This document shows, piece after piece, positions 1 to 64,000 of a stretch of 64,000 bases of DNA. The notes under the pieces were generated by a model that did no database searches, was not told where the DNA came from, and saw only the letters and a program-made list of their open reading frames with translations. The position numbers and the translations under genes were made by a program. This DNA comes from Spirochaetota bacterium (lineage in GTDB: Bacteria > Spirochaetota > Spirochaetia > JABEVK01), in the NCBI GenBank assembly GCA_020049045.1, contig JAIFLN010000005.1, positions 10,417 to 74,416 of the forward strand, read 5' to 3'. The stretch's first letter is position 1; the number at the start of each line of letters is the position of its first letter.

Positions 1-1151
1 GCGTCTTGTTCCAATGATCCAGATTCTCTCAGGTCGGCCAAACCCGGCAGTTTTTTTTCTTCAGTGGCCCGGCTCAGCTGACTAAGTGCCACAACAGGAA
101 TTTTTAGTTCTCGAGCCAAAGCTTTAAGAGAACGTGAAATGTCAGAGACCTGCTCATGTCGAGGCATATTCGGATTCTCATGCCCAATCAAACTGATATA
201 ATCAACATACAAAATCTGAATATCGTTCTTCGCCTTCATTCTCCGAGCTTGAGCCCTTAGGTCAAGCAACTTCATATTAGGAGTGTCATCGATATAGAGT
301 GGGGCTTCGTAGATCTGTGGAATAATGTCACGAATACTAGTCAAATCAGCGGGTCGAATGAATCCATTACGGATTTTGCTCCAGTCCAACCGAGCCTCGG
401 CCGCTAGAATCCGGTCTACAAGGTCAAGGTCAGGCATTTCCAGGCTCAGAAAACCAACAGGAATTTTTTTGGTGATGGCCTGATAGCTGGCAAGGTTCAG
501 TGCAAAGGTAGTTTTTCCAATGGAAGGTCGAGCGGCAATAATGATGAACTCAGACTCATGGAAACCAGTAGTATCGCGGTCCAGGTCTTTGAACCCCGTA
601 GGTACACCAGTAACAAAATCTTTACTTTTGGAGTGGGCGATAATCCGCTCGACACTGAGGGAAACAATATCACCCACTTTTTTATAGTTATGGGTGGTTC
701 GCTCTTCAGCCAGCTCAAAGATCTTTTTTTCGGCTTCTTCAATCAAGAGCCGGCTTTCTATCGTCTCTTCGTAGGACTGGACAATCAACTTGCTCGAAAC
801 ATCGATGAGATTTCGGCGTACTGCCGAATTTTTTACAATTTGTGCATAGTATTCGGCATTTGCTGCAGAAGGAACCGACTCGGTCAGCTGCGCCAACATG
901 CTCATGCCGCCCACGAGATCCAAGCGCCCGGCTTTGCTCAACGCATTGCTCAGCGTCAGGACATCAACCTCATGTCCTTCAGTCGACATCGACAAAATAG
1001 CTTCAAAGATGGTTCTATGAGCTTGTTTATAGAAGTCGTTGGCCCTCAGAATGGGCACGACGACATCAATGGCCTCTTTAGAAAGAAGAAGGGCCCCCAA
1101 CACGGCCGACTCAGCGTCGAGGTTGTGAGGGGGAACCCGCTCCTTTCCCAT
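1..1151 (-). CDS. dnaB: Replicative DNA helicase DnaB, truncated by the window edge (N-terminus at 1151, C-terminal part outside the window)
   Basis: Reverse-strand translation gives MGKERVPPHNLDAESAVLGALLLSKEAIDVV at the N-terminus. Downstream it contains a Walker-type GKTTFALN motif and the typical DnaB C-terminal helicase sequence. It lies 4 nt downstream of the rplI stop, the classic rplI-dnaB arrangement. Confidence 0.85.
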   Translation of the reverse strand, partial: MGKERVPPHNLDAESAVLGALLLSKEAIDVVVPILRANDFYKQAHRTIFEAILSMSTEGHEVDVLTLSNALSKAGRLDLVGGMSMLAQLTESVPSAANAEYYAQIVKNSAVRRNLIDVSSKLIVQSYEETIESRLLIEEAEKKIFELAEERTTHNYKKVGDIVSLSVERIIAHSKSKDFVTGVPTGFKDLDRDTTGFHESEFIIIAARPSIGKTTFALNLASYQAITKKIPVGFLSLEMPDLDLVDRILAAEARLDWSKIRNGFIRPADLTSIRDIIPQIYEAPLYIDDTPNMKLLDLRAQARRMKAKNDIQILYVDYISLIGHENPNMPRHEQVSDISRSLKALARELKIPVVALSQLSRATEEKKLPGLADLRESGSLEQD

Positions 1152-1154
1152 ATA

Positions 1155-1610
1155 TCAGGCTTCCAAAGCCTTCACTTCAACCTTGATGGTCGCATACTCG
1201 CGGTCAAGAACCCGGATCTTCACGTCATACACGCCTACCAGCTTGATGGCATTGCCATGGATGCTGACATAGCGTTTGTCGATGGTCACACCGGCACTTT
1301 GCGCCAAATGATCTGCAACGACACCATTGGTGACGGCTCCAAAAAGCTTGCCATTATCACCAGCTGGCATGGAAATCACCAGATTCAAGCCTTGGAGCTT
1401 TTCTTTCAGGCTCAAAGCGGCTTTCTTCTTGTCTTCCTTGCGCGCTTCAATCTTTGCGGCACGTTGCTCGATCAGATTCAAGCCATGCTTGGAGAACAAT
1501 ACCGCGAAACCACGTGGCAGAAGGTAATTGCGTCCGTAACCATCGGCAACGGTCTTAACTTCACCCTCATCTCCCAGGTTTTCCACATCTTTCAGCAGAA
1601 TGATCTTCAT
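1155..1610 (-). CDS. rplI: 50S ribosomal protein L9
   Basis: An internal Met starts MKIILLKDVENLGDEGEVKTVADGYGRNYLLPRGFAV, a classic L9 N-domain. The ORF upstream of this Met is spurious in-frame read-through. Confidence 0.85.
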   Translation of the reverse strand: MKIILLKDVENLGDEGEVKTVADGYGRNYLLPRGFAVLFSKHGLNLIEQRAAKIEARKEDKKKAALSLKEKLQGLNLVISMPAGDNGKLFGAVTNGVVADHLAQSAGVTIDKRYVSIHGNAIKLVGVYDVKIRVLDREYATIKVEVKALEA

Positions 1611-2590
1611 AATCCCACCCCTTGCGTTCTTTTGCGAAAATTCACCCATAGTTCTAAAACCGCCAAGATCGGCAACCCTGCCAGAACAACAATCTGACCG
1701 TTCCCAGGAACCATCAGAAAGAAGATCAGCAGGACCCGGACCACACCCTGGCTGAAACGGGGCCAATGCCACCGATCCATCAAGGAATGAACGATACCCC
1801 ACCCCGCCAAAGCGTGGACTATCAGAGCCACCCAAGCCACATTCAACATGGCGTACTGAGCGATTCCCCATTCCCATTCCATCCCATTGCGAGCCAGCAA
1901 TCCCTGTACCAAGATCACTGCCCACAGCCCTAAAAGAATCCAGGCTCCCTGGGAAGGTACGAAGAAATCCTTCAGCGTCGATCGCTCTTCAACAGGAGCG
2001 AAAAGCCGGGTCACCCATGCTGTCGCTCCCCAGAAAAGGAAGAACAAAAGCAAAAAGCTGGCCAAAAAGGTCTTCTTCAGCAGGTCAAAGAACTCGGAGC
2101 GGTCCAGCTGTCCCATCAACCCCGAGGCATCCATCCCCGAGGTTTCGAACATCTGCTTCCAAACCTCACCGAAGGAAACCTCCAAGGCTCGGACGAAAAC
2201 TTCCTGCCGGAGCAGAGAAGCAATCAGCGGAAACAGAACCAAACCGGTGACGGCGGTCACCGCTAGAAGCCGGTACAAAAACCGCCAGCCCAGGCGTTCC
2301 ATCAAGACGATAGCCACCCAACCGGCGATCAACAAAAAGGGCAGTCCTAGCATCGCCGTGTCCAAACCAGTCCACGGAGAGTGCCTCAATGACTTGACTA
2401 CCGCCTCAACAGCCGCTATACCGACCGCCGTCGATATAGAAGCCAATAAGAAGGAACGTTCGCCTTGACGAAACTTGACCCACTGAAGCGGCACAAGGAA
2501 AAGAATTCCAACAACGCTCAGATGATAAGCAGCCACGGCTAAAACCGCCGACAGGGCCAATTGTGCTCTGTCTCGGTTTTCTTCCTTCAT
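1607..2590 (-). CDS. Polytopic membrane protein (DUF2232/YybS-like) inserted between rpsR and rplI
   Basis: Several hydrophobic helices. The ATG at 2590 (MKEENRDR) follows the rpsR stop, and there is a 4-nt overlap with the rplI start. Confidence 0.55.
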   Translation of the reverse strand: MKEENRDRAQLALSAVLAVAAYHLSVVGILFLVPLQWVKFRQGERSFLLASISTAVGIAAVEAVVKSLRHSPWTGLDTAMLGLPFLLIAGWVAIVLMERLGWRFLYRLLAVTAVTGLVLFPLIASLLRQEVFVRALEVSFGEVWKQMFETSGMDASGLMGQLDRSEFFDLLKKTFLASFLLLFFLFWGATAWVTRLFAPVEERSTLKDFFVPSQGAWILLGLWAVILVQGLLARNGMEWEWGIAQYAMLNVAWVALIVHALAGWGIVHSLMDRWHWPRFSQGVVRVLLIFFLMVPGNGQIVVLAGLPILAVLELWVNFRKRTQGVGL

Positions 2591-2601
2591 CACTTCCAAC
2601 C

Positions 2602-2928
2602 TCAGTTTTTTACGTATGGCAGAAGAGCCAAAACCCGAGCAATTTTCACTTGGCGAGCCAGCTTCCGCTGAAACTTAGCGCTTGTACCAGTGATGCGTCG
2701 GGGCAGAATCTTGCCCCGTTCCGTGATGAATTTCTGAAGAATATCCGTGCGCTTCCAGTCACAGGGCCACTTATGCACAGTGAACTTGCAGATCTTCTTC
2801 TTGAAATAGACCTTGCCGCGACGGGCACCACGGTCGCCGCCATCTCGGCGATCGCCGCCGTCTCCGGGACGAGTGGCTCCCTTATCCAGGGATTCTTCCA
2901 ACTCTTTTTGTTCGTTCTCAAAAGACAT
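2602..2928 (-). CDS. rpsR: 30S ribosomal protein S18
   Basis: C-terminal ...[26 protein letters not shown] is the S18 signature. A GGAGGGG ribosome-binding site precedes the ATG. Confidence 0.85.
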
Positions 2929-2949
2929 GCTTTCCCCTCCTCGAGGTGA

Positions 2950-3420
2950 TTAAAACGGAATGTCGTCTTCGTAGGCTTGGGGATCGAAATCATCAGCCGC
3001 CGGCTTTTGTGCTGGAGACTTTTCAGGGGAGCGAGCCGGGGCAGAGTAACCAGATTCAGTGCCTCTTCCTTCACTGGAACCACCGCCGCTTCGGCCTGAG
3101 CCCAACAATTGCAGATTGTTGACAAACACCTGAATCTTGCTGAACTTTTGGCCGTCTTTTTCCCACCGATCCTGACGCAGTTCGCCCTGCACCGCCACTT
3201 GAGTCCCCTTAACGAGGTATTTATTCAAGTTTTCAGCCTGTTTTTCCCAGAGGGTCAGGTCGAAAAAACTAGCCTCATCGGTCCACTGATCCCCTTTCTT
3301 GGCACGACGGTTAACCGCCACCGAAAAGTTGCAGAGAGCAGAACCCGAGGCTGTGTAGCGAAGCTCGGCATCGCGTGTGACGCGTCCGACCAGGATGACT
3401 TGATTGATATCGCCTGCCAT
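2950..3420 (-). CDS. ssb: Single-stranded DNA-binding protein
   Basis: OB-fold N-terminus (MAGDINQVILVGRVTRDAELRYTASG), a Gly-rich linker and the acidic C-terminal tail DDIPF. Confidence 0.9.
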   Translation of the reverse strand: MAGDINQVILVGRVTRDAELRYTASGSALCNFSVAVNRRAKKGDQWTDEASFFDLTLWEKQAENLNKYLVKGTQVAVQGELRQDRWEKDGQKFSKIQVFVNNLQLLGSGRSGGGSSEGRGTESGYSAPARSPEKSPAQKPAADDFDPQAYEDDIPF

Positions 3421-3433
3421 GACTAACCTGCCG

Positions 3434-3715
3434 TCAGGCTTCCTGTACGATAAACAGGAATTTCAGGATTTCGGTCTGGAGCTTGAAGCTCTTGTCGATT
3501 TCAGACACCTTGGATGGGTCAAATTCGACATTGAACAGAATATAATGGCCCCGATCTTGCTTCTTGATCGGATACGCCAAATTCCGTTCGCCCATATCTT
3601 CTTCTTTGACGATATTGGCGCCGTTGGCTTTGAGTTCGTTCCGGACGAAATCCAGACCCTTGGTAAAGTGGTCGTTTTCGTGCCGGAAGATGAACACGAC
3701 TTCGTAAGTGCGCAT
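3434..3715 (-). CDS. rpsF: 30S ribosomal protein S6
   Basis: An internal Met (MRTYEVVFIFRHENDH...) is preceded by GGAGG. The length and sequence are typical for S6, and it is the first gene of an rpsF-ssb-rpsR operon. Confidence 0.85.
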   Translation of the reverse strand: MRTYEVVFIFRHENDHFTKGLDFVRNELKANGANIVKEEDMGERNLAYPIKKQDRGHYILFNVEFDPSKVSEIDKSFKLQTEILKFLFIVQEA

Positions 3716-3810
3716 TGGTCCTCCTTGCGGACTATCGATCCGGTCCCTATAGGCCGGATAAAGAGGCGTTGCCAAACTATCACACCTATGGTTTACTGTC
3801 AATTCGGACT

Positions 3811-4275
3811 ATGAAAAGCAAGATCCACTACGAAGAAGACTTATTTTTCCTCAACCTTCAAATGAAATGGGTGCGTGAGGGTCTGCAATTGCAGGTCGAT
3901 GCCGATTATTTTCAGGACAAAATCCTAGCTGATATCCGGTTTCTTGACGCCACGCTCGATAAAATTCTTTCCACCTTGAAAGAAAATGCCAGTCTGATCC
4001 ATCGGGCAGAATACCTCTACAACCTGGTTAAAGTGGAAGGCACATTTCTTGAGCTTCTCAATGATGTCCTGGGTGGCACTGGAGATATCCGTGAGGCATT
4101 GATTCCATACCGTAATGAATTCCTTCAGCGCCGGGAAAGCCATGAAGCTGACATCCAAGAAATTCGTACTCTCTTAAGGGTTGTAAGCCAAGAAGAAGAG
4201 CGTGAGGACGTCATCACCTCCGATGAATTGTCACTTCTCACCCGCCCAGACTCGGAACCTTCGGGAAAGAACTGA
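3811..4275 (+). CDS. Hypothetical protein, about 154 aa
   Basis: ORF with an internal Met MKSKIHYEED. No family recognised. Its 3' end overlaps the convergent HAD hydrolase gene. Confidence 0.4.
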   Translation: MKSKIHYEEDLFFLNLQMKWVREGLQLQVDADYFQDKILADIRFLDATLDKILSTLKENASLIHRAEYLYNLVKVEGTFLELLNDVLGGTGDIREALIPYRNEFLQRRESHEADIQEIRTLLRVVSQEEEREDVITSDELSLLTRPDSEPSGKN

Positions 4276-4996
4276 TCAAAGCGACAGCTTGAGCCAAACT
4301 CAAGCCGTCGATAGCCATTTGTGCAGCGGTTGGTGAAATGTACCCCCATAGAGCCAAATAACATTGACAATTGGGGTGTCCAAAGTCGAGATGGTCGATC
4401 TGATCATCAATGAGGACTGATGGGCGGCTACCGGCGATTTCGGCGATAATCTCGAGTTTTTTTCGAACTCCTGTATAGAGCGTTCGATCCAGAGGCCAGG
4501 ACACACCGTGATGAGCCAAGATTTCTACGATAAATTCGGCTTTTTTTGTCGAGAGGATCCAGACCGAGGGGTTGTTGACCTGGGCTTTCAGGGCTTGCCC
4601 GATTCCCTGGTAGAGGGGGTTCCAGGAAAGCCATCGGGTGTGGTGCTTCTCAAGTAGACCATCACGCACAGCGTAGAGCCTTTTCTTGAGTTCGGCCAAA
4701 ACGACGGGACCTTTCACCGCCAAGGTTGCATCAAAGGCATCCTGATCAGAGGGGACGGAGCCACGCCCAGCCCATTCATGGACCACAAGGTAGTCTTCAC
4801 CCGAACGAATAAAGGGACGGCAGGCGTCAAACCTGGCTCTATAGGCCTGATCGAACGGAGGATCGGGCGGGGTCTCACCGGTGATGCAAATACCGGCGCC
4901 AGTCAGCCAACTGGACCGGTAACACTCTTCCAGGGAATCACAAAGCACTCCGTCAAAATCGAGGAAAAGCAGCTCGGCAAGGGGGCTGGAACGCAT
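4238..4996 (-). CDS. HAD-superfamily hydrolase
   Basis: N-terminal motif I LFLDFDGVLCDS (DxDGxxxDS). Confidence 0.7.
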   Translation of the reverse strand: MRSSPLAELLFLDFDGVLCDSLEECYRSSWLTGAGICITGETPPDPPFDQAYRARFDACRPFIRSGEDYLVVHEWAGRGSVPSDQDAFDATLAVKGPVVLAELKKRLYAVRDGLLEKHHTRWLSWNPLYQGIGQALKAQVNNPSVWILSTKKAEFIVEILAHHGVSWPLDRTLYTGVRKKLEIIAEIAGSRPSVLIDDQIDHLDFGHPNCQCYLALWGYISPTAAQMAIDGLSLAQAVALISSFPKVPSLGG

Positions 4997-5031
4997 TGCG
5001 AAAAACCTCACTTCATCGTATTCTACACCGT

Positions 5032-6105
5032 ATGAAGACGCATTGGCTGAAAGATATCGACAAAAAATACCGTAACCTCATCCTCGTGGGTGACGTCGGT
5101 GGAACCAATACCAACCTAGGAGTTGCCGGTGAATGGAACGGCAAGGTCGACCTTCTTCTCGAGGTGGTGTTCGACAGTGCCACCGTCACGCAGTTTACTT
5201 CTTGTGTCAAAAAGACGATGGAGATAGCGAGGGAAAGCCACCCCAACATTTTTTTCAATCTGTGTTGTATCTCAGGTGCCGGACCCGTCAAAGACAACTT
5301 CTGCAAAATGACCAACCAGAACTGGGTTATTGATGGCAACGAGATTCAACAGACGCTGGGAGTGCCCACACTGATTATCAACGACTTTTCAGCTATCAGT
5401 TTCGGCTTGCCTCTGCTTGATGTTAATGACCCTGCACAGGTGGAGATTCTGCGTCGTCCCGATGGTTCAACGCCTGAGCCTCAAGGCGACCTGAGAGCTG
5501 TTGTAGGTGCCGGAACTGGCCTGGGAGTCGGCTTTTTAGCAAAGATGGGTGACCGGTGGCGGGCCTTTCCCAGTGAGGGAGGCCACATGGATTTTGCCGA
5601 TTTCGATGAAGATACCAAGGGTTTCAAAGCCTGGATCATGGAAAGCATCGATCTGGTTCCCGAATACGAAATGTGCATTTCAGGAATGGGAATCAAGAAT
5701 GTCTTTTACTATTTTTTGGAAAAGGGTGTTTTAAAAAAAGAGGATCCGACGGTCATATCGATCCTCAGGGAAGCCGATGCCAACAAACCAGCCGCCATCA
5801 GCAAAAATGCGGCCAACCACGAGGGTTGCCAGCGGGTCATGATCACCTTTGTAAAGATGTACGCCCGGTTCGCTTCCAGTGTGGCGAGCTTCCTCCTGCC
5901 CAAAGGGGGATTCTACCTGGCAGGGGGCATTTCGGGCAAAAATCTGGAGTTCTTTCTAAAAGACAGTTTGTTTGTGAGAACTTTTGAGCAGCACTGCAAT
6001 CCCAACATTTACCGGGTTCTTCAGGAAATTCCGCTGTACGTCATCAAGGACTATTCCATAAGCCTCTATGGAGCCGCAAATGCCGCTCTGTCTTTGATGG
6101 TGTGA
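5032..6105 (+). CDS. glk: Glucokinase (Glk/ROK-type)
   Basis: LILVGDVGGTNTNLGV matches the Glk ATP-binding N-terminus (E. coli LVGDVGGTNARFAL). The length is about 357 aa. Confidence 0.7.
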   Translation: MKTHWLKDIDKKYRNLILVGDVGGTNTNLGVAGEWNGKVDLLLEVVFDSATVTQFTSCVKKTMEIARESHPNIFFNLCCISGAGPVKDNFCKMTNQNWVIDGNEIQQTLGVPTLIINDFSAISFGLPLLDVNDPAQVEILRRPDGSTPEPQGDLRAVVGAGTGLGVGFLAKMGDRWRAFPSEGGHMDFADFDEDTKGFKAWIMESIDLVPEYEMCISGMGIKNVFYYFLEKGVLKKEDPTVISILREADANKPAAISKNAANHEGCQRVMITFVKMYARFASSVASFLLPKGGFYLAGGISGKNLEFFLKDSLFVRTFEQHCNPNIYRVLQEIPLYVIKDYSISLYGAANAALSLMV

Positions 6106-6109
6106 GGCG

Positions 6110-7681
6110 ATGACTGAGGCGGATCTTCGTGCCCGGTTTGCAGAAGTCGGGGCTGATTGGGAATTGTCACAGTCGATTCTGACGCGATTGAATGACGGAA
6201 CTCTCAATCCCCCGGCAGTGATGGTGGCAGAGTTTCCACCCCTTGATGGAAAACAGATTCTCGATTTGAGGGGAGACGGCCCTTGGTCAGTTTCCCGGAG
6301 CAAGGCAGAGATTGCATTGCTCCAGCTGTTTCCCGAGGAGGATCCTGGTGTGATCCTGGGAAAGAATACGGGTCAAACTGTCCTATTGGATGGCCCTACC
6401 TTAGAGTCGTTTGGTTTGCGCCTCAGCCAGATCACGGCTTTCGGAATACTCAACGGCGGTATGGCGACCAGTTACACGGATACGAAAAAAAACCAGGCAC
6501 TTGGGGCCGGGTTGTATTCCATTTACAAAAATGACTTGGAGCAAATGGCAATGCAGAATGAAGGCCTTCCCAAAGGCCTCACTCCTGCTTTTGTGCAAGA
6601 AGACGGGTCACCCGGACCAACCTATCTGGAATTGAAGATTCGAGTACTCTGTCAAATCAATCTGGCGGCAAAAAAGGCCGGTTTTTCCGGTCCAGGCTTG
6701 CAGTTATTTCAGATGACAAGCCATAGTACTCAAGAAAAACTGAAACAGGCGCTCGCGAGTTACGAAAGCATACCCTCTCTGGTCGATCTGTTGCCCCACT
6801 CCCCTGGTTTCCTCAACCAGACCCCTACGGCCATCCAGAACTTGGTTGGAACCTTTACCAGCGGAAAAGATGGGCATCCCCGAAAATTTTTTACCATAAA
6901 GAAGGATGGGCGTGAACTGCCGTATGCCCTTCCAGGTGGTCATGGACAAAATTTCAGAGTACTGAGGACCGTCTACACCAATCTTCAAAAGGCTGGATAC
7001 CGCTATGCCTATTTGGGGAATGTTGACAACTTGGGTTACTTACCCAGTCTCAAGGGAATGGCATTGCTGGCTCTGTCTGGAGCGCCAGCCGCGTTTGATT
7101 TTGCTTTCAAAACCCCTGTCGATGTCAAAGGTGGTGTTTTGTATCGCGAGCTCTCTGGCAATCTCAACTGTGCCGATATTGGTGTCGCCATTCGAGCCGA
7201 TCAGGTTGCCGCTGCAGAGAAAAGTGGAACTCCTGTCCTGTTCAATTGCGCCACAGGACTGTTTGATCTCAATCGACTCATTGCAGACCTCGATAGAATA
7301 ACAGCAGTTTTGCCAGTGAGGCTGAGTGACCAGGACAAGGATGTTGGCCGCTACACTCAAGCAGAGCAGGTTACGTGGGAGGTGATTGGACTGTTGGACC
7401 ACCCGCTGATCTTCGGCATTGAAAAAAGCCAACGCTTTCTTGCGGCCAAGCTGTTGATCGACTGTCTCCTTACCAGTGGCCTTCATTGGGACGATCCCCG
7501 CTTTGATCAGCCCGACCTTGCTCCCTTTCGTGCATTATCTGCGGGGCTCAATGCAGGCCTCACCGCATTGCTGGAGGGACCCTTTGGGTACAGGGCAGAA
7601 GGCAAGCATTGGATACCGCTGTCAGAACCAGAGATTTCCCGGCGGATCACCGCCGGAGGATGGAGCTTTCTTTCAGTATAG
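6110..7681 (+). CDS. UDPGP-family nucleotide-sugar pyrophosphorylase (eukaryotic-type UTP--hexose-1-phosphate uridylyltransferase-like)
   Basis: FGILNGGMATSYTD resembles the LNGGLGTSMG motif of UDP-glucose / UDP-sugar pyrophosphorylases. A later PGGHGQNF resembles their GHGD motif. It is translationally coupled to glk, with a GAGG ribosome-binding site. Confidence 0.4.
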   Translation: MTEADLRARFAEVGADWELSQSILTRLNDGTLNPPAVMVAEFPPLDGKQILDLRGDGPWSVSRSKAEIALLQLFPEEDPGVILGKNTGQTVLLDGPTLESFGLRLSQITAFGILNGGMATSYTDTKKNQALGAGLYSIYKNDLEQMAMQNEGLPKGLTPAFVQEDGSPGPTYLELKIRVLCQINLAAKKAGFSGPGLQLFQMTSHSTQEKLKQALASYESIPSLVDLLPHSPGFLNQTPTAIQNLVGTFTSGKDGHPRKFFTIKKDGRELPYALPGGHGQNFRVLRTVYTNLQKAGYRYAYLGNVDNLGYLPSLKGMALLALSGAPAAFDFAFKTPVDVKGGVLYRELSGNLNCADIGVAIRADQVAAAEKSGTPVLFNCATGLFDLNRLIADLDRITAVLPVRLSDQDKDVGRYTQAEQVTWEVIGLLDHPLIFGIEKSQRFLAAKLLIDCLLTSGLHWDDPRFDQPDLAPFRALSAGLNAGLTALLEGPFGYRAEGKHWIPLSEPEISRRITAGGWSFLSV

Positions 7682-7691
7682 GGCGATGATT

Positions 7692-9170
7692 CTACTCCAC
7701 CCGGTCTTCTGTATCGAACACGACTTTGCCGAGTGCTAACTTGGAAAGATCAGTCTTTCTGCGTGTTTCCTCCATATCCGCCATTTCTCTCCCGAGATCA
7801 GGAATCGAATATACGAGGGGCTCAGAGCCTTTGACTTCCAGGGACCGATCTCCAGCTAGATCACGCAAGAGAACTTCTTTCAGAGCCTCCCGTTCAGGCC
7901 CAGGCTTGCCGGGGGCGTTGCGTTCATCATCAGGCTGAATCTGATCCAAACGTATCTCGGTCGGTGCCGCAAAAACAAAGTTGATAAGCTTTCGTCGAAG
8001 GTTGTTAGTCTTGATGCCAAGGTTTTTGATTCCTTCTTTCCAGCGGCGTACAAGGGGAATACCAAAAAAGAACCCGGAATACAGCGCTGGGACAACTCCT
8101 AGGATTCCAGTAACCCAGGCATTGGCCGCATTGACACCAAGATCACTCAGTGCGGATACGCCAGCGACCGTCAGCAAATAGACGATACCAAGATTGTCAC
8201 CGACATTCCGAACCGCTTCAAAGCCCTGCATTCCAAAGGCTATAAAGTACGTACCGAAAACTAAGTTGAAGGCATTCAGACCAATAATCCAATTGTTCGT
8301 CTTAGGGGGATTATTGCTAAAGGGAATCAGCTCTTGGTCGGGCAGTTGGTATGCCCGACCAGATTCCAGGGATGTCTTCATCAGCTCCGGAAAGTAAAAA
8401 TGAAGCGTTCCAGCGTCACTAACTCTCGGTTCTCCCTCGTATTCGAGCATAATCCGACTGACAAAAATGTCCGCGTCTTGCCGGCTTTTTCCAGTCAGAG
8501 CCATCAGTTCTTCCAGGCTGATGGAGCCCTTATTCCTTCTGACAAAGCTGATCACAGCTTTTCGTTCCATTTTGCCACGAACTTCAGGTCGTTCCTCAGA
8601 CCCAAAAACGAACTCAAAAACCGCCTTATGGAACGGCTTTTTACGGCCTACCTGGCGGTCTCTGGGCTCACCGGAATAGAGCCAGAGTAGAACAAAGAAC
8701 TCGAAAACCCGGGTCACCATATAAAAACCCATGATGCCCCCACCGGAATCGCCGTGGTCGTCATCACCGCGTTTGGCGAAACTCAGTGCAATGGAAATGA
8801 CAAGGGCGGCGATCAGGATGAACACAAACAGAGCAAAATATCCTACCAGCATGACCATAATCCAGACCTTGAAAAGAGCTGCCAGGACCTTGCCGAGACC
8901 CTGCAGAAATTTCTTTCCAAGGCTTTTTTCGGGGTTGGTCAGACCCAACGGAAACTTGTAAAGAATTTCGCCGCTTTCTGTAACAGCCATTTGCCCCCGG
9001 CATTCGGCAACAACCGCAGGTAGCACAGTCTCAACCTGGTACTTTGGGAGACCGGAGACCCCTACGACATCGGCGACCGTACCCCTGTTGCTTTGCCGCC
9101 GAAATGCCGAGGCAACTTGATCGCGCACTTGGTCAAAAGGGAAATCGTAGACTTTCTTGGTAGTTTCCAT
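7692..9170 (-). CDS. Hypothetical polytopic membrane protein (492 aa)
   Basis: Long ORF with multiple hydrophobic segments and no recognisable catalytic motif. Confidence 0.5.
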   Translation of the reverse strand: METTKKVYDFPFDQVRDQVASAFRRQSNRGTVADVVGVSGLPKYQVETVLPAVVAECRGQMAVTESGEILYKFPLGLTNPEKSLGKKFLQGLGKVLAALFKVWIMVMLVGYFALFVFILIAALVISIALSFAKRGDDDHGDSGGGIMGFYMVTRVFEFFVLLWLYSGEPRDRQVGRKKPFHKAVFEFVFGSEERPEVRGKMERKAVISFVRRNKGSISLEELMALTGKSRQDADIFVSRIMLEYEGEPRVSDAGTLHFYFPELMKTSLESGRAYQLPDQELIPFSNNPPKTNNWIIGLNAFNLVFGTYFIAFGMQGFEAVRNVGDNLGIVYLLTVAGVSALSDLGVNAANAWVTGILGVVPALYSGFFFGIPLVRRWKEGIKNLGIKTNNLRRKLINFVFAAPTEIRLDQIQPDDERNAPGKPGPEREALKEVLLRDLAGDRSLEVKGSEPLVYSIPDLGREMADMEETRRKTDLSKLALGKVVFDTEDRVE

Positions 9171-9215
9171 GCAATCAAAGTAGCGTGTTTGAGAGGGTTT
9201 GAAAAGCCGTATGTC

Positions 9216-9245
9216 TTGACAGATAGGTTAGGTTTCGGATAGATT
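9216..9245 (+). promoter_or_regulatory. Sigma-70-like promoter for tRNA-Gly
   Basis: TTGACA, an 18-nt spacer, then TAGATT, ending about 11 nt upstream of the mature tRNA 5' end. Confidence 0.45.
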
Positions 9246-9255
9246 CTTTTTGCTC

Positions 9256-9327
<72 letters not shown>

Positions 9328-9333
9328 TTTTTT

Positions 9334-10182
9334 TCACCCCAGCGGAAACAAGGGTTTGACTCCCCTCGACAAAATACGAAGTTCTTCAATTTCTTCTTTG
9401 CTGGGTTCCTGAAAGGGACTGGCCGTTTCCAATGCCCAACGAAACCATTTGAGGTATCCCGGTGACAACGCTGCAGTGATCCCCTGGGCTAAAGTGTAAC
9501 GGAAAGCCAGTTTGGCGTGGCGTTCCTCAGAGAGCGGTTCATACCAGGTTTTTTCCAAAATTTTTTCCGCCCCTTCGGCAAGTTTGGTGCGTGCCATACC
9601 TTTAAGAGCAAGGATTCCCATATTCTGTTTTTTTGCTTCTTCCAGCACAGGCAGAGAAAAACTCCCCTCGAGAAGGTTGACCCAGTTGAGGGGGTACAAA
9701 ACCGAGTCAAAGCGATAACGCGCCATCAAGGCCAAGGCGGCTTCCTGCGAATGTGCCGAAAAACCGATATAGCGGATCAACCCTTCCCGCTTCGCCTTTT
9801 CAAAGCTTTCCATGGCACCATCGGGACCAAAAATGGTCTCAACCTCTTCCATCGTGGTGACAGCATGAAACTGGTAGAGATCAAAATGGTCGGTTCCCAG
9901 CTTCTGCAGAGACGCCGTTAAAAGATCCCAGGCTCCTTGCCGTGTACGGTTTTCCGTCTTACAAGCGAGGAAGACACGATTTCGCTTGTTCCTTAAAGCA
10001 GGTCCCATCCTGTCTTCCGCATCAAAATAGGTCGGGGCGGTATCGAAATAGTTTACACCGGCATCGAGGGCTTCATCGACCAACTTATTCGCTGTCCCCT
10101 GGTCTTCACGTGCGGCCAGAATGCCCCCAAAACCCACAATTGACAGCTTTTCACCAGTATTGCCTAACTGACGATATTCCAT
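9334..10182 (-). CDS. Aldo/keto reductase family oxidoreductase
   Basis: MEYRQLGNTGEKLSIVGFGG is the AKR N-terminal signature. There is an ATG with a GGGGGAG ribosome-binding site. Confidence 0.8.
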   Translation of the reverse strand: MEYRQLGNTGEKLSIVGFGGILAAREDQGTANKLVDEALDAGVNYFDTAPTYFDAEDRMGPALRNKRNRVFLACKTENRTRQGAWDLLTASLQKLGTDHFDLYQFHAVTTMEEVETIFGPDGAMESFEKAKREGLIRYIGFSAHSQEAALALMARYRFDSVLYPLNWVNLLEGSFSLPVLEEAKKQNMGILALKGMARTKLAEGAEKILEKTWYEPLSEERHAKLAFRYTLAQGITAALSPGYLKWFRWALETASPFQEPSKEEIEELRILSRGVKPLFPLG

Positions 10183-10278
10183 ATTCTCCCCCTTTTCATT
10201 TTCATCGTAACACGAACCTATCCAAAGTGGTTTGTGATTTCATTGTTACGGGTTACTTTAAGATTGAGGGGAACAAAG

Positions 10279-13200
10279 ATGAACAGATTCTTTTTTTTGC
10301 TTCTGGCATCCATGACGATTGCTGTTACGACACTCTGGGCGGGTGGTCAACCTGAAGCACCACCTGTGATTCCTCTCGATATTCAAACCCGGCCCTATCT
10401 AGCGCCGGAGAATCCAGACTCAATCAACAAAACCCTCACTCTGCCCTTTGCTCCACAAGCCTCTGGAAAGCAGGTTCTGAAAGCGTGGTCCTTTACGGTT
10501 TATGATGCCTCAGGCAGACAAGTATGGTCGGAATCAAAAACAGAGATGAAAGACAGGGGATTCTTTGGGGAGTTGTTTAACCTTGGTGACCGTCCTCGAG
10601 TCGAAGTTCCTGTGCAGCTGATATGGGATGGAAAATCGGCGGAAAACGGTGACTACACTTTTATCCTGACGGTAACCGACAGCCAGGGTCTGACGACGAG
10701 AACCCCCCCCGTTGCCTTTACCATTCAAAACGCGCCTGTCAGAATCACCCGCCTTGGAATTGACTATGCGATTTTTTCGCCGAGAGGCAAACGGAATACC
10801 GTTACAGTCCGCCAAGCAGGAACCAGGGAGCTTCGCTGGGAAGGAACTTTTATCGATACTTCTCAGAAACCTGTTCGATCCTTCCTTTGGGAAAACACTT
10901 CCAATCAGGTTTTGGCAGACCAGGCACCACAGGATTTTGAATGGGATGGAAAGGACGACAACGGTCAGGTTCTTCCAGAAGGGGAATATCATTATTCCTT
11001 GAAAGGGACAAACAGGGCAGGAGCTTCGGTGATCCAGATTCTGGATCAACCGGTCGTGATCAGTGAAAAACCTGGTGTCCTTCGGCTGACTTCGGAACAG
11101 AACATCTTTTCAACCCGTGCCGACAAGTCCTGGCCGACGGTGTTTACCTTCCGCCCTGATTCGGGAAATGCAGAAGGTCTTGTCGATTGGGCTGTTACCA
11201 TAACCGATCCCAATCATCCCAAAGTCGCTCTTTGGTCCAAAACAGGAAAGGCTCCACTCCCTGAAACCCTGGTCTTCGAAGGAAAGGACCTCCTGGGGCG
11301 TGCTTTGCCGGAAGGGAAGTATCAGGCACTTTTGAGTGCCAACTTCAACAATGGTAATTCTGGAGAGTCACCCGCCAATACTTTTGAAATTGATTTGACC
11401 CCACCGCAAGGAAGTCTTCAAATTGCTCAAAAAACTTTCGGTGGAACTGGTCGTTTGACCTTGCCAGTCGTTTTCGTCGGAGACGGTAATGTAACGTGGA
11501 CCCTGGAAATCCTTGGCCCTGGCGCCAAGTCCCTGCGGAGTTTTCCTCTGGGGGACGTCGGAAAAGCCTCGCTGGAGATTCCTTCCACCGATTCCACAGG
11601 GAAACCCCTCCCTGATGGTCCCTATACCCTTCGTGCCACGGCTCACGACCGCGCGGGAAACCTGGGTAGCTCCCTAGCGGCGATCACGAAAGATACCCGA
11701 TCCATGAAGGTGTCTCTGAATCCTTCTTCCTTGGTCTTGGTGCCCGGCAACTCGGTCAATGGAACTGTCACGGTCGCTCCCGTCCTGGAGGTTCCCGATT
11801 CGGTTGTCCGGTCTATCTGGAGTGTTGCATCACTCGATGCCAAGGGTGTCGAAAGCAAACCGGTTGATCAGAAAACCATTGAGGCCGATGTACCGGCGTA
11901 TGAGTGGGCCCCGGGTAGAAGTCTACCGGACGGAGCTTACAGGATTTCTCTTTCGGTGACGTATTCCAACGGAACTGTGAGCCAGGCACAGAAAGATCTT
12001 CGGATCGACACCAATTACCTGAAAGAACCCCAAGGAACTTTAACGGTGTCTGCACCTGTTTTCGGTGGCAATGAACGGACAGTCTTCACGGTGTTTTTCC
12101 GAGGGGATTCAGGAATACCATGGCAACTTTCACTGCTCGATAAAACAGGGAAAGAGATGGGTCAGTATCCGCTGGGTTCGGGCGGTGAAGCGTCCGTTAC
12201 GATACCCACCGCTGCCGAGGGCCCTCTCGCTGACGGTGTTTACACCCTTAGAGCTACGGCCAAAAGTGTCGCAGGTGTCGCTGGAACCATCATGGCGACC
12301 ATAAAAAAAGACAGTCGGCCCATGAAAGCCTCCCTCGATCTTTCCCGCGGCGTCCTCGTTCCGGGAAAAGGTGCCAATGGTCAGGTTCGTATTACTCCTT
12401 TGCTGCAGGTTTTGGACTCGGTTGAAACCTCTACTGTCGAAATCCGCTCTCCCCTCGGACAGGTCTTCACTCAAGAATCGAGGACCGGTTTGATGACTTT
12501 TTGGGATTGGGACGGTAAGAATGCCACAGAGACCGCAGCCGACGGTATTTACAAGGTTTCATGGACAGTCCGCTATGCCAATGGAAACCTGTCAAAAGCT
12601 TCGGCTGACTTGAAAGTCGATTCCACCGAACTTCAAGGAACACTTGCTGTCTCAGCACCGGTTTTCGGCAGCACAAACCGCCCTTCCATCTCTGTCACCT
12701 TTGCGGGAACACCTGGTTACCTCTGGACACTCGATATCCTTGACAAGGCTGATAAGTCCATACGGCAGTTTCCATTGGGAGACACAGGAAAGGCAGCCCT
12801 TGAGATCGGTACCGATGCGGCCGGTAAGCCGCTTCCCGATGGAGTCTACACACTTCGAGCTTCAGCCAAAAAGGACGAGGGCATCACAGGAACGGTGATA
12901 ACATCCATCAGGAAGGATTCCCGTCCGTTGAAGGTTTCAATTGATCTCTCCTCGCCTATTCTTGTTCCAGGAAACAGTCTGAATGGAACAGTCAAGGTGA
13001 GTCCTGTATTAGAGGTTCTGGATTCCATCGAAACCACAATACTCGGATTATCAGACGCGGAAGGCCGCACCATTGATGAGAAAACCTGGCAGGGTCTTGT
13101 ACCCTTCTGGGAATGGGATGGAAAAGACCCTCTCGGAAAAGCCCAGCCGGATGGAATGTATCGACTGACACTAACCGTAGCCTATGCCAACGGTGCGAGA

Positions 13201-14613
13201 AGCCAGGCCCAGAAAGAACTGAGGATCGATTCCACCTACCTGAAAGAACCCCGGGGAAATCTGACTTCGACTTCTACGGTTTTTGGAGGCTTGGGCCGTC
13301 CCGGTGTCACGGTTTCGTTTGAAGGCGACCAGGGAATTTCCTGGAACTTGGAGATCCTTGGCATGGATGGGAAAACGGTGGTCCGCTATCCTCTGGGCGA
13401 TACCGGGAACAACAGTTTTGAATTCCAGGGATTGGATGATCAGAAGCGGGTACTTCCCGATGGCCCTTATACCCTCCGTGCTTCAGCCGTCAGCAAGGCC
13501 GGGGTCTCCGGTACCGCTCTTTTGCAGCTCCGCAAAGACAGCCGCCAGGGCAATGCATCCCTCGACCTTTCCCGAACCGTGCTTGTCCCTGGTCGCGGTG
13601 CCAATGGAGTCGTGAGGATCACTCCGATTCTGGAAGTCGTGGACTCGGTTGAGAAGACGGTGTTGAGTGTCTTGGGTCCCGATGGAAAAACCATCGGGGA
13701 AAAATCCAGCGAGGGCACGGTTCCGTTCTGGGATTGGGCAGGACAGGACAGCAAAGGAAAAAATCTTGGCAACGGTACCTATCAGATTGCTCTGACAGTG
13801 AACTATGCCAATGGTTCGGTGGCACGGGCTCAAAGCGAGGTGAAGATCGATTCCACCTACCTCAATGATCAGGGCCCGCTGGTAGAAATGACGCTCTCAA
13901 CCAAGACCTTTGCACCCAACAATGTCGATGGCCCCACCGATCTGACGGTGCTGATCAAGACAACCGAAGGGGTGGTTCCGGTTGCCAGCTGGCAGCTGGT
14001 TGTCCTGGATCCACGGGGAAAACCTTTCAGGCAATGGACAGGAAAAGGAATACCGCCCAAAAGCGTGTATTGGGATGGTAAATCGGACACCGGCGAAAAT
14101 GTGGAGTCGGGGGAAGACTATCAGCTACAGCTGAGGGTTTCCGATACACAGAACCATGTTACCCGCAAGCAGGAAACGGTGACCATTGACATCTCGGTGA
14201 TCAAACTGGCCGAAGGCAAATACAAGATTGTGGTCAGTTCCATCCAGTTTGCCGGCTATTCTTCCGACGTCTTCAAAGTGCAAGGCGAGTTGCTGACCAA
14301 GAATCTGTTCGTTCTGAAACGCCTGGCCAACGCCCTCGGCAAATTCCCCGGGTACAAGATCCGGTTGGAAGGCTATGCGGTCAGCGAGTTCTGGAATGAC
14401 CCCAAGACGGCAGAGTGGGAACAGAGAACACAGTTATTGCCCCTTTCGCTCGATAGGGCGCAGGCGGTCAGGAATGTCATGGTTCTTTTGGGAATAGAGC
14501 CAGAGCGGTTCGCCGTTCAGGGATTTGGCGGCGACCGGCCCATAGTCCCCAATTCTGATCTGGAAAATCGCTGGAAGAACAGGCGGGTCGAGTTTTACCT
14601 CGACCGTACCTGA
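10279..14613 (+). CDS. Giant secreted repeat protein (1444 aa) with tandem FlgD-Ig-like repeats and a C-terminal OmpA/MotB peptidoglycan-binding domain
   Basis: Signal peptide MNRFFFLLLASMTIAVTTLWAGG. Recurring DG(P/V)YTLRA(T/S)A.D.AGN motifs. The C-terminus (...RVEFYLDRT) is OmpA_C-like. A GAGGGG ribosome-binding site precedes the start. Confidence 0.8.
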   Translation: MNRFFFLLLASMTIAVTTLWAGGQPEAPPVIPLDIQTRPYLAPENPDSINKTLTLPFAPQASGKQVLKAWSFTVYDASGRQVWSESKTEMKDRGFFGELFNLGDRPRVEVPVQLIWDGKSAENGDYTFILTVTDSQGLTTRTPPVAFTIQNAPVRITRLGIDYAIFSPRGKRNTVTVRQAGTRELRWEGTFIDTSQKPVRSFLWENTSNQVLADQAPQDFEWDGKDDNGQVLPEGEYHYSLKGTNRAGASVIQILDQPVVISEKPGVLRLTSEQNIFSTRADKSWPTVFTFRPDSGNAEGLVDWAVTITDPNHPKVALWSKTGKAPLPETLVFEGKDLLGRALPEGKYQALLSANFNNGNSGESPANTFEIDLTPPQGSLQIAQKTFGGTGRLTLPVVFVGDGNVTWTLEILGPGAKSLRSFPLGDVGKASLEIPSTDSTGKPLPDGPYTLRATAHDRAGNLGSSLAAITKDTRSMKVSLNPSSLVLVPGNSVNGTVTVAPVLEVPDSVVRSIWSVASLDAKGVESKPVDQKTIEADVPAYEWAPGRSLPDGAYRISLSVTYSNGTVSQAQKDLRIDTNYLKEPQGTLTVSAPVFGGNERTVFTVFFRGDSGIPWQLSLLDKTGKEMGQYPLGSGGEASVTIPTAAEGPLADGVYTLRATAKSVAGVAGTIMATIKKDSRPMKASLDLSRGVLVPGKGANGQVRITPLLQVLDSVETSTVEIRSPLGQVFTQESRTGLMTFWDWDGKNATETAADGIYKVSWTVRYANGNLSKASADLKVDSTELQGTLAVSAPVFGSTNRPSISVTFAGTPGYLWTLDILDKADKSIRQFPLGDTGKAALEIGTDAAGKPLPDGVYTLRASAKKDEGITGTVITSIRKDSRPLKVSIDLSSPILVPGNSLNGTVKVSPVLEVLDSIETTILGLSDAEGRTIDEKTWQGLVPFWEWDGKDPLGKAQPDGMYRLTLTVAYANGARSQAQKELRIDSTYLKEPRGNLTSTSTVFGGLGRPGVTVSFEGDQGISWNLEILGMDGKTVVRYPLGDTGNNSFEFQGLDDQKRVLPDGPYTLRASAVSKAGVSGTALLQLRKDSRQGNASLDLSRTVLVPGRGANGVVRITPILEVVDSVEKTVLSVLGPDGKTIGEKSSEGTVPFWDWAGQDSKGKNLGNGTYQIALTVNYANGSVARAQSEVKIDSTYLNDQGPLVEMTLSTKTFAPNNVDGPTDLTVLIKTTEGVVPVASWQLVVLDPRGKPFRQWTGKGIPPKSVYWDGKSDTGENVESGEDYQLQLRVSDTQNHVTRKQETVTIDISVIKLAEGKYKIVVSSIQFAGYSSDVFKVQGELLTKNLFVLKRLANALGKFPGYKIRLEGYAVSEFWNDPKTAEWEQRTQLLPLSLDRAQAVRNVMVLLGIEPERFAVQGFGGDRPIVPNSDLENRWKNRRVEFYLDRT
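11404..13875 (+). repeat. Four tandem, diverged repeats of about 610-625 nt (about 205 aa) inside the giant OmpA-family gene
   Basis: Protein-level periodicity: each unit begins ...QG(T/S)L.(V/I)S.(P/T)VFGG, contains DG.YTLRA.A....G..G and ends ...(K/E)(L/V)(R/K)IDSTYL(K/N). Unit boundaries are approximately 11404, 12030, 12640, 13250 and 13875. Confidence 0.7.
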
Positions 14614-14627
14614 TCGTCACGGGGGGA

Positions 14628-15491
14628 TTACTGACCCAGGAGCTGGAGGGTCGATTGGGAGCGCTGGTTGGCCTGGGCCAACATAGCGTTGCCCGATTGG
14701 ACCAGAATCTGGTTCTTGGTGTAGTCGACCATCTGTTTGGCCATATCGACGTCTCGAATACGGCTTTCGCTGGCCTGAAGGTTTTCGGCTCCGATGTCGA
14801 TTCCTTTGCCAGCGAATTCCAGCCGGTTCTGATAGGCTCCAAGATCAGCCCTCTGTTTGCTCACCCGATTGAGAGCCGCGTCAAAGGTCATGATGGCGCG
14901 GTTGGCATCTTCAGCGTTTTCCAGTGAGATCTTTTTCCCATCTCCCAAATCCTTGAGCCCAAGGGAGGCAGAAGTGACAGTTCCGACATAGACCCGTGTC
15001 CGCTGGTCCACATTCGCACCAATATGGAACCACATAGCGGAAGGTACTGTATTGGTTCCCTCTTCACGGGCAAAGGCTCCCGTCAAAAGATTCATTCCAT
15101 TGAACTGGGCATGCGAGGCTACACGGTCGATCTCATCGACCAGCTGGCTGACTTCAACCTGAACCTGCTGGCGGTCCTGTGCGGTATAAATTCCATTTGA
15201 GGATTGTACGGAGAGTTCTCTCAGCCGTTGCAGGATATCCTGAGTTTCTTGAAGGTAGCCCTCAGTCGTCTGAAGAAACGAGATTCCATCGTCAGCATTC
15301 CTGGAAGCCTGTCCCAATCCCCGGATCTGAGACCGCATCTTTTCCGAAACCGCCAAACCTGAGGCATCATCACCGGCCTTATTGATCCGGAACCCAGAAG
15401 CAAGTTTTTCCATGTTCCGAGAGACATCTTTGACCGAATCGCCTTGGACCCGCTGGGCGTTAATGGCACTCATGTTGTGGTTGATAATCAT
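14628..15491 (-). CDS. flaB: Flagellar filament core flagellin FlaB
   Basis: [14 protein letters not shown]... is the conserved flagellin N-terminus and ...[17 protein letters not shown] the conserved C-terminus. It is 287 aa, the spirochaete FlaB size, with a GGAGGAG ribosome-binding site. Confidence 0.9.
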
Positions 15492-15565
15492 TTCGTTGCT
15501 CCTCCTTTTTCCCATCGGATGTTTTTCCATCGTCATCAAGAGAAAAAATAGGGTATCCTGAATCT

Positions 15566-17866
15566 ATGGCCGAATCCTTTCTAGAAGCACTTCGTTCCGA
15601 TCCCAGTTTTGCCGCCCAGGTACAGGCCTGGCATACTTTCCCCGAAAGAGAGGGGCGCTACAGCGCCTTTCCCGAAGATCTCTCGCCCCGTTTGGCAGAA
15701 GGCTTGCGTCGGAGAGGAGTCGAAAAACTCTACAGTCACCAAGCACAGGCTTTCACCGCAGCACGAGAGGGCCGCAACGTTCTTGTAGCTACCCCGACCG
15801 CCAGTGGAAAGTCCCTATGTTACAATCTGCCGGTTATGCAGACCCTGTTGGAGCATCCTGAAGCACGCGCCCTGTACCTATTTCCCACCAAGGCTCTCAG
15901 CCAGGATCAACAATCTGAACTGAACGAGACAACTTTGGGAGCTGACCTGGGTCTGAAGATTTCCACCTATGACGGCGATACCCCGACCAGCCTGCGCGCT
16001 TCGGCCCGTGAAACGGGTCAAATTATCATTTCCAACCCCGATATGTTCCATTCGGGCATTCTTCCCAATCATCCCAAATGGATTAAGTTCCTCAAGAACC
16101 TCCGTTATGTCGTCGTTGACGAGGTCCACACCTACAGGGGAGTTTTCGGAAGTCAGGTAGCCAATGTTCTAAGGCGGCTGCGCCGTGTCGCGGCTTTTTA
16201 TGGGGCAAATCCTCAGTTTATCGCCTGCTCGGCCACGATTGGGAATCCCCGGGAACATGCCGAAGCTCTTTTGGGTGTACCGGTTGAACTGGTAGACCAA
16301 TCAGGAGCGCCCTCGGGTCGGCGGCATTTCGTACTCTACAATCCCCCCCTGGTCGACCGGGTTCAAGGAATTCGGCGGGGAACCGTCAATGAAGCGCAGG
16401 CTCTTGCGGTCAAAGTGCTCACAAACGGCCAGAAAGTCATTGTGTTTGCCCGCAGTCGGGTGCGTGTCGAATTGATCGCCAGCTACATCAAGGAACGTCT
16501 GGCTAATCTCTATACGGACAACAAACGGATTCGGGTTGAAAGCTACCGCGGAGGGTATCTTCCGAATGAACGCCGAGAAATCGAGAAGGGGTTGCGGGAA
16601 GGGACCATCCAGGGCGTGGTCAGCACCAATGCTCTGGAACTGGGCATCGATATCGGGGGACTCGATGTGGCAATTCTGGCGGGTTTTCCCGGCAGCGTCA
16701 GTTCGGTCTGGCAACAGGCTGGCCGGGCAGGCCGAAGGCAAACTGAAAGTCTGGCAATTCTGATTGCCAGTTCCTCACCGCTGGATCAGTACATGGTGGC
16801 CCACGACCAGTACTTCCTGGAGAGGCCCCCTGAGGCAGCCTTTATCAACCCTGAAAATCCCTACATCTTGATGGAGCACATCAAATGTGCCGCTTTTGAG
16901 CTCCCTTTCGAGGGAAGATTGGACACTGTGAACGACGCTTTTTTTTCCCAGGCAGCTCCTTTTCTGGGTGTTCTGGAGGAAGAGGGAACGGTTCGTCATA
17001 CAGGGGGAAAGTGGTACTGGTCTGGTCTGGCCTACCCCGCTGAAAATGTCAGCTTGCGAAGCGCCACCGCCGAGAACATCGTCATAATCGATACCACTGG
17101 TGGTAAAAACCAAGTTCTTGGTGAGATGGATCGTCCCAGTGCGAAGGAGATGATTTTCCCCCAGGCAATTTACCTTCACCGTGACCGCCAGTTCTTTGTG
17201 TTGGAGCTGGATTTGGCCAACCGCCGTTGCCTTGTTGAGGAACGCGATGTCAATTTTTACACCGATGCTGTCGTGAAAACGGATCTGAAAGTCCTTCATG
17301 AGGATCAACGGTTCAATGGGCCAGGGTGTACCCTTGTTTTGGGTGATGTCCTGGTGCGGACACAAGTCAGCCGCTTTAAAAAGCTGAAATTTCATACCCA
17401 TGAAAATATCGGTTACGGCGAAGTGGCGCTTCCCGAAGAGCAGATGCACACCCGAAGTCTGGCCCTGATTTTTGAGGAAGGCCGTGCGGCAAGAGCGCTT
17501 GACGGTCTTCCAGAAGAGTTGAAGGGACCCGTGATGGCGCGCATCGGTCACCTTCTGCATGCCGTCGCGCCGGCATTCTTGCTTTGCCAAGGACAAGATT
17601 TTGGTGTCTCAGAACGGCTGAAGGACCCTCATTTTGATGCCCCGGCAATCTTTGTCTATGACCAGTCACCAGGTGGATCTGGTCTAGCGGAAACCCTGGT
17701 AAGCCAGCTTGAAAAGGTTCTGGCAGCGGGTGCTGATCTGGTGGCCGCCTGCCCCTGCCGGGAAGGGTGTCCCAGCTGTGTCGGCCCGCGGGACCCCGAA
17801 GAGGAAATCGGTTTGAATCCCAAGGAAGGCCTTTTGCAACTTCTCAAAGGTTGGCTGGAGGTCTGA
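15566..17866 (+). CDS. DEAD/DEAH-box helicase with a C-terminal DUF1998 zinc domain (MrfA/YprA-like)
   Basis: ATP-binding motifs ATPTASGKS and DEVH. The C-terminal Cys cluster CPCREGCPSCVGP is typical of DUF1998. Confidence 0.75.
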   Translation: MAESFLEALRSDPSFAAQVQAWHTFPEREGRYSAFPEDLSPRLAEGLRRRGVEKLYSHQAQAFTAAREGRNVLVATPTASGKSLCYNLPVMQTLLEHPEARALYLFPTKALSQDQQSELNETTLGADLGLKISTYDGDTPTSLRASARETGQIIISNPDMFHSGILPNHPKWIKFLKNLRYVVVDEVHTYRGVFGSQVANVLRRLRRVAAFYGANPQFIACSATIGNPREHAEALLGVPVELVDQSGAPSGRRHFVLYNPPLVDRVQGIRRGTVNEAQALAVKVLTNGQKVIVFARSRVRVELIASYIKERLANLYTDNKRIRVESYRGGYLPNERREIEKGLREGTIQGVVSTNALELGIDIGGLDVAILAGFPGSVSSVWQQAGRAGRRQTESLAILIASSSPLDQYMVAHDQYFLERPPEAAFINPENPYILMEHIKCAAFELPFEGRLDTVNDAFFSQAAPFLGVLEEEGTVRHTGGKWYWSGLAYPAENVSLRSATAENIVIIDTTGGKNQVLGEMDRPSAKEMIFPQAIYLHRDRQFFVLELDLANRRCLVEERDVNFYTDAVVKTDLKVLHEDQRFNGPGCTLVLGDVLVRTQVSRFKKLKFHTHENIGYGEVALPEEQMHTRSLALIFEEGRAARALDGLPEELKGPVMARIGHLLHAVAPAFLLCQGQDFGVSERLKDPHFDAPAIFVYDQSPGGSGLAETLVSQLEKVLAAGADLVAACPCREGCPSCVGPRDPEEEIGLNPKEGLLQLLKGWLEV

Positions 17867-19128
17867 TGGCCGATCTCTGGGAAAGACTGAGGGCAGCAAA
17901 GGTCCGCAATGAGACTCAAGAACGGAATTCCAAGACGGCAATTGAGCCGGATAACACCGTCGATGCTGCACCGCCAGGGTGGTCTTGGGTGGCTCCCCTT
18001 GTTGCTGAGCGCACCGTGACCTTTGAGCTGGAAGCTGGATTCTGGGGCCATTTCCAATCTCATCTCAGCCCTTCAGATTGGTATGGCGTGCTTTGCTTCG
18101 ACACGGAAACAACCGGGCTTTCCGGGGGAGCTGGCACAGTGGCATTCCTTGTTGGCTGGGCTTCGCTGGTTCCCACTTCGAATCCGGAATGCCCTGTTGT
18201 CGAGGTCCGGCAATGGTTTCTTCGCGATTTATCCGGTGAAGCGGATATGGTGGCCCTTGTAGAGCAAGCACTCCTCGGCGCAGATGAACTGGTGAGCTTC
18301 AATGGAGCGTCATTCGACCTGCCTTTGCTGCGAAGCCGTTGGGCCCTGAACGGACGGTCCTTTCCCAACATTCCCCACAGGGATGATCTTCATGCCGCAC
18401 GGAGACTCTGGAAACGTCTGCTGGAATCCTGCCGGCTATCCCGCCTGGAGGAAACAGTCCTCGGTATACAAAGAATCGATGACGTGCCCGGCAGCCTCGT
18501 GCCCGTCCTCTGGTTCGACTACCTGCGCAGCGGTGCCGCCCCAGACTTCCTCACTCCGCTCGAAGGCGTACTGCGTCATCATGCCCAGGATGTGTACTCA
18601 CTCCTTTGTTTGGATCTCGTACTTGCTTCGTTAAGGAAAGAACCCGCCAATCTTCGTTGGAAAGAGACCTTTGGGCCGTTTCCTCATCGAAAACATCTCG
18701 CTCGACCAACTTTGGAAGGCCTGCTCCACCCCGACTTGGGCAGAGAAACGCCTGTCGATTTCTGGGGTTTGCTTGACCTGCAGAAAGCCGAAACCCGTGT
18801 GGACAGGCTAGAACAGGCTTGGTTACAGAAGCAAACCGAACCTCTGGGCTTGGCTTGGGCGGATCATCTCAAGCGGCTTAAGAGCCCACAAGCCGTCGAA
18901 ATCTGGACACAGCTCTGGACGCAAAACCGTTCCTTTCCAGCACTCGAGGAATTATTGAAGTGGCTGGAACACCGTGAAAAGGGACCAGAAGCCCATCGCC
19001 ATGCCCTAGAATACCTCAGCGACGCCTTTCAATCTCCCTTTCTCCCTCAGGCCTGGAAAACCAGCTTAGAAAAGCGAAAAAAACGATTGCAGGAAAAAAA
19101 TCCACCGAGTCATCCATCTTGGGCTTAG
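17866..19128 (+). CDS. DnaQ-like DEDDh 3'-5' exonuclease (MrfB/YprB-like), translationally coupled to the helicase
   Basis: The Exo I motif CFDTETTGL occurs at the internal Met MADLWERL. The start overlaps the helicase stop (TGATG). Confidence 0.65.
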   Translation: MADLWERLRAAKVRNETQERNSKTAIEPDNTVDAAPPGWSWVAPLVAERTVTFELEAGFWGHFQSHLSPSDWYGVLCFDTETTGLSGGAGTVAFLVGWASLVPTSNPECPVVEVRQWFLRDLSGEADMVALVEQALLGADELVSFNGASFDLPLLRSRWALNGRSFPNIPHRDDLHAARRLWKRLLESCRLSRLEETVLGIQRIDDVPGSLVPVLWFDYLRSGAAPDFLTPLEGVLRHHAQDVYSLLCLDLVLASLRKEPANLRWKETFGPFPHRKHLARPTLEGLLHPDLGRETPVDFWGLLDLQKAETRVDRLEQAWLQKQTEPLGLAWADHLKRLKSPQAVEIWTQLWTQNRSFPALEELLKWLEHREKGPEAHRHALEYLSDAFQSPFLPQAWKTSLEKRKKRLQEKNPPSHPSWA

Positions 19129-19148
19129 ACTAGGTGTTCCCCTAGGAG

Positions 19149-21104
19149 GTGAAAACTTTGACTGACCATTTGACCACTCTCTGTGACTTGGTGGAACGCA
19201 ATGCCCATCAATGGCCTGGCCGTAAATCCCACCGTTGGAAAACCTCCACAGGTTTTGACGAAAGAAGCTGGGCTCAATTTCGTGAAGAAGTCGGGATCCT
19301 GGCACTCGGTCTGGAGGCTGCCGGTGTCGGACACGGTCCTGCGGCTCTGTTTGCAGACAATCGTTTTGACTGGGCAGTCACTGACCAGGCACTGCTTCAT
19401 TTGGGAGCACCCAGCGTTCCAAGAGGTTCCGATACTGCCCCAAAAGAACAGAAATTCTTATTCCTTCACAGTGATGCCCGGTGGCTTTTCGTCGAAGGGA
19501 TTAGGAATCTAGCAGTACTAGCAGAAGAGTTCACCCCTGAAGATCGGTATCCTGAATTCGTCTTTCTATTCGATACTCCGGAAAACCTCGACTCTATCCC
19601 TGAGCGCTGGCGTCCGCTGGTCAAAACCTATGAGCAGGTTCGTCAGAAGGGTCAAGAGCGCTGGCGTTCGGAACCACAGGCGTTGGTCCGATTGCGAGCT
19701 GGTGTCAAGGGATCAGACATCGCATCGGTAATCTACACCAGCGGAACATCGGGAAACCCTAAAGGAGTCATGCTGACCCATGACAACTTTCTTCATAACA
19801 TCCGGGCCATATCACCATTATTGCAGGTCGACCCCGAGGCCGACGAACTGACGGTTTCAGTGCTACCTGTCTGGCATGTCTATGAGAGAAGCTTTGAGTA
19901 TTGTTCCAGCTTCTGTGGCATGACCCTTTTCTACTCGTCTGTTCGTAATCTGGCAGAAGACCTGCTGAGGGAAAAGCCCACCATCGTAGCTTCAGTACCT
20001 CGGGTCTGGGAATCGATCTATGGCAAACTGCAAGACAAAATGTCCAAGGAAAGCGGTGCCAAAAGAGCGATATTCGGACTGTTTGTCGCCGTTGCAAGGA
20101 GCCGGTTTCGTGCTCAGCTGGCGTTAAAAGGATGGAGACCCCGCTTGGAGCCACATCCGTTTGCCTGGGCCGGGATTCCCTTTCACGCCTTGGCTTGGAT
20201 TCTCTTGACTCCCTTCGACAAAGTCGCTCAAAAAGTGTTTGGACCCCTTCGTGCTTTGTTGGGAGGCCGGATGCGGGCCAGTTTTTCTGGTGGGGGGTCT
20301 CTCCCTCCGACAATCGACCTGTTTTTCAATATGATTGGCATCACCCTTGTGAACGCCTACGGTATGACCGAGAGTTCTCCCGGTTCCATTACCCGTAGGC
20401 TCGACCGAAATGTCCCCAATTCCATTGGCATACCGCTTGATGAGGTTGAAGTGCGGATAGTTAAGGAAGATGGAACACTTGCAGGAGTAGGTGAAAAGGG
20501 CATGATTCATGTCCGTGGTCCCAACGTAATGTCTGGTTATTATAAAAACCCAAAAGCAACAGCCGAGGTAGTGGATGCTCAAGGTTGGCTTAACACGGGT
20601 GATCTGGGAGCATTGAGTCACTCGGGGGACTATGTCATCACAGGTCGGGCGAAGAGCACCATCGTTTTGGTTGGCGGCGAGAACGTCGAACCCGAACCCA
20701 TCGAAGAAAAACTGCAGGAATCGGATTTCATCGAACATGCTGTCGTGGTGGGACAAGATAGAAAGAGCCTCAGAGCAATCCTGACGGTCAACGAAGACCA
20801 TTTAAAAAAGTTGGGAGACCGTCTAAAGATCGGTTGGGATGAACTGTGGCATCACGGTGGTGATACGGTCAGGCATACCAAAATTCTGACAGCACTAAGT
20901 GTTGAAATCAAGCGGCTGGTCAATCGGGAAAATGGTTTCAAACCCTTTGAATCCATCACGAAATTTGTGGTCCTCAAGAAAAAGTTCCAGATCGGCGATG
21001 AACTGACTCAAACTATGAAAGTCAAGAGAAACGTCGTGGAACAAAAGTATGGGCAACTGCTCGACGAAGACGAAAAAAAGAAACAAGAGTCCAAGGAACT
21101 CTGA
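19149..21104 (+). CDS. Long-chain fatty-acid--CoA ligase (AMP-binding family)
   Basis: The AMP-binding motif IYTSGTSGNPKGVMLTHDN is present and the length is about 650 aa. The start may be the TTG 7 nt after the AGGAGG at 19158. Confidence 0.75.
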   Translation: MKTLTDHLTTLCDLVERNAHQWPGRKSHRWKTSTGFDERSWAQFREEVGILALGLEAAGVGHGPAALFADNRFDWAVTDQALLHLGAPSVPRGSDTAPKEQKFLFLHSDARWLFVEGIRNLAVLAEEFTPEDRYPEFVFLFDTPENLDSIPERWRPLVKTYEQVRQKGQERWRSEPQALVRLRAGVKGSDIASVIYTSGTSGNPKGVMLTHDNFLHNIRAISPLLQVDPEADELTVSVLPVWHVYERSFEYCSSFCGMTLFYSSVRNLAEDLLREKPTIVASVPRVWESIYGKLQDKMSKESGAKRAIFGLFVAVARSRFRAQLALKGWRPRLEPHPFAWAGIPFHALAWILLTPFDKVAQKVFGPLRALLGGRMRASFSGGGSLPPTIDLFFNMIGITLVNAYGMTESSPGSITRRLDRNVPNSIGIPLDEVEVRIVKEDGTLAGVGEKGMIHVRGPNVMSGYYKNPKATAEVVDAQGWLNTGDLGALSHSGDYVITGRAKSTIVLVGGENVEPEPIEEKLQESDFIEHAVVVGQDRKSLRAILTVNEDHLKKLGDRLKIGWDELWHHGGDTVRHTKILTALSVEIKRLVNRENGFKPFESITKFVVLKKKFQIGDELTQTMKVKRNVVEQKYGQLLDEDEKKKQESKEL

Positions 21105-21116
21105 AGGAACGGCCCT

Positions 21117-21485
21117 TCACTTCAGGGTGAAGGGCTTGGTCTTTTTCAACAAGGCCGCAAAAGTGCCTTGCGGCAATGCATTGGTGGCAACAATCAGCTG
21201 TCCCTGATAGTAATAGCGCAGGTAGGGAATTTCCCGGTTGTCAAACGTGTCTTCTTTAAACTCCATGATTCGTTGAAAAAGTGGGTGCCGGTTGTAAGTC
21301 AACAGGAAAATGGCAGCCTGATCCGTAAACTGCGGCAAAAACGAATCCATGGCGTGCCAATCGGGACACCAGTCCTGGGTAAGTACAACAACGACTTTCT
21401 CAGCGGCATTTCTGACCTCAGAAGGGAATTCCCCTTCCAGCATTGCAGTTCTTAGGGAGTCTTCGTTTAATGTTCGATAGGCCAT
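21117..21485 (-). CDS. Thioredoxin-fold hypothetical protein
   Basis: 122 aa with a single-Cys motif LTQDWCPDW, suggesting a thioredoxin-like fold. No definite family. Confidence 0.4.
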   Translation of the reverse strand: MAYRTLNEDSLRTAMLEGEFPSEVRNAAEKVVVVLTQDWCPDWHAMDSFLPQFTDQAAIFLLTYNRHPLFQRIMEFKEDTFDNREIPYLRYYYQGQLIVATNALPQGTFAALLKKTKPFTLK

Positions 21486-21592
21486 AGCGGCTCCTTCTAA
21501 CCCAACAAGATATCGAAGATCTCAACGCAAGCCCAGGGTTTCTCTCTGTCCCCCCTTCCTTTTTTCCTCTCTTTTTCACTATAATCCAAGAT

Positions 21593-22630
21593 ATGAAGCC
21601 CCAAGTCAGTCTGCTGAAACCTGAAGATGCCACAGGAGCACCGCTTTATCTCCTCCGTCGGGGGTCGATGGAGGTGGTACTCTCCGGTTATGGTGCTGCC
21701 ATTCGCTCAATCCGAATTCCCGATGCCAAAGGCGTGGTCGACGAGGTCACACAGGGTTGGGACGACGAAGAATCCTGGAGAGTGAATCCACCATTCTTTG
21801 GTGTCTGTGTAGGACGTTTCGCCAATAGAATCGCTGATTCTCGTTTCAGTCTCGAGGGCAAAGTTTATGAACTTGCGGCCAACGACGGCCCCAATCATCT
21901 TCATGGAGGCCAGCTGGGTTTCCATCAGCAAGTTTGGGCTTCAGCACCCTTTGAGTCGGAACTGGATGCCGGTGTTGAATTCCGGTTGATTAGTCCTGAT
22001 GGCCAAGACGGGTATCCGGGCAGGTTGGAGGTGAAAGCCAGGATCAGTTTGACTGACCGTTACGTGATCAAGACTGTTTTTGAAGCTGTCACTGACAAAC
22101 TGACACCTATCAACCTCACCAATCACACCTACTTCAACCTCGGTGGACCCAAACATGAATCGATTCTCGATCATGTTTTCTGGTCCGCTGCCGCTGAATG
22201 GCTTCCCGTCGGACCCTCTCTCATTCCAACAGGAGCCGTCCAATCGGTAGCCGATACCCCGTTTGATTTCCGTGTACCCAAACTGCTGGGAAGAGACTAT
22301 GCCCGTGTGCAAGGTGGCTACGATCACTGTTTTGTGCTTGATGTGAAAAACCGGCCCCTTTCATCAGTTCGTGAAGCCGCCAGAGCCACCCTCCCTGCCA
22401 AGGGACGAACACTTAAGCTCTATACTGACCAAAGTGGGTTTCAACTTTATACGGGCAATTTCTTGGGTGGGGTGATAGGAAGAGAGGGTAAGATTCTTAA
22501 ACCGACTGCAGCATTCTGTCTGGAAAGCCAACGGTTCCCCGATTCTATCTCCCGGCCGGAATGGGTTGCTTCCATACTGAAGCCTGGAGAAACCTACAGG
22601 CATGAGTTCCATTACGCCTTTGAGTTCTAA
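21593..22630 (+). CDS. galM: Aldose 1-epimerase (galactose mutarotase)
   Basis: GYGAAIRSI and GPNHLHGG are mutarotase signatures. The length is about 345 aa. Confidence 0.75.
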   Translation: MKPQVSLLKPEDATGAPLYLLRRGSMEVVLSGYGAAIRSIRIPDAKGVVDEVTQGWDDEESWRVNPPFFGVCVGRFANRIADSRFSLEGKVYELAANDGPNHLHGGQLGFHQQVWASAPFESELDAGVEFRLISPDGQDGYPGRLEVKARISLTDRYVIKTVFEAVTDKLTPINLTNHTYFNLGGPKHESILDHVFWSAAAEWLPVGPSLIPTGAVQSVADTPFDFRVPKLLGRDYARVQGGYDHCFVLDVKNRPLSSVREAARATLPAKGRTLKLYTDQSGFQLYTGNFLGGVIGREGKILKPTAAFCLESQRFPDSISRPEWVASILKPGETYRHEFHYAFEF

Positions 22631-22698
22631 AGCTCTCATTCGTTCTCATTGACAGCAGAAATTTGAGGGGTTAGGCTTCTTAACAAGAGGTACACCCT

Positions 22699-24777
22699 AT
22701 GCTGACCGATATCCGCCGCCTCCGGAACGTCGCCATCGTTGGACACACCGGAACAGGCAAGACCACTTTGCTCGAACAACTGCTTTTCCACGGAAAGGTC
22801 ATTCCCAAGGCGGAGAAGGTCGAAACAGGTCGAACTGTTAGTGACCATACCGACGAAGAAGTTCGACGCGGAATCTCCATTCACACCACCCTAAGCCACA
22901 TAGCCTGGCAGGAAGCCAAAATCAACCTTTTTGATACCCCAGGCTCTGCCGATTTCTCAGGCGAGGTCATTGCTGCGTTCCGTGCCAGTGAAGCGGCTTT
23001 ACTGGTGGTCGGTGCCCGTTCAGGGGTTCAGATTGAAACTTTGAAGCTGTGGCGTTTCCTGGGTGACCACAATATGCCACGGATGGTGTTCATCAACAAA
23101 GTCGACAAAGCTTCCAGCGACTTCTGGCAGACCCTGGACGACCTCAAAGACAAATTTCCCATGCCCTTCCTGCCTGTTACCATTCCCTTAGGGCACGATA
23201 TGGACCACCGGGGTGTTATCAGTCTCCTCGACATGAAAGCTTATCGTTTCTCGACTTCTGGAAATCCAGAAGTTGCCTCGGAAATCCCGTCTGAATTTTT
23301 GGCTGAAGCAAAAAAAGCCCGTATCGCCTTGATCGAGGAAGCTGCCGAGGCGGATGAAGAATTGCTGGAGAAATTTGCCAGTGAAGATACCCTTGATACA
23401 GAGGATATCAAGAAAGGCTTGCGTGTCGGTTTGGAGAAGAACCAGTTTGTGCCGGTTTTTTGCGGCTCAGCCTTGGTTGGTTCAGGACTGGTACCTTTTC
23501 TGGACTTTGTCGCCTGGGACGCCCCTACTCCCTTCAAAATCACCGAACCTTGTGTCAGCGGAGAAAAAGAACGGATTATCAGTCATGAAGGTCGATTTTC
23601 TGGTCTGGTCTTCAAGACAACCATTGATCAATTTGCCGGCCGCTTGAACTACATAAAAGTAGTGACAGGCAAACTTGTTCACAACACCGAATCGTATGTT
23701 CCTCGGTTGGGAAAGAGTATCAAGCTCGGAAAGCTGTATCTTTCTGTTGGAAAGAAACTGGTTGAAACTGATGAATTGGATGCAGGTGACGTTGGTATCA
23801 TTGCCAAATCCGACGACTTGAAGACCAACGACACCCTCTGTCCTGCCGACGATATCATCCATTATTTGCCCTTGGAGGTTCCAAGGCCCGTGTATTCTAC
23901 CACCATTGCCGCCAAGGTTCAGAAGGACGAGGACAAACTCAGCCAGATCCTCACCAAGGAAGCCGAGCAAGATCCGACGTTTGCCGTGAGCTATCAGCAT
24001 GATACAAAGGAAACCATCCTGTCTGCATTGGGTGAATTGCAGCTATCCATTCTTCTCGACAAGCTCAGAGATGCGAAAATTGACTTCTTAACAAAACCAC
24101 CGAGAATCAGCTACCGGGAAACCATCACGAAACCAGGAGAAGCTGAGTACACTCACAAAAAGCAAACTGGCGGCCATGGCCAGTATGCAAAAGTCCTGAT
24201 GGACTTCCGTCCGCTCGTACGGGGTGAAGGCTTCCAATTTGGAAGTACGCTCAAGGGACAGGGTGTGTCCAAAGGGTATTTCATTGCCATTGAAAAGGGC
24301 GTCCACGAAGCAATGCAGGAAGGCTTTCTTGCAGGCTATCCGATGGTTGATATTGCGGCGAACATACAGGATGGAAAGGAACACCCTGTCGATAGTTCCG
24401 AGCTAGCATTTAAGCTGGCGGCGCGGGGTGCCTTCAGGGAAGCTATGGCCCAAGCTCATCCGATTTTGCTGGAACCGATTATGAATCTTTCAGTCTACAT
24501 TGAGGAAAAGTACCTGGGTGATATACTAGCTGACCTGTCGAGTCGAAGAGGTAAGGTTCTTGGACAGGAGAGTTATGGTAAAGACATTGTTGTGGTCAAA
24601 GCTCAAGCACCCCAGTCAGAAATTCAACAGTACGCCTTGCAACTGAAAGCCCTGACCAGCAGCACCGGTGCTTTTGAGGCAGACTTCGATCATTACAGTC
24701 CCTTGGGCTCCAAGGAGACAGATCTTCTTATGAAAGAGTATCAAGCTCATAGAAAAGCCGGTGATCACGAGACCTGA
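22699..24777 (+). CDS. Elongation factor G paralogue (EF-G2-type translational GTPase)
   Basis: G1 motif AIVGHTGTGKTTL and the DTPG motif. It is 692 aa with full EF-G domain order. Confidence 0.75.
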   Translation: MLTDIRRLRNVAIVGHTGTGKTTLLEQLLFHGKVIPKAEKVETGRTVSDHTDEEVRRGISIHTTLSHIAWQEAKINLFDTPGSADFSGEVIAAFRASEAALLVVGARSGVQIETLKLWRFLGDHNMPRMVFINKVDKASSDFWQTLDDLKDKFPMPFLPVTIPLGHDMDHRGVISLLDMKAYRFSTSGNPEVASEIPSEFLAEAKKARIALIEEAAEADEELLEKFASEDTLDTEDIKKGLRVGLEKNQFVPVFCGSALVGSGLVPFLDFVAWDAPTPFKITEPCVSGEKERIISHEGRFSGLVFKTTIDQFAGRLNYIKVVTGKLVHNTESYVPRLGKSIKLGKLYLSVGKKLVETDELDAGDVGIIAKSDDLKTNDTLCPADDIIHYLPLEVPRPVYSTTIAAKVQKDEDKLSQILTKEAEQDPTFAVSYQHDTKETILSALGELQLSILLDKLRDAKIDFLTKPPRISYRETITKPGEAEYTHKKQTGGHGQYAKVLMDFRPLVRGEGFQFGSTLKGQGVSKGYFIAIEKGVHEAMQEGFLAGYPMVDIAANIQDGKEHPVDSSELAFKLAARGAFREAMAQAHPILLEPIMNLSVYIEEKYLGDILADLSSRRGKVLGQESYGKDIVVVKAQAPQSEIQQYALQLKALTSSTGAFEADFDHYSPLGSKETDLLMKEYQAHRKAGDHET

Positions 24778-24791
24778 ACCGGAACACAGGC

Positions 24792-24824
24792 AAAAAAAAA
24801 CCGGTCCTTTGGGACCGGTTTTTT
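24792..24824. terminator. Bidirectional rho-independent terminator
   Basis: A9 run, CCGGTCC / GGACCGG hairpin, then T6 run, lying between the convergent EF-G gene and the small protein gene. Confidence 0.75.
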
Positions 24825-24847
24825 CTAAGAAACTTTCTTCTGAAAGC

Positions 24848-25024
24848 TTAGTCCATCAGTTCGGAAGGACGGCGGGCGGTGTTGCCAGACTTTTCACAGA
24901 TGGCGACATGCCGCATCTTTCCGTTTTCAAAAACAGACTTCATGCGGATCTTTCCGCCCCACTTGCTCAAAAGTTCCTGGGCCCCTTCACGACGGGCGTT
25001 CTTCGAAATCGCTTTCTTGGCCAT
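24848..25024 (-). CDS. Small basic hypothetical protein (58 aa), absent from the ORF track
   Basis: Reverse-strand ORF MAKKAISKNARREGAQELLSKWGGKIRMKSVFENGKMRHVAICEKSGNTARRPSELMD, with a GGAGG ribosome-binding site 7 nt upstream of the ATG. It ends at the bidirectional terminator. Confidence 0.55.
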   Translation of the reverse strand: MAKKAISKNARREGAQELLSKWGGKIRMKSVFENGKMRHVAICEKSGNTARRPSELMD

Positions 25025-25092
25025 CTAATGCCTCCGGTCAAATTCTCAAAAGAAATTAACCGATTCAGGTTGTTTTGTCAAGGAACCTTACC

Positions 25093-25734
25093 TTAGGCAA
25101 CACCCTGGGGCCAAGCATGATGGGGGTCTCTGAGCGTTTCCAACGTAAAAGGCAGCATTGGCAACATTTCTTCCGCAGTTAACTGCCGATCTGCCGCATT
25201 GACCGATTCTCCCCTCAATTTTCTAGCTCTTGCTAAAAATGATACAGGAATCTCGGCTTCTGTTGAGAAGGGCTCACTGATCCCACGAACAATCGTAGAC
25301 AACGGTGCACCATCAAAACCATCTCGAAAGGCAATCCATCCCGGAGTATCCCAGTGCTTATAGAGTCCCCAGGGGAGGGAAACAGAACCACAACCGAGTA
25401 TCATATCTTGAGAGGTCCAGGCTTCCCACAGGTCAAAAATCTCTTCCCAGGAAAGGGGCTGGCGAGCCCAATCCAAAAAAACAACAGAAGCACCTTCGGG
25501 AAAGTCCTGAATAACCTCGGGAACAAGCTCTAGCAAACGGGCATCATCTGAACCTAGAAAAGCTCGGGGAATCTGATTCCCCTGGATCACCCTTCCCTCG
25601 TCATCAACGAAGGCTCCGTAAGGGGGATCTGGATCCCAGTCGGATTCGGGAGTTTCAGTCCACTGGGATACAACCAGTTTGAAAGGCTCTAGAACCTCAA
25701 GAGGAATCGTCGCAAGTAGGGAATGCACACCCAT
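25093..25734 (-). CDS. Hypothetical protein (213 aa)
   Basis: ORF in the same orientation as, and downstream of, guaA. No recognisable motifs. Confidence 0.4.
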   Translation of the reverse strand: MGVHSLLATIPLEVLEPFKLVVSQWTETPESDWDPDPPYGAFVDDEGRVIQGNQIPRAFLGSDDARLLELVPEVIQDFPEGASVVFLDWARQPLSWEEIFDLWEAWTSQDMILGCGSVSLPWGLYKHWDTPGWIAFRDGFDGAPLSTIVRGISEPFSTEAEIPVSFLARARKLRGESVNAADRQLTAEEMLPMLPFTLETLRDPHHAWPQGVA

Positions 25735-25799
25735 GAAAGAACCTCCGTTCCTGACAATTTTCGGCAGAATCGGAGATAATCTGAGAGTTTACCCTATTT

Positions 25800-27344
25800 T
25801 CACTCCCATTCAATGGTCGAGGGAGGTTTGGAGCTGATATCGTACGTTACCCTTCCAACGGCTCGGACCTGATTTGTAATCAAACTGCTGATCTCAAGGA
25901 GATCCTTCATCGGAAAAGGATAAACATCTGCACTCATGCCGTCTTTTGAGACTACAGCGCGCAGAGCTAGGACAAAACCATAGTCCCTGGCATCCCCCGT
26001 GACACCAACAGATCGAACAGGTAGCAATACACTAAAGGCCTGCCAGATTTCTCGGTAAAGTCCCCGTTTTTTCAGCTCATTGATATAGATCCAGTCGGCA
26101 TCTCGCAAAATATCACATTTTTCCCTGGTGACTTCCCCCAAAATACGGATGCCAAGACCTGGCCCTGGGAACGGATGGCGCCAAACCACGGCTTCTCCCA
26201 CTCCCAGCTTTTCACCGAGAGCCCGAACTTCGTCTTTATATAGCATTTCCAGAGGTTCCACGATCAACCCTGCTGCGCGCTTAGCCTCGACCAGGGGAGT
26301 CCCAACATTGTGATGACTCTTGATCACCTGGGCTTTTTTTCCAACCCCTTTGCCGCTCTCAATCAAGTCTGTATAGAGGGTTCCCTGGGCGAGAAAATAG
26401 TCGTTGAGTTGTAGCTTGGAAACCTCTTCTTCTTGAACCCTAATGAAAGTGTCACCAATTGCTTTTCGCTTGGCTTCGGGGTCTGATAGCCCCTCCAACG
26501 CTGAAAGAAATCGCTTTTCGGCTTGGATGAGGTGAAGGTGCTTTGCACCGAGCTGACGAAGGATTCCGGCCACCTCTTCACTTTCGTACTTACGCATCAA
26601 ACCGGTGTCGATGTACATGAGATGAACCTGAGCCGGATCCAGGATTTTGAGAAGCATAGCTCCGGCAACAGTCGAGTCAACTCCCCCAGAAATTAAAAGA
26701 AGGACATCCTTCTTTCCTACCCTTTCTCGGATCTTATGGCTCTCCAGCTCGAGAACCTTGTCAAGTGTCCAATCCTGCGCTGCATTGCAGATGCGACCAA
26801 AGTTGGCAAGAATCTGAGTACCAAACTCATTGTGGCTGGTTTCAGGATGGAACTGAATACCCCAAATCCGCTTTTCCGGATTCCAGGCGGCGGCAGGATG
26901 GTTGTCGCTGACGGCGGTGATTTCAAAACCAGGTGCCAAGGCGGCAATGCTGTCACCGTGGCTCATCCAGGAGTTGAACCCTGAAGGAACACCGTCAAAA
27001 AGTGGATTTCCTGTTTGGAGGGTTAGCGGCACACGACCGTACTCTTTGACTGAAAGGCTTTCGACCCGCCCTCCGCAGAGGTGTGTCATCAATTGAAAGC
27101 CATAACAAATCCCCAGTATCGGAATACCCAAAGTGAAGAGTTGGAGATCGACATGGGGAGCTCCGTCCTCGTACACAGAATAGGGCGATCCGGAGAGGAT
27201 GATTCCTTTTACATTTTTCAGCCTAGCGGAATTGAGAGGAGCATCATGGGGAGCAATTTCACTGAAAATTCCCACTTCTCTCAAACGTCTGCCGATCAGT
27301 TGACAGGTTTGTCCCCCAAAATCCAGGATCAGGATCGTATCCAC
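25800..27344 (-). CDS. guaA: GMP synthase (glutamine-hydrolysing)
   Basis: N-terminal GATase (ILILDFGGQ...), an ATP-pyrophosphatase SGGVDS motif and the C-terminus ...PPSTIEWE. Confidence 0.9.
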   Translation of the reverse strand: MDTILILDFGGQTCQLIGRRLREVGIFSEIAPHDAPLNSARLKNVKGIILSGSPYSVYEDGAPHVDLQLFTLGIPILGICYGFQLMTHLCGGRVESLSVKEYGRVPLTLQTGNPLFDGVPSGFNSWMSHGDSIAALAPGFEITAVSDNHPAAAWNPEKRIWGIQFHPETSHNEFGTQILANFGRICNAAQDWTLDKVLELESHKIRERVGKKDVLLLISGGVDSTVAGAMLLKILDPAQVHLMYIDTGLMRKYESEEVAGILRQLGAKHLHLIQAEKRFLSALEGLSDPEAKRKAIGDTFIRVQEEEVSKLQLNDYFLAQGTLYTDLIESGKGVGKKAQVIKSHHNVGTPLVEAKRAAGLIVEPLEMLYKDEVRALGEKLGVGEAVVWRHPFPGPGLGIRILGEVTREKCDILRDADWIYINELKKRGLYREIWQAFSVLLPVRSVGVTGDARDYGFVLALRAVVSKDGMSADVYPFPMKDLLEISSLITNQVRAVGRVTYDISSKPPSTIEWE

Positions 27345-28588
27345 GGGTCCGTCCTTTGAAAAGTCTGGGCTTTATCAGGACCAACAGAAACTACAGCTAT
27401 GGGAGTCTCAACGAAAGATTCGATGAATTTGAGATAGTCCTTAGCGTTTTTCGGCAAGTCCTCAAACTTCCGTAGAATGGACAAATCTGTTTTCCAACCC
27501 GGGAATTCCTGAATCACCGGCTCTGCTGTTTCGAGATCTTCAATGGTGGTTGGAAAGTCGATGGTGATTTTGCCGTTCAAGCGGTAACCAGTGCAGACTT
27601 TGATGGTGTCAAAGCTGTCGTAAATATCCATCTTGGTGATCACCAAGCCATCAAGGCTATTAGTCCAGCAAGCGTATCTGAGGGCAACAAGATCGAGAAA
27701 CCCTGTTCGTCGGGCGCGTCCGGTAGTGGTTCCAAATTCCTTGCCGATACGCCGAATTTCTTCCCCCAGGTTGCCATCCCGATCCGATCGGAACTCCGTT
27801 GGAAAAGGTCCGTTTCCAACTCTGGTGGTATACGCTTTGAAGACGCCGAACACCTTGTCTATTGCCCGAGGTCCGATACCTCCACCCAAAGCGGCCCCAC
27901 CTGCGGCCGAATAGCCAGAACTGACAAAGGGATAGGTTCCCCAATCAAGATCGAGAAGGACTCCCTGAGCCCCTTCGAACAAGGTATGCTTTCCTTTGTT
28001 TTTCCTCATAAAAGCTGCCTGGTCAACCACCAAGGGGCGCAGCCGCTCACGGTAAGGCTCAAGAAAAACCTTTTCTGCGGGCCGTAAATGATTCCAAGTC
28101 TGTTCACTAAACAAATCTCCGACACGGACACCATCACGGTGAGCCTTGAGAGCGTAGGTGACGCCAATTCCGCGGCCTGTGGTTCCAATGGGAATCCGGC
28201 GCTGGGATTCCATCTGTTGGTCGAGTTCTTTGTAGGTGGATAGAACCAGGTGGGCTCTATCACTGACAAAGACCCGTCCTACCCAATTCACACCAGCTTC
28301 AGAAAGGCCGTCCAATTCCGTGAAAAGGGCTGCCGGATCAACCACCATACCGGCACCGAGAATAGAAACCTTTCCAGGACTGACGACACCAGAAGGGACA
28401 AGGTGGAGTTTGTAAACTTGATCCCCGTGGATAATTGTGTGGCCGGCATTGGCACCGCCAGAGTAACGGATTACCATTTCAGCACTTTCCGAAAGGAAAT
28501 CGACGATCTTGCCTTTTCCTTCATCACCCCACTGGGCTCCGACTACGACTATGTTCAAGAGATGCTCCTTCCGTTTCCCAACACTCAC
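27329..28588 (-). CDS. purA: Adenylosuccinate synthetase
   Basis: P-loop VVVGAQWGDEGKGKIVD, 419 aa. Confidence 0.9.
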   Translation of the reverse strand: MSVGKRKEHLLNIVVVGAQWGDEGKGKIVDFLSESAEMVIRYSGGANAGHTIIHGDQVYKLHLVPSGVVSPGKVSILGAGMVVDPAALFTELDGLSEAGVNWVGRVFVSDRAHLVLSTYKELDQQMESQRRIPIGTTGRGIGVTYALKAHRDGVRVGDLFSEQTWNHLRPAEKVFLEPYRERLRPLVVDQAAFMRKNKGKHTLFEGAQGVLLDLDWGTYPFVSSGYSAAGGAALGGGIGPRAIDKVFGVFKAYTTRVGNGPFPTEFRSDRDGNLGEEIRRIGKEFGTTTGRARRTGFLDLVALRYACWTNSLDGLVITKMDIYDSFDTIKVCTGYRLNGKITIDFPTTIEDLETAEPVIQEFPGWKTDLSILRKFEDLPKNAKDYLKFIESFVETPIAVVSVGPDKAQTFQRTDPWIRS

Positions 28589-30030
28589 GAACGGGAGTAG
28601 TTGGGGGATTCCTGGGTGATATGGACGTCGTGGGCGTGGCTTTCACGTAAGCCGGCAGAGCTGATCTTAACAAATTTGCGGTAGGCCCGCAATTCATCGA
28701 GATTTTTACATCCGGTATACCCCATCCCTTTCTTCAAACCTGTGACCAACTGATGGACGAAAGGTTTCAGCTCACCTTTGAAGGCTACTCGTCCCTCGAT
28801 TCCCTCAGGCACCGGGTCTGTCTTTTTGTCCATCGCATAACGGTCACCAGATCCTTCCTTAATGGCTCCCAATGAACCCATTCCCCGGTACTCTTTGAAA
28901 ATTCGACCTTCGTAGATGATTTCCTTTCCGGGTGCCTCTTTCAAGCCTGCAAACAGGTTTCCGAGCATGACAGCCGAGGCTCCGGCACCGATCGCTTTCA
29001 CAATATCACCGGAGAACTTGATACCACCGTCTGCAATGATGGGTATGCCAGCTTTTGCAGCTTCTTGAGCGCAATCCCAAACCGCGGTGAACTGAGCCAC
29101 CCCGATTCCCGCCACAATACGGGTTGTACAGATTGAACCCGGACCCACGCCAACCTTGACGGCATCAGCGCCAGCGTCAACCAGACGTTTGGTACCCTCT
29201 GCAGTAGCGACATTACCGCCAATAACCTGAAGCTCTGGATACGCTGCCTTCATCGCCTTCACAGCACTGATAACATTGGCGCTGTCGCCATGAGCCGTGT
29301 CCAGAACAACAAAGTCAACTTTCGACTGAAGCAGCAATGGCACACGCTTCTCCCAGTCTTGAGGACTCACGGCAGCACCAACAATCAACCTGCCAGAGTC
29401 GTCTACCGAAGCATTAGGAAACGCCTGATGCTTTTCCATATCTTTTACAGTGACAAGGCCAATCAACCGGCCTTCCTTGTCAACAACAGGAAGTTTCTCG
29501 ATTTTGTACTTATTGAATTTCTCTTCGGCAGTAGCTAAAGAAACAGTACCAACTTCAACCACGGGGTTCTTGGTCATCACGTCTTCCACCAGCTGACTGT
29601 AGTCGCTGCAGAACCGTAAATCTCGGCCGGTAATGATGCCAACAAGCTTCTTGTCATGATCAACAACAGGAAGGCCCGAGACTCCATACTGCACCATCAG
29701 TTTCTGCACAGCATCGACAGTCTCACCTTTGCGAACCACCACAGGGTTCTCAATCACCCAGTTCAGATAGCGCTTGACCCTGCCCACGTGTTCAGCCTGA
29801 ACTTGGGGACTCAGGTTTCGGTGAATGACGGCAGCTCCCCCTTCAAGGGCCAGGGCAATGGCAAGCCGATCTTCCGAAACCGTATCCATGGCAGCGGATA
29901 GAATCGGAATGTTCAAGCTGATCTTTTTAGTCAGACGGGTTTTCACCTTGGCAGCACCCGGGAGAAAATCGGCATAACCCGGAACCAGCAAAACATCATC
30001 GTAACTAAGGGTTTCCTCAAATGTGATCAC
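28585..30030 (-). CDS. guaB: IMP dehydrogenase
   Basis: [19 protein letters not shown], a CBS pair and the catalytic-loop region. 481 aa. Confidence 0.9.
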
Positions 30031-31466
30031 GGGAGATTCTCCTTCAACGTCTTCATCAATGCCTCGTATTTGTCAGAAAGAGCGCGGGCTTTTATGGGTG
30101 CTTGGCCATGATAGAGCTCGGGGTGAGAAAAGAAGGTCTCAGCCTCCCAACCAGTTCGTTCTTTCAGCTCGTTCACCAGTTTTTCCCAAATTGCAGGACG
30201 AGCCTTCAATGCCTGGATCAAGGGGATCTTTTCCCGGTCGCACTCCAAGGTCAAGACTCGAACCACTTCATGACCTTCAGGCTCTCCCGCAAGTGACAAC
30301 AAAATATACACGCTTTCAGCCAAAACGAGATCACCGGCCCCTTCTCTTAGGTTCCTATCCAGTCGATTCTTGTCCACCGACAGAGTCGAGACGACTTTCA
30401 GCATACGGGCTGCAGCCGCCGCAAAACCAGCCAGATAGTCTGTGACAAACCGTCCCGATGCCGAATTGGTCAAATCTCTCTGATGCTCGCTGATCTGATC
30501 CATAAAGAAAGTCATGACCCGAGGAGCAAAAGCCTTCCAAAGGCTTTTCACATGCTCACTGTTCCAAGGATTGCGCTTCTGAGGCATGGTGGAAGAACCG
30601 ACCTGGGTTGCAGTGAACAACTCTCGGAACTCTCCAATCTCAGACCGCTGCAAATTTCTCAAGTCGTCTGCCAGGTTGGCGATGATTCCAAAGGCGACAT
30701 TCAGCTCAAGAAGCAGACGCAGCAGATACTCAGGTTCGACAAGCTGGGTGGAATGCTCAGAAGGTTGCAGACCGAGGTATGCCAGCACCTTCTGCTCAAG
30801 TGCCTGCGGATCGGTAGTCATGACACTCGTAGCATTATAGGCCCCTACGGCACCGGCAAATTTGCCTTTCAGACCGTCAGCCAATCGATGTATTTCAAGG
30901 ATGGATTTACCCAAGCGGCTGACATATTCGGCAAGGGCAAAACCGACGGTCACTGGAACGGCATATTGGCCATGGGTTCGACCGATCTGCGGAGTCTCAG
31001 CTTCTTGCCTTGCCAATTTGATGAGAGCTAATTCCAAATCAGCAAGAAGCGGCAATAAAACCATCTTCACCGCATCACGGGTTTTCAAAGCATTGGCGGT
31101 ATCGAGCATGTCAACGGAGGTTGCACCCAAGTGGACGTAAGGAACCAATGCCTCAGGGAGGTGGCGTTTAATGACGTTTACAAGCGCCCGGATGTTGTGC
31201 TGTGTCTTCTCTTCCTCGATATAGACTTCATCTGGAAGAACCGAGGTTTCCAGCTGATCGAGGGCTGATAATAAGTTCGGTCGATCGGAAGGTTCAAAGT
31301 GTAAATCGAGGTGAGCTTTCAGCAGGGCAACTTCGCAACGGACGGCGTACCGAACAGAAGCTTCTTCACTAAGACAAGCTCCCAGCCTGTCGAACAGGTC
31401 TCGATTCGACAGATAATACCGATGATCGAGGGGTGAAAGATTGAGAAAAAGGCTTCTTTGTTCCAT
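30027..31466 (-). CDS. purB: Adenylosuccinate lyase
   Basis: N-terminus LSPLDHRY and fumarate-lyase family length. The track start is a TTG, so an ATG at 31466 (MEQRSL) is preferred. Confidence 0.85.
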   Translation of the reverse strand: MEQRSLFLNLSPLDHRYYLSNRDLFDRLGACLSEEASVRYAVRCEVALLKAHLDLHFEPSDRPNLLSALDQLETSVLPDEVYIEEEKTQHNIRALVNVIKRHLPEALVPYVHLGATSVDMLDTANALKTRDAVKMVLLPLLADLELALIKLARQEAETPQIGRTHGQYAVPVTVGFALAEYVSRLGKSILEIHRLADGLKGKFAGAVGAYNATSVMTTDPQALEQKVLAYLGLQPSEHSTQLVEPEYLLRLLLELNVAFGIIANLADDLRNLQRSEIGEFRELFTATQVGSSTMPQKRNPWNSEHVKSLWKAFAPRVMTFFMDQISEHQRDLTNSASGRFVTDYLAGFAAAAARMLKVVSTLSVDKNRLDRNLREGAGDLVLAESVYILLSLAGEPEGHEVVRVLTLECDREKIPLIQALKARPAIWEKLVNELKERTGWEAETFFSHPELYHGQAPIKARALSDKYEALMKTLKENLP

Positions 31467-31523
31467 GCGGCAGTATGGCAAGACCCCTGTCTTTTGTCAA
31501 ACCTTTGGGATAGACTCTTCGCC

Positions 31524-32126
31524 ATGTTTTCGATCCGTAAATGCACAGAAGTTGGGTGCCGTAGAAACGCTGTTGAATTGTCTGAAACCTGTTTTGGACA
31601 TCTTCCCGACCGGACTGCCTACTTGAAAGAACTCAGAGCTTTTTTTTCACGACAAAGGGAATTCTCCGGACTCTCCCTGGCTCGGACGATTTGGGAACAA
31701 GAGGATTTGAGAGGTCGATCCTTCGAAGGTTGCAACTTTATGGGCGCTCGATGGAATGATCTGCTTCTTGATGGCTGCAGTTTTCGGCATTGTTTCTTTG
31801 ACTTCAGCAGTTACAAACGATGCTCGCTCACCAAGACCTCGTTTCTTTTCTGCAGTATTTCAGGCATCAGAATGGAAGACTGTAATTGGAGCGGTTCGGA
31901 TCTGTTGCATGTTAATTTCAATGCCTTGGAAGCAAAGCGGACACAATTTTCCGAGTCTGATCTCTACTTCACCAGGTTCATCGGTTCCAAGCTTGACCAT
32001 GTGGATTTCGTCGATTGTAACTTGAAAAAAACTCAGTTTACGGGAGCCTGGCTGAACGAGGTGAATTTCCGGTATTCCAACTACGAGGAAGCTGAGTTCG
32101 ACACAGCGCTTGAGGCTCCCACATGA
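31524..32126 (+). CDS. Pentapeptide-repeat protein
   Basis: Runs of A(D/N)LxG/F-type pentads (e.g. CNFMGARWNDLLLDGCSFRHCFFDFSSYKRCSLTKTSF). Confidence 0.6.
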   Translation: MFSIRKCTEVGCRRNAVELSETCFGHLPDRTAYLKELRAFFSRQREFSGLSLARTIWEQEDLRGRSFEGCNFMGARWNDLLLDGCSFRHCFFDFSSYKRCSLTKTSFLFCSISGIRMEDCNWSGSDLLHVNFNALEAKRTQFSESDLYFTRFIGSKLDHVDFVDCNLKKTQFTGAWLNEVNFRYSNYEEAEFDTALEAPT

Positions 32127-32746
32127 AGTTAGTTTTCCACTACTCCGTTGAAAATTTCTCCAATACTTATGTCGTCGGTCCAGAAGATGGCGGTGATGCC
32201 ATTCTAATCGACCCGGGAGTCTTGGATGTCCGTTTATTAGAAGCCATAGAATCGAACGGCTTCACAATCCGTTGGGTTTTGATCACCCGATGCCAGCCCG
32301 ACCATGTCAGAGGACTGAGAACACTCAAAAAGGTTTATGACGCAGAGATTTTCAGCCGCCAACCAACAGTACTCGAATTTGATTGTCAACTTGTCAAACC
32401 TGGTACGCAGTTGCAGCTCGGTCCTTTCAAAATAGACTGTTTATGCTATCCCGAGTTCAGTCATGACTCGGTGATCTACAAATTTGAAAATTGGGTATTT
32501 TGTGGAGATTTGATTTCGGCAGGAAAACCAGGCAAAATTACCAGCCCCTATGCACAGGCAAATCTGGCCCAAGCCCTGGAACGGAGATTCTTCACCTGGC
32601 AAGATGATTTACTGGTGTTTCCCGGTGAAGGTCCCCCGACCACACTTCGCAGCGAGAAGCTTTTTAATCTTGCTCGACGCTCAGCGGGGTTGGAAATCCA
32701 AGATCGCTCAGGACCTTCTGGAAGTCGGGTGGCAGAGGAGCCCTAA
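32123..32746 (+). CDS. MBL-fold protein with a degenerate metal-binding motif
   Basis: Beta-lactamase-fold layout, but the HxHxDH motif is replaced by RCQPDH. It overlaps the pentapeptide gene by 4 nt. Confidence 0.5.
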   Translation: MKLVFHYSVENFSNTYVVGPEDGGDAILIDPGVLDVRLLEAIESNGFTIRWVLITRCQPDHVRGLRTLKKVYDAEIFSRQPTVLEFDCQLVKPGTQLQLGPFKIDCLCYPEFSHDSVIYKFENWVFCGDLISAGKPGKITSPYAQANLAQALERRFFTWQDDLLVFPGEGPPTTLRSEKLFNLARRSAGLEIQDRSGPSGSRVAEEP

Positions 32747-33638
32747 GGTCGATTCGCCCTTTACCCCCCGGCAGCTCGATCAGCAACTGAGCAGCATGGA
32801 GCATTAGCGGAGCATTGGGGCACTTGGGATCAATCCTGGCATAGATAGGGTCCCCAAGGATGGGGGTTCCTAGAACAAGACTGTGAACCCTGAGCTGGTG
32901 AGTGCGACCTGTGTGAGGTCGAAATTGGACCATCGTATAACCTGGAACACGAGCAATAACCGACCACGCTGTGACGGCTGGTTTTCCCTGTGATGCCCCA
33001 ACCGCAGCGAAACGTTGCCGGTTTTTTGGATCCCGCCCCAACCAGCCCTCGATGGTTCCTGAAGCAACCTTCAGAGTTCCCTTCAAGACAGCGTAGTAAG
33101 TTTTCACAGTTGACCTGGCTCGAAACTGCGCTGCAAGAAATTCGAGGGCCTCCGGTGTTTTAGCGGTAATCAGGACACCACTGGTATCTTTGTCAAGGCG
33201 ATGGACAATACCGGGTCGAATTTCGGAACCATCCTCTTCCTCAAAATTATCCGCCAGTTCTTTGACACGAAACAGCAAAGCTTGAACCAGTGTTCCCGAC
33301 CAGTTACCATGAGCTGGATGGACGACCATGCCTCTGGGTTTATTGACAACGACAACAGCCTCGTCCTCGTAGAGAATGTCCAAAGGAATGTCCTCGGCTT
33401 CAAAACGGTTCTCAGGAAGGTCCTCCCACAAAACAGAAAGGGATTCCCCCCCCTCCAACTTTAGGGAAGGTTTCAGTACCTTCCCGTCCATTAGTACTTC
33501 CACGTTTCGCCGATCATATTGGCTTCGAGGAAAAAGCCCCAAGGTATCAGAAACATATTTGTCCAACCGGCATGGCAGTTCCAATAGGGGAACTTCATGT
33601 TGGATTTGGTGTTGTGCCATCATTGCCCCAGAAACCAA
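32664..33638 (-). CDS. RluA-family pseudouridine synthase (RluD-like)
   Basis: Catalytic motif HRLDKDTSGVLI, an N-terminal S4-like region and a partial PGRxHQIRVH-like match (PHTGRTHQLRVH). Confidence 0.8.
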   Translation of the reverse strand: MVSGAMMAQHQIQHEVPLLELPCRLDKYVSDTLGLFPRSQYDRRNVEVLMDGKVLKPSLKLEGGESLSVLWEDLPENRFEAEDIPLDILYEDEAVVVVNKPRGMVVHPAHGNWSGTLVQALLFRVKELADNFEEEDGSEIRPGIVHRLDKDTSGVLITAKTPEALEFLAAQFRARSTVKTYYAVLKGTLKVASGTIEGWLGRDPKNRQRFAAVGASQGKPAVTAWSVIARVPGYTMVQFRPHTGRTHQLRVHSLVLGTPILGDPIYARIDPKCPNAPLMLHAAQLLIELPGGKGRIDLRAPLPPDFQKVLSDLGFPTPLSVEQD

Positions 33639-34027
33639 TCAACACCAGCCAGAATCAGCCCTGAAGCCAGACTGATGCTTACAAGGGTAAGGTTTTTTTG
33701 TTGCAGAAGGTCGGACTGACTGTTGGCAACCCAAGAGGAAGTGCCACGTCCAAGCGGCCATGGAACATTTTTTTGTGGAAGTCCATTGCTAAAGTAATAA
33801 AAATAATCATAGCCCAAACCAGCAAAAAGATATGCGAGAGGAAAAGTCCCCACTGCGAGGATTTCGGCACGTCGGAGTTGAAGCATCCAAGGCTCAAACT
33901 CTTTATCAGAATAAGGTTTTGCGATGGCTGGAGTGGATGGTGTTGAGGTGTTGGATGCGACTGTCTGCGGCATTGCCGGAGTTATGTAGAAAAGGCACCC
34001 TAGTACAAAGATCAAAGCTTTCTTCAC
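33620..34027 (-). CDS. Hypothetical secreted or membrane protein (135 aa)
   Basis: N-terminal signal peptide [15 protein letters not shown] and a C-terminal hydrophobic segment. Confidence 0.45.
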
Positions 34028-34719
34028 CGGAACCCCTCGAAGAGTGCTGTCCCGATGCGCACGAGAGTACTACCTTCTTCAATGGCCCACTCAAAATCGT
34101 TGGTCATACCCATCGAAAGTGTTGACCAAGATTGCTCGGGAAAACTGGCTGCCAGTTTATCCCGCCAGTTCCTGAGCAAACTAAAACACGGCCTAACCAC
34201 CATTTCTTGAGGGGAGTAAGGTGCCATTGTCATTAGGCCTCTCAGCTTCAGGTGAGGCAATGCAGCAACAGCTTCCGCCATACGTAGGAGAGAATCCAGA
34301 TCCCTCAGGCCATCTTTAGCCGTTTCTCCCCCTGTATTGACTTCCAGAAGTACATTCAAAGTCCTCCCTACCTTCGCAAATTGTTTTTCTAAGGCTAAGG
34401 CGGTGTCCTGCTTATCCAACGAATGAAGCCAAGAAAACCCAAGACTATGCCTGGCTTTGTTGGACTGCAGATGGCCTATCATGTGCCACTGGATATCAGA
34501 GGGTAACACCTGCTGTTTTTCAACAGCCTCTGAAACACGGTTTTCACCGAAAGACCGCAAACCCAACCCGTAAATATCTTCCAGGTCCGAGAATGCTCTG
34601 GTTTTGGTGACAGCTAATAGCTGAACAGAATCGGCCGACCGACTAGCCCGCGAGCAGGCATCTGCCATCCGAGACTGAACCAATTGCAACCGTTCTTTGG
34701 CCATCTCGACGTTTTGCAT
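34024..34719 (-). CDS. YggS-family PLP-binding protein (PLP homeostasis)
   Basis: LLAVTKT (PLP lysine), FGENRVQE-like and HxIGxLQSNK motifs. An ATG at 34719 ([11 protein letters not shown]) is preferred over the TTG track start. Confidence 0.8.
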
Positions 34720-34741
34720 GGTAAAAGTGTATCTGTTGGGC

Positions 34742-34770
34742 AAAAAAAAATCACCTCCTTGAAGAGGTGA
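34742..34770 (-). terminator. Rho-independent terminator downstream of groES
   Basis: TCACCTC / GAGGTGA hairpin followed, on the minus strand, by a U9 run (A9 on the plus strand). Confidence 0.7.
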
Positions 34771-34789
34771 CCTTTCTTTACCGGTTTGG

Positions 34790-35056
34790 TTATTCGATGA
34801 CAGCCAAAATGTCAGCCATTTTCACGATCAAGTGCTCATCAGAGCCAACCTTGACCTTGGTGCCGGCGTACTGATCGTACATGACTTTGTCTCCGACCTT
34901 GACGGTAATGACGTCCTTATCGGTACCTACGGCAACGACGGAGCCCTTCTGGGTTTTCTCCTGGGCGTTGTCCGGGATGAAAAGCCCGGAAGCGGTTTTC
35001 TTTTCAGCTTCTTCTACCTTGATCAGGACACGGTCGCCAAGAGGCTTTAATGTCAT
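34790..35056 (-). CDS. groS: Co-chaperonin GroES
   Basis: The internal Met [13 protein letters not shown]...VAVG is GroES. A GGAGGG ribosome-binding site precedes it. No groEL follows. Confidence 0.9.
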
Positions 35057-35095
35057 GGAATTCCCTCCTTTATGGATATTGTGATTGTTACAAAC

Positions 35096-35124
35096 GAATA
35101 TACCTAAACACAAAGGCACGGTCA
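35096..35124 (-). promoter_or_regulatory. Sigma-70-like groES promoter
   Basis: On the minus strand: TTGACC, a 17-nt spacer, then TATATT, about 45 nt upstream of the groES ATG. No CIRCE inverted repeat was seen. Confidence 0.5.
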
Positions 35125-35388
35125 AGGAACTGCTGCTGGGTATTTTTAACTCATTTTATCAGGATTTAGGAGTTCTCTGGAAATTTTGACTCTGTTTTGA
35201 CTCAGGAATCATGGTTTGGGTCATAATGAACCATATTAAATTGTGCACAACTCAATTAGTGAAAATTAAAATCTCACGTGCTACTCTATATTTCATTATT
35301 ATGAAAGAAGTTACGCGATATTTTTGATTACTAAGGCCATTTGGCACGGAAATTGATTGTTAGTTTGTGCACTGAGGAGAGGAACACT

Positions 35389-36258
35389 ATGAAAAAGAAG
35401 ACCATGCAGACTGTACCGTACGATGGAGAAAATTCCCTGTCGATGTACCTGAAGGAAATCAACAAGGTCGCTCTCCTGACCCGCGCAGAAGAAGAAAAGT
35501 ACGCCCGGCTCGCAGCACAGGGAAATCAGTTGGCCAAAGATAGGCTCGTGGCAGCCAATTTACGCTTTGTCGTTAATGTTGCGAAAAAGTACCAGAACCA
35601 GGGTCTCGGCTTGGATGACCTGATCAGCGAAGGCAACATCGGTCTGATTAATGCCATCGAGCGCTTCGACGTCGAAAAGGGTTACCATTTTATCAGTTAT
35701 GCCGTTTGGTGGATTCGACAGTCCATTCTTAAGGCCATCTGTGAAAAGAGCCGGACTATCCGACTCCCTCTCAACAGGGCCAATGAATTGGTTCAGATTG
35801 AAAAGATGCGTAAAGAGATGTTCTCAGAACAGGGAATGGAACCGGCTGACCGCGAATTGGCTAGACGCTTGGGAATGGATGAAGGTCAAGTCCGAGACCT
35901 TCTCGACATCAGCCGTGAAATGATCAGCCTGGAAACTCCCGTATACACTGACAGAGACACTTCTGTTCTGAGTGATTTTCTGGAGGACGCCAATCACCCT
36001 TCCCCGGAAGCTCAGACGCTTCACGGAAGCCTTAAGGCCGATTTGAACAACGCCCTCGAAACCTTGAGTGAGAAAGAGTCTAAGATTTTGGAACTGCGCT
36101 TTGGTCTGAACGATAAACAGCCGCTCAGCTTGAAAGAGATCGGTGAGAAATTCAACTTGACCAAGGAACGAATTCGTCAGATTGAAAAGAAGGCACTTCA
36201 AAAACTTCAGGCCCCATCGGAAGACAAAGAACTGGAAGCCTACCTCGTGGCTGTGTAA
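35389..36258 (+). CDS. Sigma-70 family RNA polymerase sigma factor (group 2, RpoS/RpoD-like; 289 aa)
   Basis: Regions 2-4 are present (YAVWWIRQSI, and a helix-turn-helix near LKEIGEKFNLTKERIRQIEKKAL). A GAGGAG ribosome-binding site precedes the ATG. Confidence 0.8.
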   Translation: MKKKTMQTVPYDGENSLSMYLKEINKVALLTRAEEEKYARLAAQGNQLAKDRLVAANLRFVVNVAKKYQNQGLGLDDLISEGNIGLINAIERFDVEKGYHFISYAVWWIRQSILKAICEKSRTIRLPLNRANELVQIEKMRKEMFSEQGMEPADRELARRLGMDEGQVRDLLDISREMISLETPVYTDRDTSVLSDFLEDANHPSPEAQTLHGSLKADLNNALETLSEKESKILELRFGLNDKQPLSLKEIGEKFNLTKERIRQIEKKALQKLQAPSEDKELEAYLVAV

Positions 36259-36273
36259 TCCAAATCAAGTCTC

Positions 36274-36306
36274 AAAAAAAAACCGGCTTCACAGCCGGTT
36301 TTTTTT
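36274..36306. terminator. Bidirectional rho-independent terminator
   Basis: A-run, AACCGGCT / AGCCGGTT hairpin, then T-run, between the convergent sigma factor gene and glgP. Confidence 0.75.
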
Positions 36307-36308
36307 CC

Positions 36309-38759
36309 CTACTTCCAGGAGATGGGTTTGATGTTCCAAATCTCTTTGGCATATTCCCCAATGGTACGGTCAGAACTGAACTTGGCGCTCGCAGCGATGT
36401 TTAGAAGCGCCATACGGTGCCATTTCTTCTGATCACGGTAAGCCTCATCAATTTTCGCCTGGGCAGCAATGTACTCAGGCATATCTTTGAGAACAAAGTA
36501 TTGGTCTGGAGCGTTACCTTCGACACCGTACATCAGGGAGTCATAAAGTTCCTTGAACAAGTCAAAACTCTCAACATTGTACGTTCCGTCAATCAGCTGA
36601 TTCATCGCTTTCTTGATTTCAGGATGCTCTTCAAGAATCGCTTGTGGATTGTAGGCTTGGCTCTGTGTCAGCCTTGCCACTTGGTCAGCTTTCAGTCCAA
36701 AAATGAAACAGTTTTGTTCTCCGGCTTCCTCGGCGATTTCGACATTGGCACCATCCAGAGTACCCACTGTCAAAGCCCCGTTCATCATGAACTTCATATT
36801 TCCAGTTCCCGACGCTTCTTTACCAGCTGTCGAAATCTGTTCGGAAACATCGGAGGCGGGAAAGATTTTCTCTGCCAGAGATACGCGATAATTCTCAAGG
36901 AAGTAAACAGCCAGCTTTCCTTTGGTTCTTGGATCGTTGTTGATAACTTTGGCAACGGTATTGATGAGCTTGATGATATTTTTCGCTCTACGGTAACCTG
37001 AAGCGGCTTTGGCTCCAAAGAGGAAAGTCCGGGGGACACCTTGATAGGTCGGATCGTCTTTTATTTTGTTGTAAAGGTACATCACATGCAGAATGTTCAG
37101 CATCTGACGCTTGTACTCATGGAGACGTTTGACCTGAACATCGAAAAGACTGTCGACATTCAAAGTGATATCTTGAGTCGCCTTAAGGTAGGTGGCCAAA
37201 GCTACTTTATTGGCCTTTTTAATATCAATCAGCCTCTGTATGACAGCAGGATCATCTGCAAACGCCTTGAACTTGGTGACCTGTGACAGATCTTTAGCCC
37301 AACCTTTTCCGATTTTTTCATTAAGAAGTTGACTGAGACCGTGATTAGCCTTTAGCAGGAACCGACGTTGGGTCACCCCATTTGTCTTGTTATTAAACTT
37401 TTCAGGATAAAGCTCGTACCAGTCCTTGAGTTCCTGATTCTTAAGAATTTCCGTATGGAGGGCTGCTACTCCGTTGACCGAATGGCTGCCATGAATAGCA
37501 AGCCAAGCCATCTTTACCACTCCATCGCTCAAGATGGCCATATGGCGGTGCTTACCATAATCGTTGGGATACTTTAACCGCAATTCTTCGACAAAACGAC
37601 GGTTGATTTCCTCGACTATCATCGTGAGCCTAGGAAGCTGCTGTTGGAAAAGACCGATAGGCCACTTCTCCAGTGCCTCACTGAGAATGGTATGGTTGGT
37701 ATATCCACAAGTACGGGTAACGATGCTCCAAGCGACATCCCAAGGCAACTTTTGCCAGTCGATCAAAATTCGCATCAGCTCGGGAATGGCAACGACCGGG
37801 TGCGTATCATTGAGCTGCAGCGCAACTTTGTCGGGAAACTTGCTGAAGTCATCACCGTATTTCTTCTTGTAGTTTCCCACCAAATCCTGGAGGGAAGCCG
37901 AAACAAAGAAATATTGCTGTCTGAGGCGGAGCGCTTTTCCCTGGGGACCATTGTCATTTGGATAGAGCACACGACTAATGTCTTCGGCAGAGTTGGCCTT
38001 TTCCACAGCTCGCTGGTACTGCATGTCATTGAACAACTGCAGATCAAAACCTGACACCGATTCAGCTTCCCAAAGCCTTAAGGTATTCACCGTCTTGGTG
38101 TCATAACCGACAATAGGTGTGTCATAGGGAATCGCTTTGATGTCCTCGGAATTAACTCGGATGTAGTGTTCCTTGCCTTCGGCATCCTGATGAATGATCA
38201 CCTGGCCGCCAAACTTGACAACTACAGACTGGTCAGCACGCCGTATTCCCCAAGGGTCACGCTCATTGAGCCATGTTTCTGGTTTTTCGATCTGGTACCC
38301 GTCGACAATTTTCTGCTGAAACATGCCGTATCGATACCGGATACCATAGCCGTGGCCAGGAAGGTCCATGGTGGCCAGAGAGTCTAAAAAACACGCTGCA
38401 AGACGGCCTAGACCTCCATTGCCCAGTCCGGCATCGGACTCCCGGTCCTCGACGAGGTTGTAGTCGACTCCCAATTCTGCCAAGACGTCCTTGATGTCGT
38501 CCTCGGCGGTCAAATTGACCAAATTGTTACTTAAAGCCCGACCCATCAAAAATTCGGCGGATAGATAAAATGCCTGCTTGTTGCCCTGGTCGAACGTGGC
38601 CTTCCTGGTATCAAGCCAGTTGTCCAGAATCGGTTCCATCACCGTGTCAGACACACAAGAATAAATTTCCTGTGGACTGGCCTCTTCCAACTGTTTGCCA
38701 TAATGGCGTTTCAGTCTGCCCAGTACACCTTCTTTGAATTTGACTTTATCAATTTTCAT
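36309..38759 (-). CDS. glgP: Glycogen/alpha-glucan phosphorylase
   Basis: PLP-lysine region EASGTGNMKFMMNGALTVGTLDGANVEI. 816 aa. Confidence 0.9.
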   Translation of the reverse strand: MKIDKVKFKEGVLGRLKRHYGKQLEEASPQEIYSCVSDTVMEPILDNWLDTRKATFDQGNKQAFYLSAEFLMGRALSNNLVNLTAEDDIKDVLAELGVDYNLVEDRESDAGLGNGGLGRLAACFLDSLATMDLPGHGYGIRYRYGMFQQKIVDGYQIEKPETWLNERDPWGIRRADQSVVVKFGGQVIIHQDAEGKEHYIRVNSEDIKAIPYDTPIVGYDTKTVNTLRLWEAESVSGFDLQLFNDMQYQRAVEKANSAEDISRVLYPNDNGPQGKALRLRQQYFFVSASLQDLVGNYKKKYGDDFSKFPDKVALQLNDTHPVVAIPELMRILIDWQKLPWDVAWSIVTRTCGYTNHTILSEALEKWPIGLFQQQLPRLTMIVEEINRRFVEELRLKYPNDYGKHRHMAILSDGVVKMAWLAIHGSHSVNGVAALHTEILKNQELKDWYELYPEKFNNKTNGVTQRRFLLKANHGLSQLLNEKIGKGWAKDLSQVTKFKAFADDPAVIQRLIDIKKANKVALATYLKATQDITLNVDSLFDVQVKRLHEYKRQMLNILHVMYLYNKIKDDPTYQGVPRTFLFGAKAASGYRRAKNIIKLINTVAKVINNDPRTKGKLAVYFLENYRVSLAEKIFPASDVSEQISTAGKEASGTGNMKFMMNGALTVGTLDGANVEIAEEAGEQNCFIFGLKADQVARLTQSQAYNPQAILEEHPEIKKAMNQLIDGTYNVESFDLFKELYDSLMYGVEGNAPDQYFVLKDMPEYIAAQAKIDEAYRDQKKWHRMALLNIAASAKFSSDRTIGEYAKEIWNIKPISWK

Positions 38760-38821
38760 AAGGGACTCCTTGCCACCACGTTGTGTGGCACGCGAAAAAG
38801 TCTAATGTCAAGCGTTGCAGA

Positions 38822-39445
38822 TTACAAGCGTCCCAAGAGTTTTCCAGTTTGAGCATCCCATCGACATAAGCTTCCATCATACGAGCACGAAAGGAGATAC
38901 TGCCCGTCCCCAACCCAAGCAGCACCTGTCACTGCAGACTCGTGGGCTGACCAAGAACGGAGGATTGCTCCAGTAGACAGCGACCCGATGGTAATCTGTC
39001 CATCCGAGTTGCCAGAAGCCCAATAATCTTTTGCGGCAATCCTGACCTCAGAGGAAAGCGGCGATGCTGTCAACCAGCGCTTTCTCATATTTGTGAGACT
39101 CTCCCAGGAACCAGGAACAATGGAGGCAGTTTTGACGGTTTTTTGATCAAGATCAATCAGAATAAAGTGGCCACCAAGTGACACCGCTGCCAGCAGCTTT
39201 CCCTCAGAATCAAAAGCAACACCGACAATAGGACCAACATTCGTTAGCGACCAGGAGGCGAGAATTTCACCAGTGGCGACATCAAGCCACAGGATTTGCC
39301 CCTCCTTTCCCCCTGTTGCAAAAGTTCGGCCGTCTTGAGAAAGTTCGAGAGCCGTGAACCCTTGCCAAGGAAAGGCAAAAACAGGTCCTACCACAGAAAG
39401 CAGGACCAACAAAACAAACGTTTTCACACTTTGATACCAAGCCAT
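38822..39445 (-). CDS. WD40 / beta-propeller repeat protein with an N-terminal signal peptide
   Basis: Repeats ending ...LWLDVATGE, ...CRWDAQTGK and the like. An internal Met gives the signal peptide MAWYQSVKTFVLLVLL. Confidence 0.55.
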   Translation of the reverse strand: MAWYQSVKTFVLLVLLSVVGPVFAFPWQGFTALELSQDGRTFATGGKEGQILWLDVATGEILASWSLTNVGPIVGVAFDSEGKLLAAVSLGGHFILIDLDQKTVKTASIVPGSWESLTNMRKRWLTASPLSSEVRIAAKDYWASGNSDGQITIGSLSTGAILRSWSAHESAVTGAAWVGDGQYLLSCSYDGSLCRWDAQTGKLLGRL

Positions 39446-40077
39446 GCTAAAAGGGCAAAGAACAACGCCTGCAGGACGACATACCAGGAAAGGATAGGTC
39501 GGTTCGGTAACTGGAATTTCCCGGCCCACCAAGATGCAACAATAGCAATCAGGCCCCAAGCGAAATAATTCTGTAACGGTACCTGGCTGTCATGCCAGAC
39601 CCAGTATTCCAGGGAAATTGCCACCGGTTCCAGCAAGTAGTCAAAAGCGACGCAAGCTAGAGCAACCATGAGAATTTGAAGCAATCTGTTCCAATTTGGG
39701 AGTAACCTCAGGACGGCAGTATGGACACCAAGAACAACCAGCACCCAATTCATCCCGATTACGGGAGGAACACCAAGGAACAACATTCCCAGGGTGTCCG
39801 TGTAATGGTAGGGACCGAAAACCAGACCAGTGGCAACACCGAGAGCTTCCAACCCGAAAGTAAGCAACAAAATAGGAACAAAACAAGCCAGTAAGACCTT
39901 CCAATCTGTTTTCCAACCGTAGGTTGCAACAATCGCAGCCCCAGCACCAAGAAGAAACCAGGGTGTCAGAACAATCATCCAAGGAAGAAAAAATGGAATG
40001 GCATGCCCTGCAATTCCAACAATGTATAGGAAGGAAATAACAACAAAGATGATTATCGAATATCTTTTTTCATTCAT
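39424..40077 (-). CDS. Hypothetical integral membrane protein (6-7 TM)
   Basis: Highly hydrophobic 217-aa ORF. It has a 4-nt overlap with the upstream SET-domain gene. Confidence 0.5.
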   Translation of the reverse strand: MNEKRYSIIIFVVISFLYIVGIAGHAIPFFLPWMIVLTPWFLLGAGAAIVATYGWKTDWKVLLACFVPILLLTFGLEALGVATGLVFGPYHYTDTLGMLFLGVPPVIGMNWVLVVLGVHTAVLRLLPNWNRLLQILMVALACVAFDYLLEPVAISLEYWVWHDSQVPLQNYFAWGLIAIVASWWAGKFQLPNRPILSWYVVLQALFFALLAWLGIKV

Positions 40078-40670
40078 GGCAACACCCTCATTTCTCGGAA
40101 TCCCCCTTCCCAGTAAGCCTCCCCATAATCTACGGTTAGCTGTTCATCCACCCGTATATCCCGGATCGTCCTGAAAAAGGTGACAAAAAGATCGTCAACC
40201 AAAGTGTGATCAACTGCCAGGTTGGGTTTTGCCGAATGGTTGGCAAACCTCAGCTCATTTCCTTCCCGAAGTGCATTGATTTCCAATTCAGTGCCATCAG
40301 GTAATTCGTCAGGATAGTTCCAAGCATAGTCTGAAAGATAATGTCCATCCACTTTTTGTTCAGGGGATGCGTCTGACGCTTCTTGAATCACCCCGGAGTA
40401 CTCACCGACCAAATCCCCTAATTGTAAATCCACCCCGGCAAACAGCCCATACCCGAGACCAATACCCGCTTCTTTGATAAAAAGCGGGGGCCGGAAACCT
40501 CTCTGAAGTGACTCTCCATAACGATGGGTCAAAGACTCAAACTCATCTTGGTTCGCCTTATAATACGGACTTGAGGACCAGCGGTATGCCGAGATCCTCG
40601 GATCAGCAATTCGACACCTTGCCAGATAGACCAATCCCCTCAATGCAAAGAATTCTTGAATTGACTCCAT
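40074..40670 (-). CDS. SET-domain protein (putative protein-lysine methyltransferase)
   Basis: ELRFANHSAKPN matches the SET NHSCxPN motif. LTVDYGEAYW resembles the SET C-terminal ELxxDYG. Confidence 0.6.
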   Translation of the reverse strand: MESIQEFFALRGLVYLARCRIADPRISAYRWSSSPYYKANQDEFESLTHRYGESLQRGFRPPLFIKEAGIGLGYGLFAGVDLQLGDLVGEYSGVIQEASDASPEQKVDGHYLSDYAWNYPDELPDGTELEINALREGNELRFANHSAKPNLAVDHTLVDDLFVTFFRTIRDIRVDEQLTVDYGEAYWEGGFREMRVLP

Positions 40671-40824
40671 GAGCCCAGAGTACTCCGTCAGAAGCCATGG
40701 CGTCCAGCAGGGTATAGACTATCAAGAAAGTTCATTTTTTCTATTCGATTTTGAGGTGAAATCCAAAAATCGCAGATAACGCTACATTTTTTTGAGATGC
40801 CATATGAATAATCTCTAGAACTCA

Positions 40825-40852
40825 TTGACTTTCCTGTCATAATTGCTATGAT
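40825..40852 (+). promoter_or_regulatory. Sigma-70-like promoter upstream of ilvB
   Basis: TTGACT, a 16-nt spacer, then TATGAT, in a 237-nt AT-rich leader. Confidence 0.45.
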
Positions 40853-40907
40853 ATTTCTCATCTTCTGAGTTTTTTTGCGGATAGTTTGTTTTTTTGAGGA
40901 GATACAG

Positions 40908-42626
40908 ATGAGCCAAACCACCAAAACCGGGGCCGATGCTTTGGTCGACGTCCTTATTCATGAAGGTGTCGAGTATGTCTTCGGACTTCCCGGTGGTGCC
41001 GCCATCCCGATATTCGATGCTCTCCCCGGTCGAACCGTCAAATTTATTTTGACCAGGCATGAACAGGGTGCCGTTCATATGGCCGATGGTTACGCACGGG
41101 CTACAGGAAAGGTAGGCGTCGCCTTAGTCACCTCCGGGCCAGGGGCAACCAATGCAATTACTGGATTGTTCAGCGCATTGCTTGATTCAGTGCCGGTCGT
41201 TGTTTTTAGCGGACAGGTTCCTACCTGGAACTTGGGTCTTGATGCCTTTCAGGAAGCTGATATTTACGGTATGACCCAGCCTGTTGTGAAGCACTCTTAC
41301 CTTGTCAAGGATGTGAAAGACCTGCCCCGCATCGTCCGCGAAGCGTTTTATCTGGCCCGTACCGGCAGACCGGGACCGGTTCTCGTTGACCTACCCAAGA
41401 ACATCACCAGTTCCGCATTGACTCCCGATTTCACTGCTCCCTTTCAGCTTCCTGGGTATCAAGCGGAACCACCGCATCCTACAGCAGACGATATCAAGAA
41501 AGCCGCAGAAATGCTGAAAAAGGCAAAGAAACCAGTACTGTTGGCTGGTCATGGGGTCATTATCAGCGGTGCAACCGAGGAATTGTCTCGCTTGGTAGAA
41601 ATTCTGCAGATTCCTGTAGTCAATACCCTTTTGGGAAAGGGTGCTTATCCCGAAAGTCACGAACTGAGTCTTGGGATGCTTGGCATGCATGGAACAGCTT
41701 ATGCAAACAAAGCCATGGTTGATGCCGACCTGATTTTCTCAGTGGGCTCGCGTTTCGATGACCGCATTGTTGGAAACTATACCGACTTTGGTGTTGGTGC
41801 CGTCAAGATCCATATTGACATCGATGTTGCCGAGATCAATAAAGTCGTGAAAGTTGACTGTGCCTTGGCCGGGGATGCCAAAGCGGTACTTCAAGAGTTG
41901 CTGCCAATGCTAGAGCGAGGTGATGTGGCTGTCTGGAATAAGCAGATCAAGCGGTGGAAGAGAGAGTTTCCCCTAACCTACCGTAAAGAGGGTCGCCTGC
42001 GTGCTCAGCATGTGATTGAGGAAATGTATAAACTGACCAAGGGCAAAGCAGTCGTGACTACCGATGTCGGTCAGCATCAGATGTGGGCGGCTCAGTTCTA
42101 TCTGACTGATCAGAGGTTCAACTGGCTTTCATCGGGTGGGGCTGGAACCATGGGCTGGGGATTCCCGGCTGCCATCGGAGCTCAAATGGGACGACCAGGA
42201 GAAGCTGTCGTCGCCATTGTTGGTGATGGTGGTTTTCAAATGACCCTTTCAGAACTCTCCACGGCAATGATCAACAAACTGCCAATAAAAATTCTCATAA
42301 TCAACAACCGCTATTTGGGTATGGTCCGTCAATGGCAAAACATGTTTTATGACGATAACCTCTCGGGAGTGGATCTTGAGGGAAACCCGGATTTTGTCAA
42401 ATTGGCTCAGGCGTATGGGATGAAAGCTTTCCGTATCAAGCGCTCTGCAGATGTGAAGAAAATCCTCAAGGCCGCGTTGGCATACAACGAAGGCCCCTGC
42501 CTCATTGATGCAGAAGTAGAGCAGCACGACAATGTGTTCCCCATGGTTCCTGCTGGGGCCTCTCTCCGCGCTATGGTTCTGGAGCAACCAAAGAGAAAAC
42601 TCGAAAAACCCACAGGAGGGACCTGA
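40908..42626 (+). CDS. ilvB: Acetolactate synthase large subunit
   Basis: Thiamine-diphosphate enzyme motifs, including GDGGFQM. A GAGGAG ribosome-binding site precedes the internal Met [13 protein letters not shown]. Confidence 0.9.
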
Positions 42627-42627
42627 A

Positions 42628-43143
42628 ATGAGCACACTTGAGACAGAAAACCGGCACACAATCAGCCTCTATGTTGCTAACAAACCAGGGGTTCTCAACC
42701 GAATCGCTCTTGTGTTCGGCAGACGTGGTTACAACATCGACAGCCTGGTTGTGAGCGAATCCACCGACCCTGGGTATTCCTATATGAATATCGTCGCGAC
42801 AGGCGACGGGGAAACTCTGGTTCAGATCATCAAGCAGTTGAATAAACTGGTGGATGTCGTCAGCGCTAAGGACTATAGCAACGAAGATGTTATTCAGAAA
42901 GAGCTGGCATTGTTCAAAATCAATTGTCCCCCAGAACGCAGAACCGAGGTGCTCCAGATTGCTCAGACTTTCAAGGCGGTTTCAGAGGACCTGACTTCGA
43001 CAACATTGACCTTAATGGTTACGGGAAAATCTGAGAAAATCGATGCTCTAAAGGAAATGCTCTCCAATTTTGGAATTCTTGAATTGGTCAGAACAGGCAA
43101 AGTGCTGATCAGCCGTGGAGACCACCGAACGAGCCGGAATTGA
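42628..43143 (+). CDS. ilvH: Acetolactate synthase small (regulatory) subunit
   Basis: ACT domain HTISLYVANKPGVLNRIALVFGRRGYNIDSL. The start follows the ilvB stop by 1 nt. Confidence 0.85.
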   Translation: MSTLETENRHTISLYVANKPGVLNRIALVFGRRGYNIDSLVVSESTDPGYSYMNIVATGDGETLVQIIKQLNKLVDVVSAKDYSNEDVIQKELALFKINCPPERRTEVLQIAQTFKAVSEDLTSTTLTLMVTGKSEKIDALKEMLSNFGILELVRTGKVLISRGDHRTSRN

Positions 43144-44008
43144 ACCAGTTTCGTATGGTTGATTCAAGGGCGCTGGCAGCCGGACTTGGGCGTGAACCTT
43201 CTCGGACAACCAGAGAAAGTGTCCGGGTGGGTGTGGGAGGCAGTAAGTCGAGGTAAGCTGGTCCCGGGCTTTTTCGGACCATTCTCGGTACCAAGCTTAC
43301 ACCCAGACCTGCCTCGACAAGGGCCTGTACGGTCTCGATACCACCACTTTCATACACAATTCTTGGTTCGATTCCTTGAAGTACTAAGTAGTCCAGGACT
43401 ATTTTCCGAAACCCAAAGCCACTTTTCATAACGATTAAGGGCTCTCCAGACAAAGCCTCGACTGCTATGGCGCCTCGTCCGGCAAGTGTGTGATCCCATG
43501 GGACTGCCACGAGAAGTGGTTCGCTGAAGAGCTGGTAGGACTGAAGCCCCGGTCCCAATCCTGCTTCATCCAGGATGGCAAGATCGACACTTCCATCCCT
43601 TAGGGAGTCTGCCAGCAAGGGAGAGGATTCTTCGCGCAGGGAAACAGCTAGACCAGGATGAAGCTGCCGAAATCTCCTCAATAAGGGTGGGAGGAGGTAA
43701 GCCCCGGTTGTTGGCAGACAACCTAGAATCACCTCTCCACGGCGAAGTCCATCCAAGTCAGCAAAGTCTTTCATTGCTTCTTGGAGCTCCCGAAGAATAT
43801 GACTGGCTCGGGGAAGAAATACCTTACCACGTTCAGTCAGGCGGGAACCCAATCGGTGCCGTTCCAAAAGGGAACCACCAGCTTCCTCCTCGAGTTTGGC
43901 AATTTGTATCGACAAGGATGGCTGGGATACATGACAGTACTCAGCGGCAGCTGTAAAAGAACCAGTATCGACAATTGCTACAAAGTAGCGAAGCTGATGT
44001 ATTTCCAT
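43109..44008 (-). CDS. LysR-family transcriptional regulator
   Basis: N-terminal helix-turn-helix MEIHQLRYFVAIVDTGSFTAAAEYCHVSQPSLSIQIAKLEEE. It is divergent from leuC. Confidence 0.85.
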   Translation of the reverse strand: MEIHQLRYFVAIVDTGSFTAAAEYCHVSQPSLSIQIAKLEEEAGGSLLERHRLGSRLTERGKVFLPRASHILRELQEAMKDFADLDGLRRGEVILGCLPTTGAYLLPPLLRRFRQLHPGLAVSLREESSPLLADSLRDGSVDLAILDEAGLGPGLQSYQLFSEPLLVAVPWDHTLAGRGAIAVEALSGEPLIVMKSGFGFRKIVLDYLVLQGIEPRIVYESGGIETVQALVEAGLGVSLVPRMVRKSPGPAYLDLLPPTPTRTLSLVVREGSRPSPAASALESTIRNWFNSGSFGGLHG

Positions 44009-44097
44009 AACACTAGTCTATACATATCATAGTTAACATATCTTTTACAAATATAATTCAGTACTTTATTCTCAATACCATAATCCGGGAGGATTTC

Positions 44098-45525
44098 ATG
44101 GCGAAAGGAACGCTTTACAACAAAATTTGGGATGCGCATGCGGTGACAACCCTACCTACGGGTCAAACCCAACTCTTTATCGGCTTGCACTTGGTCCACG
44201 AAGTAACCAGTCCACAAGCCTTTGATATGCTGAGGGAACGGGGACTCAAAGTTGCCTATCCTGACCGGACTTTTGCCACAATGGACCACATCGTTCCGAC
44301 CAAAAGTCAAAAACGCCCCTTTATGGACGAACAAGCGGAACTCATGATGCAGGCCATAGAACGGAATACCAAGGATTTCAGTGTCAATTTTTTCGATTTT
44401 GCCTCCGGTCGCCAGGGCGTTGTGCATATCATTGGACCTGAACTGGGTTTGACACAACCAGGTATGACCATCGCTTGTGGGGACAGCCACACTGCAACCC
44501 ATGGAGCTTTCGGTTCTTTGGCCTTCGGTATTGGAACAAGCCAAGTCCGCGATGTACTTGCGACCCAGTGCCTGTGCATGGACCCCATGAAAGTCAGAAG
44601 GATTGAGGTGAATGGCCATTTGAAGCCCGGAGTTACACCCAAGGACGTTTCATTGTACCTTATCAACCGTTTAGGAGTGAAAGGGGGCATTGGCTTTGCC
44701 TACGAATATGCAGGTTCTGTTTTTGATGAAATGACCATGGAAGGACGGATGACAGTCTGCAATATGGCCATCGAGGGGGGGGCACGAGTCGGATACTGCA
44801 ATCCAGATGAAACAACCTTTGATTATCTCAAAGGCAAGGAACATGCCCCGAAACAAGAGAATTGGACTCAGGCCGTAGCCCGTTGGAAAGCCGTAGCCAG
44901 CGAAAAAGATGCCGTTTATGATGAAGTGGTGAAATTTGATGCCGGCGAGATTGAACCCATGATCACTTGGGGAATCACCCCTGGCCAGAGCGTTGGAGTC
45001 CTGGATTCGCTTCCAAACCCAGAAGTTATTGCCGACAAAGGTGAACGTGAAACAGCCTTGCTGGCATACAAGCATATGCAACTGAAACCTGGTCAAAAAG
45101 CCGAGTCGATCAAAATTGATGTGGCGTTCATCGGTAGTTGTACCAATGGCAGGATCAGCGATCTGAGGGCTGCGGCCGAAATTGCTAAAGGAAGAAAGGT
45201 TGCCCCTGGAGTCCATGCCTTTGTTGTTCCAGGCTCGATGAAAGTCCGAGAGGAAGCCATGGCAGAAGGTTTGGACAAGATTTTTCTCGACGCCGGTTTC
45301 GAGTGGCGCGAGGCTGGTTGCTCCATGTGCTTGGCGATGAATCCTGATCAACTTAAGGGAGATCAGATTTCTGCCAGCTCATCCAACCGAAACTTTATTG
45401 GCCGACAGGGCTCTCCAACTGGTCGAACTCTGCTGATGTCACCTGCCATGGTCGCAGCAGCAGCGATCGCTGGCCACGTTGCCGATGTCCGAACACTCGC
45501 CCCACTAGGAGCCGCACATGTCTAA
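44098..45525 (+). CDS. leuC: 3-isopropylmalate dehydratase large subunit
   Basis: Aconitase-family Cys ligands and the [15 protein letters not shown]-terminus. Confidence 0.85.
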
Positions 45526-46120
45526 GATTGTCAACATTCAAGGTAGAGCCGTTCCTGTAGTAGGGGATGACATTGACACCGACCGTATTATTCCAGCCCG
45601 CTATCTGAAAGAAATCACCTTCAGCCGTATGGGTGAGTACCCATTCTATGATGAGCGCTTCAAACCCGATGGAACGAAAAAGGAACACCCGTTCAACCGC
45701 AACGAGTATCAGGGTGCTTCCATTCTTCTTGGGAACGTCAACTTCGGATGCGGTTCCAGCCGCGAACATGCACCCCAAAGTTTGGTTCGGTGGGGTATCC
45801 GGGCGGTGGTGGCCGAAAGTTTTGCAGAGATTTTTGCAGGCAATTGTGTGATGTTGGGAACACCAGCGCTTGTTGCTTCGAAAGAAGACGTGGCACAGTT
45901 GCAAAAGCTCGCCGCGGAGAAACCTGGTACGGTCTTTACCGTCGACCTGCAGGCAATGGAAGTGAGGGCTGAGGGACTGACCATCAAGGTGACGATGCCG
46001 CCTTCCAGGAGAAACGCTCTTCTGGAAGGTACTTGGGACAGCACAGCCTTGCTTCTGGCCAATGCAACCACCGTAAGGGCAAAGGCCGCCGTGCTGCCCC
46101 ACCCTTCTGGAAAGTCCTAG
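45518..46120 (+). CDS. leuD: 3-isopropylmalate dehydratase small subunit
   Basis: Overlaps leuC by 8 nt. Aconitase swivel-domain length (200 aa). Confidence 0.8.
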
Positions 46121-46167
46121 TTTGACAGAAGGAGCAAATATCTGGTATGTTTGCTCCGAAGACAACC

Positions 46168-46241
46168 GGACGAATAGCTCAGTTGGTTAGAGCGGCTGCT
46201 TTACACGCAGCGGGTCGGGGGTTCGAATCCCTCTTCGTCCA
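46168..46241 (+). tRNA. tRNA-Val (anticodon TAC)
   Basis: Acceptor GGACGAA/TTCGTCC, D-arm AGCTCAGTTGGTTAGAGC, anticodon stem GCTGC/GCAGC with loop TTTACAC, and T-arm GGTTCGAATCC. Confidence 0.85.
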
Positions 46242-46250
46242 AAAATGTTC

Positions 46251-48320
46251 CTATAAACATGCTTTTCTGCTGAGGCTGATACGTTTTTTTGCTTTGTCGA
46301 CCGAAAGTACCATGACTTTCACTGTCTGCCCCGGCTTGACAACATCCATTGCATTCTTGACAAACGTCGTTGCCAGTTGACTGACATGGACAAGCCCATC
46401 TTGATGAACTCCGATATCGACAAAGGCACCGAAGTCAGTGACATTGGTTACAATTCCATTGAGAATCTGCCCTTCATGAAGGTCATCCATTGTCTTGATC
46501 AGGTCGTCAAAGGTAACAACCTCAAAGGCGGGTCGGGGGTCACGTCCCGGTTTTTCCAGCTCCTTGAGAATATCATGCAAGGTCACGTCACCGACTTCCA
46601 AGTTGGTTTTCTGCCCGCCGGCCAGGGAAGCTAGGTCCTTGCGTCCAATCAAATCTTTAACAGAACAATGCGCGTTCTTTGCCAACTTTTCGACAACCGG
46701 ATAACTTTCGGGATGCACTGCTGAAGCATCCAATGGGTTCTCGCCATCATGTATTCTTAAGAATCCGGCCGCTTGTTCAAAGGCTTTGGGACCAAGGCCT
46801 TTCACTTCCAAAAGATCAGTCCGCCGCCGGTAAGGTCCATGTTTCGTGCGATGAGCCACTATCGATGCTGCCAGTCGTCCGTTTAGACCGGCAATATACG
46901 TAAGGATAGGTTTCGTGGCAGTATTCAAATCAACACCTACACGGTTTACACAACTCACAACAACGTCATCGAGACTTTTCTTGAGCTCTTTTTGATCCAC
47001 ATCGTGCTGATACTGCCCTACCCCTATGGACTTCGGGTCGATTTTTACCAGCTCATTCAGTGGGTCTAGAAGACGACGACCAATAGAAACCGCACCTCTG
47101 ACTGTCAGGTCATAATCTGGAAATTCTTCTCGGGCCACCTCACTGGCGCTATAAACTGATGCTCCACTTTCATTGACAGAAAGTACAGGGATTCCAAGAT
47201 TGAGACTTCTCAGCCAAGACTCGGACTCCCTTCCTCCGGTGCCATTACCGACCGCTACAGCAGAGAGGTTGTACCTCTTGACTGCTTCACGTACCAAATG
47301 CTCTGCTTCCTGAGTTTTTTTGTGGGGTTCGAGGGGATAAATGACCCCATGATCCAGCAAGGTTCCCTGAGCCGAAAGAACAACGACTTTGCAACCCGTC
47401 CTGAGACCAGGATCAACTGCTAACAGCGCCTTCTGCCCCAAAGGAGCAGAAAGAAGGAGTTGCCGTAAGTTTTCGGCAAAAATATGAATCGCCCCCGATT
47501 CAGCCCGCGAACGCGCCTCCTTCAAAGCTTCATTCTCCAAGCTAGGTCCAAGGAGACGCTTCAGACTATCTTTAATGGCAGACTCCAACAGAGAATTGGG
47601 ATTCGTTCCTCGAGGAAATGCGACGGCGAGAATATCCAATTGGGCAGCAGAGTCATTGATTTCCAAGCTGAGGCTGAGATGTTTTTCTGACTCTCCACGC
47701 AACACAGCCAGCAGTCGGTGTCCAGGCATCAGAGACAATTGTTCATTCTTATCAACATGCTCTCTAAAAGGATGCTCTTTAGCGGCTCCTCGAGCTTGGG
47801 AAACAACTAATACACCTTGACCAATATACCGACTCCGAATCACCTGCCGTACGGCTGCCGTCTCGGCCAGCCTCTCAGCGACAATATCACAAGCTCCTGA
47901 TAAGGCTTCTTCACTGCCTTCTAGTTTCTGATTCTGCCATAATTGATCGGCCAGCGGCCCATATCCTTTCTCCAAAGCTACGGACGCCCTCGTCTTGCGT
48001 TTGGGTCGGAAGGGCAAAAAAAAGTCCTCGAGCGCCGTTAAGGTCGAAAAACTAAAAACCTGTTTTTCCCTGTCCAAGGACCAATGACCATTCTCTTTGA
48101 GGCTTTCCAACACAGCGACACGCCGTTTTTCTAGGTCATGAACCCTTTCTCTTTCGTCACGAATCGCTAATAAAACGACCTCATCCAAATTACCAGTGAT
48201 TTCCTTACGGTAACGAGCGATGAAAGGAATCGTGTGCTCCTGGTCAAGGAGTTCAAAAACCGAGCCAACAGAACGTTCAGAAAGACTCAAACGTTGTGCA
48301 ACGGCAGATACCATGTTCAT
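46251..48320 (-). CDS. tex: Transcription accessory protein Tex (YqgF/RuvC-like, HhH and S1 domains)
   Basis: The internal start MNMVSAVAQRLSLSERSVGSVFELLDQEHTIPFIARYRKE is the conserved Tex N-terminus, and there is a C-terminal S1 domain. The upstream part of the ORF is spurious. Confidence 0.8.
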   Translation of the reverse strand: MNMVSAVAQRLSLSERSVGSVFELLDQEHTIPFIARYRKEITGNLDEVVLLAIRDERERVHDLEKRRVAVLESLKENGHWSLDREKQVFSFSTLTALEDFFLPFRPKRKTRASVALEKGYGPLADQLWQNQKLEGSEEALSGACDIVAERLAETAAVRQVIRSRYIGQGVLVVSQARGAAKEHPFREHVDKNEQLSLMPGHRLLAVLRGESEKHLSLSLEINDSAAQLDILAVAFPRGTNPNSLLESAIKDSLKRLLGPSLENEALKEARSRAESGAIHIFAENLRQLLLSAPLGQKALLAVDPGLRTGCKVVVLSAQGTLLDHGVIYPLEPHKKTQEAEHLVREAVKRYNLSAVAVGNGTGGRESESWLRSLNLGIPVLSVNESGASVYSASEVAREEFPDYDLTVRGAVSIGRRLLDPLNELVKIDPKSIGVGQYQHDVDQKELKKSLDDVVVSCVNRVGVDLNTATKPILTYIAGLNGRLAASIVAHRTKHGPYRRRTDLLEVKGLGPKAFEQAAGFLRIHDGENPLDASAVHPESYPVVEKLAKNAHCSVKDLIGRKDLASLAGGQKTNLEVGDVTLHDILKELEKPGRDPRPAFEVVTFDDLIKTMDDLHEGQILNGIVTNVTDFGAFVDIGVHQDGLVHVSQLATTFVKNAMDVVKPGQTVKVMVLSVDKAKKRISLSRKACL

Positions 48321-48334
48321 AGAAGACGTCCTTG

Positions 48335-48370
48335 AAATAAAAAAAAGCCGGCTGGGGGAGCCGGCTTTTT
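48335..48370 (-). terminator. Rho-independent terminator downstream of flaA
   Basis: Palindromic AGCCGGCT-GGGGG-AGCCGGCT hairpin, followed on the minus strand by a U-rich run. Confidence 0.7.
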
Positions 48371-48387
48371 CAGTGTGTGAAGAAGTA

Positions 48388-49383
48388 TTACTGTGCAGCA
48401 GCGGCGGCAGGAGCAGGCTGATCAAAAGCAGCTTCTTTAGCCATCTTCTTAGTTTCCAGGGACCGAAGTACCTGAAGATTACCAAGTTTCGCCAACTCAA
48501 AGTTGCGTTCCGACTCTTCCCGAGCCTTAAGAATACCCCAAATCGCCTCATCATCGACATCGGCGTTTCTATCAACGACAGCCTGGTCATAGATGACCTT
48601 GATGTCTTTGATATAGGAAACGATGTCACCGCCATCCTGAGCTGCGTCCCGATGAATGACAATGCCCTTAAGCTTGATCATCGGAGCCGAGCGAGGATAG
48701 AGAGGAAGAACTTTGACGTCCCTGTTCCGAACTTCGGTCTGATAGTTCGGATTGTTCCATTGAAGAGCCTTCCAGCCATCGAAGTTCAGATATCCCATAA
48801 AGATTTCCTGTTCTTGGCCCAGTTCATTTTCCAGCAACAACGAAATGCTGTTGGAGAAGTTCCGTCCCAGAATATTGATCTGAATGGACTTGATCACGCC
48901 GACGTTCTTGAGAACGCCGAAGCCATCAAACTGCGAACCAGCCTTAGCGTTCTGATCGGTCGAACCTTCCAGCGTGGCATAAGCAGGGATAGTGAACGCA
49001 GGCTTGATTATCGCATACGAGTTCACACCGTAAGACGGGAAGTGAATCCGGACACCCATGACAGTCTCACCACCAAACTTGGCGGCATCCTGCTTGACGG
49101 GAGCAGCGGTAATCTGGGACAGGGTCTGGTTCTCCACGGACTGTGAAGAAGAAGCCAGTACAATTTCCCAGCTAGGAATAGCGAGGGAGATCTTCATCTT
49201 GGCCTTGTCTTCAGCACTGTAGGCTGATCCCGCCTGGCGGCTATAGTCGATGGTCGTCTGAGCGTGCAGGCCAGCATCTCCTTCGCCAATCAACTTTGAG
49301 AAATCAATGAGAGTCGCTTGTTCTGCGAAGGCACTGTTAGCCAGAAACAGGGCCACCCCCAGAATCGTGAAGAACCTTTTCAT
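48388..49383 (-). CDS. flaA: Flagellar filament outer-layer (sheath) protein FlaA
   Basis: Signal peptide MKRFFTILGVALFLANSAFA. It is about 331 aa, with the FlaA-family composition and C-terminus, a GGAG ribosome-binding site, and is the last gene of the operon. Confidence 0.75.
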   Translation of the reverse strand: MKRFFTILGVALFLANSAFAEQATLIDFSKLIGEGDAGLHAQTTIDYSRQAGSAYSAEDKAKMKISLAIPSWEIVLASSSQSVENQTLSQITAAPVKQDAAKFGGETVMGVRIHFPSYGVNSYAIIKPAFTIPAYATLEGSTDQNAKAGSQFDGFGVLKNVGVIKSIQINILGRNFSNSISLLLENELGQEQEIFMGYLNFDGWKALQWNNPNYQTEVRNRDVKVLPLYPRSAPMIKLKGIVIHRDAAQDGGDIVSYIKDIKVIYDQAVVDRNADVDDEAIWGILKAREESERNFELAKLGNLQVLRSLETKKMAKEAAFDQPAPAAAAAQ

Positions 49384-49431
49384 CCAGTGCTCCTTTTTAG
49401 CTTGGATTCTTTTTTTCATTATATGGATGCT

Positions 49432-49905
49432 TCATCCTTTGTCAACGAGATTCACCCCAGTAGGTTCCCCCCCCACCGAGATCATCACATTCGAAACACC
49501 TGAAAAGTTGTCCATCAGCGTCGCTTTCAGGACATCCAAGGCCATTACAGGCGAATATATAACATCGGGGTCAGGATTGAAAGCCCTTTTTGACAAATCG
49601 ATGAAAGCTGTTTGCCCACGAACGAGAACTGTTCTAACCTGGGCCTCACGGGAAAACAACCGCAAGTGCTGATGCTGCGCTGGTCCAAGCAAGATTTCCT
49701 TGGTCAGGAGTTCCATATCGTGTTCCACATTTCCATTGAACGGCAAAGAACGGGCCTCAGGTACCAACTGATGGCTGATTTCTGCTGGAAATTGAAGGAC
49801 TGTTCGGACAAGATTGCCTGGGAGAACGAAATACAGCAAAAGAGATAGCAGAAACACTAAAGCAAGTGCTGCCAAGGCCCCAAGAAGTGTCCGATCAGAA
49901 GTCAT
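49432..49905 (-). CDS. GerMN-domain membrane-anchored protein
   Basis: N-terminal transmembrane helix, then ILLGPAQ...VRTVLVRGQTAFIDLSKRAF matching the GerMN core (LL.GP...V....A.VDLS..F). A 4-nt overlap with the amidase gene. Confidence 0.5.
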   Translation of the reverse strand: MTSDRTLLGALAALALVFLLSLLLYFVLPGNLVRTVLQFPAEISHQLVPEARSLPFNGNVEHDMELLTKEILLGPAQHQHLRLFSREAQVRTVLVRGQTAFIDLSKRAFNPDPDVIYSPVMALDVLKATLMDNFSGVSNVMISVGGEPTGVNLVDKG

Positions 49906-52343
49906 GGAAGGTCCTCATAATTGTGGATAAATGATTCCAGCCCATTATAGAGACCCTGGGCTAATTTCTTCAAGTAATTCGGATCGTGCAGAGACTCAGC
50001 TTCTTCGGGATTCGTGATAAATCCCAGCTCTGCCAGAACAGCAGGCATTCGTGCCATCCTTACCACAAACCAAGGGTTTTCCTTCAATCCTCTCTGGACA
50101 CTGGAGTCACCCAGCTCTTTTGCCAGCCCTCGAGCCAAATGCTCAGCCAATTCTCGGCTTTCTTTCTTGTATTCAGAATCCACCAAAGTATTCAGTACCG
50201 GAAACACCGATTCCGGAATATCGATTCCAGGAATTACCTCCCTTTCAAAATTCTGGGGGACGTACCAAAGCTCCAAGCCCCGGGCTTTTCGGTTAAGACT
50301 GGCATTGAAATGGAGGGAGAGAAAAAAAATCGATTCTTGATCTCCTAATTTCTGAGCATGGGCAATCTGCACTCTTCTTTCCAGTGTTGGGTAGGTGTCA
50401 TTCTTTCTGGTCAGCACGATAGTTCGGTCGGGATACGCCTCCGTCAGCAATTTCTGTAGTTCCAAGGCAACCGTAAGTGTCAGATCTTTTTCCCGCAGGA
50501 CGACCTCTTTTCCATCAATGGTATGGCGGCCAATGCTGCCGGGATCTGTTCCTCCGTGACCAGCATCAAGAACAAGAACTTGGATTCTTGGCCCCTGACC
50601 GGTTCGTTCAACCGTAACCGGAACTGCAGGAATCTTGGTAGGAACCGGTTGATTATTCCACCAGCTCAGCAGAGTCTGGAAGTCGGTTGAATCCAGCTGG
50701 CCAGTAATGGGGTCAAGTTTTTGGAGGGAAAACTCATCCTTTCCATCTCCCAAAGCCAATCCCGTGACCAAGTCAATTGACAGCCGGTGTCTGGTATCAG
50801 AAAGCAAAACGATGTCCCGATAGGGTTCCCAGAATACCTTAGCCCCGGTCTGCAACACCAAATCCTGAAGATTCTCGGCAAGGACAGGCGAGGCGTACCG
50901 AGCTCCACAAAGCCCCCCAACAAGCAGAGACCGCCATACGCGCTCTGTAAACTCGGAAGGTTCCATCCCTTCTTTGCGAAGGACTACCAACAAATCCTCC
51001 AAGGTGTTTCCGTAGAGATCTTTCCAGGCTCCGGCCCGAGCCCGTTCAAGCAAGCCTGCCGATGTTTCCGAGAGTCCTCGGGCTTCGGGGAACCACCAGG
51101 GGTCGGCACCCGTCCCTTGCAGAAACAATTCGGTAGCGGGATTGGGGTACTCATATTCAAAAACCACTAGGTTTCGAACCAGGCGAGCGGTTTCCTCCAC
51201 TTCCTTTGCTTGGGTACCGGCGACAATGACATTCCCCAGTTTCTCAACATTGTTACGGGGAAATACCGTTTTTGTTCCAGGAGCAACGAGAAGAAACAGG
51301 TCTTTGACACCCGGCAAGTCGCGAGCCTGATCTACTCCATGGATTGCCTTGATTCTTCCGGGCAAACCGATCCAGGCCCGTTCCGCGACTGGCAGACTAA
51401 CCTCATCAGGCTGCTTCGATAGGGGAAGTCCCAGGGCTGTTTCAACAGCCCAGAGCACTGCAGAACGCCCTGATGTCAACGGATAAGTCCAGCCAGACAT
51501 ATAGCCGCCGGAAAGACGTGAGGCTATTTCACCAATAACAGGACCCCGTGAAGGTGAGAATTTCACGTCCCCTTTCGCGGCTCCCCAATTGAGCCCCAGG
51601 GCACGCACACCCCGTTCGAATTCGTTCCAGACAGCTTCTTGGACTACCACTGGGGCCGTCGAGGGAAAAGTATGGCCAATTTCAACAAAGGTCGGAGGAA
51701 AGACAATGGTTCTGTCGGCCAACCCGCACCGGATCAGCTGCCCGTCCCGAACAATGGCATCAACGCTAAACTCCGGACCATCGATGTACTCCTCGACGAT
51801 GGCACGACCCGTCAGGGAAAAACCAACCGCATCGGCAAGGGAAGCAGGCAAATCTTCACTGCGATGGACGAGCCGGACTCCCCGGGCACCCATGCTGTCC
51901 GTCGGCTTGACTACAACAGGAAAGGGAAAGTCCAGCTTGGGAATTGTTTGCGACAACCCTTCAAAGACTTGATGCCGGGGTGAGGAAATTCCCGCTTCAT
52001 CAAAGCGGTGCCGCATCAGGCCCTTGTCCCTGGCCAGAAGGGCCGCTTCATAGGGAGTCCCAGGCAGGCCAAGATGTTCAGCAATCCAGGCTACTGTCGT
52101 AGAAAAGTCCGTACCCACGGTCAGAACACCATCCAGGCGCTGAGCCTTCTGATGGGACCGGGCTCGTTCGAGGCAACGTTCAAGGTCTTTGATGTCACAG
52201 ACTTCAAACCAATCGGCTTGGTCACGAGCCGGGGCCATGGGGTTTCCGTCAAAACAGAGTACCTTAACCCCAAGCTGATGTGCAAACTTGAGAGCCGGCA
52301 GCTGCATGACGCCACCCCCAATCAACAGCAGATGCAGACTCAT
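49902..52343 (-). CDS. Fusion protein: N-terminal ATP-grasp ligase domain plus C-terminal N-acetylmuramoyl-L-alanine amidase (Amidase_3/AmiC-type)
   Basis: ATP-grasp hallmarks: VVVKPTDSMGARGVRLV and EEYIDGPEFSVDAIV. The C-terminal part (VLDAGHGGTDPGSIG..., NASLNRKARGLE) matches Amidase_3 zinc ligands. Confidence 0.65.
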   Translation of the reverse strand: MSLHLLLIGGGVMQLPALKFAHQLGVKVLCFDGNPMAPARDQADWFEVCDIKDLERCLERARSHQKAQRLDGVLTVGTDFSTTVAWIAEHLGLPGTPYEAALLARDKGLMRHRFDEAGISSPRHQVFEGLSQTIPKLDFPFPVVVKPTDSMGARGVRLVHRSEDLPASLADAVGFSLTGRAIVEEYIDGPEFSVDAIVRDGQLIRCGLADRTIVFPPTFVEIGHTFPSTAPVVVQEAVWNEFERGVRALGLNWGAAKGDVKFSPSRGPVIGEIASRLSGGYMSGWTYPLTSGRSAVLWAVETALGLPLSKQPDEVSLPVAERAWIGLPGRIKAIHGVDQARDLPGVKDLFLLVAPGTKTVFPRNNVEKLGNVIVAGTQAKEVEETARLVRNLVVFEYEYPNPATELFLQGTGADPWWFPEARGLSETSAGLLERARAGAWKDLYGNTLEDLLVVLRKEGMEPSEFTERVWRSLLVGGLCGARYASPVLAENLQDLVLQTGAKVFWEPYRDIVLLSDTRHRLSIDLVTGLALGDGKDEFSLQKLDPITGQLDSTDFQTLLSWWNNQPVPTKIPAVPVTVERTGQGPRIQVLVLDAGHGGTDPGSIGRHTIDGKEVVLREKDLTLTVALELQKLLTEAYPDRTIVLTRKNDTYPTLERRVQIAHAQKLGDQESIFFLSLHFNASLNRKARGLELWYVPQNFEREVIPGIDIPESVFPVLNTLVDSEYKKESRELAEHLARGLAKELGDSSVQRGLKENPWFVVRMARMPAVLAELGFITNPEEAESLHDPNYLKKLAQGLYNGLESFIHNYEDLP

Positions 52344-54136
52344 GGCAGCTCCTTTGTTTTTCGGGCATAAACCTCAAACGTGTCACCCCAGCCCAACCAG
52401 CGGTCCAGCAGCGTAACAATTGATAGTACAGGATCTGAGGGTCCTTTCAGTCCGGGGAACCGCTCCGGATGATGCCCTGTAACCCGAAATGCCAACACTT
52501 CAAAACCAAAACGTCTCAGAATCGGTTTCGTATTGGCCGGATTCCATATGGAAAAGTGATCATCCGGGCTTTCTTCCCAGAATTTCTCGGGTTGAAACGT
52601 TCTGGTGATTCCCTTTCCATTGGGCGTGGAAAAGGCAAACAGACCTCCGAGAGGGAGCAGTTTATTGACCTGGCTGAGCACGGCTGACAGATCGGGAAAA
52701 TGTTCAATGACATACCAAAGCGAAACAAGATCGGGGCGGGTTACCCCTGGAAAAGACTCTTCCCATCGGAACTCCAAAAAAGAGGCCTTGACCGCTGGAA
52801 ATCCAAGTGAGTCCCGAACATAGGCTACCGCAGCTTCTGCGACATCGAGGCCGAAAGGATGATGCCCCGAGGCCGCAGCCGCTGCCAGGAACGGACCGTA
52901 GGCACAGCCGACATCCAGAATATTCCTGCCGACACTCGTACCAGCCGTACGATCAAGAAACTCCAACCGCTGCTGCCCTAAAGCCTGAATGTGAGCAAAG
53001 TCTTGTAGGTAGGTCTTTCCATACTGCTTTTGATAATCTTCAAAGAAATACGCTTCTGAGTATTCTTTGGGAGGTAGTTGGTGGGCCGAGAGATACTCCA
53101 TTCCACAAACGGCACAACGATGGTAACTCTTATGATGGCTTCGGAAGAAAACAGCATTGCCGCCAGTTCGGCATACTGGGCAACGGCTGTCGGTACCACG
53201 AAAGGTTGAAAAATACTCTCCTGCATTGAGAGGCTCTTGCAGCAACTTCGTAAAAGCTTCGCGCGCGGCACCCTGGGCATCTTCCAAACCGGAAAGAAAC
53301 GCATCGGCTCGGGGTCTGCGTACACCAAAAGTGGGAAGTCTAGCGGCGCGTGAAAGCTGTTCATGATAATTGGTGGGATTCAAAAGCAGGACGGGAGTTC
53401 CGGCAGCCAAGCTTTCCAAAGCGGTCAATCCCCACGAGGTAACCGTCAGATCCCATTGACCAAGGAGTTTGGGAAGCTCGGGCGGAGCTTCCAGCACTTC
53501 GGTATCCAGCGGAACGATAAATCGCGAAAGCGGCCCGCGGACGACAGTCAAAGAATACGGGAACCTCCCCTGTGTGCGAAGGGTCTGAACCATGGCTAGG
53601 AACTTCAACGTCAACCCGGCAGGATCAGAACCACCGAAAACAGCCAGCATGGTTCGGATTGGTCTATCGTAACGGTGCGGTTTGGGAGGAAAAGACAGAC
53701 CGAGGAGGCCTGGAAGACGCACATTGGGTTCAGGCTTTGTATCGTGTGGAAGCGAGTCTACCAGAAACGCAAACCGCCTCCGGGCAGGTCCCCCGTCATC
53801 CCACCCTATCAAATGCAAGGTCCGACGGGAAAGAAGGGAAAAAGCCGATAACGGTGCAGCCTGCATGTCGAGAACTGCTTTGGGAGCAATATAGGATTCC
53901 GGCCATTTCATCCAGAGTTGAACACCGGCAGAATCCGCCAGGCTCTGAACAATGGACCGCTCAAATACCGGGTGCTTTCCGACAAAGGCAGAGTCGGCTG
54001 CAAAATAGACCACCGCCTGGGGTCCAACCGAGGCCGCAGCCGCCAAACAGCGGCGCAAATGCCCCATGCCTCTATCGATTCTGAGGCTGGGAATAAAAAC
54101 CAACTCTGGTGTCAGCGCGGATGTCGGTTCAACCAT
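52340..54136 (-). CDS. Fusion protein: PseG-like nucleotide-sugar hydrolase (GT28/MurG-like fold) plus zinc-ribbon class I SAM-dependent methyltransferase
   Basis: N-terminus RIDRGMGHLRRCLAAAAS and later FGGSDPAGL match the PseG motifs IGxGHxxRxLxLA and GGTD. The C-terminal part has CPVC...CAVCG and the methyltransferase motif I ILDVGCAYGPF. Confidence 0.6.
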   Translation of the reverse strand: MVEPTSALTPELVFIPSLRIDRGMGHLRRCLAAAASVGPQAVVYFAADSAFVGKHPVFERSIVQSLADSAGVQLWMKWPESYIAPKAVLDMQAAPLSAFSLLSRRTLHLIGWDDGGPARRRFAFLVDSLPHDTKPEPNVRLPGLLGLSFPPKPHRYDRPIRTMLAVFGGSDPAGLTLKFLAMVQTLRTQGRFPYSLTVVRGPLSRFIVPLDTEVLEAPPELPKLLGQWDLTVTSWGLTALESLAAGTPVLLLNPTNYHEQLSRAARLPTFGVRRPRADAFLSGLEDAQGAAREAFTKLLQEPLNAGEYFSTFRGTDSRCPVCRTGGNAVFFRSHHKSYHRCAVCGMEYLSAHQLPPKEYSEAYFFEDYQKQYGKTYLQDFAHIQALGQQRLEFLDRTAGTSVGRNILDVGCAYGPFLAAAAASGHHPFGLDVAEAAVAYVRDSLGFPAVKASFLEFRWEESFPGVTRPDLVSLWYVIEHFPDLSAVLSQVNKLLPLGGLFAFSTPNGKGITRTFQPEKFWEESPDDHFSIWNPANTKPILRRFGFEVLAFRVTGHHPERFPGLKGPSDPVLSIVTLLDRWLGWGDTFEVYARKTKELP

Positions 54137-54783
54137 GGGATCAGGTCCTCCACTTCGAGGGGCTTGCCCCGGTAAAGATCGGTCCAAAGGGACCGCAGAT
54201 ACTGAAGATCATCCGGTGTATCAAGGGTCACCCTGGCTGCAGGTGCCCGCAACGCTTCTGCAACTGCCGGGTGGTTGATATGAAAACGCTCCGGTCGGCG
54301 GTACAGAAAGGGGCTTGCGTGTTCCTGCTCATACTCGTCGGGGTCCGATGACCAAGCCTCTTCGAGAGCACTTACCTTCAGAACTTCGACACCAGTCCCA
54401 ATGGGGGAACCCACAAAGCCGCTGTAATCTGCGCCGCTGGCAAGATGCAGCTCCAGGAGCTCGTTGGCTAGTCGGGCTGAAACCAAGGGATTGTCACCGG
54501 TGGCACGAACAACGGTGCTGGTTCCTATCGAACGGGAAGCTTGGACAAAGCGGTCCAGAACATTTTGTTTGTTGCCGATGTAAATTTCCCAGCCTGCTGA
54601 GCGGGCAAGGGGTTCAAGTTCGCCGGCACTCTCAGGTTCCGTGACCAACACTCGCCGGTCAACACGCACGGCGGCAAGAGCTTCAATGCAGCGTTGCGTA
54701 ACAGAAGTTCCACCCAAGTCGGCCAAGGCCTTGCGTGGGAGACGTGTCGAGTCCAGACGAACCTGCAAAAACACAGCGGTCAC
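54112..54783 (-). CDS. Cytidylyltransferase, SpsF/PseF/KdsB-like (CMP-sugar synthetase family)
   Basis: N-terminal FLQVRLDSTRLPRKAL matches the IIxARxxSTRLPGKxL motif. 223 aa, typical for PseF/SpsF. GTG start. Confidence 0.6.
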   Translation of the reverse strand: MTAVFLQVRLDSTRLPRKALADLGGTSVTQRCIEALAAVRVDRRVLVTEPESAGELEPLARSAGWEIYIGNKQNVLDRFVQASRSIGTSTVVRATGDNPLVSARLANELLELHLASGADYSGFVGSPIGTGVEVLKVSALEEAWSSDPDEYEQEHASPFLYRRPERFHINHPAVAEALRAPAARVTLDTPDDLQYLRSLWTDLYRGKPLEVEDLIPWLNRHPR

Positions 54784-55733
54784 AAGTTCCCCCAGAGCTC
54801 AGACAACAGTCTGGCATCAGTCTGAAACCGGTAACGGTGAGTTTTTACCCACGCACGCTCATTCAGAAATTCGGCCAGACTATCGCTAAAGGAACGGCCG
54901 CTGCGCCTCGCATGAGCCCAAAACCGGATCATTGGAAGCACTCCATGATCTCCTAGATGTCGTACCGCCAAATTCCGAAGATAAAACCGGGAATAGGAAC
55001 GGTCAGGGGTTTGATCTTCGGAGGGAACTTCCGAGCGGTAGTCCACTTTGAACCCTCGGTCCACTACCAGTCTTTCACCCCAAAGGTGGCTTCTGACTCC
55101 CCAGTCCACTTTTTGCCAGAAAGGATTGCCGAGCGCTTGGTCATACCCGCCCGTTGCCAAAAATTTTCCGCGGTTGTAGAGACCGGTATAGTCGGATGCA
55201 AAAAGAGTATCCACGTTTTCCTGGTCGGTACCCAAGGTAAGGATCTTGAGACGATCCTTCTCAAGAGTAGGGACTTGAACGCAGGGAAGTTCATATCCCT
55301 CCCTATCGCGCATTTCGGGAACCATGACCAAGAAAGAAAAGTCCTGCCACAGACGTTGGACCTTCGAATGCAGTCCTGTTTCTGACAGGGATTGATCGTC
55401 CCACAAAACCAAAAACCGGTCTCCTCGAATTTCCCTTGCCGCCAAATTGATCCTCACTCCCGGTGTCGCGGGCTCTGATAGAACCAGAAAACGCAGACCA
55501 GGGAGGTCGCCTAGCAGTTTCTCGGCATCAAAACGGGGACTTTCCTGTTCGATACAAAGAATTTCTGGAAAACCGAGGGAATGAAATTCCGTTAGTACCG
55601 AAGGCCGGAAAAGCGCCGGCCCACGCCCCAGAACAACCAATGAAACCCGAAGTTCAAAGCGGCTGGTCGTGCCTTCGGGTGCTCTGCTGCCCAGGATGGA
55701 GTAGGATTCAGAAATGAAAGGTGTACCACTCAT
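54780..55733 (-). CDS. Hypothetical protein (about 317 aa), possibly a glycosyltransferase-like orphan in the flaA operon
   Basis: Long ORF overlapping both neighbours. The internal Met at 55733 leaves a 26-nt overlap with the upstream gene. Only a weak DxD-like WDDQS. No confident family. Confidence 0.35.
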   Translation of the reverse strand: MSGTPFISESYSILGSRAPEGTTSRFELRVSLVVLGRGPALFRPSVLTEFHSLGFPEILCIEQESPRFDAEKLLGDLPGLRFLVLSEPATPGVRINLAAREIRGDRFLVLWDDQSLSETGLHSKVQRLWQDFSFLVMVPEMRDREGYELPCVQVPTLEKDRLKILTLGTDQENVDTLFASDYTGLYNRGKFLATGGYDQALGNPFWQKVDWGVRSHLWGERLVVDRGFKVDYRSEVPSEDQTPDRSYSRFYLRNLAVRHLGDHGVLPMIRFWAHARRSGRSFSDSLAEFLNERAWVKTHRYRFQTDARLLSELWGNL

Positions 55734-57150
55734 CGCAATTCCTGCAGACCTCGGGCCAGTCTTCCTTGACATGCCGCTCAAACAGCCTATCTCCCCGATC
55801 CCAAACAGCCGAAAGTTCCTCTGTCCAGGCATTGCCCAGGGGCTGAGTCCGATGAAAGTCGTCCCGACAAACGACCACCGTTCCATCAAGAAAGACCGCC
55901 AAGTCACGGGCGAGGTGCCAGCAGGCATGCCGTTTCCAAGGAGAAAGATCCGACGGTTTGGCGCGGTCAAGTCTTCCTCCAAAATCGTTATGCTTCTGAA
56001 TGATGACTCTGCCGGCTTCCTCTTTCCAATGCCGGTGAAAAGCCTCCATCTCGTTTTCATTCTCACCCATTCGCACTGTCTGAGGCCAAACCCTGGAAGG
56101 AAATAGCGCAATCAGCCGGCGGGTAAAAGCCTGAGCTTCTTCCAGACCGTTACCACGAAGTTTCTGATAGGTTTCCGCAACATCAGAATCGAGCTCAACA
56201 ATCCAGTCGAGGTTGGTTGGATGCCTCGCGGCCAAAGAATCGAGATCTACCTTTCCCCAGCCCAAACCAGAGGTTTCCAGGCACAAATGCAGGCCAGGCT
56301 TTGCCAAAGCGTCAGTCATCAATTCCAGAATTTCAGGATGAAGAGAAGGTTCTCCCCAAAAGGACGGCATGACAGTCAGATCTCCAGCCCAAGCCAGAGC
56401 CTGGTCCAGAAGATTGTTCCACCGTTGACGGGAAAGCGTGTTTCTCCGGGTCAGAGCATCAGGGTTTATTTGTTTCAGAGGTGACCAGATTGGTATCTGG
56501 CGCACCCCATCCGTGATTTGAACAAGAAGTGTGGCGGGCAAGGTCCGAGACCGATCGGCGGTAACATCGAGAACATCCAAAAAACCCTTGGTATCGAGGC
56601 TGACCTCCCCAAGGTAGCGGTCAAGAAGAATTCGGTTGCGGCGGGAATCGGCTGTCAGACTGAGCCGACGGGAACGCAGATCCACTGGGCTGAGCTGGGT
56701 TTCGATATCAAACCTGTTGATATCGACAGAGAGAAGCTGAAACAGCGACTCACGGGTGACTGGCCCACCTTTATCGGCTGCCCATCCTGCCAAAAGAGGG
56801 AGGATGGACGGACGGAGAATTTCGGCGGTCAAACCTATTGGATAGCCATCTGCAAAAGTATAGTCAGCCCGGTATTCACGATGAAGTGCCCGCATTTGAT
56901 GGAGAACATCAATGCGCAAGAAAGGGCTGTCATCAACAGCAAGCACCAGTTCATCAAACCCCTCGGAGATCGACTGCAAAGCCGATACAAGGTCAAGGCA
57001 GCTGAGAAACGGCCCCAAAGATTTCCGAGGCACACCAGGAGCGGCCTGATCGAGAGCGTCAGACACCCAATCAGCCACACTGCGGTTGCCCAGAGGACGG
57101 TCGGGGTCAACGACCGGTTGAAACGACAACAAGACACAGAGAGTGTTCAT
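55708..57150 (-). CDS. Spiro-SPASM-like protein: N-terminal cytidylyltransferase-like domain, a radical-SAM-like core lacking CxxxCxxC, and a C-terminal SPASM-like Cys cluster
   Basis: Central FWGEPSLHPE resembles the radical-SAM GGEPLLHP motif, but no CxxxCxxC is present. The C-terminus (ACWHLARD...VVVCRDDF...EVCRNCDEW) is SPASM-like. The N-terminal 150 aa are nucleotidyltransferase-like. Confidence 0.5.
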   Translation of the reverse strand: MNTLCVLLSFQPVVDPDRPLGNRSVADWVSDALDQAAPGVPRKSLGPFLSCLDLVSALQSISEGFDELVLAVDDSPFLRIDVLHQMRALHREYRADYTFADGYPIGLTAEILRPSILPLLAGWAADKGGPVTRESLFQLLSVDINRFDIETQLSPVDLRSRRLSLTADSRRNRILLDRYLGEVSLDTKGFLDVLDVTADRSRTLPATLLVQITDGVRQIPIWSPLKQINPDALTRRNTLSRQRWNNLLDQALAWAGDLTVMPSFWGEPSLHPEILELMTDALAKPGLHLCLETSGLGWGKVDLDSLAARHPTNLDWIVELDSDVAETYQKLRGNGLEEAQAFTRRLIALFPSRVWPQTVRMGENENEMEAFHRHWKEEAGRVIIQKHNDFGGRLDRAKPSDLSPWKRHACWHLARDLAVFLDGTVVVCRDDFHRTQPLGNAWTEELSAVWDRGDRLFERHVKEDWPEVCRNCDEWYTFHF

Positions 57151-57203
57151 TTTGATTCATCATCCCGAGATTTCTTGTCTTTGGCAAGGAAAAAAGCTAG
57201 GAT

Positions 57204-58418
57204 GTGGCCATGTTGGCCCCCCGTGGTGTCTTGACGGTTTCAGAGCTCACCAGTGTCGTAAAAGAAATTCTCGAGGGGGGATTCTCCTCGGTGACTGTCG
57301 AGGGAGAGATTACAGGACTGAGGTCTACCTCTGGTAAGCATCTCTACTTTTCGCTCAAAGATGAGACCTGTCTTTTGAAGGCGGTTTGGTTTTCCTGGGC
57401 CAGCCGCAGTGACAAACCACCCGCTGAGGGGCAGCAAGTCAGAATCACCGGCCGTCTTACTGTATATGAGGCTCAGGGTGTGTACCAATTGGTTGTCACC
57501 TCTCTGGAAGCCGTCGGTCTGGGAGACCTCCTGGCACGTTTGGAGCGCTTGAAAAAGAGTCTCGAAGCGGAAGGACTGTTTGACCCTTCGCGAAAGAGAG
57601 CCCTGCCTCCCTACCCCAGCGTCATCGGTTTGGTTACCAGTCCTACAGGTGCCGCTGTTCAAGATATGCTGCGCATCTTCCAAACCACGGGTCTTCCTGC
57701 CGTGATCAGAGTCTTTCCCGTGGCAGTCCAAGGCACCGAAGCCCCTGGTCAGATTGCTGCTATGGTGCGCTATGCCGGTACACGGCAACTAGCCGATGTT
57801 TTGGTTGTAGGCAGAGGCGGGGGCTCGGTGGAGGACCTTTTGGCCTTCAGCGATGAACGGGTTGTCCGTGCTATTGCAGAGTGTACCTTGCCTGTAATTT
57901 CTGCCGTAGGACATGAAATCGACTCCCCGTTGTGCGACTTCGCGGCTGACTGGCGTGCACCGACCCCCACGGCTGCGGCCGAACTGCTGTCACGCTCCTG
58001 GATGGCAGTGGATCAGAACCTGGCTCAGCTCCGGAGTGACCTTGAAGCAGGGATTCAAGGTCGTCTTGACCGGGCCCGTCTCACTCTTGCCGATTATCGC
58101 TCCGACCGGCTTCGGGAATCGTTTCAGCGGGTTCTCCAGCCCTATTACCAGCGTTTTGATTTTGCCAAAGACTCGCTGAAACAAGCATGGACAGACAGAG
58201 TGACAGATTTGAAGCGGCGGGTAGAGCTCAGCCGTTCGACACTGGAAGCCTTGAACCCCTATGCGGTATTGGAACGGGGATACGCCCTCGTCACTGACAC
58301 AGAGGGAAAGGCCGTTCAGGCAGCTTCTGGCCTGATCAAGGGTCAAGCACTTAACCTACGCTTTCATGACGGCCGGACGCGTGTCCAGGTCGAGGAGGTC
58401 CTGGATGAAGAACTTTGA
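57204..58418 (+). CDS. xseA: Exodeoxyribonuclease VII large subunit
   Basis: N-terminal OB-fold LTVSELTSVVKEILEGGFSSVTVEGEITGLRSTSGKHLYFSLKD. Confidence 0.85.
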   Translation: MAMLAPRGVLTVSELTSVVKEILEGGFSSVTVEGEITGLRSTSGKHLYFSLKDETCLLKAVWFSWASRSDKPPAEGQQVRITGRLTVYEAQGVYQLVVTSLEAVGLGDLLARLERLKKSLEAEGLFDPSRKRALPPYPSVIGLVTSPTGAAVQDMLRIFQTTGLPAVIRVFPVAVQGTEAPGQIAAMVRYAGTRQLADVLVVGRGGGSVEDLLAFSDERVVRAIAECTLPVISAVGHEIDSPLCDFAADWRAPTPTAAAELLSRSWMAVDQNLAQLRSDLEAGIQGRLDRARLTLADYRSDRLRESFQRVLQPYYQRFDFAKDSLKQAWTDRVTDLKRRVELSRSTLEALNPYAVLERGYALVTDTEGKAVQAASGLIKGQALNLRFHDGRTRVQVEEVLDEEL

Positions 58419-58656
58419 AGAACGACTCAACCGGTTGGAACAGCTGACCCAACTTGTTAAAGCCCCGCAGACCCCGCTTTCTGAAGCTGTCACGAGTTTT
58501 GAAGAAGGTTTCAAGCTGGCACAAACCCTTGAGAAAGACCTGGAAAAAATGGAACGACGTGTCGAAATTCTCCTCAATCCGCCGTCCACTGGAAGCACGC
58601 CCTCTGAGGCTGATCCTACCTTTGATTTGTTTAACGATCTGCCGAAACTCCCTTAA
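58405..58656 (+). CDS. xseB: Exodeoxyribonuclease VII small subunit
   Basis: MKNFEERLNRLEQLTQLV... coiled-coil. It overlaps the xseA stop. Confidence 0.8.
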   Translation: MKNFEERLNRLEQLTQLVKAPQTPLSEAVTSFEEGFKLAQTLEKDLEKMERRVEILLNPPSTGSTPSEADPTFDLFNDLPKLP

Positions 58657-59089
58657 GCTGATCGAGAGAAATACGGTCGCCCACTTTGACGCCTTTTTTT
58701 GAGAACACCCCTTGTTTGACTTCAAGGGCAAAGGTGACAGCATACCGGCTCGCCACCGGAGCCAGGCTGAAGGCTTCCATATCGAGAATCTCCTTGATAA
58801 CCCCTTGCTTGTTGATATACGCGATCGACAAGGGTGTGGGGGTATCTTTCATCCAAAAAGTTCGTGTGGCCTCATCAGGAAAGACAAACAACATGGCTTG
58901 GTCTTCAGTGAGGTCGGTCCGGCCCATCAGTCCACGTTCCCTCGTTTCCGGAGTCGAGGCAATCTGGGTCAAAAAGGTCACGCTCCCCACCTGGACCGAA
59001 CGGGTTTCCACGGTCTGGCCTGTACAGGAAGCTATGATAAACAAGAGCGCGGACAAGATCAGGACGTAGAATCGGTAAAATCGGTTCAT
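58631..59089 (-). CDS. DUF192-family lipoprotein
   Basis: Lipobox LFIIASC, then RERGLMGRTDL...MLFVFPD...FWMKDTPTPLSIAYIN, which matches the DUF192 core. Confidence 0.6.
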   Translation of the reverse strand: MNRFYRFYVLILSALLFIIASCTGQTVETRSVQVGSVTFLTQIASTPETRERGLMGRTDLTEDQAMLFVFPDEATRTFWMKDTPTPLSIAYINKQGVIKEILDMEAFSLAPVASRYAVTFALEVKQGVFSKKGVKVGDRISLDQLKGVSADR

Positions 59090-59098
59090 GGGTTCTCC

Positions 59099-59629
59099 CT
59101 AAAAATTATCGAGAAACTTTTCTCTGGTTACAGATTGTAGCGCTTGCTGCGCCCGCCCTTCCTGTTGAAACCTTTGAAAAAGCGGCATATCGATGTACTT
59201 GACGGTCAGTGGCTTTTCGAGAGACAGACGGACAGCGGCGCTTTCCCAACGGGCTGACGTCGGGTCAAGGGCAGAAGGCTCACCGTATTTTTTGCTAAGC
59301 GATGTGTACATGGCAAAATAGTCGAGTTGTTCTGGGTTGAGCTCCAAAGTGATGCTGTAGAGTCTTCCTTCTACAACTTGAAAAACACCTCGGGTAAAAT
59401 AGGTCAGACCGGGCACGTCGATGAGATTGGTATTGGGACGATTGAGAAGGGTCACATCAGGTTCACCGGAATACAGGAAAAAAGAATTGTTTATCAGGGC
59501 GGATTTCAACTCTTCGAGGTTCATCCCGAGGCGAAATACATCGAATCCCGGGTTCAAGGCTGTCTGCGCCGGCAATTGCGCTAGCCCTAGAAAACAAAAC
59601 ACGAGCATCAAGAGCCATCGTCTCATCAT
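59099..59629 (-). CDS. Hypothetical secreted protein (176 aa)
   Basis: Signal peptide MMRRWLLMLVFCFLGLAQLPAQ. Confidence 0.45.
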   Translation of the reverse strand: MMRRWLLMLVFCFLGLAQLPAQTALNPGFDVFRLGMNLEELKSALINNSFFLYSGEPDVTLLNRPNTNLIDVPGLTYFTRGVFQVVEGRLYSITLELNPEQLDYFAMYTSLSKKYGEPSALDPTSARWESAAVRLSLEKPLTVKYIDMPLFQRFQQEGRAQQALQSVTREKFLDNF

Positions 59630-59916
59630 TCACCTCTCAAGAACCAGAAAATTCCAACGGATACAATCAGAAAGATCAGCAGGACCACCATCACCGGAGC
59701 GAAGAGCGGTTGCCGTGCGGTTGCCTGAACTTGCGGTGCCGCCAAGTACCGACACTGAGGACAACCGTCGGAAAAAGCCCTTGGGGAACCTTGGTGTCCG
59801 CACCGGGGACAGCGGACCGCATCAAAGACCTTACCACAGGAGGGACACAACGTGGCGTGAAGTTCAACGGCTGCCGAACAATGGTCACAGGTGAACGTCG
59901 ACAATACTTTTTTCAA
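59626..59916 (-). CDS. Zinc-ribbon protein with a C-terminal transmembrane anchor
   Basis: Two CxxC pairs (CDHC...CPSCG and CPRCG...CPQC) plus a C-terminal hydrophobic helix. Confidence 0.5.
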   Translation of the reverse strand: MKKVLSTFTCDHCSAAVELHATLCPSCGKVFDAVRCPRCGHQGSPRAFSDGCPQCRYLAAPQVQATARQPLFAPVMVVLLIFLIVSVGIFWFLRGE

Positions 59917-60827
59917 GGCAATTCTCCTAAGGAAAAAGAGGAGAGCTCAAAAGACCTCGTTATGTTGTTTTCGGTCACCAAGAGAACCCAGCTGGAACGA
60001 GCAGCCAACCAAGCATTGGCCTCACCTGAGGGAAACCGATCCCAGGGAAGCCAGGCCTCGAGGTCGGTGTTGTCCAGCACAGACCAACCGACGGCAAGGG
60101 GTGAAGCTCCTTCTACCCATGACCAGAGAACCCTATCACTTCCTGTCAGTGGCCACTCTAAAAGAGCACCAGGACGGCGCAACCCCAAAGAAACAGAAAT
60201 CCCGGCCGGTAAGGTCTTCCAGGATCGGTCTGCCGTGAAGCGGATCCAGAAGGCTCCTTCACGGCTGACAGCTCGAAGTGCCTTTGGTAGCGGCCAAGTC
60301 TTGCTCCAGGGTTGATTTCCTGGCAAGAAGGAAGAACCCCATTCGAGAACAGCTCCTACCTTTGCCCAGTCCTCAAAACTACCGTCCAAGGCATATTGGG
60401 GCACCGTCAGCCCCCAAGCCTGCAATGCACCAGAAAGAACCCGCCCCCGGTTGGCAGCCGCAAAAGAAATCCTGTCGACGAGGAGGGTTCCTTTCGATGG
60501 CACCTCTTCAGGCAATAAAACCCCTCCCTTGAGAAGGGTTCTGTAAGTCAGTGTTTCTTTCCAAGGAAGGAAAACCCCGGCCAGGTACTGCTGAGATCCA
60601 AGAACAATCTTCACCCTTTCACCAGGCGCTACGGGATGGCGGCCAGTGGTGGCCATGGGTAGGAGTGAGAGAATCTCAGTTGAGGGCCTCGAGAAACTGC
60701 CCTCCAAAATCCAGTAGTCAAAAACGGCGTCTGTATCCGTGTTACGCAACCAGAAGGCAGTATCAGCCACCACCATGGATGAGCCCATAAGGAAGAACAG
60801 AAAGCACAGAACATGGCTGCGAGTCAT
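59913..60827 (-). CDS. Hypothetical secreted protein (304 aa)
   Basis: Signal peptide MTRSHVLCFLFFLMGSSMVVA. Trp-rich, no known motif. Confidence 0.4.
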   Translation of the reverse strand: MTRSHVLCFLFFLMGSSMVVADTAFWLRNTDTDAVFDYWILEGSFSRPSTEILSLLPMATTGRHPVAPGERVKIVLGSQQYLAGVFLPWKETLTYRTLLKGGVLLPEEVPSKGTLLVDRISFAAANRGRVLSGALQAWGLTVPQYALDGSFEDWAKVGAVLEWGSSFLPGNQPWSKTWPLPKALRAVSREGAFWIRFTADRSWKTLPAGISVSLGLRRPGALLEWPLTGSDRVLWSWVEGASPLAVGWSVLDNTDLEAWLPWDRFPSGEANAWLAARSSWVLLVTENNITRSFELSSFSLGELP

Positions 60828-63800
60828 TTTTTCCGAATTGCCAGCAAGGTAAGATCGTCAAACTGGTTGTCTTCCTTCATATGGGCATATCGTATATAAC
60901 CGGGATTGGAATATTCACGTGTCCCACCTTCTAACTTGTACCCTTCCGGACTGACAGAGTCACCCTTCGAGATATCCCCCTTGACCCAAAGTTTGACTCT
61001 TTGCCCGTCGACCAGTTTGTAACCCTCCGCATCGCGGAGATCTTTTCCGTTACGGTCTGCCCTTTGACATTCCTGGACGCGCTCACCATCGACAAGCCTA
61101 AAGCCTTCAGCGTCAACGGTGTCGCCTTTCGAGGCCACACCCCTCTGCCATATTGGAATTGGTACAGCTCCCGCGAGAAAGTAGCCTTTGGCATCCATGT
61201 TCTCTTTCTGGGGAATGGCTTGCCGGTAGGTCATAAACCCGTTCTTGAAGTACTGGTCGAATTCTTTGAAATGCTTTTTGAGAAATTCGTTTTCGACCAG
61301 GTCAAGGTCGATGAAGTCAAACTCTTCGGCTTTGGGGTCGGGAACCAGCCGGAAAATCCGGTCGATGGAAATCAGCGCCAAAACCAATCCGCGGGCGGAA
61401 TCATCACAGGAACCAAAATCGAAATGATACTCGACTTCAGGATGAAGCCAGTTCTGCTTCACCAAGGTATAGGGTTGACGGTGTTGGTAGGCTTCAATGA
61501 TCGCCTCCATCCGCTCGGGCCCAAAATCTTCCACATCCTTGGCCTGAACCTCGCGCATCGGTCCGCCTTCGAACACAGGAACTCTCTTTCGAGCTCCGGG
61601 GACTGCGACCGTGGTGGGGTCTACCGGATCAAAGTAGGCGATCTGCTGCCAGTTTTTGTCCCGATAAGCAGACTGGCTCTCTTCGATACCGTCAGTGAAG
61701 TACAACAGCGTGTCACCAGGAAACAGTTGCAACTTTTGATTGCGGTACCGAATCTGATGGTATTTGGAAGAATCAAGTCCCGCCGGCGCGGTCTTCTCGA
61801 GCTGCATCAGTTCAAAATGAGCAGGTTTGTCTGAGGAGGCGGCCCTCCAGAGGTGAAGTAGGTTGTCCCCAGCCTGACTGAACTGCAGTTCTCCGGTCAT
61901 CGTATTGAGAATACCAATGTTCAAGGCAGCGAACTTCTGCGCTCCGGTTTCGGCGAGGATGGGCTCAAGATTATCGTTGATGCTATTGAGAATTTCGTCT
62001 ATTTTTGTTTTTCTTCCATCCTTCGCTTCAGTCCAGCGCCGGAAGAAATTTGTAACAAAGGCAGCGGCAATGGTCATGGCGAGAAGAGATTCGACCCCTT
62101 TGCCGGAGATGTCCCCTTTCATAATGCCATACCAAGGGGAGTTGAGGTTCTTACCTTCCTTGGTATCCAGTTGTCGAAATTCGTAAAGGTCACCGGAGAC
62201 GGTCTTGGCACCTTCGTAGTAGGCATACACCTCGACCCCATCGAGGTCACGTCCATACGTGGTCATTTTGTTGCCTGCGGCATCTTTATCAAGTGAAATA
62301 AAATAGGTCTTCTGCAGGCCTTTGGCTCCGGCCATTTCCTTGCTCTGTTTGGCACCTTTGACCAGACTATGGGTCATTTCATTGACTGTCGAGGCCAATT
62401 CCGCCAACTCGTCACGGGTTCGAACGTCGATGAGATGACCGTCCAGTTGGGACTTGTCATCGGTATCCCGAATTTTGGCAACTCCGCTTGAAAGCTTCCG
62501 GATCGGGTTGATTGTCAGAGCAGAAAGAACAAATGCACCGACCAAACCAAGGGTCAGGGCGATCAAGGCAACGATCGCGGTCACCAGAATCAATTGATCC
62601 CGGCTTGCTGTGATCTGTTTTTCGATGGTTTCTGAGGAGACCTCAATGCGGATCAAACCCCGTACATAAGTAGGGTCTCCCAGGGTCAAATAGAGGAAAG
62701 GCTGATAGAAAAGGTATTTTTTCTCTTGGGAAGCGGCAAGATTCTGGATGTTGAAGGTTGGGTAAGTCCGGGCTTTGCCGCCGATTTCGGCCAGTTTGGT
62801 GATAACCTGACGTTTCAAGGCAGAGATTTGATCGTCGTATTGTTTGACAAGCCGGCGCGAGGCATCGTCATTCTTTGTAGCCAGCGGGAGTGCTTCTTTG
62901 GAAAGAGACTCAATCTGCCGGGCCATATCACCGACTGCCAATTCGGCTTGCTGATTGAGCTCTGCTTGAAGGGTCAACCAGAGGGGCTCAACCTGGTCGC
63001 TCAAAAGAGTCACACCGGGGATCAAGGTGTCCGTATCGGTTTTCGCTTTTAAATCCGGGTCATTCGAAGCATAAACATAGGACAATCCGGGTTTCTTCTC
63101 ACTGCTTGGACCGGTGATCGTAGCATAGAGAGCCTCGCCTTCCATGGCGGAAATCTGCTGGGGAAGGAATCCAAGTTCCTGAGTGTTGGAGGTAGGCAGA
63201 TAGGTACGTGCCCCGGTTGCCAGACTTTCCAGAAGAACTTGAGTCCGTTGCTGTAGAGCCGTTCCCAAGGTCAGCTGGGAGTTCTGCGTGATGAAAAACC
63301 CGAGAGTCAACGACAGCATGAGGATGACAGCCCCCGTCAGACCCAAGATCGAAATTGCAAATTTGACGGTTAGGCTGAGGCCCTTGGTCTTCATAACGGT
63401 ACTCCCGGCCCGACGGGCCCACTTATCAGCATTATCGGCAAACAACGACCGGGCCTGACGGTCCAGGCGGTTTCTTTCCACAAGGGCCACTGCAAGAAGG
63501 CGGGCTGACCCCAAAGCAATCAGAACAAGAAGCACCATAAGTGTCCAAAAGTAAACTGCATGGACAGAGAAGAAGAAGGTGATTCCTTCGAAGAACTGCC
63601 AGACCGTTCTGTCCAAATTTCGATAGTCGCCAATCTTGACTGTTCCAGTCGGCTCCACTTTCAACAGCGGTTGTGTAAAGACTCTGCCACGTTCCGGATG
63701 GCTCACGCCGATACGGTAAATTCCTTCAGCAAGACCTTCGACCTTGATACCGTCAACCAACCGATCGGAGGCAAGATGAAACGCACCTGGGCCTAGGTCA

Positions 63801-64000
63801 TAGTCGAAGGGTGCCTGACCATCCCGGTCAATGTACACATGATCCAAAGGACCACTGGCGGTGAACCCTCGTCCGTGAATGGCAATCTCGACCCGCCCGA
63901 AGGCATCCTGCCGGGTGTCGACATATTGGATAACCGTATACGGGCGGAATTTATTGAGCCGGAAATAATGGGTCGATACGGGTCCGCGGTTTCCGGCTTC
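60824..64000 (-). CDS. Membrane sensor phosphatase with a periplasmic domain, HAMP and a PP2C/SpoIIE Ser/Thr phosphatase domain. The N-terminus lies outside the window.
   Basis: HAMP helix (...LTINPIRKLSSGVAKI...DELAELASTVNEMTHSL). PP2C motifs KGDISGKGVESLLAMTIA and LLYFTDGIEE. The reading frame stays open to position 64000. Confidence 0.7.
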   Translation of the reverse strand, partial: EAGNRGPVSTHYFRLNKFRPYTVIQYVDTRQDAFGRVEIAIHGRGFTASGPLDHVYIDRDGQAPFDYDLGPGAFHLASDRLVDGIKVEGLAEGIYRIGVSHPERGRVFTQPLLKVEPTGTVKIGDYRNLDRTVWQFFEGITFFFSVHAVYFWTLMVLLVLIALGSARLLAVALVERNRLDRQARSLFADNADKWARRAGSTVMKTKGLSLTVKFAISILGLTGAVILMLSLTLGFFITQNSQLTLGTALQQRTQVLLESLATGARTYLPTSNTQELGFLPQQISAMEGEALYATITGPSSEKKPGLSYVYASNDPDLKAKTDTDTLIPGVTLLSDQVEPLWLTLQAELNQQAELAVGDMARQIESLSKEALPLATKNDDASRRLVKQYDDQISALKRQVITKLAEIGGKARTYPTFNIQNLAASQEKKYLFYQPFLYLTLGDPTYVRGLIRIEVSSETIEKQITASRDQLILVTAIVALIALTLGLVGAFVLSALTINPIRKLSSGVAKIRDTDDKSQLDGHLIDVRTRDELAELASTVNEMTHSLVKGAKQSKEMAGAKGLQKTYFISLDKDAAGNKMTTYGRDLDGVEVYAYYEGAKTVSGDLYEFRQLDTKEGKNLNSPWYGIMKGDISGKGVESLLAMTIAAAFVTNFFRRWTEAKDGRKTKIDEILNSINDNLEPILAETGAQKFAALNIGILNTMTGELQFSQAGDNLLHLWRAASSDKPAHFELMQLEKTAPAGLDSSKYHQIRYRNQKLQLFPGDTLLYFTDGIEESQSAYRDKNWQQIAYFDPVDPTTVAVPGARKRVPVFEGGPMREVQAKDVEDFGPERMEAIIEAYQHRQPYTLVKQNWLHPEVEYHFDFGSCDDSARGLVLALISIDRIFRLVPDPKAEEFDFIDLDLVENEFLKKHFKEFDQYFKNGFMTYRQAIPQKENMDAKGYFLAGAVPIPIWQRGVASKGDTVDAEGFRLVDGERVQECQRADRNGKDLRDAEGYKLVDGQRVKLWVKGDISKGDSVSPEGYKLEGGTREYSNPGYIRYAHMKEDNQFDDLTLLAIRKK

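What the first reader, a model, noticed from the sequence alone, without database searches (positions are those of the whole stretch)
48388..57150. flaA is the terminal gene of an 8.8-kb overlapping operon of sugar-nucleotide and cell-wall enzymes, a candidate undescribed flagellar-filament or cell-wall modification system
Seven consecutive minus-strand genes run from the xseA-divergent promoter region near 57150 down to the flaA terminator near 48350. In order they are the spiro-SPASM-like protein, an orphan protein, a cytidylyltransferase, the PseG-MTase fusion, the ATP-grasp-amidase fusion, the GerMN protein and flaA. They are joined by 4-nt or 26-nt overlaps or short gaps, and no internal terminators were seen. 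PseG and PseF are established pseudaminic-acid pathway families, and treponemal flagellar proteins are reported to be glycosylated, so a sheath or filament glycan-modification module is plausible. The combination with an amidase/GerMN pair and a degenerate radical-SAM protein does not match any described locus I know. The other Pse genes (PseB, C, H, I) are absent from the window, so the pathway is either split or non-canonical.
Basis: partly seen in the sequence, partly recalled or inferred. Interest (0 to 1): 0.85.

Follow-up and report, generated by a model that had tools for sequence, protein, structure and literature searches.

The report
Conserved spirochaete sugar-enzyme cluster ending in flaA
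The flagellar sheath gene flaA sits at the end of a gene cluster (sugar-tailoring enzymes plus a cell-wall amidase) that keeps the same order across free-living and host-associated spirochaetes, but flaA also has its own perfectly conserved strong promoter, and what the enzymes make is still unknown.

Summary
The gene row is real and strongly conserved, but three points of the description need correcting.

1. **The ATP-grasp–amidase "fusion" is a lesion of this assembly.** It comes from a 56-nt deletion. A 99.7 % identical contig and almost all relatives have two genes, and the amidase there has a signal peptide.
2. **flaA has its own promoter.** A perfect TTGACA-N16-TATAAT lies 34 nt before the true start (second ATG, 49383). 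The motif is perfect in 31 of 50 related loci and at least 10/12 in 42. No upstream terminator precedes it, and a strong terminator follows flaA.
3. **The "orphan" is a GT-A glycosyltransferase.** The radical-SAM cysteines of spiro-SPASM are lost only in this clade; 71 of 81 loci keep them.

The order xseA | spiroSPASM–GT-A–cytidylyltransferase–PseG-like/methyltransferase–ATP-grasp–amidase–GerMN–flaA holds in 50 of 53 sufficiently long Spirochaetales loci, including named Treponema strains. In T. denticola, co-transcription of flaA with its four upstream ORFs is already published, without any function assigned.

Best reading: five cytoplasmic enzymes tailor a nucleotide-activated sugar, plausibly the acylated, O-methylated nonulosonic glycan of FlaB. 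They are translationally coupled, followed by a periplasmic amidase/GerMN pair, and read through into flaA. The function is inferred, not shown.

The parts
57151..57203 (.). 53-nt spacer between divergent xseA (57204-58418, +) and the first cluster gene; it must hold the upstream cluster promoter
   Evidence: xseA, TIGR00237, 418.8 bits. Only a weak 9/12 promoter-like site, at 57187-57159 (-), was found. xseA is divergent in most related loci.
55708..57150 (-). spiro-SPASM protein (480 aa): an N-terminal cytidylyltransferase-fold domain, a radical-SAM barrel that has lost its CxxxCxxC motif here, and a SPASM domain
   Evidence: - TIGR04321 scores 441.7 bits against a cut-off of 250.
- AF2 model pLDDT 92.2.
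- GVRQIPIWSP replaces the GCPQACSYCP of relatives.
- C410, C428, C469 and C472 are invariant.
54780..55733 (-). The "orphan" (317 aa): a GT-A-fold glycosyltransferase-like protein. Its ATG lies inside the GAT-GAA codons of the invariant C-D-E motif of spiro-SPASM, giving a 26-nt overlap
   Evidence: - The window protein has no Pfam or NCBIfam hit.
- 9 of 39 orthologues weakly hit Glycos_transf_2.
- AF2 model pLDDT 84.6, pTM 0.86.
- Foldseek top hits are ppGalNAc-transferases at 1e-12.
- W111 is invariant; D112 and D113 are conserved in at least 90 % of sequences.
- The overlap is -26 in 76 of 79 loci.
- The Asp codon is GAT in 80 of 80 loci.
54112..54783 (-). Stand-alone cytidylyltransferase (223 aa, GTG start, 4-nt overlap with the previous gene)
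   Evidence: - PF02348 CTP_transf_3 scores 84 bits.
- No equivalog-level match: KdsB models reach 29-41 bits against cut-offs of 155-255.
- The best solved relative is 6oew, at 2e-17 over the full length.
- In T. maltophilum this gene is fused to the next one.
52340..54136 (-). Three-part protein (598 aa from ATG 54136): a PseG-like GT-B domain, a 4-Cys zinc ribbon and a class I SAM methyltransferase
   Evidence: - Methyltransf_23 at 1.2e-19.
- TIGR03590 PseG is hit by 36 of 38 orthologous N-domains (best 6e-13), all far below the 153.55-bit cut-off.
- G23-x-G25-H26-x-x-R29 and C319, C322, C341, C344 are invariant.
- PDB matches: UbiG 5e-14; sugar 3-C-methyltransferases KijD1 and TcaB9 1e-11 to 1e-10.
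50893..52343 (-). ATP-grasp ligase of the L-amino-acid-ligase type. Ancestrally a separate 488-aa gene; here it has lost its last codons and its stop
   Evidence: - LAL_C2 62 bits, ATP-grasp_4 and ATPgrasp_N.
- PDB matches: 4dim 3e-20, L-amino-acid ligase BL00235 1e-16, BacD, PylC.
- Stand-alone in 118 of the best 120 homologues.
50892..50893 (-). Junction of a 56-nt deletion that fuses the ATP-grasp and amidase frames and removes the amidase start codon and signal peptide
   Evidence: blastn of L001 against the window gives two blocks at 99.7 % and 99.9 % identity, separated by 56 extra nt in L001 (11452-11507).
49902..50892 (-). N-acetylmuramoyl-L-alanine amidase (Amidase_3) portion. Ancestrally a separate 344-aa exported protein
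   Evidence: - PF01520 scores 148.9 bits.
- L001 calls a 344-aa gene starting MKRFLTVFLLGLMASSPVLA.
- 41 of 52 orthologues have a hydrophobic N-terminus.
49432..49905 (-). GerMN-domain protein (157 aa) with an N-terminal membrane anchor
   Evidence: - PF10646 Germane scores 30.8 bits against a cut-off of 23.
- 37 of 37 orthologues have a hydrophobic N-terminus.
- The association of GERMN with Amidase_3 and with peptidoglycan is described in PMC2732212.
49418..49445 (-). flaA's own sigma-70 promoter, TTGACA-N16-TATAAT (12/12). The -35 box lies in the last GerMN codons and the -10 box overlaps the first, spurious ATG
   Evidence: -.
- Perfect in 31 of 50 related loci and at least 10/12 in 42 of 50, lying 32-57 nt before the ATG.
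- None of 394 control regions upstream of the other cluster genes reaches 11/12, except 2 upstream of GerMN.
- The A-rich upstream stretch and the hexamers are conserved while the spacer and UTR vary.
49390..49395 (-). Shine-Dalgarno AAGGAG, 6 nt before the flaA ATG
   Evidence: AAAGGAG is conserved before the flaA ATG in almost all related loci.
48388..49383 (-). flaA, the flagellar filament outer-layer (sheath) protein: 331 aa from the second ATG, with signal peptide MKRFFTILGVALFLANSAFA
   Evidence: - PF04620 at 2.1e-87.
- The gene caller on L001 gives 331 aa.
- All orthologues start MK(R/K)... at the equivalent ATG.
48341..48371 (-). Intrinsic terminator ending the unit (13-bp stem, 6 G-C pairs, T-run); tex starts about 20 nt further on
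   Evidence: A hairpin plus T-run lies within 120 nt after flaA in 45 of 50 related loci; no strong one lies between GerMN and flaA.

Best explanation
This is one copy of an ancestral eight-gene locus of Spirochaetales. It has three layers.

**Layer 1: five cytoplasmic enzymes.** They are spiro-SPASM (cytidylyltransferase-fold domain, radical-SAM barrel, SPASM domain), a GT-A glycosyltransferase, a stand-alone cytidylyltransferase, a PseG-like/zinc-ribbon/SAM-methyltransferase protein, and an L-amino-acid-ligase-type ATP-grasp. Their genes overlap and are translationally coupled. Together they tailor, and possibly transfer, a nucleotide-activated sugar.

**Layer 2: a peptidoglycan pair.** A Sec-exported Amidase_3 and a membrane-anchored GerMN partner.

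**Layer 3: flaA.**

**Transcription (from sequence).** A modest promoter in the xseA spacer drives the whole row. No terminator precedes flaA, so this transcript reads into flaA. A consensus sigma-70 promoter with an A-rich upstream element and a strong Shine-Dalgarno sequence, placed just before flaA, supplies the bulk of the sheath-protein mRNA. One strong terminator ends both transcripts.

**Function (inferred).** The most likely product is the acyl- and O-methyl-decorated nonulosonic-acid glycan that is O-linked to the FlaB core flagellins, which the FlaA sheath contacts. In this scheme the PseG-like and cytidylyltransferase domains handle and activate the sugar. The methyltransferase makes the methoxy group. 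The ATP-grasp forms the amide to the hydroxy-acid chain. The radical-SAM enzyme performs an oxidation or rearrangement that has become dispensable in this clade.

**In this particular assembly.** A 56-nt deletion has fused the ATP-grasp to an amidase that now lacks its signal peptide, so the amidase is probably inactive or the sequence is faulty.

**Confidence.** The figure given (0.4) is for the whole statement including the inferred flagellin-glycan function. The architectural and transcription-signal parts alone I would put near 0.9.
For: **Shown by sequence**
- Gene order and strand are conserved in 50 of 53 loci with enough sequence. These loci share only 35-50 % amino-acid identity and come from Spirochaetaceae, Treponemataceae, Rectinemataceae, Marispirochaeta, Oceanispirochaeta and Sediminispirochaeta. 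The same order is found in Treponema sp. J25 and T. maltophilum.
- Median junctions are -26, -4, -7, -4, -4 and +4 nt. The GerMN-flaA spacer is never shorter than 48 nt (median 105).
- The Asp codon that creates the overlapping ATG is GAT in 80 of 80 loci. Elsewhere in these genes GAT and GAC are near parity (1271: 1316).
- The flaA promoter is perfect in 31 of 50 loci and at least 10/12 in 42 of 50. Controls upstream of the other genes essentially never reach 11/12.
- A terminator follows flaA in 45 of 50 loci, and no strong one precedes it.
- The first five proteins lack hydrophobic N-termini; the last three have them.

**Enzyme assignments**
-.
- The nearest structural relatives of the spiro-SPASM radical-SAM part include enzymes acting on sugars or nucleoside sugars (BlsE, BtrN, DesII). 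Its N-domain has a cytidylyltransferase fold.
- In T. maltophilum the cytidylyltransferase, PseG-like domain and methyltransferase form one 870-aa protein, which argues that they act in one pathway.

**Literature**
- T. denticola flaA is co-transcribed with its four upstream ORFs from a sigma-70 promoter (PMC9481697).
[quoted passage not shown] This structure needs exactly a methyl transfer and an amide-forming ligation on a Pse-type sugar.
Against: - No experiment links any of these enzymes to flagellin. The link rests on neighbourhood and on chemistry that merely fits.
- The core Pse gene known in T. denticola (PseI, TDE0960) is elsewhere, and no PseB/C/H/I gene is in this window.
- The PseG-like domain and the cytidylyltransferase score far below the equivalog cut-offs.
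- A DxD-type GT-A fold normally uses NDP-sugars, not CMP-nonulosonates, so the GT-A protein is not an obvious flagellin nonulosonate transferase.
- The ATP-grasp gene is most tightly coupled to the amidase gene (-4 nt), which would also fit a peptidoglycan-peptide role.
- Linkage to flaA is broken in L068 and L074, and PseG-MT plus ATP-grasp are missing in L047.
- Whether this uncultured lineage glycosylates FlaB is unknown.
- Promoter use and read-through are predicted, not measured.
Confidence: 0.4

Rival explanations
1. Cell-wall reading. The cassette modifies or recycles peptidoglycan. The ATP-grasp ligates an amino acid or peptide onto a muropeptide or precursor, for example the side-chain residue on ornithine. 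The amidase and GerMN trim or recognise the product. The sugar enzymes decorate the glycan strand or a wall-linked polymer. flaA is attached only because the periplasmic flagellum lies against the wall.
For: - The ATP-grasp and amidase genes overlap by 4 nt in most loci.
- The ATP-grasp is of the amino-acid-ligase / D-Ala-D-Ala-ligase type.
- Amidase_3 and GerMN are peptidoglycan-associated families.
- The amidase-GerMN-flaA trio persists when PseG-MT and ATP-grasp are absent (L047).
Against: - The cluster has no flippase, Mur-type ligase, undecaprenyl-linked transferase or membrane protein other than the GerMN anchor.
- PseG-like, cytidylyltransferase and methyltransferase domains are typical of nonulosonate or deoxysugar tailoring, not of known wall chemistry.
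- In L047 the amidase pair stays while the ATP-grasp is lost, so the two are separable.
Confidence: 0.22
2. Neighbours without a shared function. The five enzymes make some other glycoconjugate (a glycolipid, capsule-like polymer or small molecule). The amidase/GerMN pair is the housekeeping cell-separation amidase. flaA is an independent gene that has simply stayed at the end of a stable housekeeping row.
For: - flaA has its own conserved consensus promoter and Shine-Dalgarno sequence, and it is the only gene separated by a real spacer.
- Linkage is lost in L068 and L074.
- Neighbours outside the cluster (xseA, tex, relA-like) are housekeeping genes.
- The Kurniyati 2022 paper itself calls flaA an 'orphan flagellar gene' in its cluster.
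Against: - The order is kept in 50 of 53 loci at 35-50 % protein identity, while the flanks outside xseA and flaA change.
- No terminator has evolved between GerMN and flaA in any clade.
- Co-transcription is shown in T. denticola.
Confidence: 0.25
3. A single seven-gene operon with one promoter, whose product modifies the FlaA sheath protein, and in which the ATP-grasp-amidase fusion and the degenerate radical-SAM protein are designed features.
For: Overlapping genes and one terminal terminator. FlaA glycosylation has been reported for some spirochaetes; a review that cites the T. denticola study says so (PMC9862357).
Against: - The fusion is a 56-nt deletion absent from a 99.7 % identical contig and from 118 of the best 120 homologues.
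- An internal consensus promoter is conserved.
- The radical-SAM cysteines are intact in 71 of 81 loci.
- FlaA carries a cleavable signal peptide, whereas the enzymes are cytoplasmic.
Confidence: 0.04

Closest known systems
Treponema denticola flaA gene cluster TDE1716-TDE1706 (Kurniyati et al. 2022, Mol Microbiol 118:175; PMC9481697)
   Same: - flaA follows non-flagellar ORFs on one strand.
- Co-RT-PCR shows flaA co-transcribed with its four upstream ORFs.
- A sigma-70 promoter lies in the spacer to a divergently transcribed gene.
- Primer P4 in TDE1714 encodes ELGFIS, the amidase motif seen here (LAELGFITNPEE).
   Different: - Only four ORFs lie upstream there, so the spiro-SPASM, GT-A and cytidylyltransferase genes appear to be missing from that row.
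- That cluster continues past flaA, whereas here a terminator follows flaA.
- No internal flaA promoter was looked for in that study.
- No function was proposed for the upstream ORFs.
- I could not read the T. denticola sequence itself, so the orthology of TDE1713-1716 is inferred from primers only.
Pseudaminic-acid pathway and flagellin glycosylation islands of Campylobacter and Helicobacter (PseB, C, H, G, I, F and Maf); my knowledge of the pathway
   Same: - A PseG-like domain with the GxGHxxR motif.
- A CMP-sugar-synthetase-family cytidylyltransferase.
- Genomic association with a flagellar filament gene.
- A Pse-type glycan is proven on FlaB in T. denticola.
   Different: - No PseB/C/H/I or Maf in the window.
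- The PseG and PseF/KdsB models score far below their cut-offs.
- Extra enzymes are present that are not part of the canonical pathway: radical-SAM/SPASM, GT-A, methyltransferase, ATP-grasp.
- The linked filament gene is the sheath protein, not the glycosylated flagellin.
Radical-SAM enzymes acting on sugars or nucleoside sugars (BtrN, BlsE, DesII) and SPASM/twitch enzymes (SuiB, anSME, PqqE)
   Different: - It has a unique N-terminal cytidylyltransferase-fold domain.
- No peptide-substrate gene is nearby.
- In this window the SAM-cluster cysteines are gone, so the protein cannot be a radical-SAM catalyst here.
Bacillus subtilis sps (spore-coat polysaccharide) genes SpsA, SpsF, SpsG; my knowledge
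   Different: No NeuB-like synthase, aminotransferase or acetyltransferase here. The organism and the target structure differ. The resemblance was recalled from memory and tested only through the family models.
Amidase_3-GERMN association (Rigden & Galperin 2008; PMC2732212)
   Same: GERMN is encoded in all sequenced spirochaetes, is fused to Amidase_3 in Halothermothrix, and is proposed to bind peptidoglycan or another carbohydrate. Here the two are adjacent genes overlapping by 4 nt.
   Different: That paper did not describe the link to flaA or to the upstream enzymes. The role of GerMN as an amidase partner remains untested.

Membership tests
FlaA, spirochaete flagellar filament outer-layer protein (PF04620) | Match to the family model above its cut-off, and a cleavable N-terminal signal peptide | tested here: met
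   293.1 bits against a cut-off of 25. MKRFFTILGVALFLANSAFA follows the second ATG.
spiro-SPASM protein (NCBIfam TIGR04321) | Whole-protein score above the curated cut-off, with the C-terminal SPASM cysteines | tested here: met
   441.7 bits against 250. C410, C428, C469 and C472 are invariant in 28 sequences.
Radical-SAM enzyme (PF04055 type) | CxxxCxxC motif that binds the SAM-cleaving 4Fe-4S cluster | tested here: not met
   The window protein has GVRQIPIWSP where 71 of 81 related loci have C-x3-C-x2-C. The fold is retained.
PseG, UDP-2,4-diacetamido-2,4,6-trideoxy-beta-L-altropyranose hydrolase (TIGR03590) | Score above the equivalog cut-off of 153.55 bits | tested here: not met
   24.9-27.9 bits for the window protein. 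36 of 38 orthologues hit the model, but the best is only 6e-13.
PseG, UDP-2,4-diacetamido-2,4,6-trideoxy-beta-L-altropyranose hydrolase (TIGR03590) | N-terminal G-x-G-H-x-x-R motif carrying the catalytic His (motif recalled from the literature) | tested here: met
   G23, G25, H26 and R29 are invariant in 38 orthologues.
PseF / CMP-nonulosonate synthetase | Membership of CTP_transf_3 plus an equivalog-level match to a CMP-Pse, CMP-Neu5Ac or CMP-Kdo synthetase model | tested here: inconclusive
   PF02348 scores 84 bits (met). The best NCBIfam models, KdsB-type, reach 29-41 bits against cut-offs of 155-255 (not met). The closest solved relative is an uncharacterised Leptospira cytidylyltransferase, 6oew.
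Canonical pseudaminic-acid biosynthesis locus | PseB, PseC, PseH and PseI (NeuB-type synthase) encoded with PseG and PseF | tested here: not met
   No such family appears among 49 window ORFs scanned against Pfam. The rest of the genome could not be searched.
GT-A glycosyltransferase (GT2/GT27-like), for the "orphan" | GT-A Rossmann-like fold with an acidic DxD-type motif after the fourth strand | tested here: met
   - Model pLDDT 84.6.
- W111-D112-D113 follows strand 106-111.
- Pfam GT2 is only a weak hit, in 9 of 39 orthologues.
- Activity was not tested.
L-amino-acid-ligase-type ATP-grasp | ATP-grasp core plus the LAL C-terminal domain 2 | tested here: met
   LAL_C2 62.1 bits against 29.4; ATP-grasp_4 39.7 against 27; ATPgrasp_N 32.1 against 27. 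PDB relatives are BL00235, BacD, RizA and PylC.
Periplasmic N-acetylmuramoyl-L-alanine amidase (Amidase_3) | A catalytic-domain match and an export signal | tested here: inconclusive
   The domain scores 148.9 bits. The export signal is absent in the window because of the 56-nt deletion, but present in L001 and in 41 of 52 orthologues.
Single-promoter operon | One promoter, no internal promoter or terminator, genes co-transcribed | tested here: not met
   There is no internal terminator. A conserved 12/12 sigma-70 promoter lies before the last gene. Co-transcription itself cannot be tested with these tools; it is shown only for T. denticola.

The most novel reading that the evidence does not exclude
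The five-enzyme spiro-SPASM cassette is the missing tailoring and transfer pathway for the spirochaete-specific flagellin glycan.

- The PseG-like and cytidylyltransferase domains handle the Pse-type sugar.
- The methyltransferase and the ATP-grasp build and attach the 2-methoxy-trihydroxy-hexanoyl side chain.
- The radical-SAM enzyme reshapes the sugar or the acid.
- The GT-A protein is a new kind of flagellin O-glycosyltransferase.

The read-through into flaA then couples production of the core glycan to production of the sheath protein that docks on it.
Probability: 0.2. Interest if true: 0.8.

Novelty: new variant of a known kind. Interest (0 to 1): 0.58.

Why it matters
Spirochaete motility depends on a sheathed periplasmic filament. 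Its FlaB core must be glycosylated for assembly, and the enzymes that make the unusual acylated, methylated nonulosonate are only partly known.

This work provides a compact, order-wide candidate gene set. The set includes the uncharacterised spiro-SPASM family and a previously unannotated GT-A family of roughly 170-700 sequence clusters; every named member I looked up is a spirochaete. It is physically and transcriptionally tied to flaA, so it makes a concrete knockout target in T. denticola or T. maltophilum.

Even if the flagellar link fails, three results stand:
- A deeply conserved consensus promoter with a nested-operon layout, useful for expression tools in spirochaetes.
- A conserved overlapping start codon held in place by codon choice.
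- Repeated loss of the radical-SAM cluster site in a protein that is nevertheless retained.

Tried and rejected
- **Bifunctional ATP-grasp-amidase enzyme.** Rejected. The 56-nt deletion removes the stop codon, the start codon and the signal peptide. The one other fused homologue, P0037, keeps a membrane segment between the domains.
- **First ATG (49419) as the flaA start.** Rejected. It lies inside the -10 box, and all orthologues start at the second ATG.
- **TTG 54187 as the start of the PseG-MT gene.** Rejected in favour of ATG 54136, which the gene call on L001 and the orthologue alignment support.
- **Literature searches.** 'spiro-SPASM' and 'BB0666 amidase' found nothing. Kurniyati 2017 is not held, so the gene content of the T. 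denticola Pse locus is known to me only through a review.
- **Context in model species.** This could not be obtained for T. denticola, T. pallidum, Borrelia, Leptospira or Brachyspira:
  - The single genome scan returned only the best 80 of at least 567 hits, all from Spirochaetales.
  - Exact look-ups of P0001, P0082 and the window's own spiro-SPASM protein failed.
  - The afdb50 library was unavailable.
- **Second promoter-like site (TTGAAG-N18-TATAAT, 49973-49944) before GerMN.** It reaches at least 10/12 in 16 of 37 loci. It lies in codons for a conserved amidase motif (GLYNG), so I do not count it as a promoter.
- **Rfam.** No RNA element was found in the region.
- **Profile search of the orphan against PDB sequences.** No significant hit (two matches, E 0.37 and 2.1). 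Only the predicted fold gave the GT-A assignment.

Full report

Yes, with corrections. Searches show seven consecutive minus-strand ORFs between 48388 and 57150. xseA is divergent at 57204 and tex lies downstream.

- FlaA (PF04620, 2e-87).
- Germane (5e-7).
- ATP-grasp/LAL_C2 plus Amidase_3.
- Methyltransf_23 with a weak PseG match (TIGR03590, 1.4e-5; 24.9 bits against a cut-off of 153.55).
- CTP_transf_3 (84 bits).
- A protein with no match.
- spiro-SPASM (TIGR04321; 441.7 bits against 250).

The junctions are overlaps of 26, 4, 25, 4 and 4 nt. The internal terminator-like hits on the gene strand are short 5-6-bp stems, and over both strands the region holds 17 such sites against 13.2 +/- 3.5 in shuffles. 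The hairpin after flaA (48371-48341) has a 13-bp stem and a T-run.

Pfam scans of 49 ORFs covering the rest of the window found housekeeping genes, one flagellin gene and no PseB/C/H/I-type gene.

**2. The ATP-grasp–amidase fusion is a lesion of this assembly.**

Among the best 120 homologues of the 813-aa ORF, all but two are stand-alone ATP-grasp proteins of about 470-610 aa. A metagenomic contig, L001, is 99.7 % identical over 16 kb. It has the same gene order, but with a 488-aa ATP-grasp gene and a 344-aa Amidase_3 gene overlapping by 4 nt.

The only structural difference is 56 extra nucleotides in L001 at window position 50893/50892. They contain the ATP-grasp stop codon, the amidase ATG and its signal peptide MKRFLTVFLLGLMASSPVLA.

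The window version therefore encodes an amidase without an export signal, tethered to a cytoplasmic enzyme. It is either a loss-of-function allele or an assembly fault. The one other fused homologue, P0037, keeps a membrane segment between the two domains.

**3. flaA has its own, deeply conserved promoter.**

One search found a 12/12 match, TTGACA-N16-TATAAT, at 49445-49418. My estimate of the chance of such a match in about 9.8 kb on both strands is roughly 3 x 19,600 x 4^-12, or about 0.004.

Its -10 box overlaps the first ATG of the ORF. The second ATG (49383) is preceded by AAGGAG and followed by a typical signal peptide. The gene caller on L001 also gives 331 aa.

In the 50 related loci that contain flaA:
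- The same motif is perfect in 31 and at least 10/12 in 42.
- It always has a 16-nt spacer and lies 32-57 nt before the ATG.
- It is preceded by an A-rich stretch and followed by AAAGGAG.
- The spacer and the untranslated leader vary freely.

Among 394 control regions taken 200 nt upstream of the other cluster genes, only 2 (both before GerMN) reach 11/12.

The GerMN-flaA junction is also the only one that always has a spacer: minimum 48 nt, median 105, and never 10 nt or less in 37 loci. All other junctions have medians between -26 and +4. A hairpin with a T-run follows flaA in 45 of 50 loci, and no strong one precedes it.

So flaA is indeed the terminal gene and can be reached by read-through. 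It is also an independent, strongly promoted unit.

**4. Conservation of the cluster.**

A scan of one genome per species found at least 567 spiro-SPASM loci. The 80 best are all Spirochaetales, from these groups: Spirochaetaceae, Treponemataceae, Rectinemataceae, Marispirochaeta, Oceanispirochaeta, Sediminispirochaeta and a gutless-worm symbiont.

tblastn with the window proteins shows the same order and strand in essentially every locus: xseA (divergent) | spiro-SPASM–GT-A–cytidylyltransferase–PseG-like/MT–ATP-grasp–amidase–GerMN–flaA.
- Of 53 loci with at least 9.5 kb downstream, 50 have flaA.
- 48 of those have all the other genes.

Exceptions:
- L047 lacks PseG-MT and ATP-grasp.
- L068 and L074 end after PseG-MT.
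- L027 has a 5.6-kb insertion.

Two named Treponema strains carry the cluster:
- Treponema sp. J25 has the same row.
- T. maltophilum ATCC 51939 also has it. There the cytidylyltransferase, PseG-like domain and methyltransferase are a single 870-aa protein, which argues that these activities act in one pathway.

One small but telling detail concerns the overlapping start codon. The ATG of the GT-A gene lies in the GAT-GAA codons of the invariant C-D-E motif at the spiro-SPASM C-terminus. The overlap is 26 nt in 76 of 79 loci. The Asp codon is GAT in 80 of 80 loci, although GAT and GAC are used equally elsewhere in these genes (1271: 1316). This is selection on an overlapping start codon, that is, translational coupling.

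**5. What the proteins are.**

*spiro-SPASM.*
- It continues into a radical-SAM/SPASM body: SuiB 20.8, BlsE 18.4, SkfB 17.9, MoaA 17.4, BtrN 17.1, DesII 11.8.
- The family profile finds BtrN at 7e-13.
- CxxxCxxC is intact in 71 of 81 loci. It is lost in the window's clade (L001-L006, L061) and separately in L070, L072 and L074, and also in T. maltophilum.

*The "orphan".*
- It is a GT-A glycosyltransferase by fold. The model has pLDDT 84.6.
- The Foldseek top hits are polypeptide GalNAc-transferases at about 1e-12.
- It has a conserved W-D-D motif.
- A full profile search of 1.84 billion representatives finds only 174 clusters at 1e-30 and 707 at 1e-3. Every named member I looked up is a spirochaete.

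*The PseG-like domain* keeps an invariant GxGHxxR. It hits TIGR03590 in 36 of 38 orthologues, but far below the cut-off.

*The methyltransferase* resembles UbiG and the sugar C- and O-methyltransferases.

*The ATP-grasp* resembles L-amino-acid ligases.

*Topology.* The first five proteins lack hydrophobic N-termini; the amidase, GerMN and FlaA have them.

**6. What is already known.**

Kurniyati et al. 2022 reported the following for T. denticola:
- flaA (TDE1712) is an 'orphan flagellar gene' in an 11-ORF cluster.
- It is co-transcribed with its four upstream ORFs.
- The start site lies 14 bp before TDE1716, behind a sigma-70 promoter.
- No function was proposed, and no start site was sought inside the cluster.
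- A primer in TDE1714 encodes the amidase motif seen here.

[quoted passage not shown] It is essential for assembly and faces the sheath. The known PseI gene (TDE0960) lies elsewhere in that genome.

GERMN is encoded in all sequenced spirochaetes and was linked to Amidase_3 and to peptidoglycan by Rigden and Galperin. TP0248, next to flaA1 in T. pallidum, is an abundant 15-kDa lipoprotein.

I found no paper that mentions spiro-SPASM.

**7. Most likely mechanism, and rivals.**

*Shown by sequence:*
- A three-layer locus: five coupled cytoplasmic enzymes, two exported wall proteins, and flaA.
- Two promoters and one terminator.

*Inferred:* the enzymes tailor a nucleotide-activated sugar. My preferred target is the FlaB glycan, for four reasons:
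- Its chemistry needs a Pse-type sugar handler, a methyl transfer and an amide-forming ligation.
- The sheath protein that docks on that glycan is the gene kept at the end of the row.
- No terminator has ever been inserted before flaA.
- Co-transcription is proven in one species.

I put this at about 0.4.

*Against it:*
- The canonical Pse genes are absent here.
- The family scores are sub-threshold.
- The GT-A protein is of the DxD type, which does not suit CMP donors.
- The ATP-grasp is tightly coupled to the amidase.
- Linkage is occasionally lost.

*Rivals:*
- A peptidoglycan-directed pathway (0.22).
- Functionally unrelated but stable neighbours (0.25).

**8. Novelty and verdict.**

The individual families, the T. 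denticola flaA co-transcript and the amidase-GerMN association are known. The following are not described in anything I could search:
- The order-wide eight-gene unit.
- Its nested consensus promoter.
- The codon-locked overlapping start.
- The GT-A identity of the orphan.
- The cytidylyltransferase-fold domain of spiro-SPASM.
- The repeated loss of its SAM-cluster site.

I rate it a new variant of a known kind (a glycan-tailoring cluster tied to a flagellar gene). It is of moderate to good interest and directly testable by knockouts in cultivable treponemes.

**9. Limits.**
- No transcript data exist for this organism.
- Model pathogens could not be inspected.
- Only the best 80 of at least 567 loci were seen.
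- The functional assignment rests on fold, family and neighbourhood.

Noticed in passing
window 50892-50893 (compare L001:11452-11507): A 56-nt deletion relative to a 99.7 % identical metagenomic contig. It has no flanking microhomology and happens to restore the reading frame between two genes that overlapped by 4 nt. Whether it is a population variant, a real loss-of-function allele or an assembly error is open.
   Followed up: partly
window 55708-55733, and the equivalent site in L001-L083: The start codon of the GT-A gene sits in the GAT-GAA codons of the invariant C-D-E motif of spiro-SPASM. The Asp codon is GAT in 80 of 80 loci although GAC is equally common elsewhere. This is a clear case of codon choice constrained by an overlapping start.
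   Followed up: yes
L070, L072, L074, L083, and the window clade (L001-L006, L061): The CxxxCxxC motif of spiro-SPASM has been lost in the window's clade and in loci outside it (apparently several independent losses), while the protein stays well conserved. T. maltophilum has also lost one SPASM cysteine (CGKSDEYYTFNF). This suggests a second, non-radical role for the protein.
   Followed up: partly
window 49944-49973 (-): A second promoter-like site, TTGAAG-N18-TATAAT (10/12), lies before GerMN inside the amidase 3' end. Similar sites score at least 10/12 in 16 of 37 loci. It coincides with codons of a conserved amidase motif (GLYNG), so it may be a by-product of protein conservation.
   Followed up: partly
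window 14628-15539 (-): A flagellin (FlaB-type; Flagellin_N and Flagellin_C) gene lies 33 kb from flaA. I did not check whether it keeps the Ser/Thr glycosylation sites known from T. denticola FlaB.
   Followed up: no
window 10234-14613 (+): A 1459-aa protein with many FlgD_ig and Big_13 Ig-like repeats and a C-terminal OmpA domain lies directly next to the flagellin gene, which is on the opposite strand.
   Followed up: no
window 38822-40670 (-): Three adjacent small genes with a WD40 repeat protein, a Caroten_synth-family protein and a SET-domain protein. This is an unusual trio for a bacterium.
   Followed up: no
L083:10981-13593 (Treponema maltophilum ATCC 51939): A natural fusion of the cytidylyltransferase, PseG-like and methyltransferase modules into one 870-aa protein. 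In this genome the cluster is not next to xseA.
   Followed up: partly
L082:14552-15787 and L083:18043-19353: In both named Treponema genomes the gene after flaA is a RelA_SpoT-domain protein with TPR repeats, not tex as in the window.
   Followed up: no
window 46168-46241 (+) and 9256-9327 (+): Two tRNA genes, which are the only Rfam matches in the window. One lies between leuD and the 3' end of tex.
   Followed up: no

What the first reader, a model, noticed from the sequence alone, without database searches (positions are those of the whole stretch)
52340..54136. PseG-like hydrolase fused to a zinc-ribbon SAM methyltransferase
The N-terminal 330 aa carry the two PseG signatures (G-x-GH-x-x-R-C-L and GG(S/T)D). 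The C-terminal 270 aa carry a double CxxC zinc ribbon plus methyltransferase motif I (LDVGCAYG). Such a fusion would couple UDP-sugar hydrolysis to methylation in one polypeptide, suggesting a methylated nonulosonic or related sugar. I am not aware of this fusion being characterised.
Basis: partly seen in the sequence, partly recalled or inferred. Interest (0 to 1): 0.6.

Follow-up and report, generated by a model that had tools for sequence, protein, structure and literature searches.

The report
Spirochaete PseG-like hydrolase–methyltransferase fusion enzyme
This is a real, intact gene that joins a PseG-like sugar-nucleotide domain to a zinc-ribbon methyltransferase; it is conserved in hundreds of spirochaete species in an operon just upstream of the flagellar sheath gene flaA, has never been characterised, and may help build the unusual methylated sugar on spirochaete flagellins.

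Summary
Window 52340-54136 (-) is one uninterrupted 598-aa ORF. It has a compact GT-B domain (aa 10-312), a Cys4 zinc ribbon (aa 319-344) and a class I SAM methyltransferase.

The GT-B domain's only consistent family match is PseG. The match is far below the family cut-off, but the GxGHxxR catalytic-His motif and the GG(S/T)D motif are invariant. The zinc-ribbon/methyltransferase half most resembles the Zn-binding NDP-sugar C-methyltransferases MtmC, KijD1 and TcaB9.

The fusion is not an artefact and not rare. Three independent assemblies encode the identical protein. At least 586 species-level genomes, all Spirochaetota apart from one MAG binned as Ignavibacteriota, carry a relative. In all 83 loci examined the two halves share one frame. 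In 25 of them (25 of 83, mostly Treponema) the upstream SpsF-like cytidylyltransferase is fused on as well.

The gene always sits in the same operon: spiro-SPASM, an unknown (GT-A-like?) protein, cytidylyltransferase, this gene, ATP-grasp ligase, amidase, GerMN, FlaA.

The function is inferred, not shown. It is most likely a bifunctional tailoring enzyme of a CMP-activated, methylated (nonulosonate-type) sugar. It may be linked to the methoxy-bearing flagellin glycan known from Treponema denticola. It is a new, uncharacterised variant of known enzyme kinds, of moderate interest.

The parts
52340..54136 (-). Complete CDS of the fusion protein (598 aa from ATG 54136; the mechanical ORF extends to a TTG at 54187)
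   Evidence: The product is 100% identical to P0001 from three independent assemblies. AF2 model: pLDDT 92.5, pTM 0.88.
53201..54109 (-). Compact GT-B (PseG/SpsG-like) domain, aa 10-312
   Evidence: AF2 pLDDT 92.3. Foldseek top hits are GT-B glycosyltransferases GtfA/GtfD/YjiC/MGD1/MurG. 20 of 20 family members hit NCBIfam PseG TIGR03590 as best family, best E 9.6e-11, all below the cut-off.
54044..54070 (-). GMGHLRRCL motif (aa 23-31); G23, G25, H26 and R29 are invariant
   Evidence: hhalign places H26 on His17 and R29 on Arg20 of C. jejuni PseG.
53624..53638 (-). FGGSD motif (aa 167-171); invariant F-G-G-x-D
   Evidence: Aligned to MGGTD (G165, G166, D168) of PseG.
53105..53182 (-). Cys4 zinc ribbon, CPVC...CAVC (aa 319-344)
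   Evidence: C319, C322 and C341 are invariant and C344 is conserved in at least 90%. It forms a beta-hairpin pair in the model. Full-length Foldseek hits to Zn-binding NDP-sugar methyltransferases span about 305-324 columns.
52493..52960 (-). Class I SAM-dependent methyltransferase core (Pfam Methyltransf_23), aa 393-548
   Evidence: Pfam 71.1 bits against a cut-off of 27. PDB profile hits to UbiG, TcaB9, KijD1 and D-glucose O-methyltransferase.
52895..52918 (-). Methyltransferase motif I, LDVGCAYG (aa 407-414)
   Evidence: D408, G410, C411, A412 and G414 are invariant. Coordinates.
54112..54783 (-). Upstream SpsF/KdsB-like cytidylyltransferase (CTP_transf_3). Its stop overlaps the target's start by 25 nt. 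It is fused to the target in 25 of 83 loci.
54780..55733 (-). Conserved 317-aa protein of unknown family, with weak GT-A hints
   Evidence: Present in 75 of 83 loci. No Pfam hit. Profile against PDB 5tze: E 0.07. Glycos_transf_2 in 3 of 13 members.
55708..57150 (-). spiro-SPASM protein (TIGR04321), first gene of the operon
   Evidence: 441.7 bits against a cut-off of 250. The radical-SAM CxxxCxxC motif is missing here but present in about half of the orthologues.
49902..52343 (-). Downstream ATP-grasp (L-amino-acid-ligase-like) gene, here fused in frame to an Amidase_3 domain
   Evidence: The ATP-grasp gene follows the target in 77 of 83 loci. The in-frame fusion results from a 56-bp difference from contig L001.
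48388..49419 (-). FlaA periplasmic-flagellum sheath protein, last gene of the conserved array (a GerMN gene at 49432-49905 lies between)
   Evidence: Pfam FlaA in the gene calls. Present in 65 of 83 loci.

Best explanation
The gene encodes a cytoplasmic, two-activity sugar-tailoring enzyme found across the spirochaetes.

Shown:
- A compact GT-B domain whose only recurrent family match is PseG/SpsG. This is the UDP-sugar hydrolase step of pseudaminic/legionaminic-acid pathways.
- That domain keeps the family's invariant G-x-G-H-x-x-R, D, D and GG-x-D positions.
- It is joined through a Cys4 zinc ribbon to a class I SAM methyltransferase. The zinc-ribbon/methyltransferase unit looks most like NDP-sugar methyltransferases.
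- The gene is translationally coupled within a conserved operon: spiro-SPASM, a GT-A-like unknown, an SpsF-like cytidylyltransferase, this gene, an ATP-grasp amide ligase, (amidase), GerMN, FlaA.

Inferred:
- The operon makes or tailors a CMP-activated, O-methylated (nonulosonate-type) sugar.
- The PseG-like half uses the conserved His as a base to release the nucleotide from an NDP-2,4-diamino-2,4,6-trideoxyhexose derivative.
- The methyltransferase half adds a methyl group to the same intermediate or to its N-acyl side chain.
- The neighbouring ATP-grasp enzyme would install that amide-linked side chain, and the cytidylyltransferase would activate the final sugar.

The most likely destination is the O-glycan of the periplasmic flagellin FlaB. 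In T. denticola that glycan is a Pse-configured nonulosonic acid carrying a 2-methoxy-4,5,6-trihydroxyhexanoyl group.
For: Architecture and fold:
- Pfam and NCBIfam hits.
- AF2 models with pLDDT 92 and pTM 0.85-0.88.
- GT-B Foldseek hits for the N-terminal domain.
- Foldseek hits to the Zn-binding NDP-sugar C-methyltransferases MtmC, KijD1 and TcaB9 for the full-length model.

PseG relationship:
- 20 of 20 N-domains hit TIGR03590 as best family.
- In Treponema triple fusions the match spans profile positions 14-263 of 280.
- hhalign is collinear. It pairs invariant G23, G25, H26, R29, D90, D113, G168, G169 and D171 with PseG residues G14, G16, H17, R20, D76, D100, G165, G166 and D168. All of these except G166 are also invariant in the Campylobacter PseG alignment.
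- The size, about 300 aa, matches PseG (274 aa) rather than typical 350-400-aa GT-B transferases.

Genomic context:
- The synteny is invariant in 80 species loci.
- The gene is fused to the cytidylyltransferase in 25 of 83 loci.
- An SpsF (cytidylyltransferase) plus SpsG (PseG-like) pair is genetically required for legionaminic acid in B. subtilis (PMC7439481).

Flagellar link:
- The operon ends in flaA.
- In T. denticola flaA is co-transcribed with its four upstream ORFs (PMC9481697).
- The T. denticola FlaB glycan contains a methoxy group and an amide-linked acyl chain (PMC13439194).
- The window's own FlaB keeps the VEVSQL and DR(I/V)AS glycosylation motifs (PMC7431986).
Against: - PseG similarity is remote. 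Scores are 25-45 bits against a cut-off of 153.6. hhalign probability is 19-37%. The PDB profile search did not recover 3HBM, and 3HBM is not in the Foldseek top 50.
- No PseB, PseC, PseH or PseI (NeuB) genes lie in the 64-kb window, nor in the flanks of the five related loci whose gene calls were read.
- In T. denticola the known PseI gene, TDE0960, is far from flaA (PMC9862357).
- I could not show that T. denticola has an orthologue. It has only four ORFs upstream of flaA, against six in T. brennaborense.
- The cytidylyltransferase scores better against KdsB-type models than against PseF.
- No activity, substrate or methyl acceptor has been demonstrated for any member.
Confidence: 0.5

Rival explanations
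1. The N-terminal domain is a true glycosyltransferase rather than a hydrolase. It would move a sugar, perhaps the CMP-activated product of the adjacent cytidylyltransferase, onto an acceptor such as flagellin, a lipid carrier or another sugar. The fused methyltransferase would then cap the product.
For: - The best structural matches are transferases: GtfA/GtfD, YjiC, MGD1, MurG.
- Several members give weak hits to Glycos_transf_1 and to MSMEG_0565 and GlcN-PG synthase glycosyltransferase models.
- Fusion to a cytidylyltransferase in Treponema would place donor synthesis next to donor use.
- As far as I know, no Maf- or FlmG-type flagellin transferase has been assigned in spirochaetes.
Against: - The domain is PseG-sized and lacks the extra acceptor-binding elements of 350-400-aa GT-B transferases. 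Target-normalised TM-scores are only 0.44-0.56.
- PseG is the only family hit by every member.
- The His-Arg motif typical of the hydrolase is invariant.
- The adjacent 317-aa GT-A-like protein is an alternative candidate transferase.
Confidence: 0.25
2. The operon serves the cell wall rather than flagellin. The ATP-grasp ligase and the MurNAc-L-Ala amidase would act on peptidoglycan peptides, and the fusion protein would make a methylated sugar or another modification for peptidoglycan or a periplasmic glycoconjugate. The flaA adjacency would be inherited synteny only.
For: - An Amidase_3 gene and a GerMN gene follow the ATP-grasp gene in most loci (66 and 31 of 83).
- In the window the ATP-grasp and amidase form one ORF.
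- The ATP-grasp domain resembles D-Ala-D-Ala and L-amino-acid ligases.
Against: - The amidase is dispensable for the array. It is absent in L087 while the ATP-grasp gene stays.
- The ATP-grasp/amidase fusion in the window results from a 56-bp difference from a 99.7-99.9% identical contig (L001). That difference also removes the amidase signal peptide.
- SpsF/SpsG-type pairs are known from nonulosonate pathways.
Confidence: 0.12
3. The methyltransferase acts on a non-sugar substrate, such as a quinone or other small molecule as the UbiG-type annotation suggests, or on a protein. The GT-B domain would be a degenerate binding or scaffold module.
For: - JGI labels many members '2-polyprenyl-3-methyl-5-hydroxy-6-metoxy-1,4-benzoquinol methylase'.
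- The best sequence hits in PDB and NCBIfam are UbiG.
Against: - The UbiG hits are far below cut-off (26.7 against 103 bits) and cover only the generic SAM-binding core.
- The GT-B domain keeps about 20 invariant residues across 34-100% identity, including the nucleotide-binding GGxD and E241. This argues for an active site under selection.
- The operon partners are all sugar-nucleotide-type enzymes.
Confidence: 0.08
4. The fusion is an assembly or sequencing artefact that joins two adjacent genes.
For: None found. The neighbouring ATP-grasp/amidase ORF does show that this window can differ from a sister assembly by an indel.
Against: - The identical 598-aa product comes from three independent assemblies.
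- Both halves share one frame in 83 of 83 loci from different species.
- 245 of 258 collected relatives contain both halves, and most of the rest are visibly truncated fragments.
- The high pTM of 0.88 indicates a defined inter-domain arrangement.
Confidence: 0.01

Closest known systems
PseG (Cj1312, PDB 3HBM/3HBN; NCBIfam TIGR03590), UDP-2,4-diacetamido-2,4,6-trideoxy-beta-L-altropyranose hydrolase
   Same: - Compact two-Rossmann GT-B domain of about 280-300 aa.
- The G-x-G-H-x-x-R motif, with the His that I recall as the catalytic base (Rangarajan et al. 2009; paper not held).
- A conserved Asp after beta4, a DD/DE motif and GG(S/T)D.
- It is the only curated family hit by all members.
   Different: - About 11-14% identity, with scores 4-6 fold below the family cut-off.
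- It carries a C-terminal zinc ribbon and methyltransferase that PseG lacks.
- It is not next to pseB, pseC, pseH or pseI.
- The substrate is unknown.
B. subtilis SpsF/SpsG pair (legionaminic-acid pathway of the spore crust)
   Same: A CTP_transf_3 cytidylyltransferase is encoded directly beside a PseG-family protein. JGI names the spirochaete proteins SpsF/SpsG-like. Both sps genes are genetically required for nonulosonate display (PMC7439481).
   Different: The sps locus also encodes the dehydratase, aminotransferase, acetyltransferase and NeuB-type synthase. The spirochaete operon has none of these. Instead it has a methyltransferase, an ATP-grasp ligase and a spiro-SPASM protein.
Fused nonulosonate-pathway enzymes: H. 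pylori HP0326 (PseF-PseG; from my own knowledge) and PseG-GNAT (PseG-PseH-type) fusions
   Same: PseG-type domains are often fused to another enzyme of the same pathway. One search shows a 427-aa Campylobacter-type PseG carrying GNAT acetyltransferase domains (P0409). The Treponema form is cytidylyltransferase plus PseG-like plus methyltransferase.
   Different: I did not find a methyltransferase partner, with its zinc ribbon, in any described fusion. The searches of the held literature, which were limited, returned none.
TcaB9 / KijD1 / MtmC, Zn-binding NDP-sugar C3-methyltransferases
   Same: An N-terminal Cys4 zinc module is followed by a class I SAM fold. These are the best Foldseek matches of the full-length model (E 2.5e-12 to about 1e-9, about 305-324 aligned columns), and they also score in the sequence profile search. 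An E-H pair follows beta4 (VIEHF, invariant E478 and H479).
   Different: Only 15-19% identity. Pfam assigns Methyltransf_23, with no hit to the TcaB9-type Methyltransf_13/14 domains. The C-terminal sugar-binding domain differs. Whether O-, N- or C-methylation occurs is unknown.
spiro-SPASM protein family (TIGR04321)
   Same: It is the curated spirochaete-restricted family that marks the same operon. The window's copy is a member (441.7 bits).
   Different: It is a different gene of the operon, and its function is also unknown.

Membership tests
PseG (NCBIfam TIGR03590 equivalog) | Whole-protein score at or above the curated cut-off (153.55 bits) | tested here: not met
   24.9-27.8 bits for the window protein. 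The best member reaches E 9.6e-11. All members are far below the cut-off.
PseG (NCBIfam TIGR03590 equivalog) | Compact GT-B fold of about 280 aa | tested here: met
   The AF2 model has two Rossmann-like halves within aa 10-312. Foldseek hits are GT-B enzymes with probability 1.00. 3HBM itself is not in the top 50.
PseG (NCBIfam TIGR03590 equivalog) | Catalytic His in an N-terminal G-x-G-H-x-x-R loop, plus a GG(S/T)D nucleotide loop | tested here: met
   H26 and R29 align to His17 and Arg20. G168, G169 and D171 align to G165, G166 and D168. H26, R29, G168, G169 and D171 are invariant in the spirochaete family. H17, R20, G165 and D168 are invariant in the Campylobacter PseG alignment (G166 is not listed as invariant there). 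The catalytic role of His17 is from my own knowledge of Rangarajan et al. 2009.
PseG (NCBIfam TIGR03590 equivalog) | Hydrolysis of UDP-2,4-diacetamido-2,4,6-trideoxy-beta-L-altropyranose | not testable with these tools
   This needs an enzyme assay.
PseG (NCBIfam TIGR03590 equivalog) | Genomic association with the other pse genes (pseB, pseC, pseH, pseI, pseF) | tested here: not met
   Only a cytidylyltransferase is adjacent. No dehydratase, aminotransferase, GNAT or NeuB-type synthase was found in the window or in the +/-10 kb of the five related loci whose gene calls were read. The rest of the genome was not visible.
Class I SAM-dependent methyltransferase (Pfam Methyltransf_23, PF13489) | Score above the gathering threshold, with an intact motif I (D/E-x-G-x-G-x-G type) and an acidic residue at the end of beta2 | tested here: met
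   71.1 bits against 27. LDVGCAYG has D408 and G410 invariant, and D431 is conserved in at least 90%.
TcaB9-type NDP-sugar C-methyltransferases (Pfam Methyltransf_13/14) | Sequence membership in the family-specific domains | tested here: not met
   There is no Pfam hit to those models. The similarity is structural only: Foldseek E about 1e-12 to 1e-9, TM normalised to target 0.43-0.49, 15-19% identity.
TcaB9-type NDP-sugar C-methyltransferases (Pfam Methyltransf_13/14) | Cys4 zinc site N-terminal to the SAM fold | tested here: met
   C319, C322, C341 and C344 are conserved and lie on beta-hairpins just before the methyltransferase core. Metal binding itself was not tested.
UbiG-type quinone O-methyltransferase (the JGI name for many members) | Score at or above the TIGR01983 cut-off (102.95 bits) | tested here: not met
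   26.7 bits, covering the SAM-binding core only. The source annotation is a generic transfer.

The most novel reading that the evidence does not exclude
The fusion and its operon partners may be the missing tailoring module for the spirochaete flagellin glycan.
- The ATP-grasp enzyme would amide-link a 3-deoxyhexonate to the 4-amino group of the UDP-sugar intermediate, replacing the acetyl-CoA-dependent PseH step.
- The methyltransferase domain would O-methylate that side chain, giving the 2-methoxy-4,5,6-trihydroxyhexanoyl group seen in T. denticola.
- The fused PseG-like domain, adapted to the bulky N-acyl substrate, would release UDP. Methylation and hydrolysis would then be channelled in one polypeptide.
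- The product would be condensed by a PseI encoded elsewhere and activated by the adjacent or fused cytidylyltransferase.

Because the operon is co-transcribed with flaA, glycan supply would be tied to sheath synthesis.
Probability: 0.2. Interest if true: 0.7.

Novelty: new variant of a known kind. Interest (0 to 1): 0.45.

Why it matters
[quoted passage not shown] The glycans sit at the core-sheath interface in both Treponema and Leptospira (PMC13439194, PMC13144727). In the papers I could read, the only enzyme assigned to this glycan's synthesis is PseI (TDE0960). I found no enzyme assigned to its methoxy-hexanoyl side chain.

This operon is conserved across the spirochaetes and lies directly upstream of flaA. 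It encodes a PseG-like/methyltransferase fusion, a cytidylyltransferase and an amide ligase. That gives concrete, genetically testable candidates for the side-chain chemistry.

If the link fails, the family remains a large, completely uncharacterised and mis-annotated enzyme group ('UbiG-like methylase'). It has at least 586 species genomes and 416 clusters at 50% identity, and it marks a spirochaete-specific pathway of unknown product.

Tried and rejected
- A profile of the N-domain against PDB sequences did not recover PseG at E <= 10.
- hhalign against the PseG sequence and against a Campylobacter-only PseG profile gave collinear but low-probability alignments (37% and 19%). I use these only for residue correspondence.
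- The key paper on the T. denticola glycan (Kurniyati 2017, PMC5182079) and the PseG structure paper (PMC2742864) are not held. Their content is cited second-hand or from memory.
- I tried to place T. denticola TDE1713-1716 on the operon by translating the published RT-PCR primers and matching them to the loci. Only TDE1714 = amidase (ELGFIS) was convincing; the rest was noise. Whether T. denticola has an orthologue therefore remains open.
- I looked for standalone N-domain proteins. Of the 13 proteins with no C-domain hit, most break off in the linker or zinc ribbon or are otherwise truncated; five or six stop near the domain boundary and could not be classified. I found no convincing split version.
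- I looked for pse/leg genes elsewhere in the window and found none.
- I initially considered the spiro-SPASM protein as a radical deoxygenase for the side chain. I dropped this for this genome because its CxxxCxxC motif is absent here.

Full report
**1. What is in the sequence**

The region holds one minus-strand ORF, 52340..54187 (615 aa from a TTG). The ATG at 54136 gives a 598-aa product.

The start overlaps the stop of the upstream gene by 25 nt.
- GMGHLRRCL, aa 23-31
- FGGSD, aa 167-171
- CPVC and CAVC, aa 319-322 and 341-344
- LDVGCAYG, aa 407-414

**2. Is it more than chance, and is the fusion real?**

I aligned 38 full-length homologues reaching down to 34% identity (A1). The invariant positions include:
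- G23, G25, H26, R29, D90, D113, G115, R119, D127, N138, F167, G168, G169, D171, G236, E241, P254 and H258 in the first half
- C319, C322 and C341 in the zinc ribbon (C344 is conserved in at least 90%)
- D408, G410, C411, A412, G414, E478 and H479 in the methyltransferase

Both halves are therefore under selection.

The identical protein is encoded on three independent assemblies (two JGI metagenomes and one Logan run). A scan of one genome per species found at least 586 genomes with a relative. The 80 best are all Spirochaetota, apart from one MAG binned as Ignavibacteriota. They include Treponema bryantii, T. ruminis, Oceanispirochaeta, Sediminispirochaeta, Rectinemataceae and many MAGs.

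In all 83 loci held, the N- and C-terminal halves lie in one uninterrupted frame.

That scan was seeded from C-terminal peptides. I therefore also searched 1.84 billion cluster representatives with a profile of the N-domain alone. This gave 416 representatives at E <= 1e-30, and almost all of the best 150 are 560-650 aa. Of 258 relatives collected, 245 contain both halves. Most of the rest break off inside or just before the zinc ribbon or are otherwise truncated, and a few that end near the domain boundary could not be classified. I found no convincing split version.

**3. The N-terminal domain**

Pfam sees nothing there. NCBIfam gives a sub-threshold hit to PseG (TIGR03590: 24.9 bits, E 1.4e-5, cut-off 153.55). 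When 20 diverse N-domains were scanned separately, all 20 hit PseG as the best family (best E 9.6e-11). No other family was hit by more than five. In the Treponema versions the match runs over profile positions 14-263 of 280, essentially the whole PseG model.

AlphaFold models are confident: full length pLDDT 92.5 and pTM 0.88, N-domain alone pLDDT 92.3. Foldseek against the PDB puts the N-domain firmly in the GT-B fold. Hits include GtfA/GtfD, YjiC, MGD1, WaaG and MurG, with E down to 9e-8 and TM 0.55-0.63 normalised to the query. C. jejuni PseG (3HBM) is not in the top 50, and a sequence profile against the PDB did not recover it.

I confirmed the 3HBM sequence and compared it by hhalign. 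The alignments are collinear but of low probability (37% and 19%). They are useful for one thing. The residues invariant in the spirochaete family (G23, G25, H26, R29, D90, D113, G168, G169, D171) fall on G14, G16, H17, R20, D76, D100, G165, G166 and D168 of PseG. All of these except G166 are also invariant in my PseG alignment. From my own knowledge of Rangarajan et al. 2009 (paper not held), His17 is the catalytic base of PseG.

The domain is PseG-sized, about 300 aa against 274, rather than the 350-400 aa of the transferases it superposes on. My reading is that it is a remote PseG/SpsG-type relative with an intact active-site framework, but not a demonstrable member of the PseG equivalog. 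Hydrolase versus transferase chemistry is not settled.

**4. The C-terminal half**

Pfam Methyltransf_23 scores 71 bits (cut-off 27) over aa 393-548. The profile search of PDB sequences finds UbiG first and then the sugar C3-methyltransferases KijD1, TcaB9 and MtmC, and a D-glucose O-methyltransferase.

With the full-length model, the best Foldseek matches are exactly those Zn-binding NDP-sugar methyltransferases: MtmC, KijD1 and TcaB9 (E 2.5e-12 to about 1e-9, about 305-324 aligned columns). The zinc ribbon and methyltransferase together therefore resemble enzymes that methylate nucleotide-sugars. The identity is low (15-19%) and the family-specific Pfam domains are not hit, so this is a resemblance and not membership. 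The JGI label '2-polyprenyl...benzoquinol methylase' rests only on the generic SAM core (26.7 bits against 103).

**5. Genomic context**

The gene is the fourth in a tightly overlapping minus-strand array:
- spiro-SPASM protein (TIGR04321, 441.7 bits), 55708-57150
- a conserved 317-aa protein without any family, 54780-55733
- a CTP_transf_3 cytidylyltransferase, 54112-54783
- the fusion, 52340-54136
- an ATP-grasp L-amino-acid-ligase-like protein plus Amidase_3, 49902-52343
- a GerMN protein, 49432-49905
- FlaA, the periplasmic flagellar sheath protein, 48388-49419

By tblastn the same order holds in the related loci. Counts out of 83 are: spiro-SPASM 71, unknown 75, cytidylyltransferase 79, ATP-grasp 77, amidase 66, FlaA 65. 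Most of the missing ones are at contig ends. Gene calls in T. brennaborense (complete genome) and three other lineages show the same picture. One of these lacks the amidase but keeps the ATP-grasp gene.

In 25 of 83 loci, mostly genus Treponema (T. ruminis, T. bryantii, and by protein search T. pectinovorum, T. berlinense and T. brennaborense), the cytidylyltransferase is in the same ORF. This gives an 820-840-aa triple fusion.

No PseB, PseC, PseH or PseI-type genes are in the window. None appear in the flanks of the five related loci whose gene calls were read.

**6. What it most likely does**

A cytidylyltransferase directly beside a PseG-family protein is the SpsF/SpsG arrangement. Both of those genes are genetically required for legionaminic acid on B. 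subtilis spores (PMC7439481). PseG-type domains are also known fused to other pathway enzymes. One search shows a PseG-GNAT fusion, and H. pylori HP0326 is PseF-PseG (from my own knowledge). That places the fusion in a CMP-sugar, nonulosonate-type pathway by analogy.

Several published observations point to flagellin as the destination:
- Spirochaete flagellins are O-glycosylated.
- In T. denticola the glycan is a Pse-configured nonulosonic acid whose N7 carries a 2-methoxy-4,5,6-trihydroxyhexanoyl group. It is essential for filament assembly (PMC13439194; PMC9481697).
- Making that glycan needs an O-methyltransferase and an amide-forming enzyme beyond the canonical Pse set. This operon supplies a methyltransferase and an ATP-grasp ligase.
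- In T. denticola flaA is co-transcribed with its four upstream ORFs from a sigma-70 promoter (PMC9481697).
- The window's own FlaB (14628-15539) keeps the VEVSQL and DR(I/V)AS glycosylation motifs (motifs per PMC7431986).

I therefore favour a bifunctional enzyme that removes the nucleotide from, and methylates, an intermediate of a flagellin-directed sugar.

This is inference. No activity has been shown. The T. denticola PseI gene (TDE0960) lies elsewhere (PMC9862357). I could not establish that T. denticola has an orthologue.

**7. Rivals**

- The N-domain may be a real transferase. The structural neighbours are transferases, and the fusion to a CMP-sugar synthetase would fit.
- The operon may serve peptidoglycan (ATP-grasp plus amidase). 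However, the amidase is not always present. The ATP-grasp/amidase single ORF in this window comes from a 56-bp difference from a 99.7-99.9% identical contig (L001).
- The methyltransferase may act on a non-sugar substrate. This is supported only by a generic annotation.
- An artefactual fusion is excluded.

**8. Novelty and score**

The parts are familiar: a PseG/SpsG-like GT-B domain, a Zn-ribbon class I methyltransferase and a cytidylyltransferase. The combination, its restriction to spirochaetes and its fixed place upstream of flaA are not described in any paper I could find. Databases name it only generically.

I class it as a new variant of a known kind. A glycobiologist would not be astonished by a fused tailoring enzyme. 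The family is nevertheless large and wholly uncharacterised, and it offers testable candidates for an unsolved piece of spirochaete flagellin chemistry. Interest: 0.45.

Noticed in passing
window 49902-52343 (-), junction near aa 480-490: The ATP-grasp ligase and the Amidase_3 protein form a single 813-aa ORF here. A 99.7-99.9% identical JGI contig (L001) has 56 extra bases holding the ligase stop codon and the amidase start with its signal peptide (MKRFLTVFLLGLMASSPVLA). The window's version fuses the two in frame and would leave the amidase without an export signal. This is either a strain deletion or an assembly error.
   Followed up: partly
window 55708-57150 (-); orthologues in L010-L078: The spiro-SPASM protein has lost the radical-SAM CxxxCxxC motif in this genome and its close relatives, and in many Treponema. 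The window reads ...QITDGVRQIPIWSPL... About 36 of 68 orthologues keep GCPQxCxYCPYP. The family is thus split between apparently active and degenerate radical-SAM cores while staying in the same operon.
   Followed up: partly
window 54780-55733 (-): A conserved 317-aa protein present in 75 of 83 loci has no Pfam or NCBIfam family. Its profile gives only faint GT-A glycosyltransferase hints (PDB 5tze E 0.07; Glycos_transf_2 in 3 of 13 members). It has a VLVLWDD stretch where a DxD motif would sit. The mechanical ORF (443 aa) is longer than the called gene.
   Followed up: partly
window 14628-15539 (-): A FlaB-type flagellin (Flagellin_N plus Flagellin_C) retains the VEVSQL and DRVAS sequences. 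These correspond to O-glycosylation sites of T. denticola FlaB.
   Followed up: partly
L086 17039-21667; L084 and L085 about 17000-18300: In some relatives flaA is followed by cheA-cheW/cheR-cheX-cheY. In others it is followed by a RelA_SpoT/TPR protein. The array upstream of flaA is far more conserved than what follows it.
   Followed up: no
L006 (CAWCCK010000037.1): A locus 61% identical to the query comes from a MAG labelled Ignavibacteriota. Every other hit is spirochaetal, so this is probably a binning error rather than horizontal transfer.
   Followed up: no
window 4996-7681 (+), 21593-22630 (+) and 36309-38759 (-): Sugar-metabolism genes lie elsewhere in the window: glucokinase, a UDPGP-like uridylyltransferase, aldose 1-epimerase and glycogen phosphorylase. 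None is of the Pse/Leg pathway type.
   Followed up: no

Follow-up and report, generated by a model that had tools for sequence, protein, structure and literature searches.

The closest described systems are radical SAM enzymes with accessory iron-sulfur domains and, for one part of the protein, sugar-activating cytidylyltransferases. The best solved relative of the protein encoded at 55708..57150 of the window (the whole 64,000-nucleotide stretch that was analysed; all features given here lie on its minus strand) is BtrN, a Twitch radical SAM dehydrogenase of butirosin biosynthesis (PDB 4M7T/4M7S), found by profile comparison with an E of 4.9e-14 and as the top Foldseek match, at about 13-17% identity. 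Both proteins have a radical-SAM barrel in abridged form and, at the C-terminus, a four-Cys domain of the single-cluster type in which the CxxC and the preceding Cys can be aligned, and the carbohydrate-like small molecule used by BtrN may be counted as a further likeness. In contrast to our protein, BtrN contains CxxxCxxC, cleaves SAM and has no nucleotidyltransferase-like N-terminal domain. Other SPASM/Twitch radical SAM enzymes with nucleotide-sugar or peptide substrates, such as BlsE, DesII, anSME, SuiB, SkfB and PqqE, all carry the cysteine triad that is missing here, and anSME, SuiB and PqqE have the seven-Cys SPASM motif with two accessory clusters, whereas this protein has four Cys. 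The SpsF/PseF/KdsB-type cytidylyltransferases (PF02348; for instance, PDB 6OEW from Leptospira) have an R-x-x-S-x-R-L-P-x-K loop that is absent from the N-terminal domain, whose Pfam score is below threshold. It is TIGR04321 that shares the three-part architecture, the restriction to Spirochaetota and the gene neighbourhood, our protein being in the Cys-less state.

The gene (480 aa plus stop) encodes an ordinary, bona fide member of this Spirochaetota-specific family, and nothing sets the protein apart from it. The NCBIfam profile for TIGR04321, "spiro-SPASM protein", gives 441.7 bits against a curated cutoff of 250 (E 3.3e-132), with residues 53-480 matching profile positions 77-510, in line with the original prediction of a spiro-SPASM-like protein. 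We confirmed at least 585 family matches among GTDB species genomes, and the 80 species-level loci that were kept for synteny all bear titles of Spirochaetota lineages or of unclassified MAGs; a homologue search with alignment A1 recovered essentially the set of proteins already found by the first search, and one with a Treponema-labelled alignment gave 1227 matches, with none from a named cultured species among the 120 matches listed. The family is thus conserved throughout Spirochaetota, with a constant gene order, and by annotation it apparently occurs even in the reduced genome of Treponema pallidum. A 788-aa "homologue" (P0113) is not a real fusion, but a frameshifted assembly of the same gene that was read into the overlapping frame.

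Given that the family is curated and that homologues are routinely labelled "spiro-SPASM protein" at NCBI and JGI, neither its existence nor its architecture is new, and the view of the latter as an odd one-off does not hold. A literature search on "spiro-SPASM" found no paper on the family and no biochemical or genetic data on any member, which agrees with the earlier description of the protein as functionally unexplained, and the loci BB0662-0667, TDE1714-1719 and TP0285-0289 are mentioned only incidentally.

The radical-SAM core and its missing cysteine triad

The original prediction had proposed profile searches and structure prediction as checks, and both agree with its reading of the core as a radical-SAM fold that has lost its cluster ligands. 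The AF2 model of the 480-aa protein (pLDDT 94.1, pTM 0.90) has three parts, in order, a cytidylyltransferase-like fold at the N-terminus, a partial radical-SAM barrel and, at the C-terminus, an iron-sulfur domain. The second of these (approximately residues 201-400, 55951..56550) is predicted to adopt the partial (beta/alpha)6 TIM-barrel fold of the radical SAM superfamily. PF04055 (radical SAM) gives no match to this protein at E <= 0.1; many Cys-bearing homologues do match it.

There is no CxxxCxxC in the protein or in any frame of the ORF. The loop that aligns with GCPQACSYCP of the triad-bearing homologues reads DGVRQIPIWSP (residues 214-224, 56479..56511), and a frameshift hiding the motif can be ruled out, since no frame contains it, the alignment at the site is gapless and the Cys-less loop is common to 60-plus close homologues. 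The GGE-like motif noted in the original prediction (as FWGEPSLHPE) is present as FWGEPSLH at residues 264-271 (56338..56361) and is kept whether or not a family member bears the Cys triad. At the end of beta4 (WIVELD), position 319 is Glu (56194..56196), replacing a Ser that is found in most Cys-bearing members and that, by analogy with VSLD-type radical SAM enzymes, probably provides the SAM "ribose motif".

With the three cluster Cys and the coupled beta4 Ser gone, the sequence suggests that this protein would be unable to cleave SAM reductively. The GGE motif normally binds the SAM amino group, and its retention in Cys-less members means that SAM or a related ligand could still bind, so that some role for SAM may persist. 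The same retention, together with the few members that keep Ser319 despite non-canonical spacing such as Cx8CxxC, could be taken to mean that the protein is still a radical SAM enzyme whose cluster has non-canonical ligands or comes from a partner subunit. We find this scarcely credible: the aligned loop is without any Cys, the only Cys besides those of the C-terminal site, at positions 5, 51 and 290, are conserved only within the close clade, Ser319 is replaced, and the synteny comparison revealed no additional gene in Cys-less loci relative to Cys-bearing ones.

Recurrent loss of the triad under purifying selection

To place the Cys-less state within the family, we used a sample of 321 unique members and a neighbour-joining (NJ) tree with Fitch state changes. 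The canonical triad is present in 175 members, a non-canonical set of three Cys in 6, and the remaining 140 (about 44%) are Cys-less; on the tree, these states require at least 25 changes and form 36 clades that are entirely Cys-less. Loss of the triad is therefore lineage-specific and recurrent rather than family-wide. It is coupled to position 319, which is Ser in 173 of the 181 Cys-bearing members and in 5 of the 140 Cys-less ones. We found no description of this mosaic loss or of its coupling to Ser319 in the searchable literature, and we consider both to be modest but publishable observations.

Apart from the triad and position 319, conserved positions are equally conserved in the two groups, including a set of polar barrel-region residues (E292-T-S-G, D321, R332, Q357, R360, E365 and K386). 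At matched divergence of the N-terminal domain, core identity between Cys-less pairs is approximately 1-5 points lower for deep pairs and higher for close ones. Within the Cys-less clade to which our protein belongs, members are 48-74% identical to it and keep all family-conserved residues, and the core is more conserved than the N-terminal domain. The protein in its Cys-less state is under purifying selection. Thus, recurrent cluster loss in this family amounts to a natural experiment, and because the remaining protein has stayed under selection each of the many times that the cluster was lost, it offers a tractable system for learning how a radical-SAM fold functions once its cluster is gone.

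These observations bear on two other explanations. The loss of the triad and the coupled Ser could indicate a decaying relic, a pseudo-enzyme on its way to loss that survives solely because the next gene starts within its 3′ end. The two genes do overlap by 26 nt (55708..55733), the ATG of the second lying inside the D473-E474 codons of a conserved CDE(W/Y)YTF tail, and this overlap, which has the same length in 77 of 77 related loci, somewhat constrains the last nine codons. However, it could constrain those nine codons only, and the intact ORF, the complete set of family-conserved residues across so diverged a clade, the pattern of core conservation and the high confidence of the predicted fold make decay very improbable.

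Alternatively, the barrel may have been neo-functionalised, gaining a non-radical activity, acid-base or metal-dependent, towards the same substrate through a carboxylate at position 319. This residue is acidic in 74 of the 140 Cys-less members (E in 62, D in 12), which belong to several separate lineages, and just once among the 181 Cys-bearing ones, and the conserved polar residues of the barrel region would suit such an activity. Nevertheless, many Cys-less lineages have A, L, G, F, K, Y or C at this position, so an acidic residue is not required, and the family comparison revealed no newly invariant residue that sets all Cys-less members apart. We consider this alternative unlikely.

The accessory cluster site and the N-terminal domain

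The most universally retained feature of the family is found in the C-terminal domain (residues 401-480, 55711..55950), where C410 (55921-55923), C428 (55867-55869), C469 (55744-55746) and C472 (55735-55737) are invariant in alignment A1. These Cys are retained in 148 of 151 family representatives, with or without the triad. C428, C469 and C472 align with three Cys in the C-terminal domain of BtrN that we take to be the Twitch-cluster ligands Cys188, Cys232 and Cys235, and C410 lies 18 residues upstream. PF13186 (SPASM) matches residues 410-473 with 30.3 bits (threshold 21.5), but the seven-Cys pattern associated with two accessory clusters (CX9-15GX4C ... CX2CX5CX3C ... C; TIGR04085 / PF13186) is absent, since the domain has only four Cys and the protein ends eight residues past C472. 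A full SPASM domain with two clusters can thus be ruled out, and what stands of the predicted SPASM-type cysteine cluster is a single accessory site with the four-Cys Twitch pattern of BtrN (C-x~18-C ... C-x2-C), which putatively holds one [4Fe-4S] cluster.

Retention of these four Cys irrespective of the triad, combined with a conserved gene overlap that suggests a stoichiometric partnership, might point to an iron-sulfur redox or oxygen sensor, in which the isolated Twitch [4Fe-4S] cluster would gate the activity or stability of partner glycosylation enzymes. This seems quite improbable to us, as it leaves unexplained the conservation of around 400 residues in the N-terminal domain and barrel, no regulatory domain is present, and in BtrN the Twitch cluster is buried and has only Cys ligands, unlike that of a typical sensor.

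The N-terminal domain (approximately residues 1-200, 56551..57150) adopts a nucleotidyltransferase (GT-A-like) fold and is paralogous to the SpsF-like gene nearby, so the predicted nucleotidyltransferase domain is upheld in fold and ancestry, but its Arg/Lys phosphate-binding loop is missing. Residues 1-22 read MNTLCVLLSFQPVVDPDRPLGN, where the neighbouring cytidylyltransferase has VRLDSTRLPRK; in the alignment, this phosphate-loop region corresponds to LLSFQPVVDPDR. No basic residue is conserved at this place across the spiro-SPASM family, and NTP_transf_3 reaches 16 bits, below its cutoff of 27. The absence of the loop speaks against an active cytidylyltransferase, and the domain is probably a binding module, judging from its sequence. 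Within TIGR04321, this N-terminal domain is slightly shortened, the profile match beginning at residue 53.

Gene neighbourhood and proposed function

The spiro-SPASM gene is the first of a conserved series that is found in essentially all 80 species-level loci. It is followed by a probable GT-A-like (glycosyltransferase family 2-like) protein of 317 aa (54780..55733), whose start is fixed by the conserved overlap. The copy in the window has no family match, Glycos_transf_2 gives weak matches in 5 of 25 orthologues, and a profile of the gene found nothing significant in the PDB. Next come an SpsF/PseF/KdsB-like cytidylyltransferase (CTP_transf_3; 54112..54783), with 84 bits for PF02348 and an intact RLDSTRLPRK loop, and a fusion of a PseG-like/GT-B-like region, a Cys-rich (Zn-ribbon-like) linker and a SAM methyltransferase (52340..54187), in which Methyltransf_23 scores 71 bits and PseG (TIGR03590) only a weak 24.9 bits against a cutoff of 153.55; the true start of this fusion is probably a later ATG at about 54136. 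The series continues with a syntenic fusion of an ATP-grasp (L-amino-acid-ligase-like) region and an N-acetylmuramoyl-L-alanine amidase (49902..52343; Amidase_3 148.9 bits, LAL_C2 62 bits, ATP-grasp_4).

Since the triad and Ser319 are lost while the fold, the Twitch Cys and the conserved polar residues are kept, we propose a non-radical mode of action. The ancestral protein would have combined a catalytically degenerate cytidylyltransferase-like module, arising as a duplicate of the neighbouring SpsF-like gene, with a radical-SAM barrel of the BtrN kind and a Twitch domain whose four Cys would have held a single accessory [4Fe-4S] cluster. The lineage studied here is one of many in which the radical-SAM [4Fe-4S] site has been lost. 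The protein could then serve as the ligand-binding partner of the overlapping GT-A-like protein, probably recognising a CMP-activated sugar, in a pathway shared with the cytidylyltransferase, the GT-B-like/methyltransferase fusion and the ATP-grasp/amidase fusion; in triad-bearing relatives, radical tailoring of the same substrate would be an optional extra. A nucleotide-sugar ligand is suggested by the ancestry of the N-terminal domain and by the neighbouring genes, and a complex with the GT-A-like protein may likewise be supposed. Of the explanations considered, we regard this one as the most likely, at about even odds: a partner protein in a glycoconjugate pathway that binds a nucleotide sugar and does without radical chemistry.

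A broader version of this proposal, which we regard as conceivable but doubtful, is that the core function of the family is non-radical throughout the phylum. The barrel, Twitch cluster and dead cytidylyltransferase would then form a new class of iron-sulfur protein, a subunit that handles nucleotide sugars and is coupled in translation to a glycosyltransferase, with a radical site that is optional and has been discarded dozens of times.

The cellular target of the proposed nucleotide-sugar-binding partner and its pathway may be flagellin or another envelope glycoconjugate. If so, the pathway would have a bearing on spirochete motility and surface antigenicity. Treponema flagellins carry an unusual acylated, O-methylated nonulosonic acid, and if this is what the pathway builds, glycan structure across spirochetes could be predicted from whether the triad is there or not. 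No genes for nonulosonic-acid biosynthesis, synthases included, turned up in the window when we looked for them.

A flagellar target is plausible, and the original prediction had placed the gene at the head of a flagellar sugar-modification operon. The sugar-nucleotide and glycosyltransferase-like character of the downstream genes agrees with this, as does the adjoining position of flaA: in most of the loci that reach far enough, a GerM-domain protein (in the window, 49432..49905; PF10646, 30.8 bits) and the periplasmic flagellar sheath protein FlaA (48388..49383, with the start corrected to the ATG at 49383; PF04620, 293 bits) come next. The operon itself is an interpretation only. In the window, however, flaA has its own perfect sigma-70 promoter (49445-49418) and a terminator (48371-48341). 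Furthermore, T. pallidum, by annotation, apparently keeps the same core as TP0284_285, TP0286_287 and TP0288_289, and this equivalent core (TP0284-0289) does not appear to be adjacent to flaA, which is presumably TP0249.

Family membership and domain anatomy

The minus-strand open reading frame 55708-57150 is complete, with in-frame stops directly 5′ of its ATG, and encodes 480 amino acids. The product matches the NCBIfam model TIGR04321 ("spiro-SPASM protein") with 441.7 bits (E 3.3e-132; curated cutoff 250), and dozens of homologues carry the same label in their source databases, so the family name given in the original prediction is correct. NCBI and JGI already contain an identical sequence. 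Scanning a single genome for each GTDB species yielded at least 585 confirmed relatives, an exhaustive profile search of 50% identity clusters found 568 representatives at E <= 1e-30, and the titles of all 80 loci kept from the scan refer to Spirochaetota lineages or unclassified MAGs. By sequence, the query is an ordinary representative of a family that is already known though uncharacterised.

Pfam placed SPASM (PF13186) above threshold and NTP_transf_3 below it. The N-domain, predicted to be of nucleotidyltransferase type, aligns with nearly the full length of the neighbouring SpsF-like cytidylyltransferase (hhalign probability 92%). The N-terminal RLDSTRLPRK loop of that neighbour is absent from the query, and no conserved basic residue occupies its position across the spiro-SPASM family; we take the N-domain to be a nucleotide-binding module that arose by duplication and has degenerated catalytically. 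An AlphaFold2 model of the query from a 50-sequence alignment reached a pLDDT of 94.1 and a pTM of 0.90. When the family profile was compared with PDB sequences, BtrN, the Twitch radical SAM dehydrogenase of butirosin biosynthesis, ranked first (E 4.9e-14), the alignment covering the barrel as well as the C-terminal domain. C428, C469, and C472 of the query align to three BtrN cysteines, which we take to be the Twitch-cluster ligands Cys188, Cys232, and Cys235.

The query has seven cysteines (5, 51, 290, 410, 428, 469, and 472), the last four in the pattern C-x17-C-x40-C-x2-C. The SPASM-type C-terminal cluster that had been proposed therefore stands only in part: four cysteines and the PF13186 match are there, but a full seven-cysteine SPASM domain with two clusters was rejected, and, because there are only four cysteines and the chain stops eight residues past the CxxC, the C-terminus is best described as a Twitch-type single-cluster site. 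The GGEPLLHP-like motif is present as FWGEPSLH (residues 264-271). The reported absence of CxxxCxxC is real, as neither the motif nor a relaxed variant occurs in the query protein; the motif is also missing from all six frames of 55400-57500, which rules out a triad concealed by a frameshift.

Triad loss and the coupled serine

Among the first 109 homologues, the query's close clade lacked the triad, and most relatives at about 40% identity had CPQACSYC at the aligned site. The chief addition to the original finding is that the family is a mosaic of triad states: when the sequences were pooled into 321 unique full-length members, 175 had canonical CxxxCxxC, 6 a non-canonical three-cysteine loop, and 140 no triad. 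On a neighbour-joining tree built with the motif columns excluded, and whose lack of support values leaves the exact number of events soft, parsimony gives at least 25 state changes, or 36 separate all-Cys-less clades if only losses are allowed. Independently of the tree, the replacement loops differ so much (GVRQIPIWSP, GVTQAVSYSP, GEIQRPFYLP, and QDVHEVSYSP, among others) that many events are indicated. Loss is close to all-or-none: in the first set of 179 sequences, sites without the motif had zero cysteines in 62 cases, one in 4, and two in none.

At position 319, where beta4 ends (WIV-S-LD), 173 of the 181 Cys-bearing members have Ser, against only 5 of the 140 Cys-less ones; the latter have E (62), D (12), or almost any other residue there, and the query has Glu. 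MoaA/SPASM-class enzymes have a VSLD-type "ribose motif", and, by position and by this likeness, Ser319 probably contacts SAM. Its release upon triad loss supports the view that Cys-bearing members are genuine radical SAM enzymes and that Cys-less members have abandoned this chemistry, which would then be impossible in the query. Cryptic radical activity through non-canonical ligands is poorly supported, given that Ser319 is replaced. A rival reading is that the acidic residue at 319 serves a new, non-radical catalysis. The homologues with non-canonical three-cysteine loops (P0171, P0210, P0211, P0222, P0233, and P0239; for example CPKNRTGSCHLCP, Cx8CxxC) still have Ser319, which suggests that these loops are functional radical SAM sites of unusual spacing. 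Within the Cys-less clade of the query, Cys290 (LCLETSG; 56281-56283) is kept as far out as about 56% identity; it is missing in remoter Cys-less relatives and in Cys-bearing members.

With sequence weighting, all other strongly conserved positions are equally conserved in both groups: D74-x-P76, ADGYPxG, DINxFDIET, R202, P205, Q211, WGEP, ETSG, D321, Y328, R332-G333, Q357, R360, E365, W375, K386, P404, R407, and the four Twitch cysteines, which are present in 148 of 151 representatives. When pairs of equal N-domain divergence are compared, barrel identity is about 1-5 points lower among Cys-less than among Cys-bearing pairs if divergence is deep, and higher if it is shallow. The rest of the protein is thus still under selection; a decaying pseudogene was rejected, and a decaying relic is poorly supported on the same grounds. 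Because the GGE motif is retained, Cys-less members may still bind SAM or a similar ligand. Most likely, the query holds one [4Fe-4S] cluster in its Twitch domain together with an intact ligand pocket; the lone cluster could alternatively act as a redox sensor.

Gene neighbourhood and the overlap

In essentially all 80 loci, the order is divergent xseA/xseB, spiroSPASM, a protein of about 320 aa (with a weak GT-A, Glycos_transf_2, signal in 5 of 25 orthologues), a CTP_transf_3 cytidylyltransferase, a fusion of a PseG-like/GT-B-like region with a methyltransferase, and an ATP-grasp+Amidase_3 fusion, followed in most loci reaching that far by a GerM protein and flaA. The spiroSPASM gene overlaps the GT-A-like gene (54780-55733, minus) by 26 nt (55708-55733), and this length recurs in all 77 of 77 loci compared, which strongly indicates that the two genes are translationally coupled and their products partners in fixed stoichiometry. 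The query would then probably be a nucleotide-sugar-binding partner of the GT-A-like protein, and the radical tailoring reaction of Cys-bearing relatives an added, dispensable step. Because the GT-A-like ATG falls within the codons for D and E in the invariant CDE(Y/W)YTF tail of spiroSPASM, dual coding may account for part of the conservation of this tail. Later junctions are 4-nt overlaps. Recurrent triad loss, the coupled serine, the universal Twitch site, and the universal overlap with a glycosyltransferase-like gene together form, at the level of sequence, an interesting and testable evolutionary pattern, and the original interpretation, its observation confirmed, is supported in part. 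Homologue P0113 (from an ENA assembly of the same organism), a 788-aa "fusion" in which spiroSPASM runs on into the next gene, is an assembly frameshift artefact; past residue 409, it follows an alternative frame (ORF 54780-56111) running into the GT-A-like protein.

Possible pathway product and flaA

In the window, the 615-aa protein at 52340-54187 (minus) joins a weakly PseG-like/GT-B-like region, a four-cysteine zinc-ribbon-like segment (CPVC...CAVC), and a class I SAM methyltransferase, and the 813-aa protein at 49902-52343 (minus), followed by the GerM-domain gene, fuses an ATP-grasp/L-amino-acid-ligase-like region to an N-acetylmuramoyl-L-alanine amidase. As a hypothesis, the cytidylyltransferase, GT-A-like and GT-B-like proteins, O-methyltransferase-type domain, and ATP-grasp ligase would suit the making and transfer of a CMP-activated, acylated, methylated acidic sugar. 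Flagellins of T. denticola bear 2-methoxy-4,5,6-trihydroxyhexanoyl-nonulosonic acid (PMC13439194). Hypothetically, activities of these kinds would be required for the methoxy group, the amide-linked acyl chain, and the 3-deoxy position of this sugar, with a BtrN/AprD4-like radical step possibly among them. The proposed flagellar sugar-modification operon is only plausible, because PseG is matched weakly (24.9 bits; cutoff 153.55), the 64-kb window contains no genes for a nonulosonic-acid synthase or an aminotransferase, and the presence of amidase and GerM genes suggests the cell wall no less than flagella. Across Spirochaetota, the ligase/amidase fusion and the GerM gene keep their place between the glyco-genes and flaA.

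A perfect sigma-70 consensus (TTGACA-16-TATAAT; 49445-49418, minus) overlaps the GerM stop codon and is followed by an AAAGGAG Shine-Dalgarno sequence, an ATG at 49383, and, after flaA, a strong terminator; flaA is thus probably transcribed from its own promoter as well as by read-through. This arrangement makes the mechanically listed start at 49419 12 codons too long. In T. denticola, flaA (TDE1712), termed an orphan flagellar gene within its cluster, shares a transcript with the four ORFs that precede it, driven by a sigma-70 promoter upstream of TDE1716 (PMC9481697). In T. pallidum, the SPASM protein TPASS_0285 adjoins genes fused on resequencing, TP0284_285, TP0286_287, and TP0288_289 (PMC4403809, PMC3265458). 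In TP0288_289, the cytidylyltransferase seems also to be fused to the PseG-like/methyltransferase protein. If, as we assume, TP0249 is flaA and TP0288 is the gene annotated spsF, the putative orthologous core (TP0284-0289 region) is, by locus numbering, not adjacent to flaA.

The region upstream of spiroSPASM (57204-63847), whose long-range synteny is likewise kept in many spirochete genomes, contains xseA/xseB, a DUF192 gene, three small hypotheticals (176, 96, and 304 aa), and a 1007-aa HAMP + SpoIIE/PP2C phosphatase membrane protein. Elsewhere in the window, a 1459-aa protein (10234-14613, plus) combines many FlgD_ig/Big_13 Ig-like repeats with an OmpA domain at its C-terminus; this large protein is probably periplasmic or anchored to peptidoglycan.
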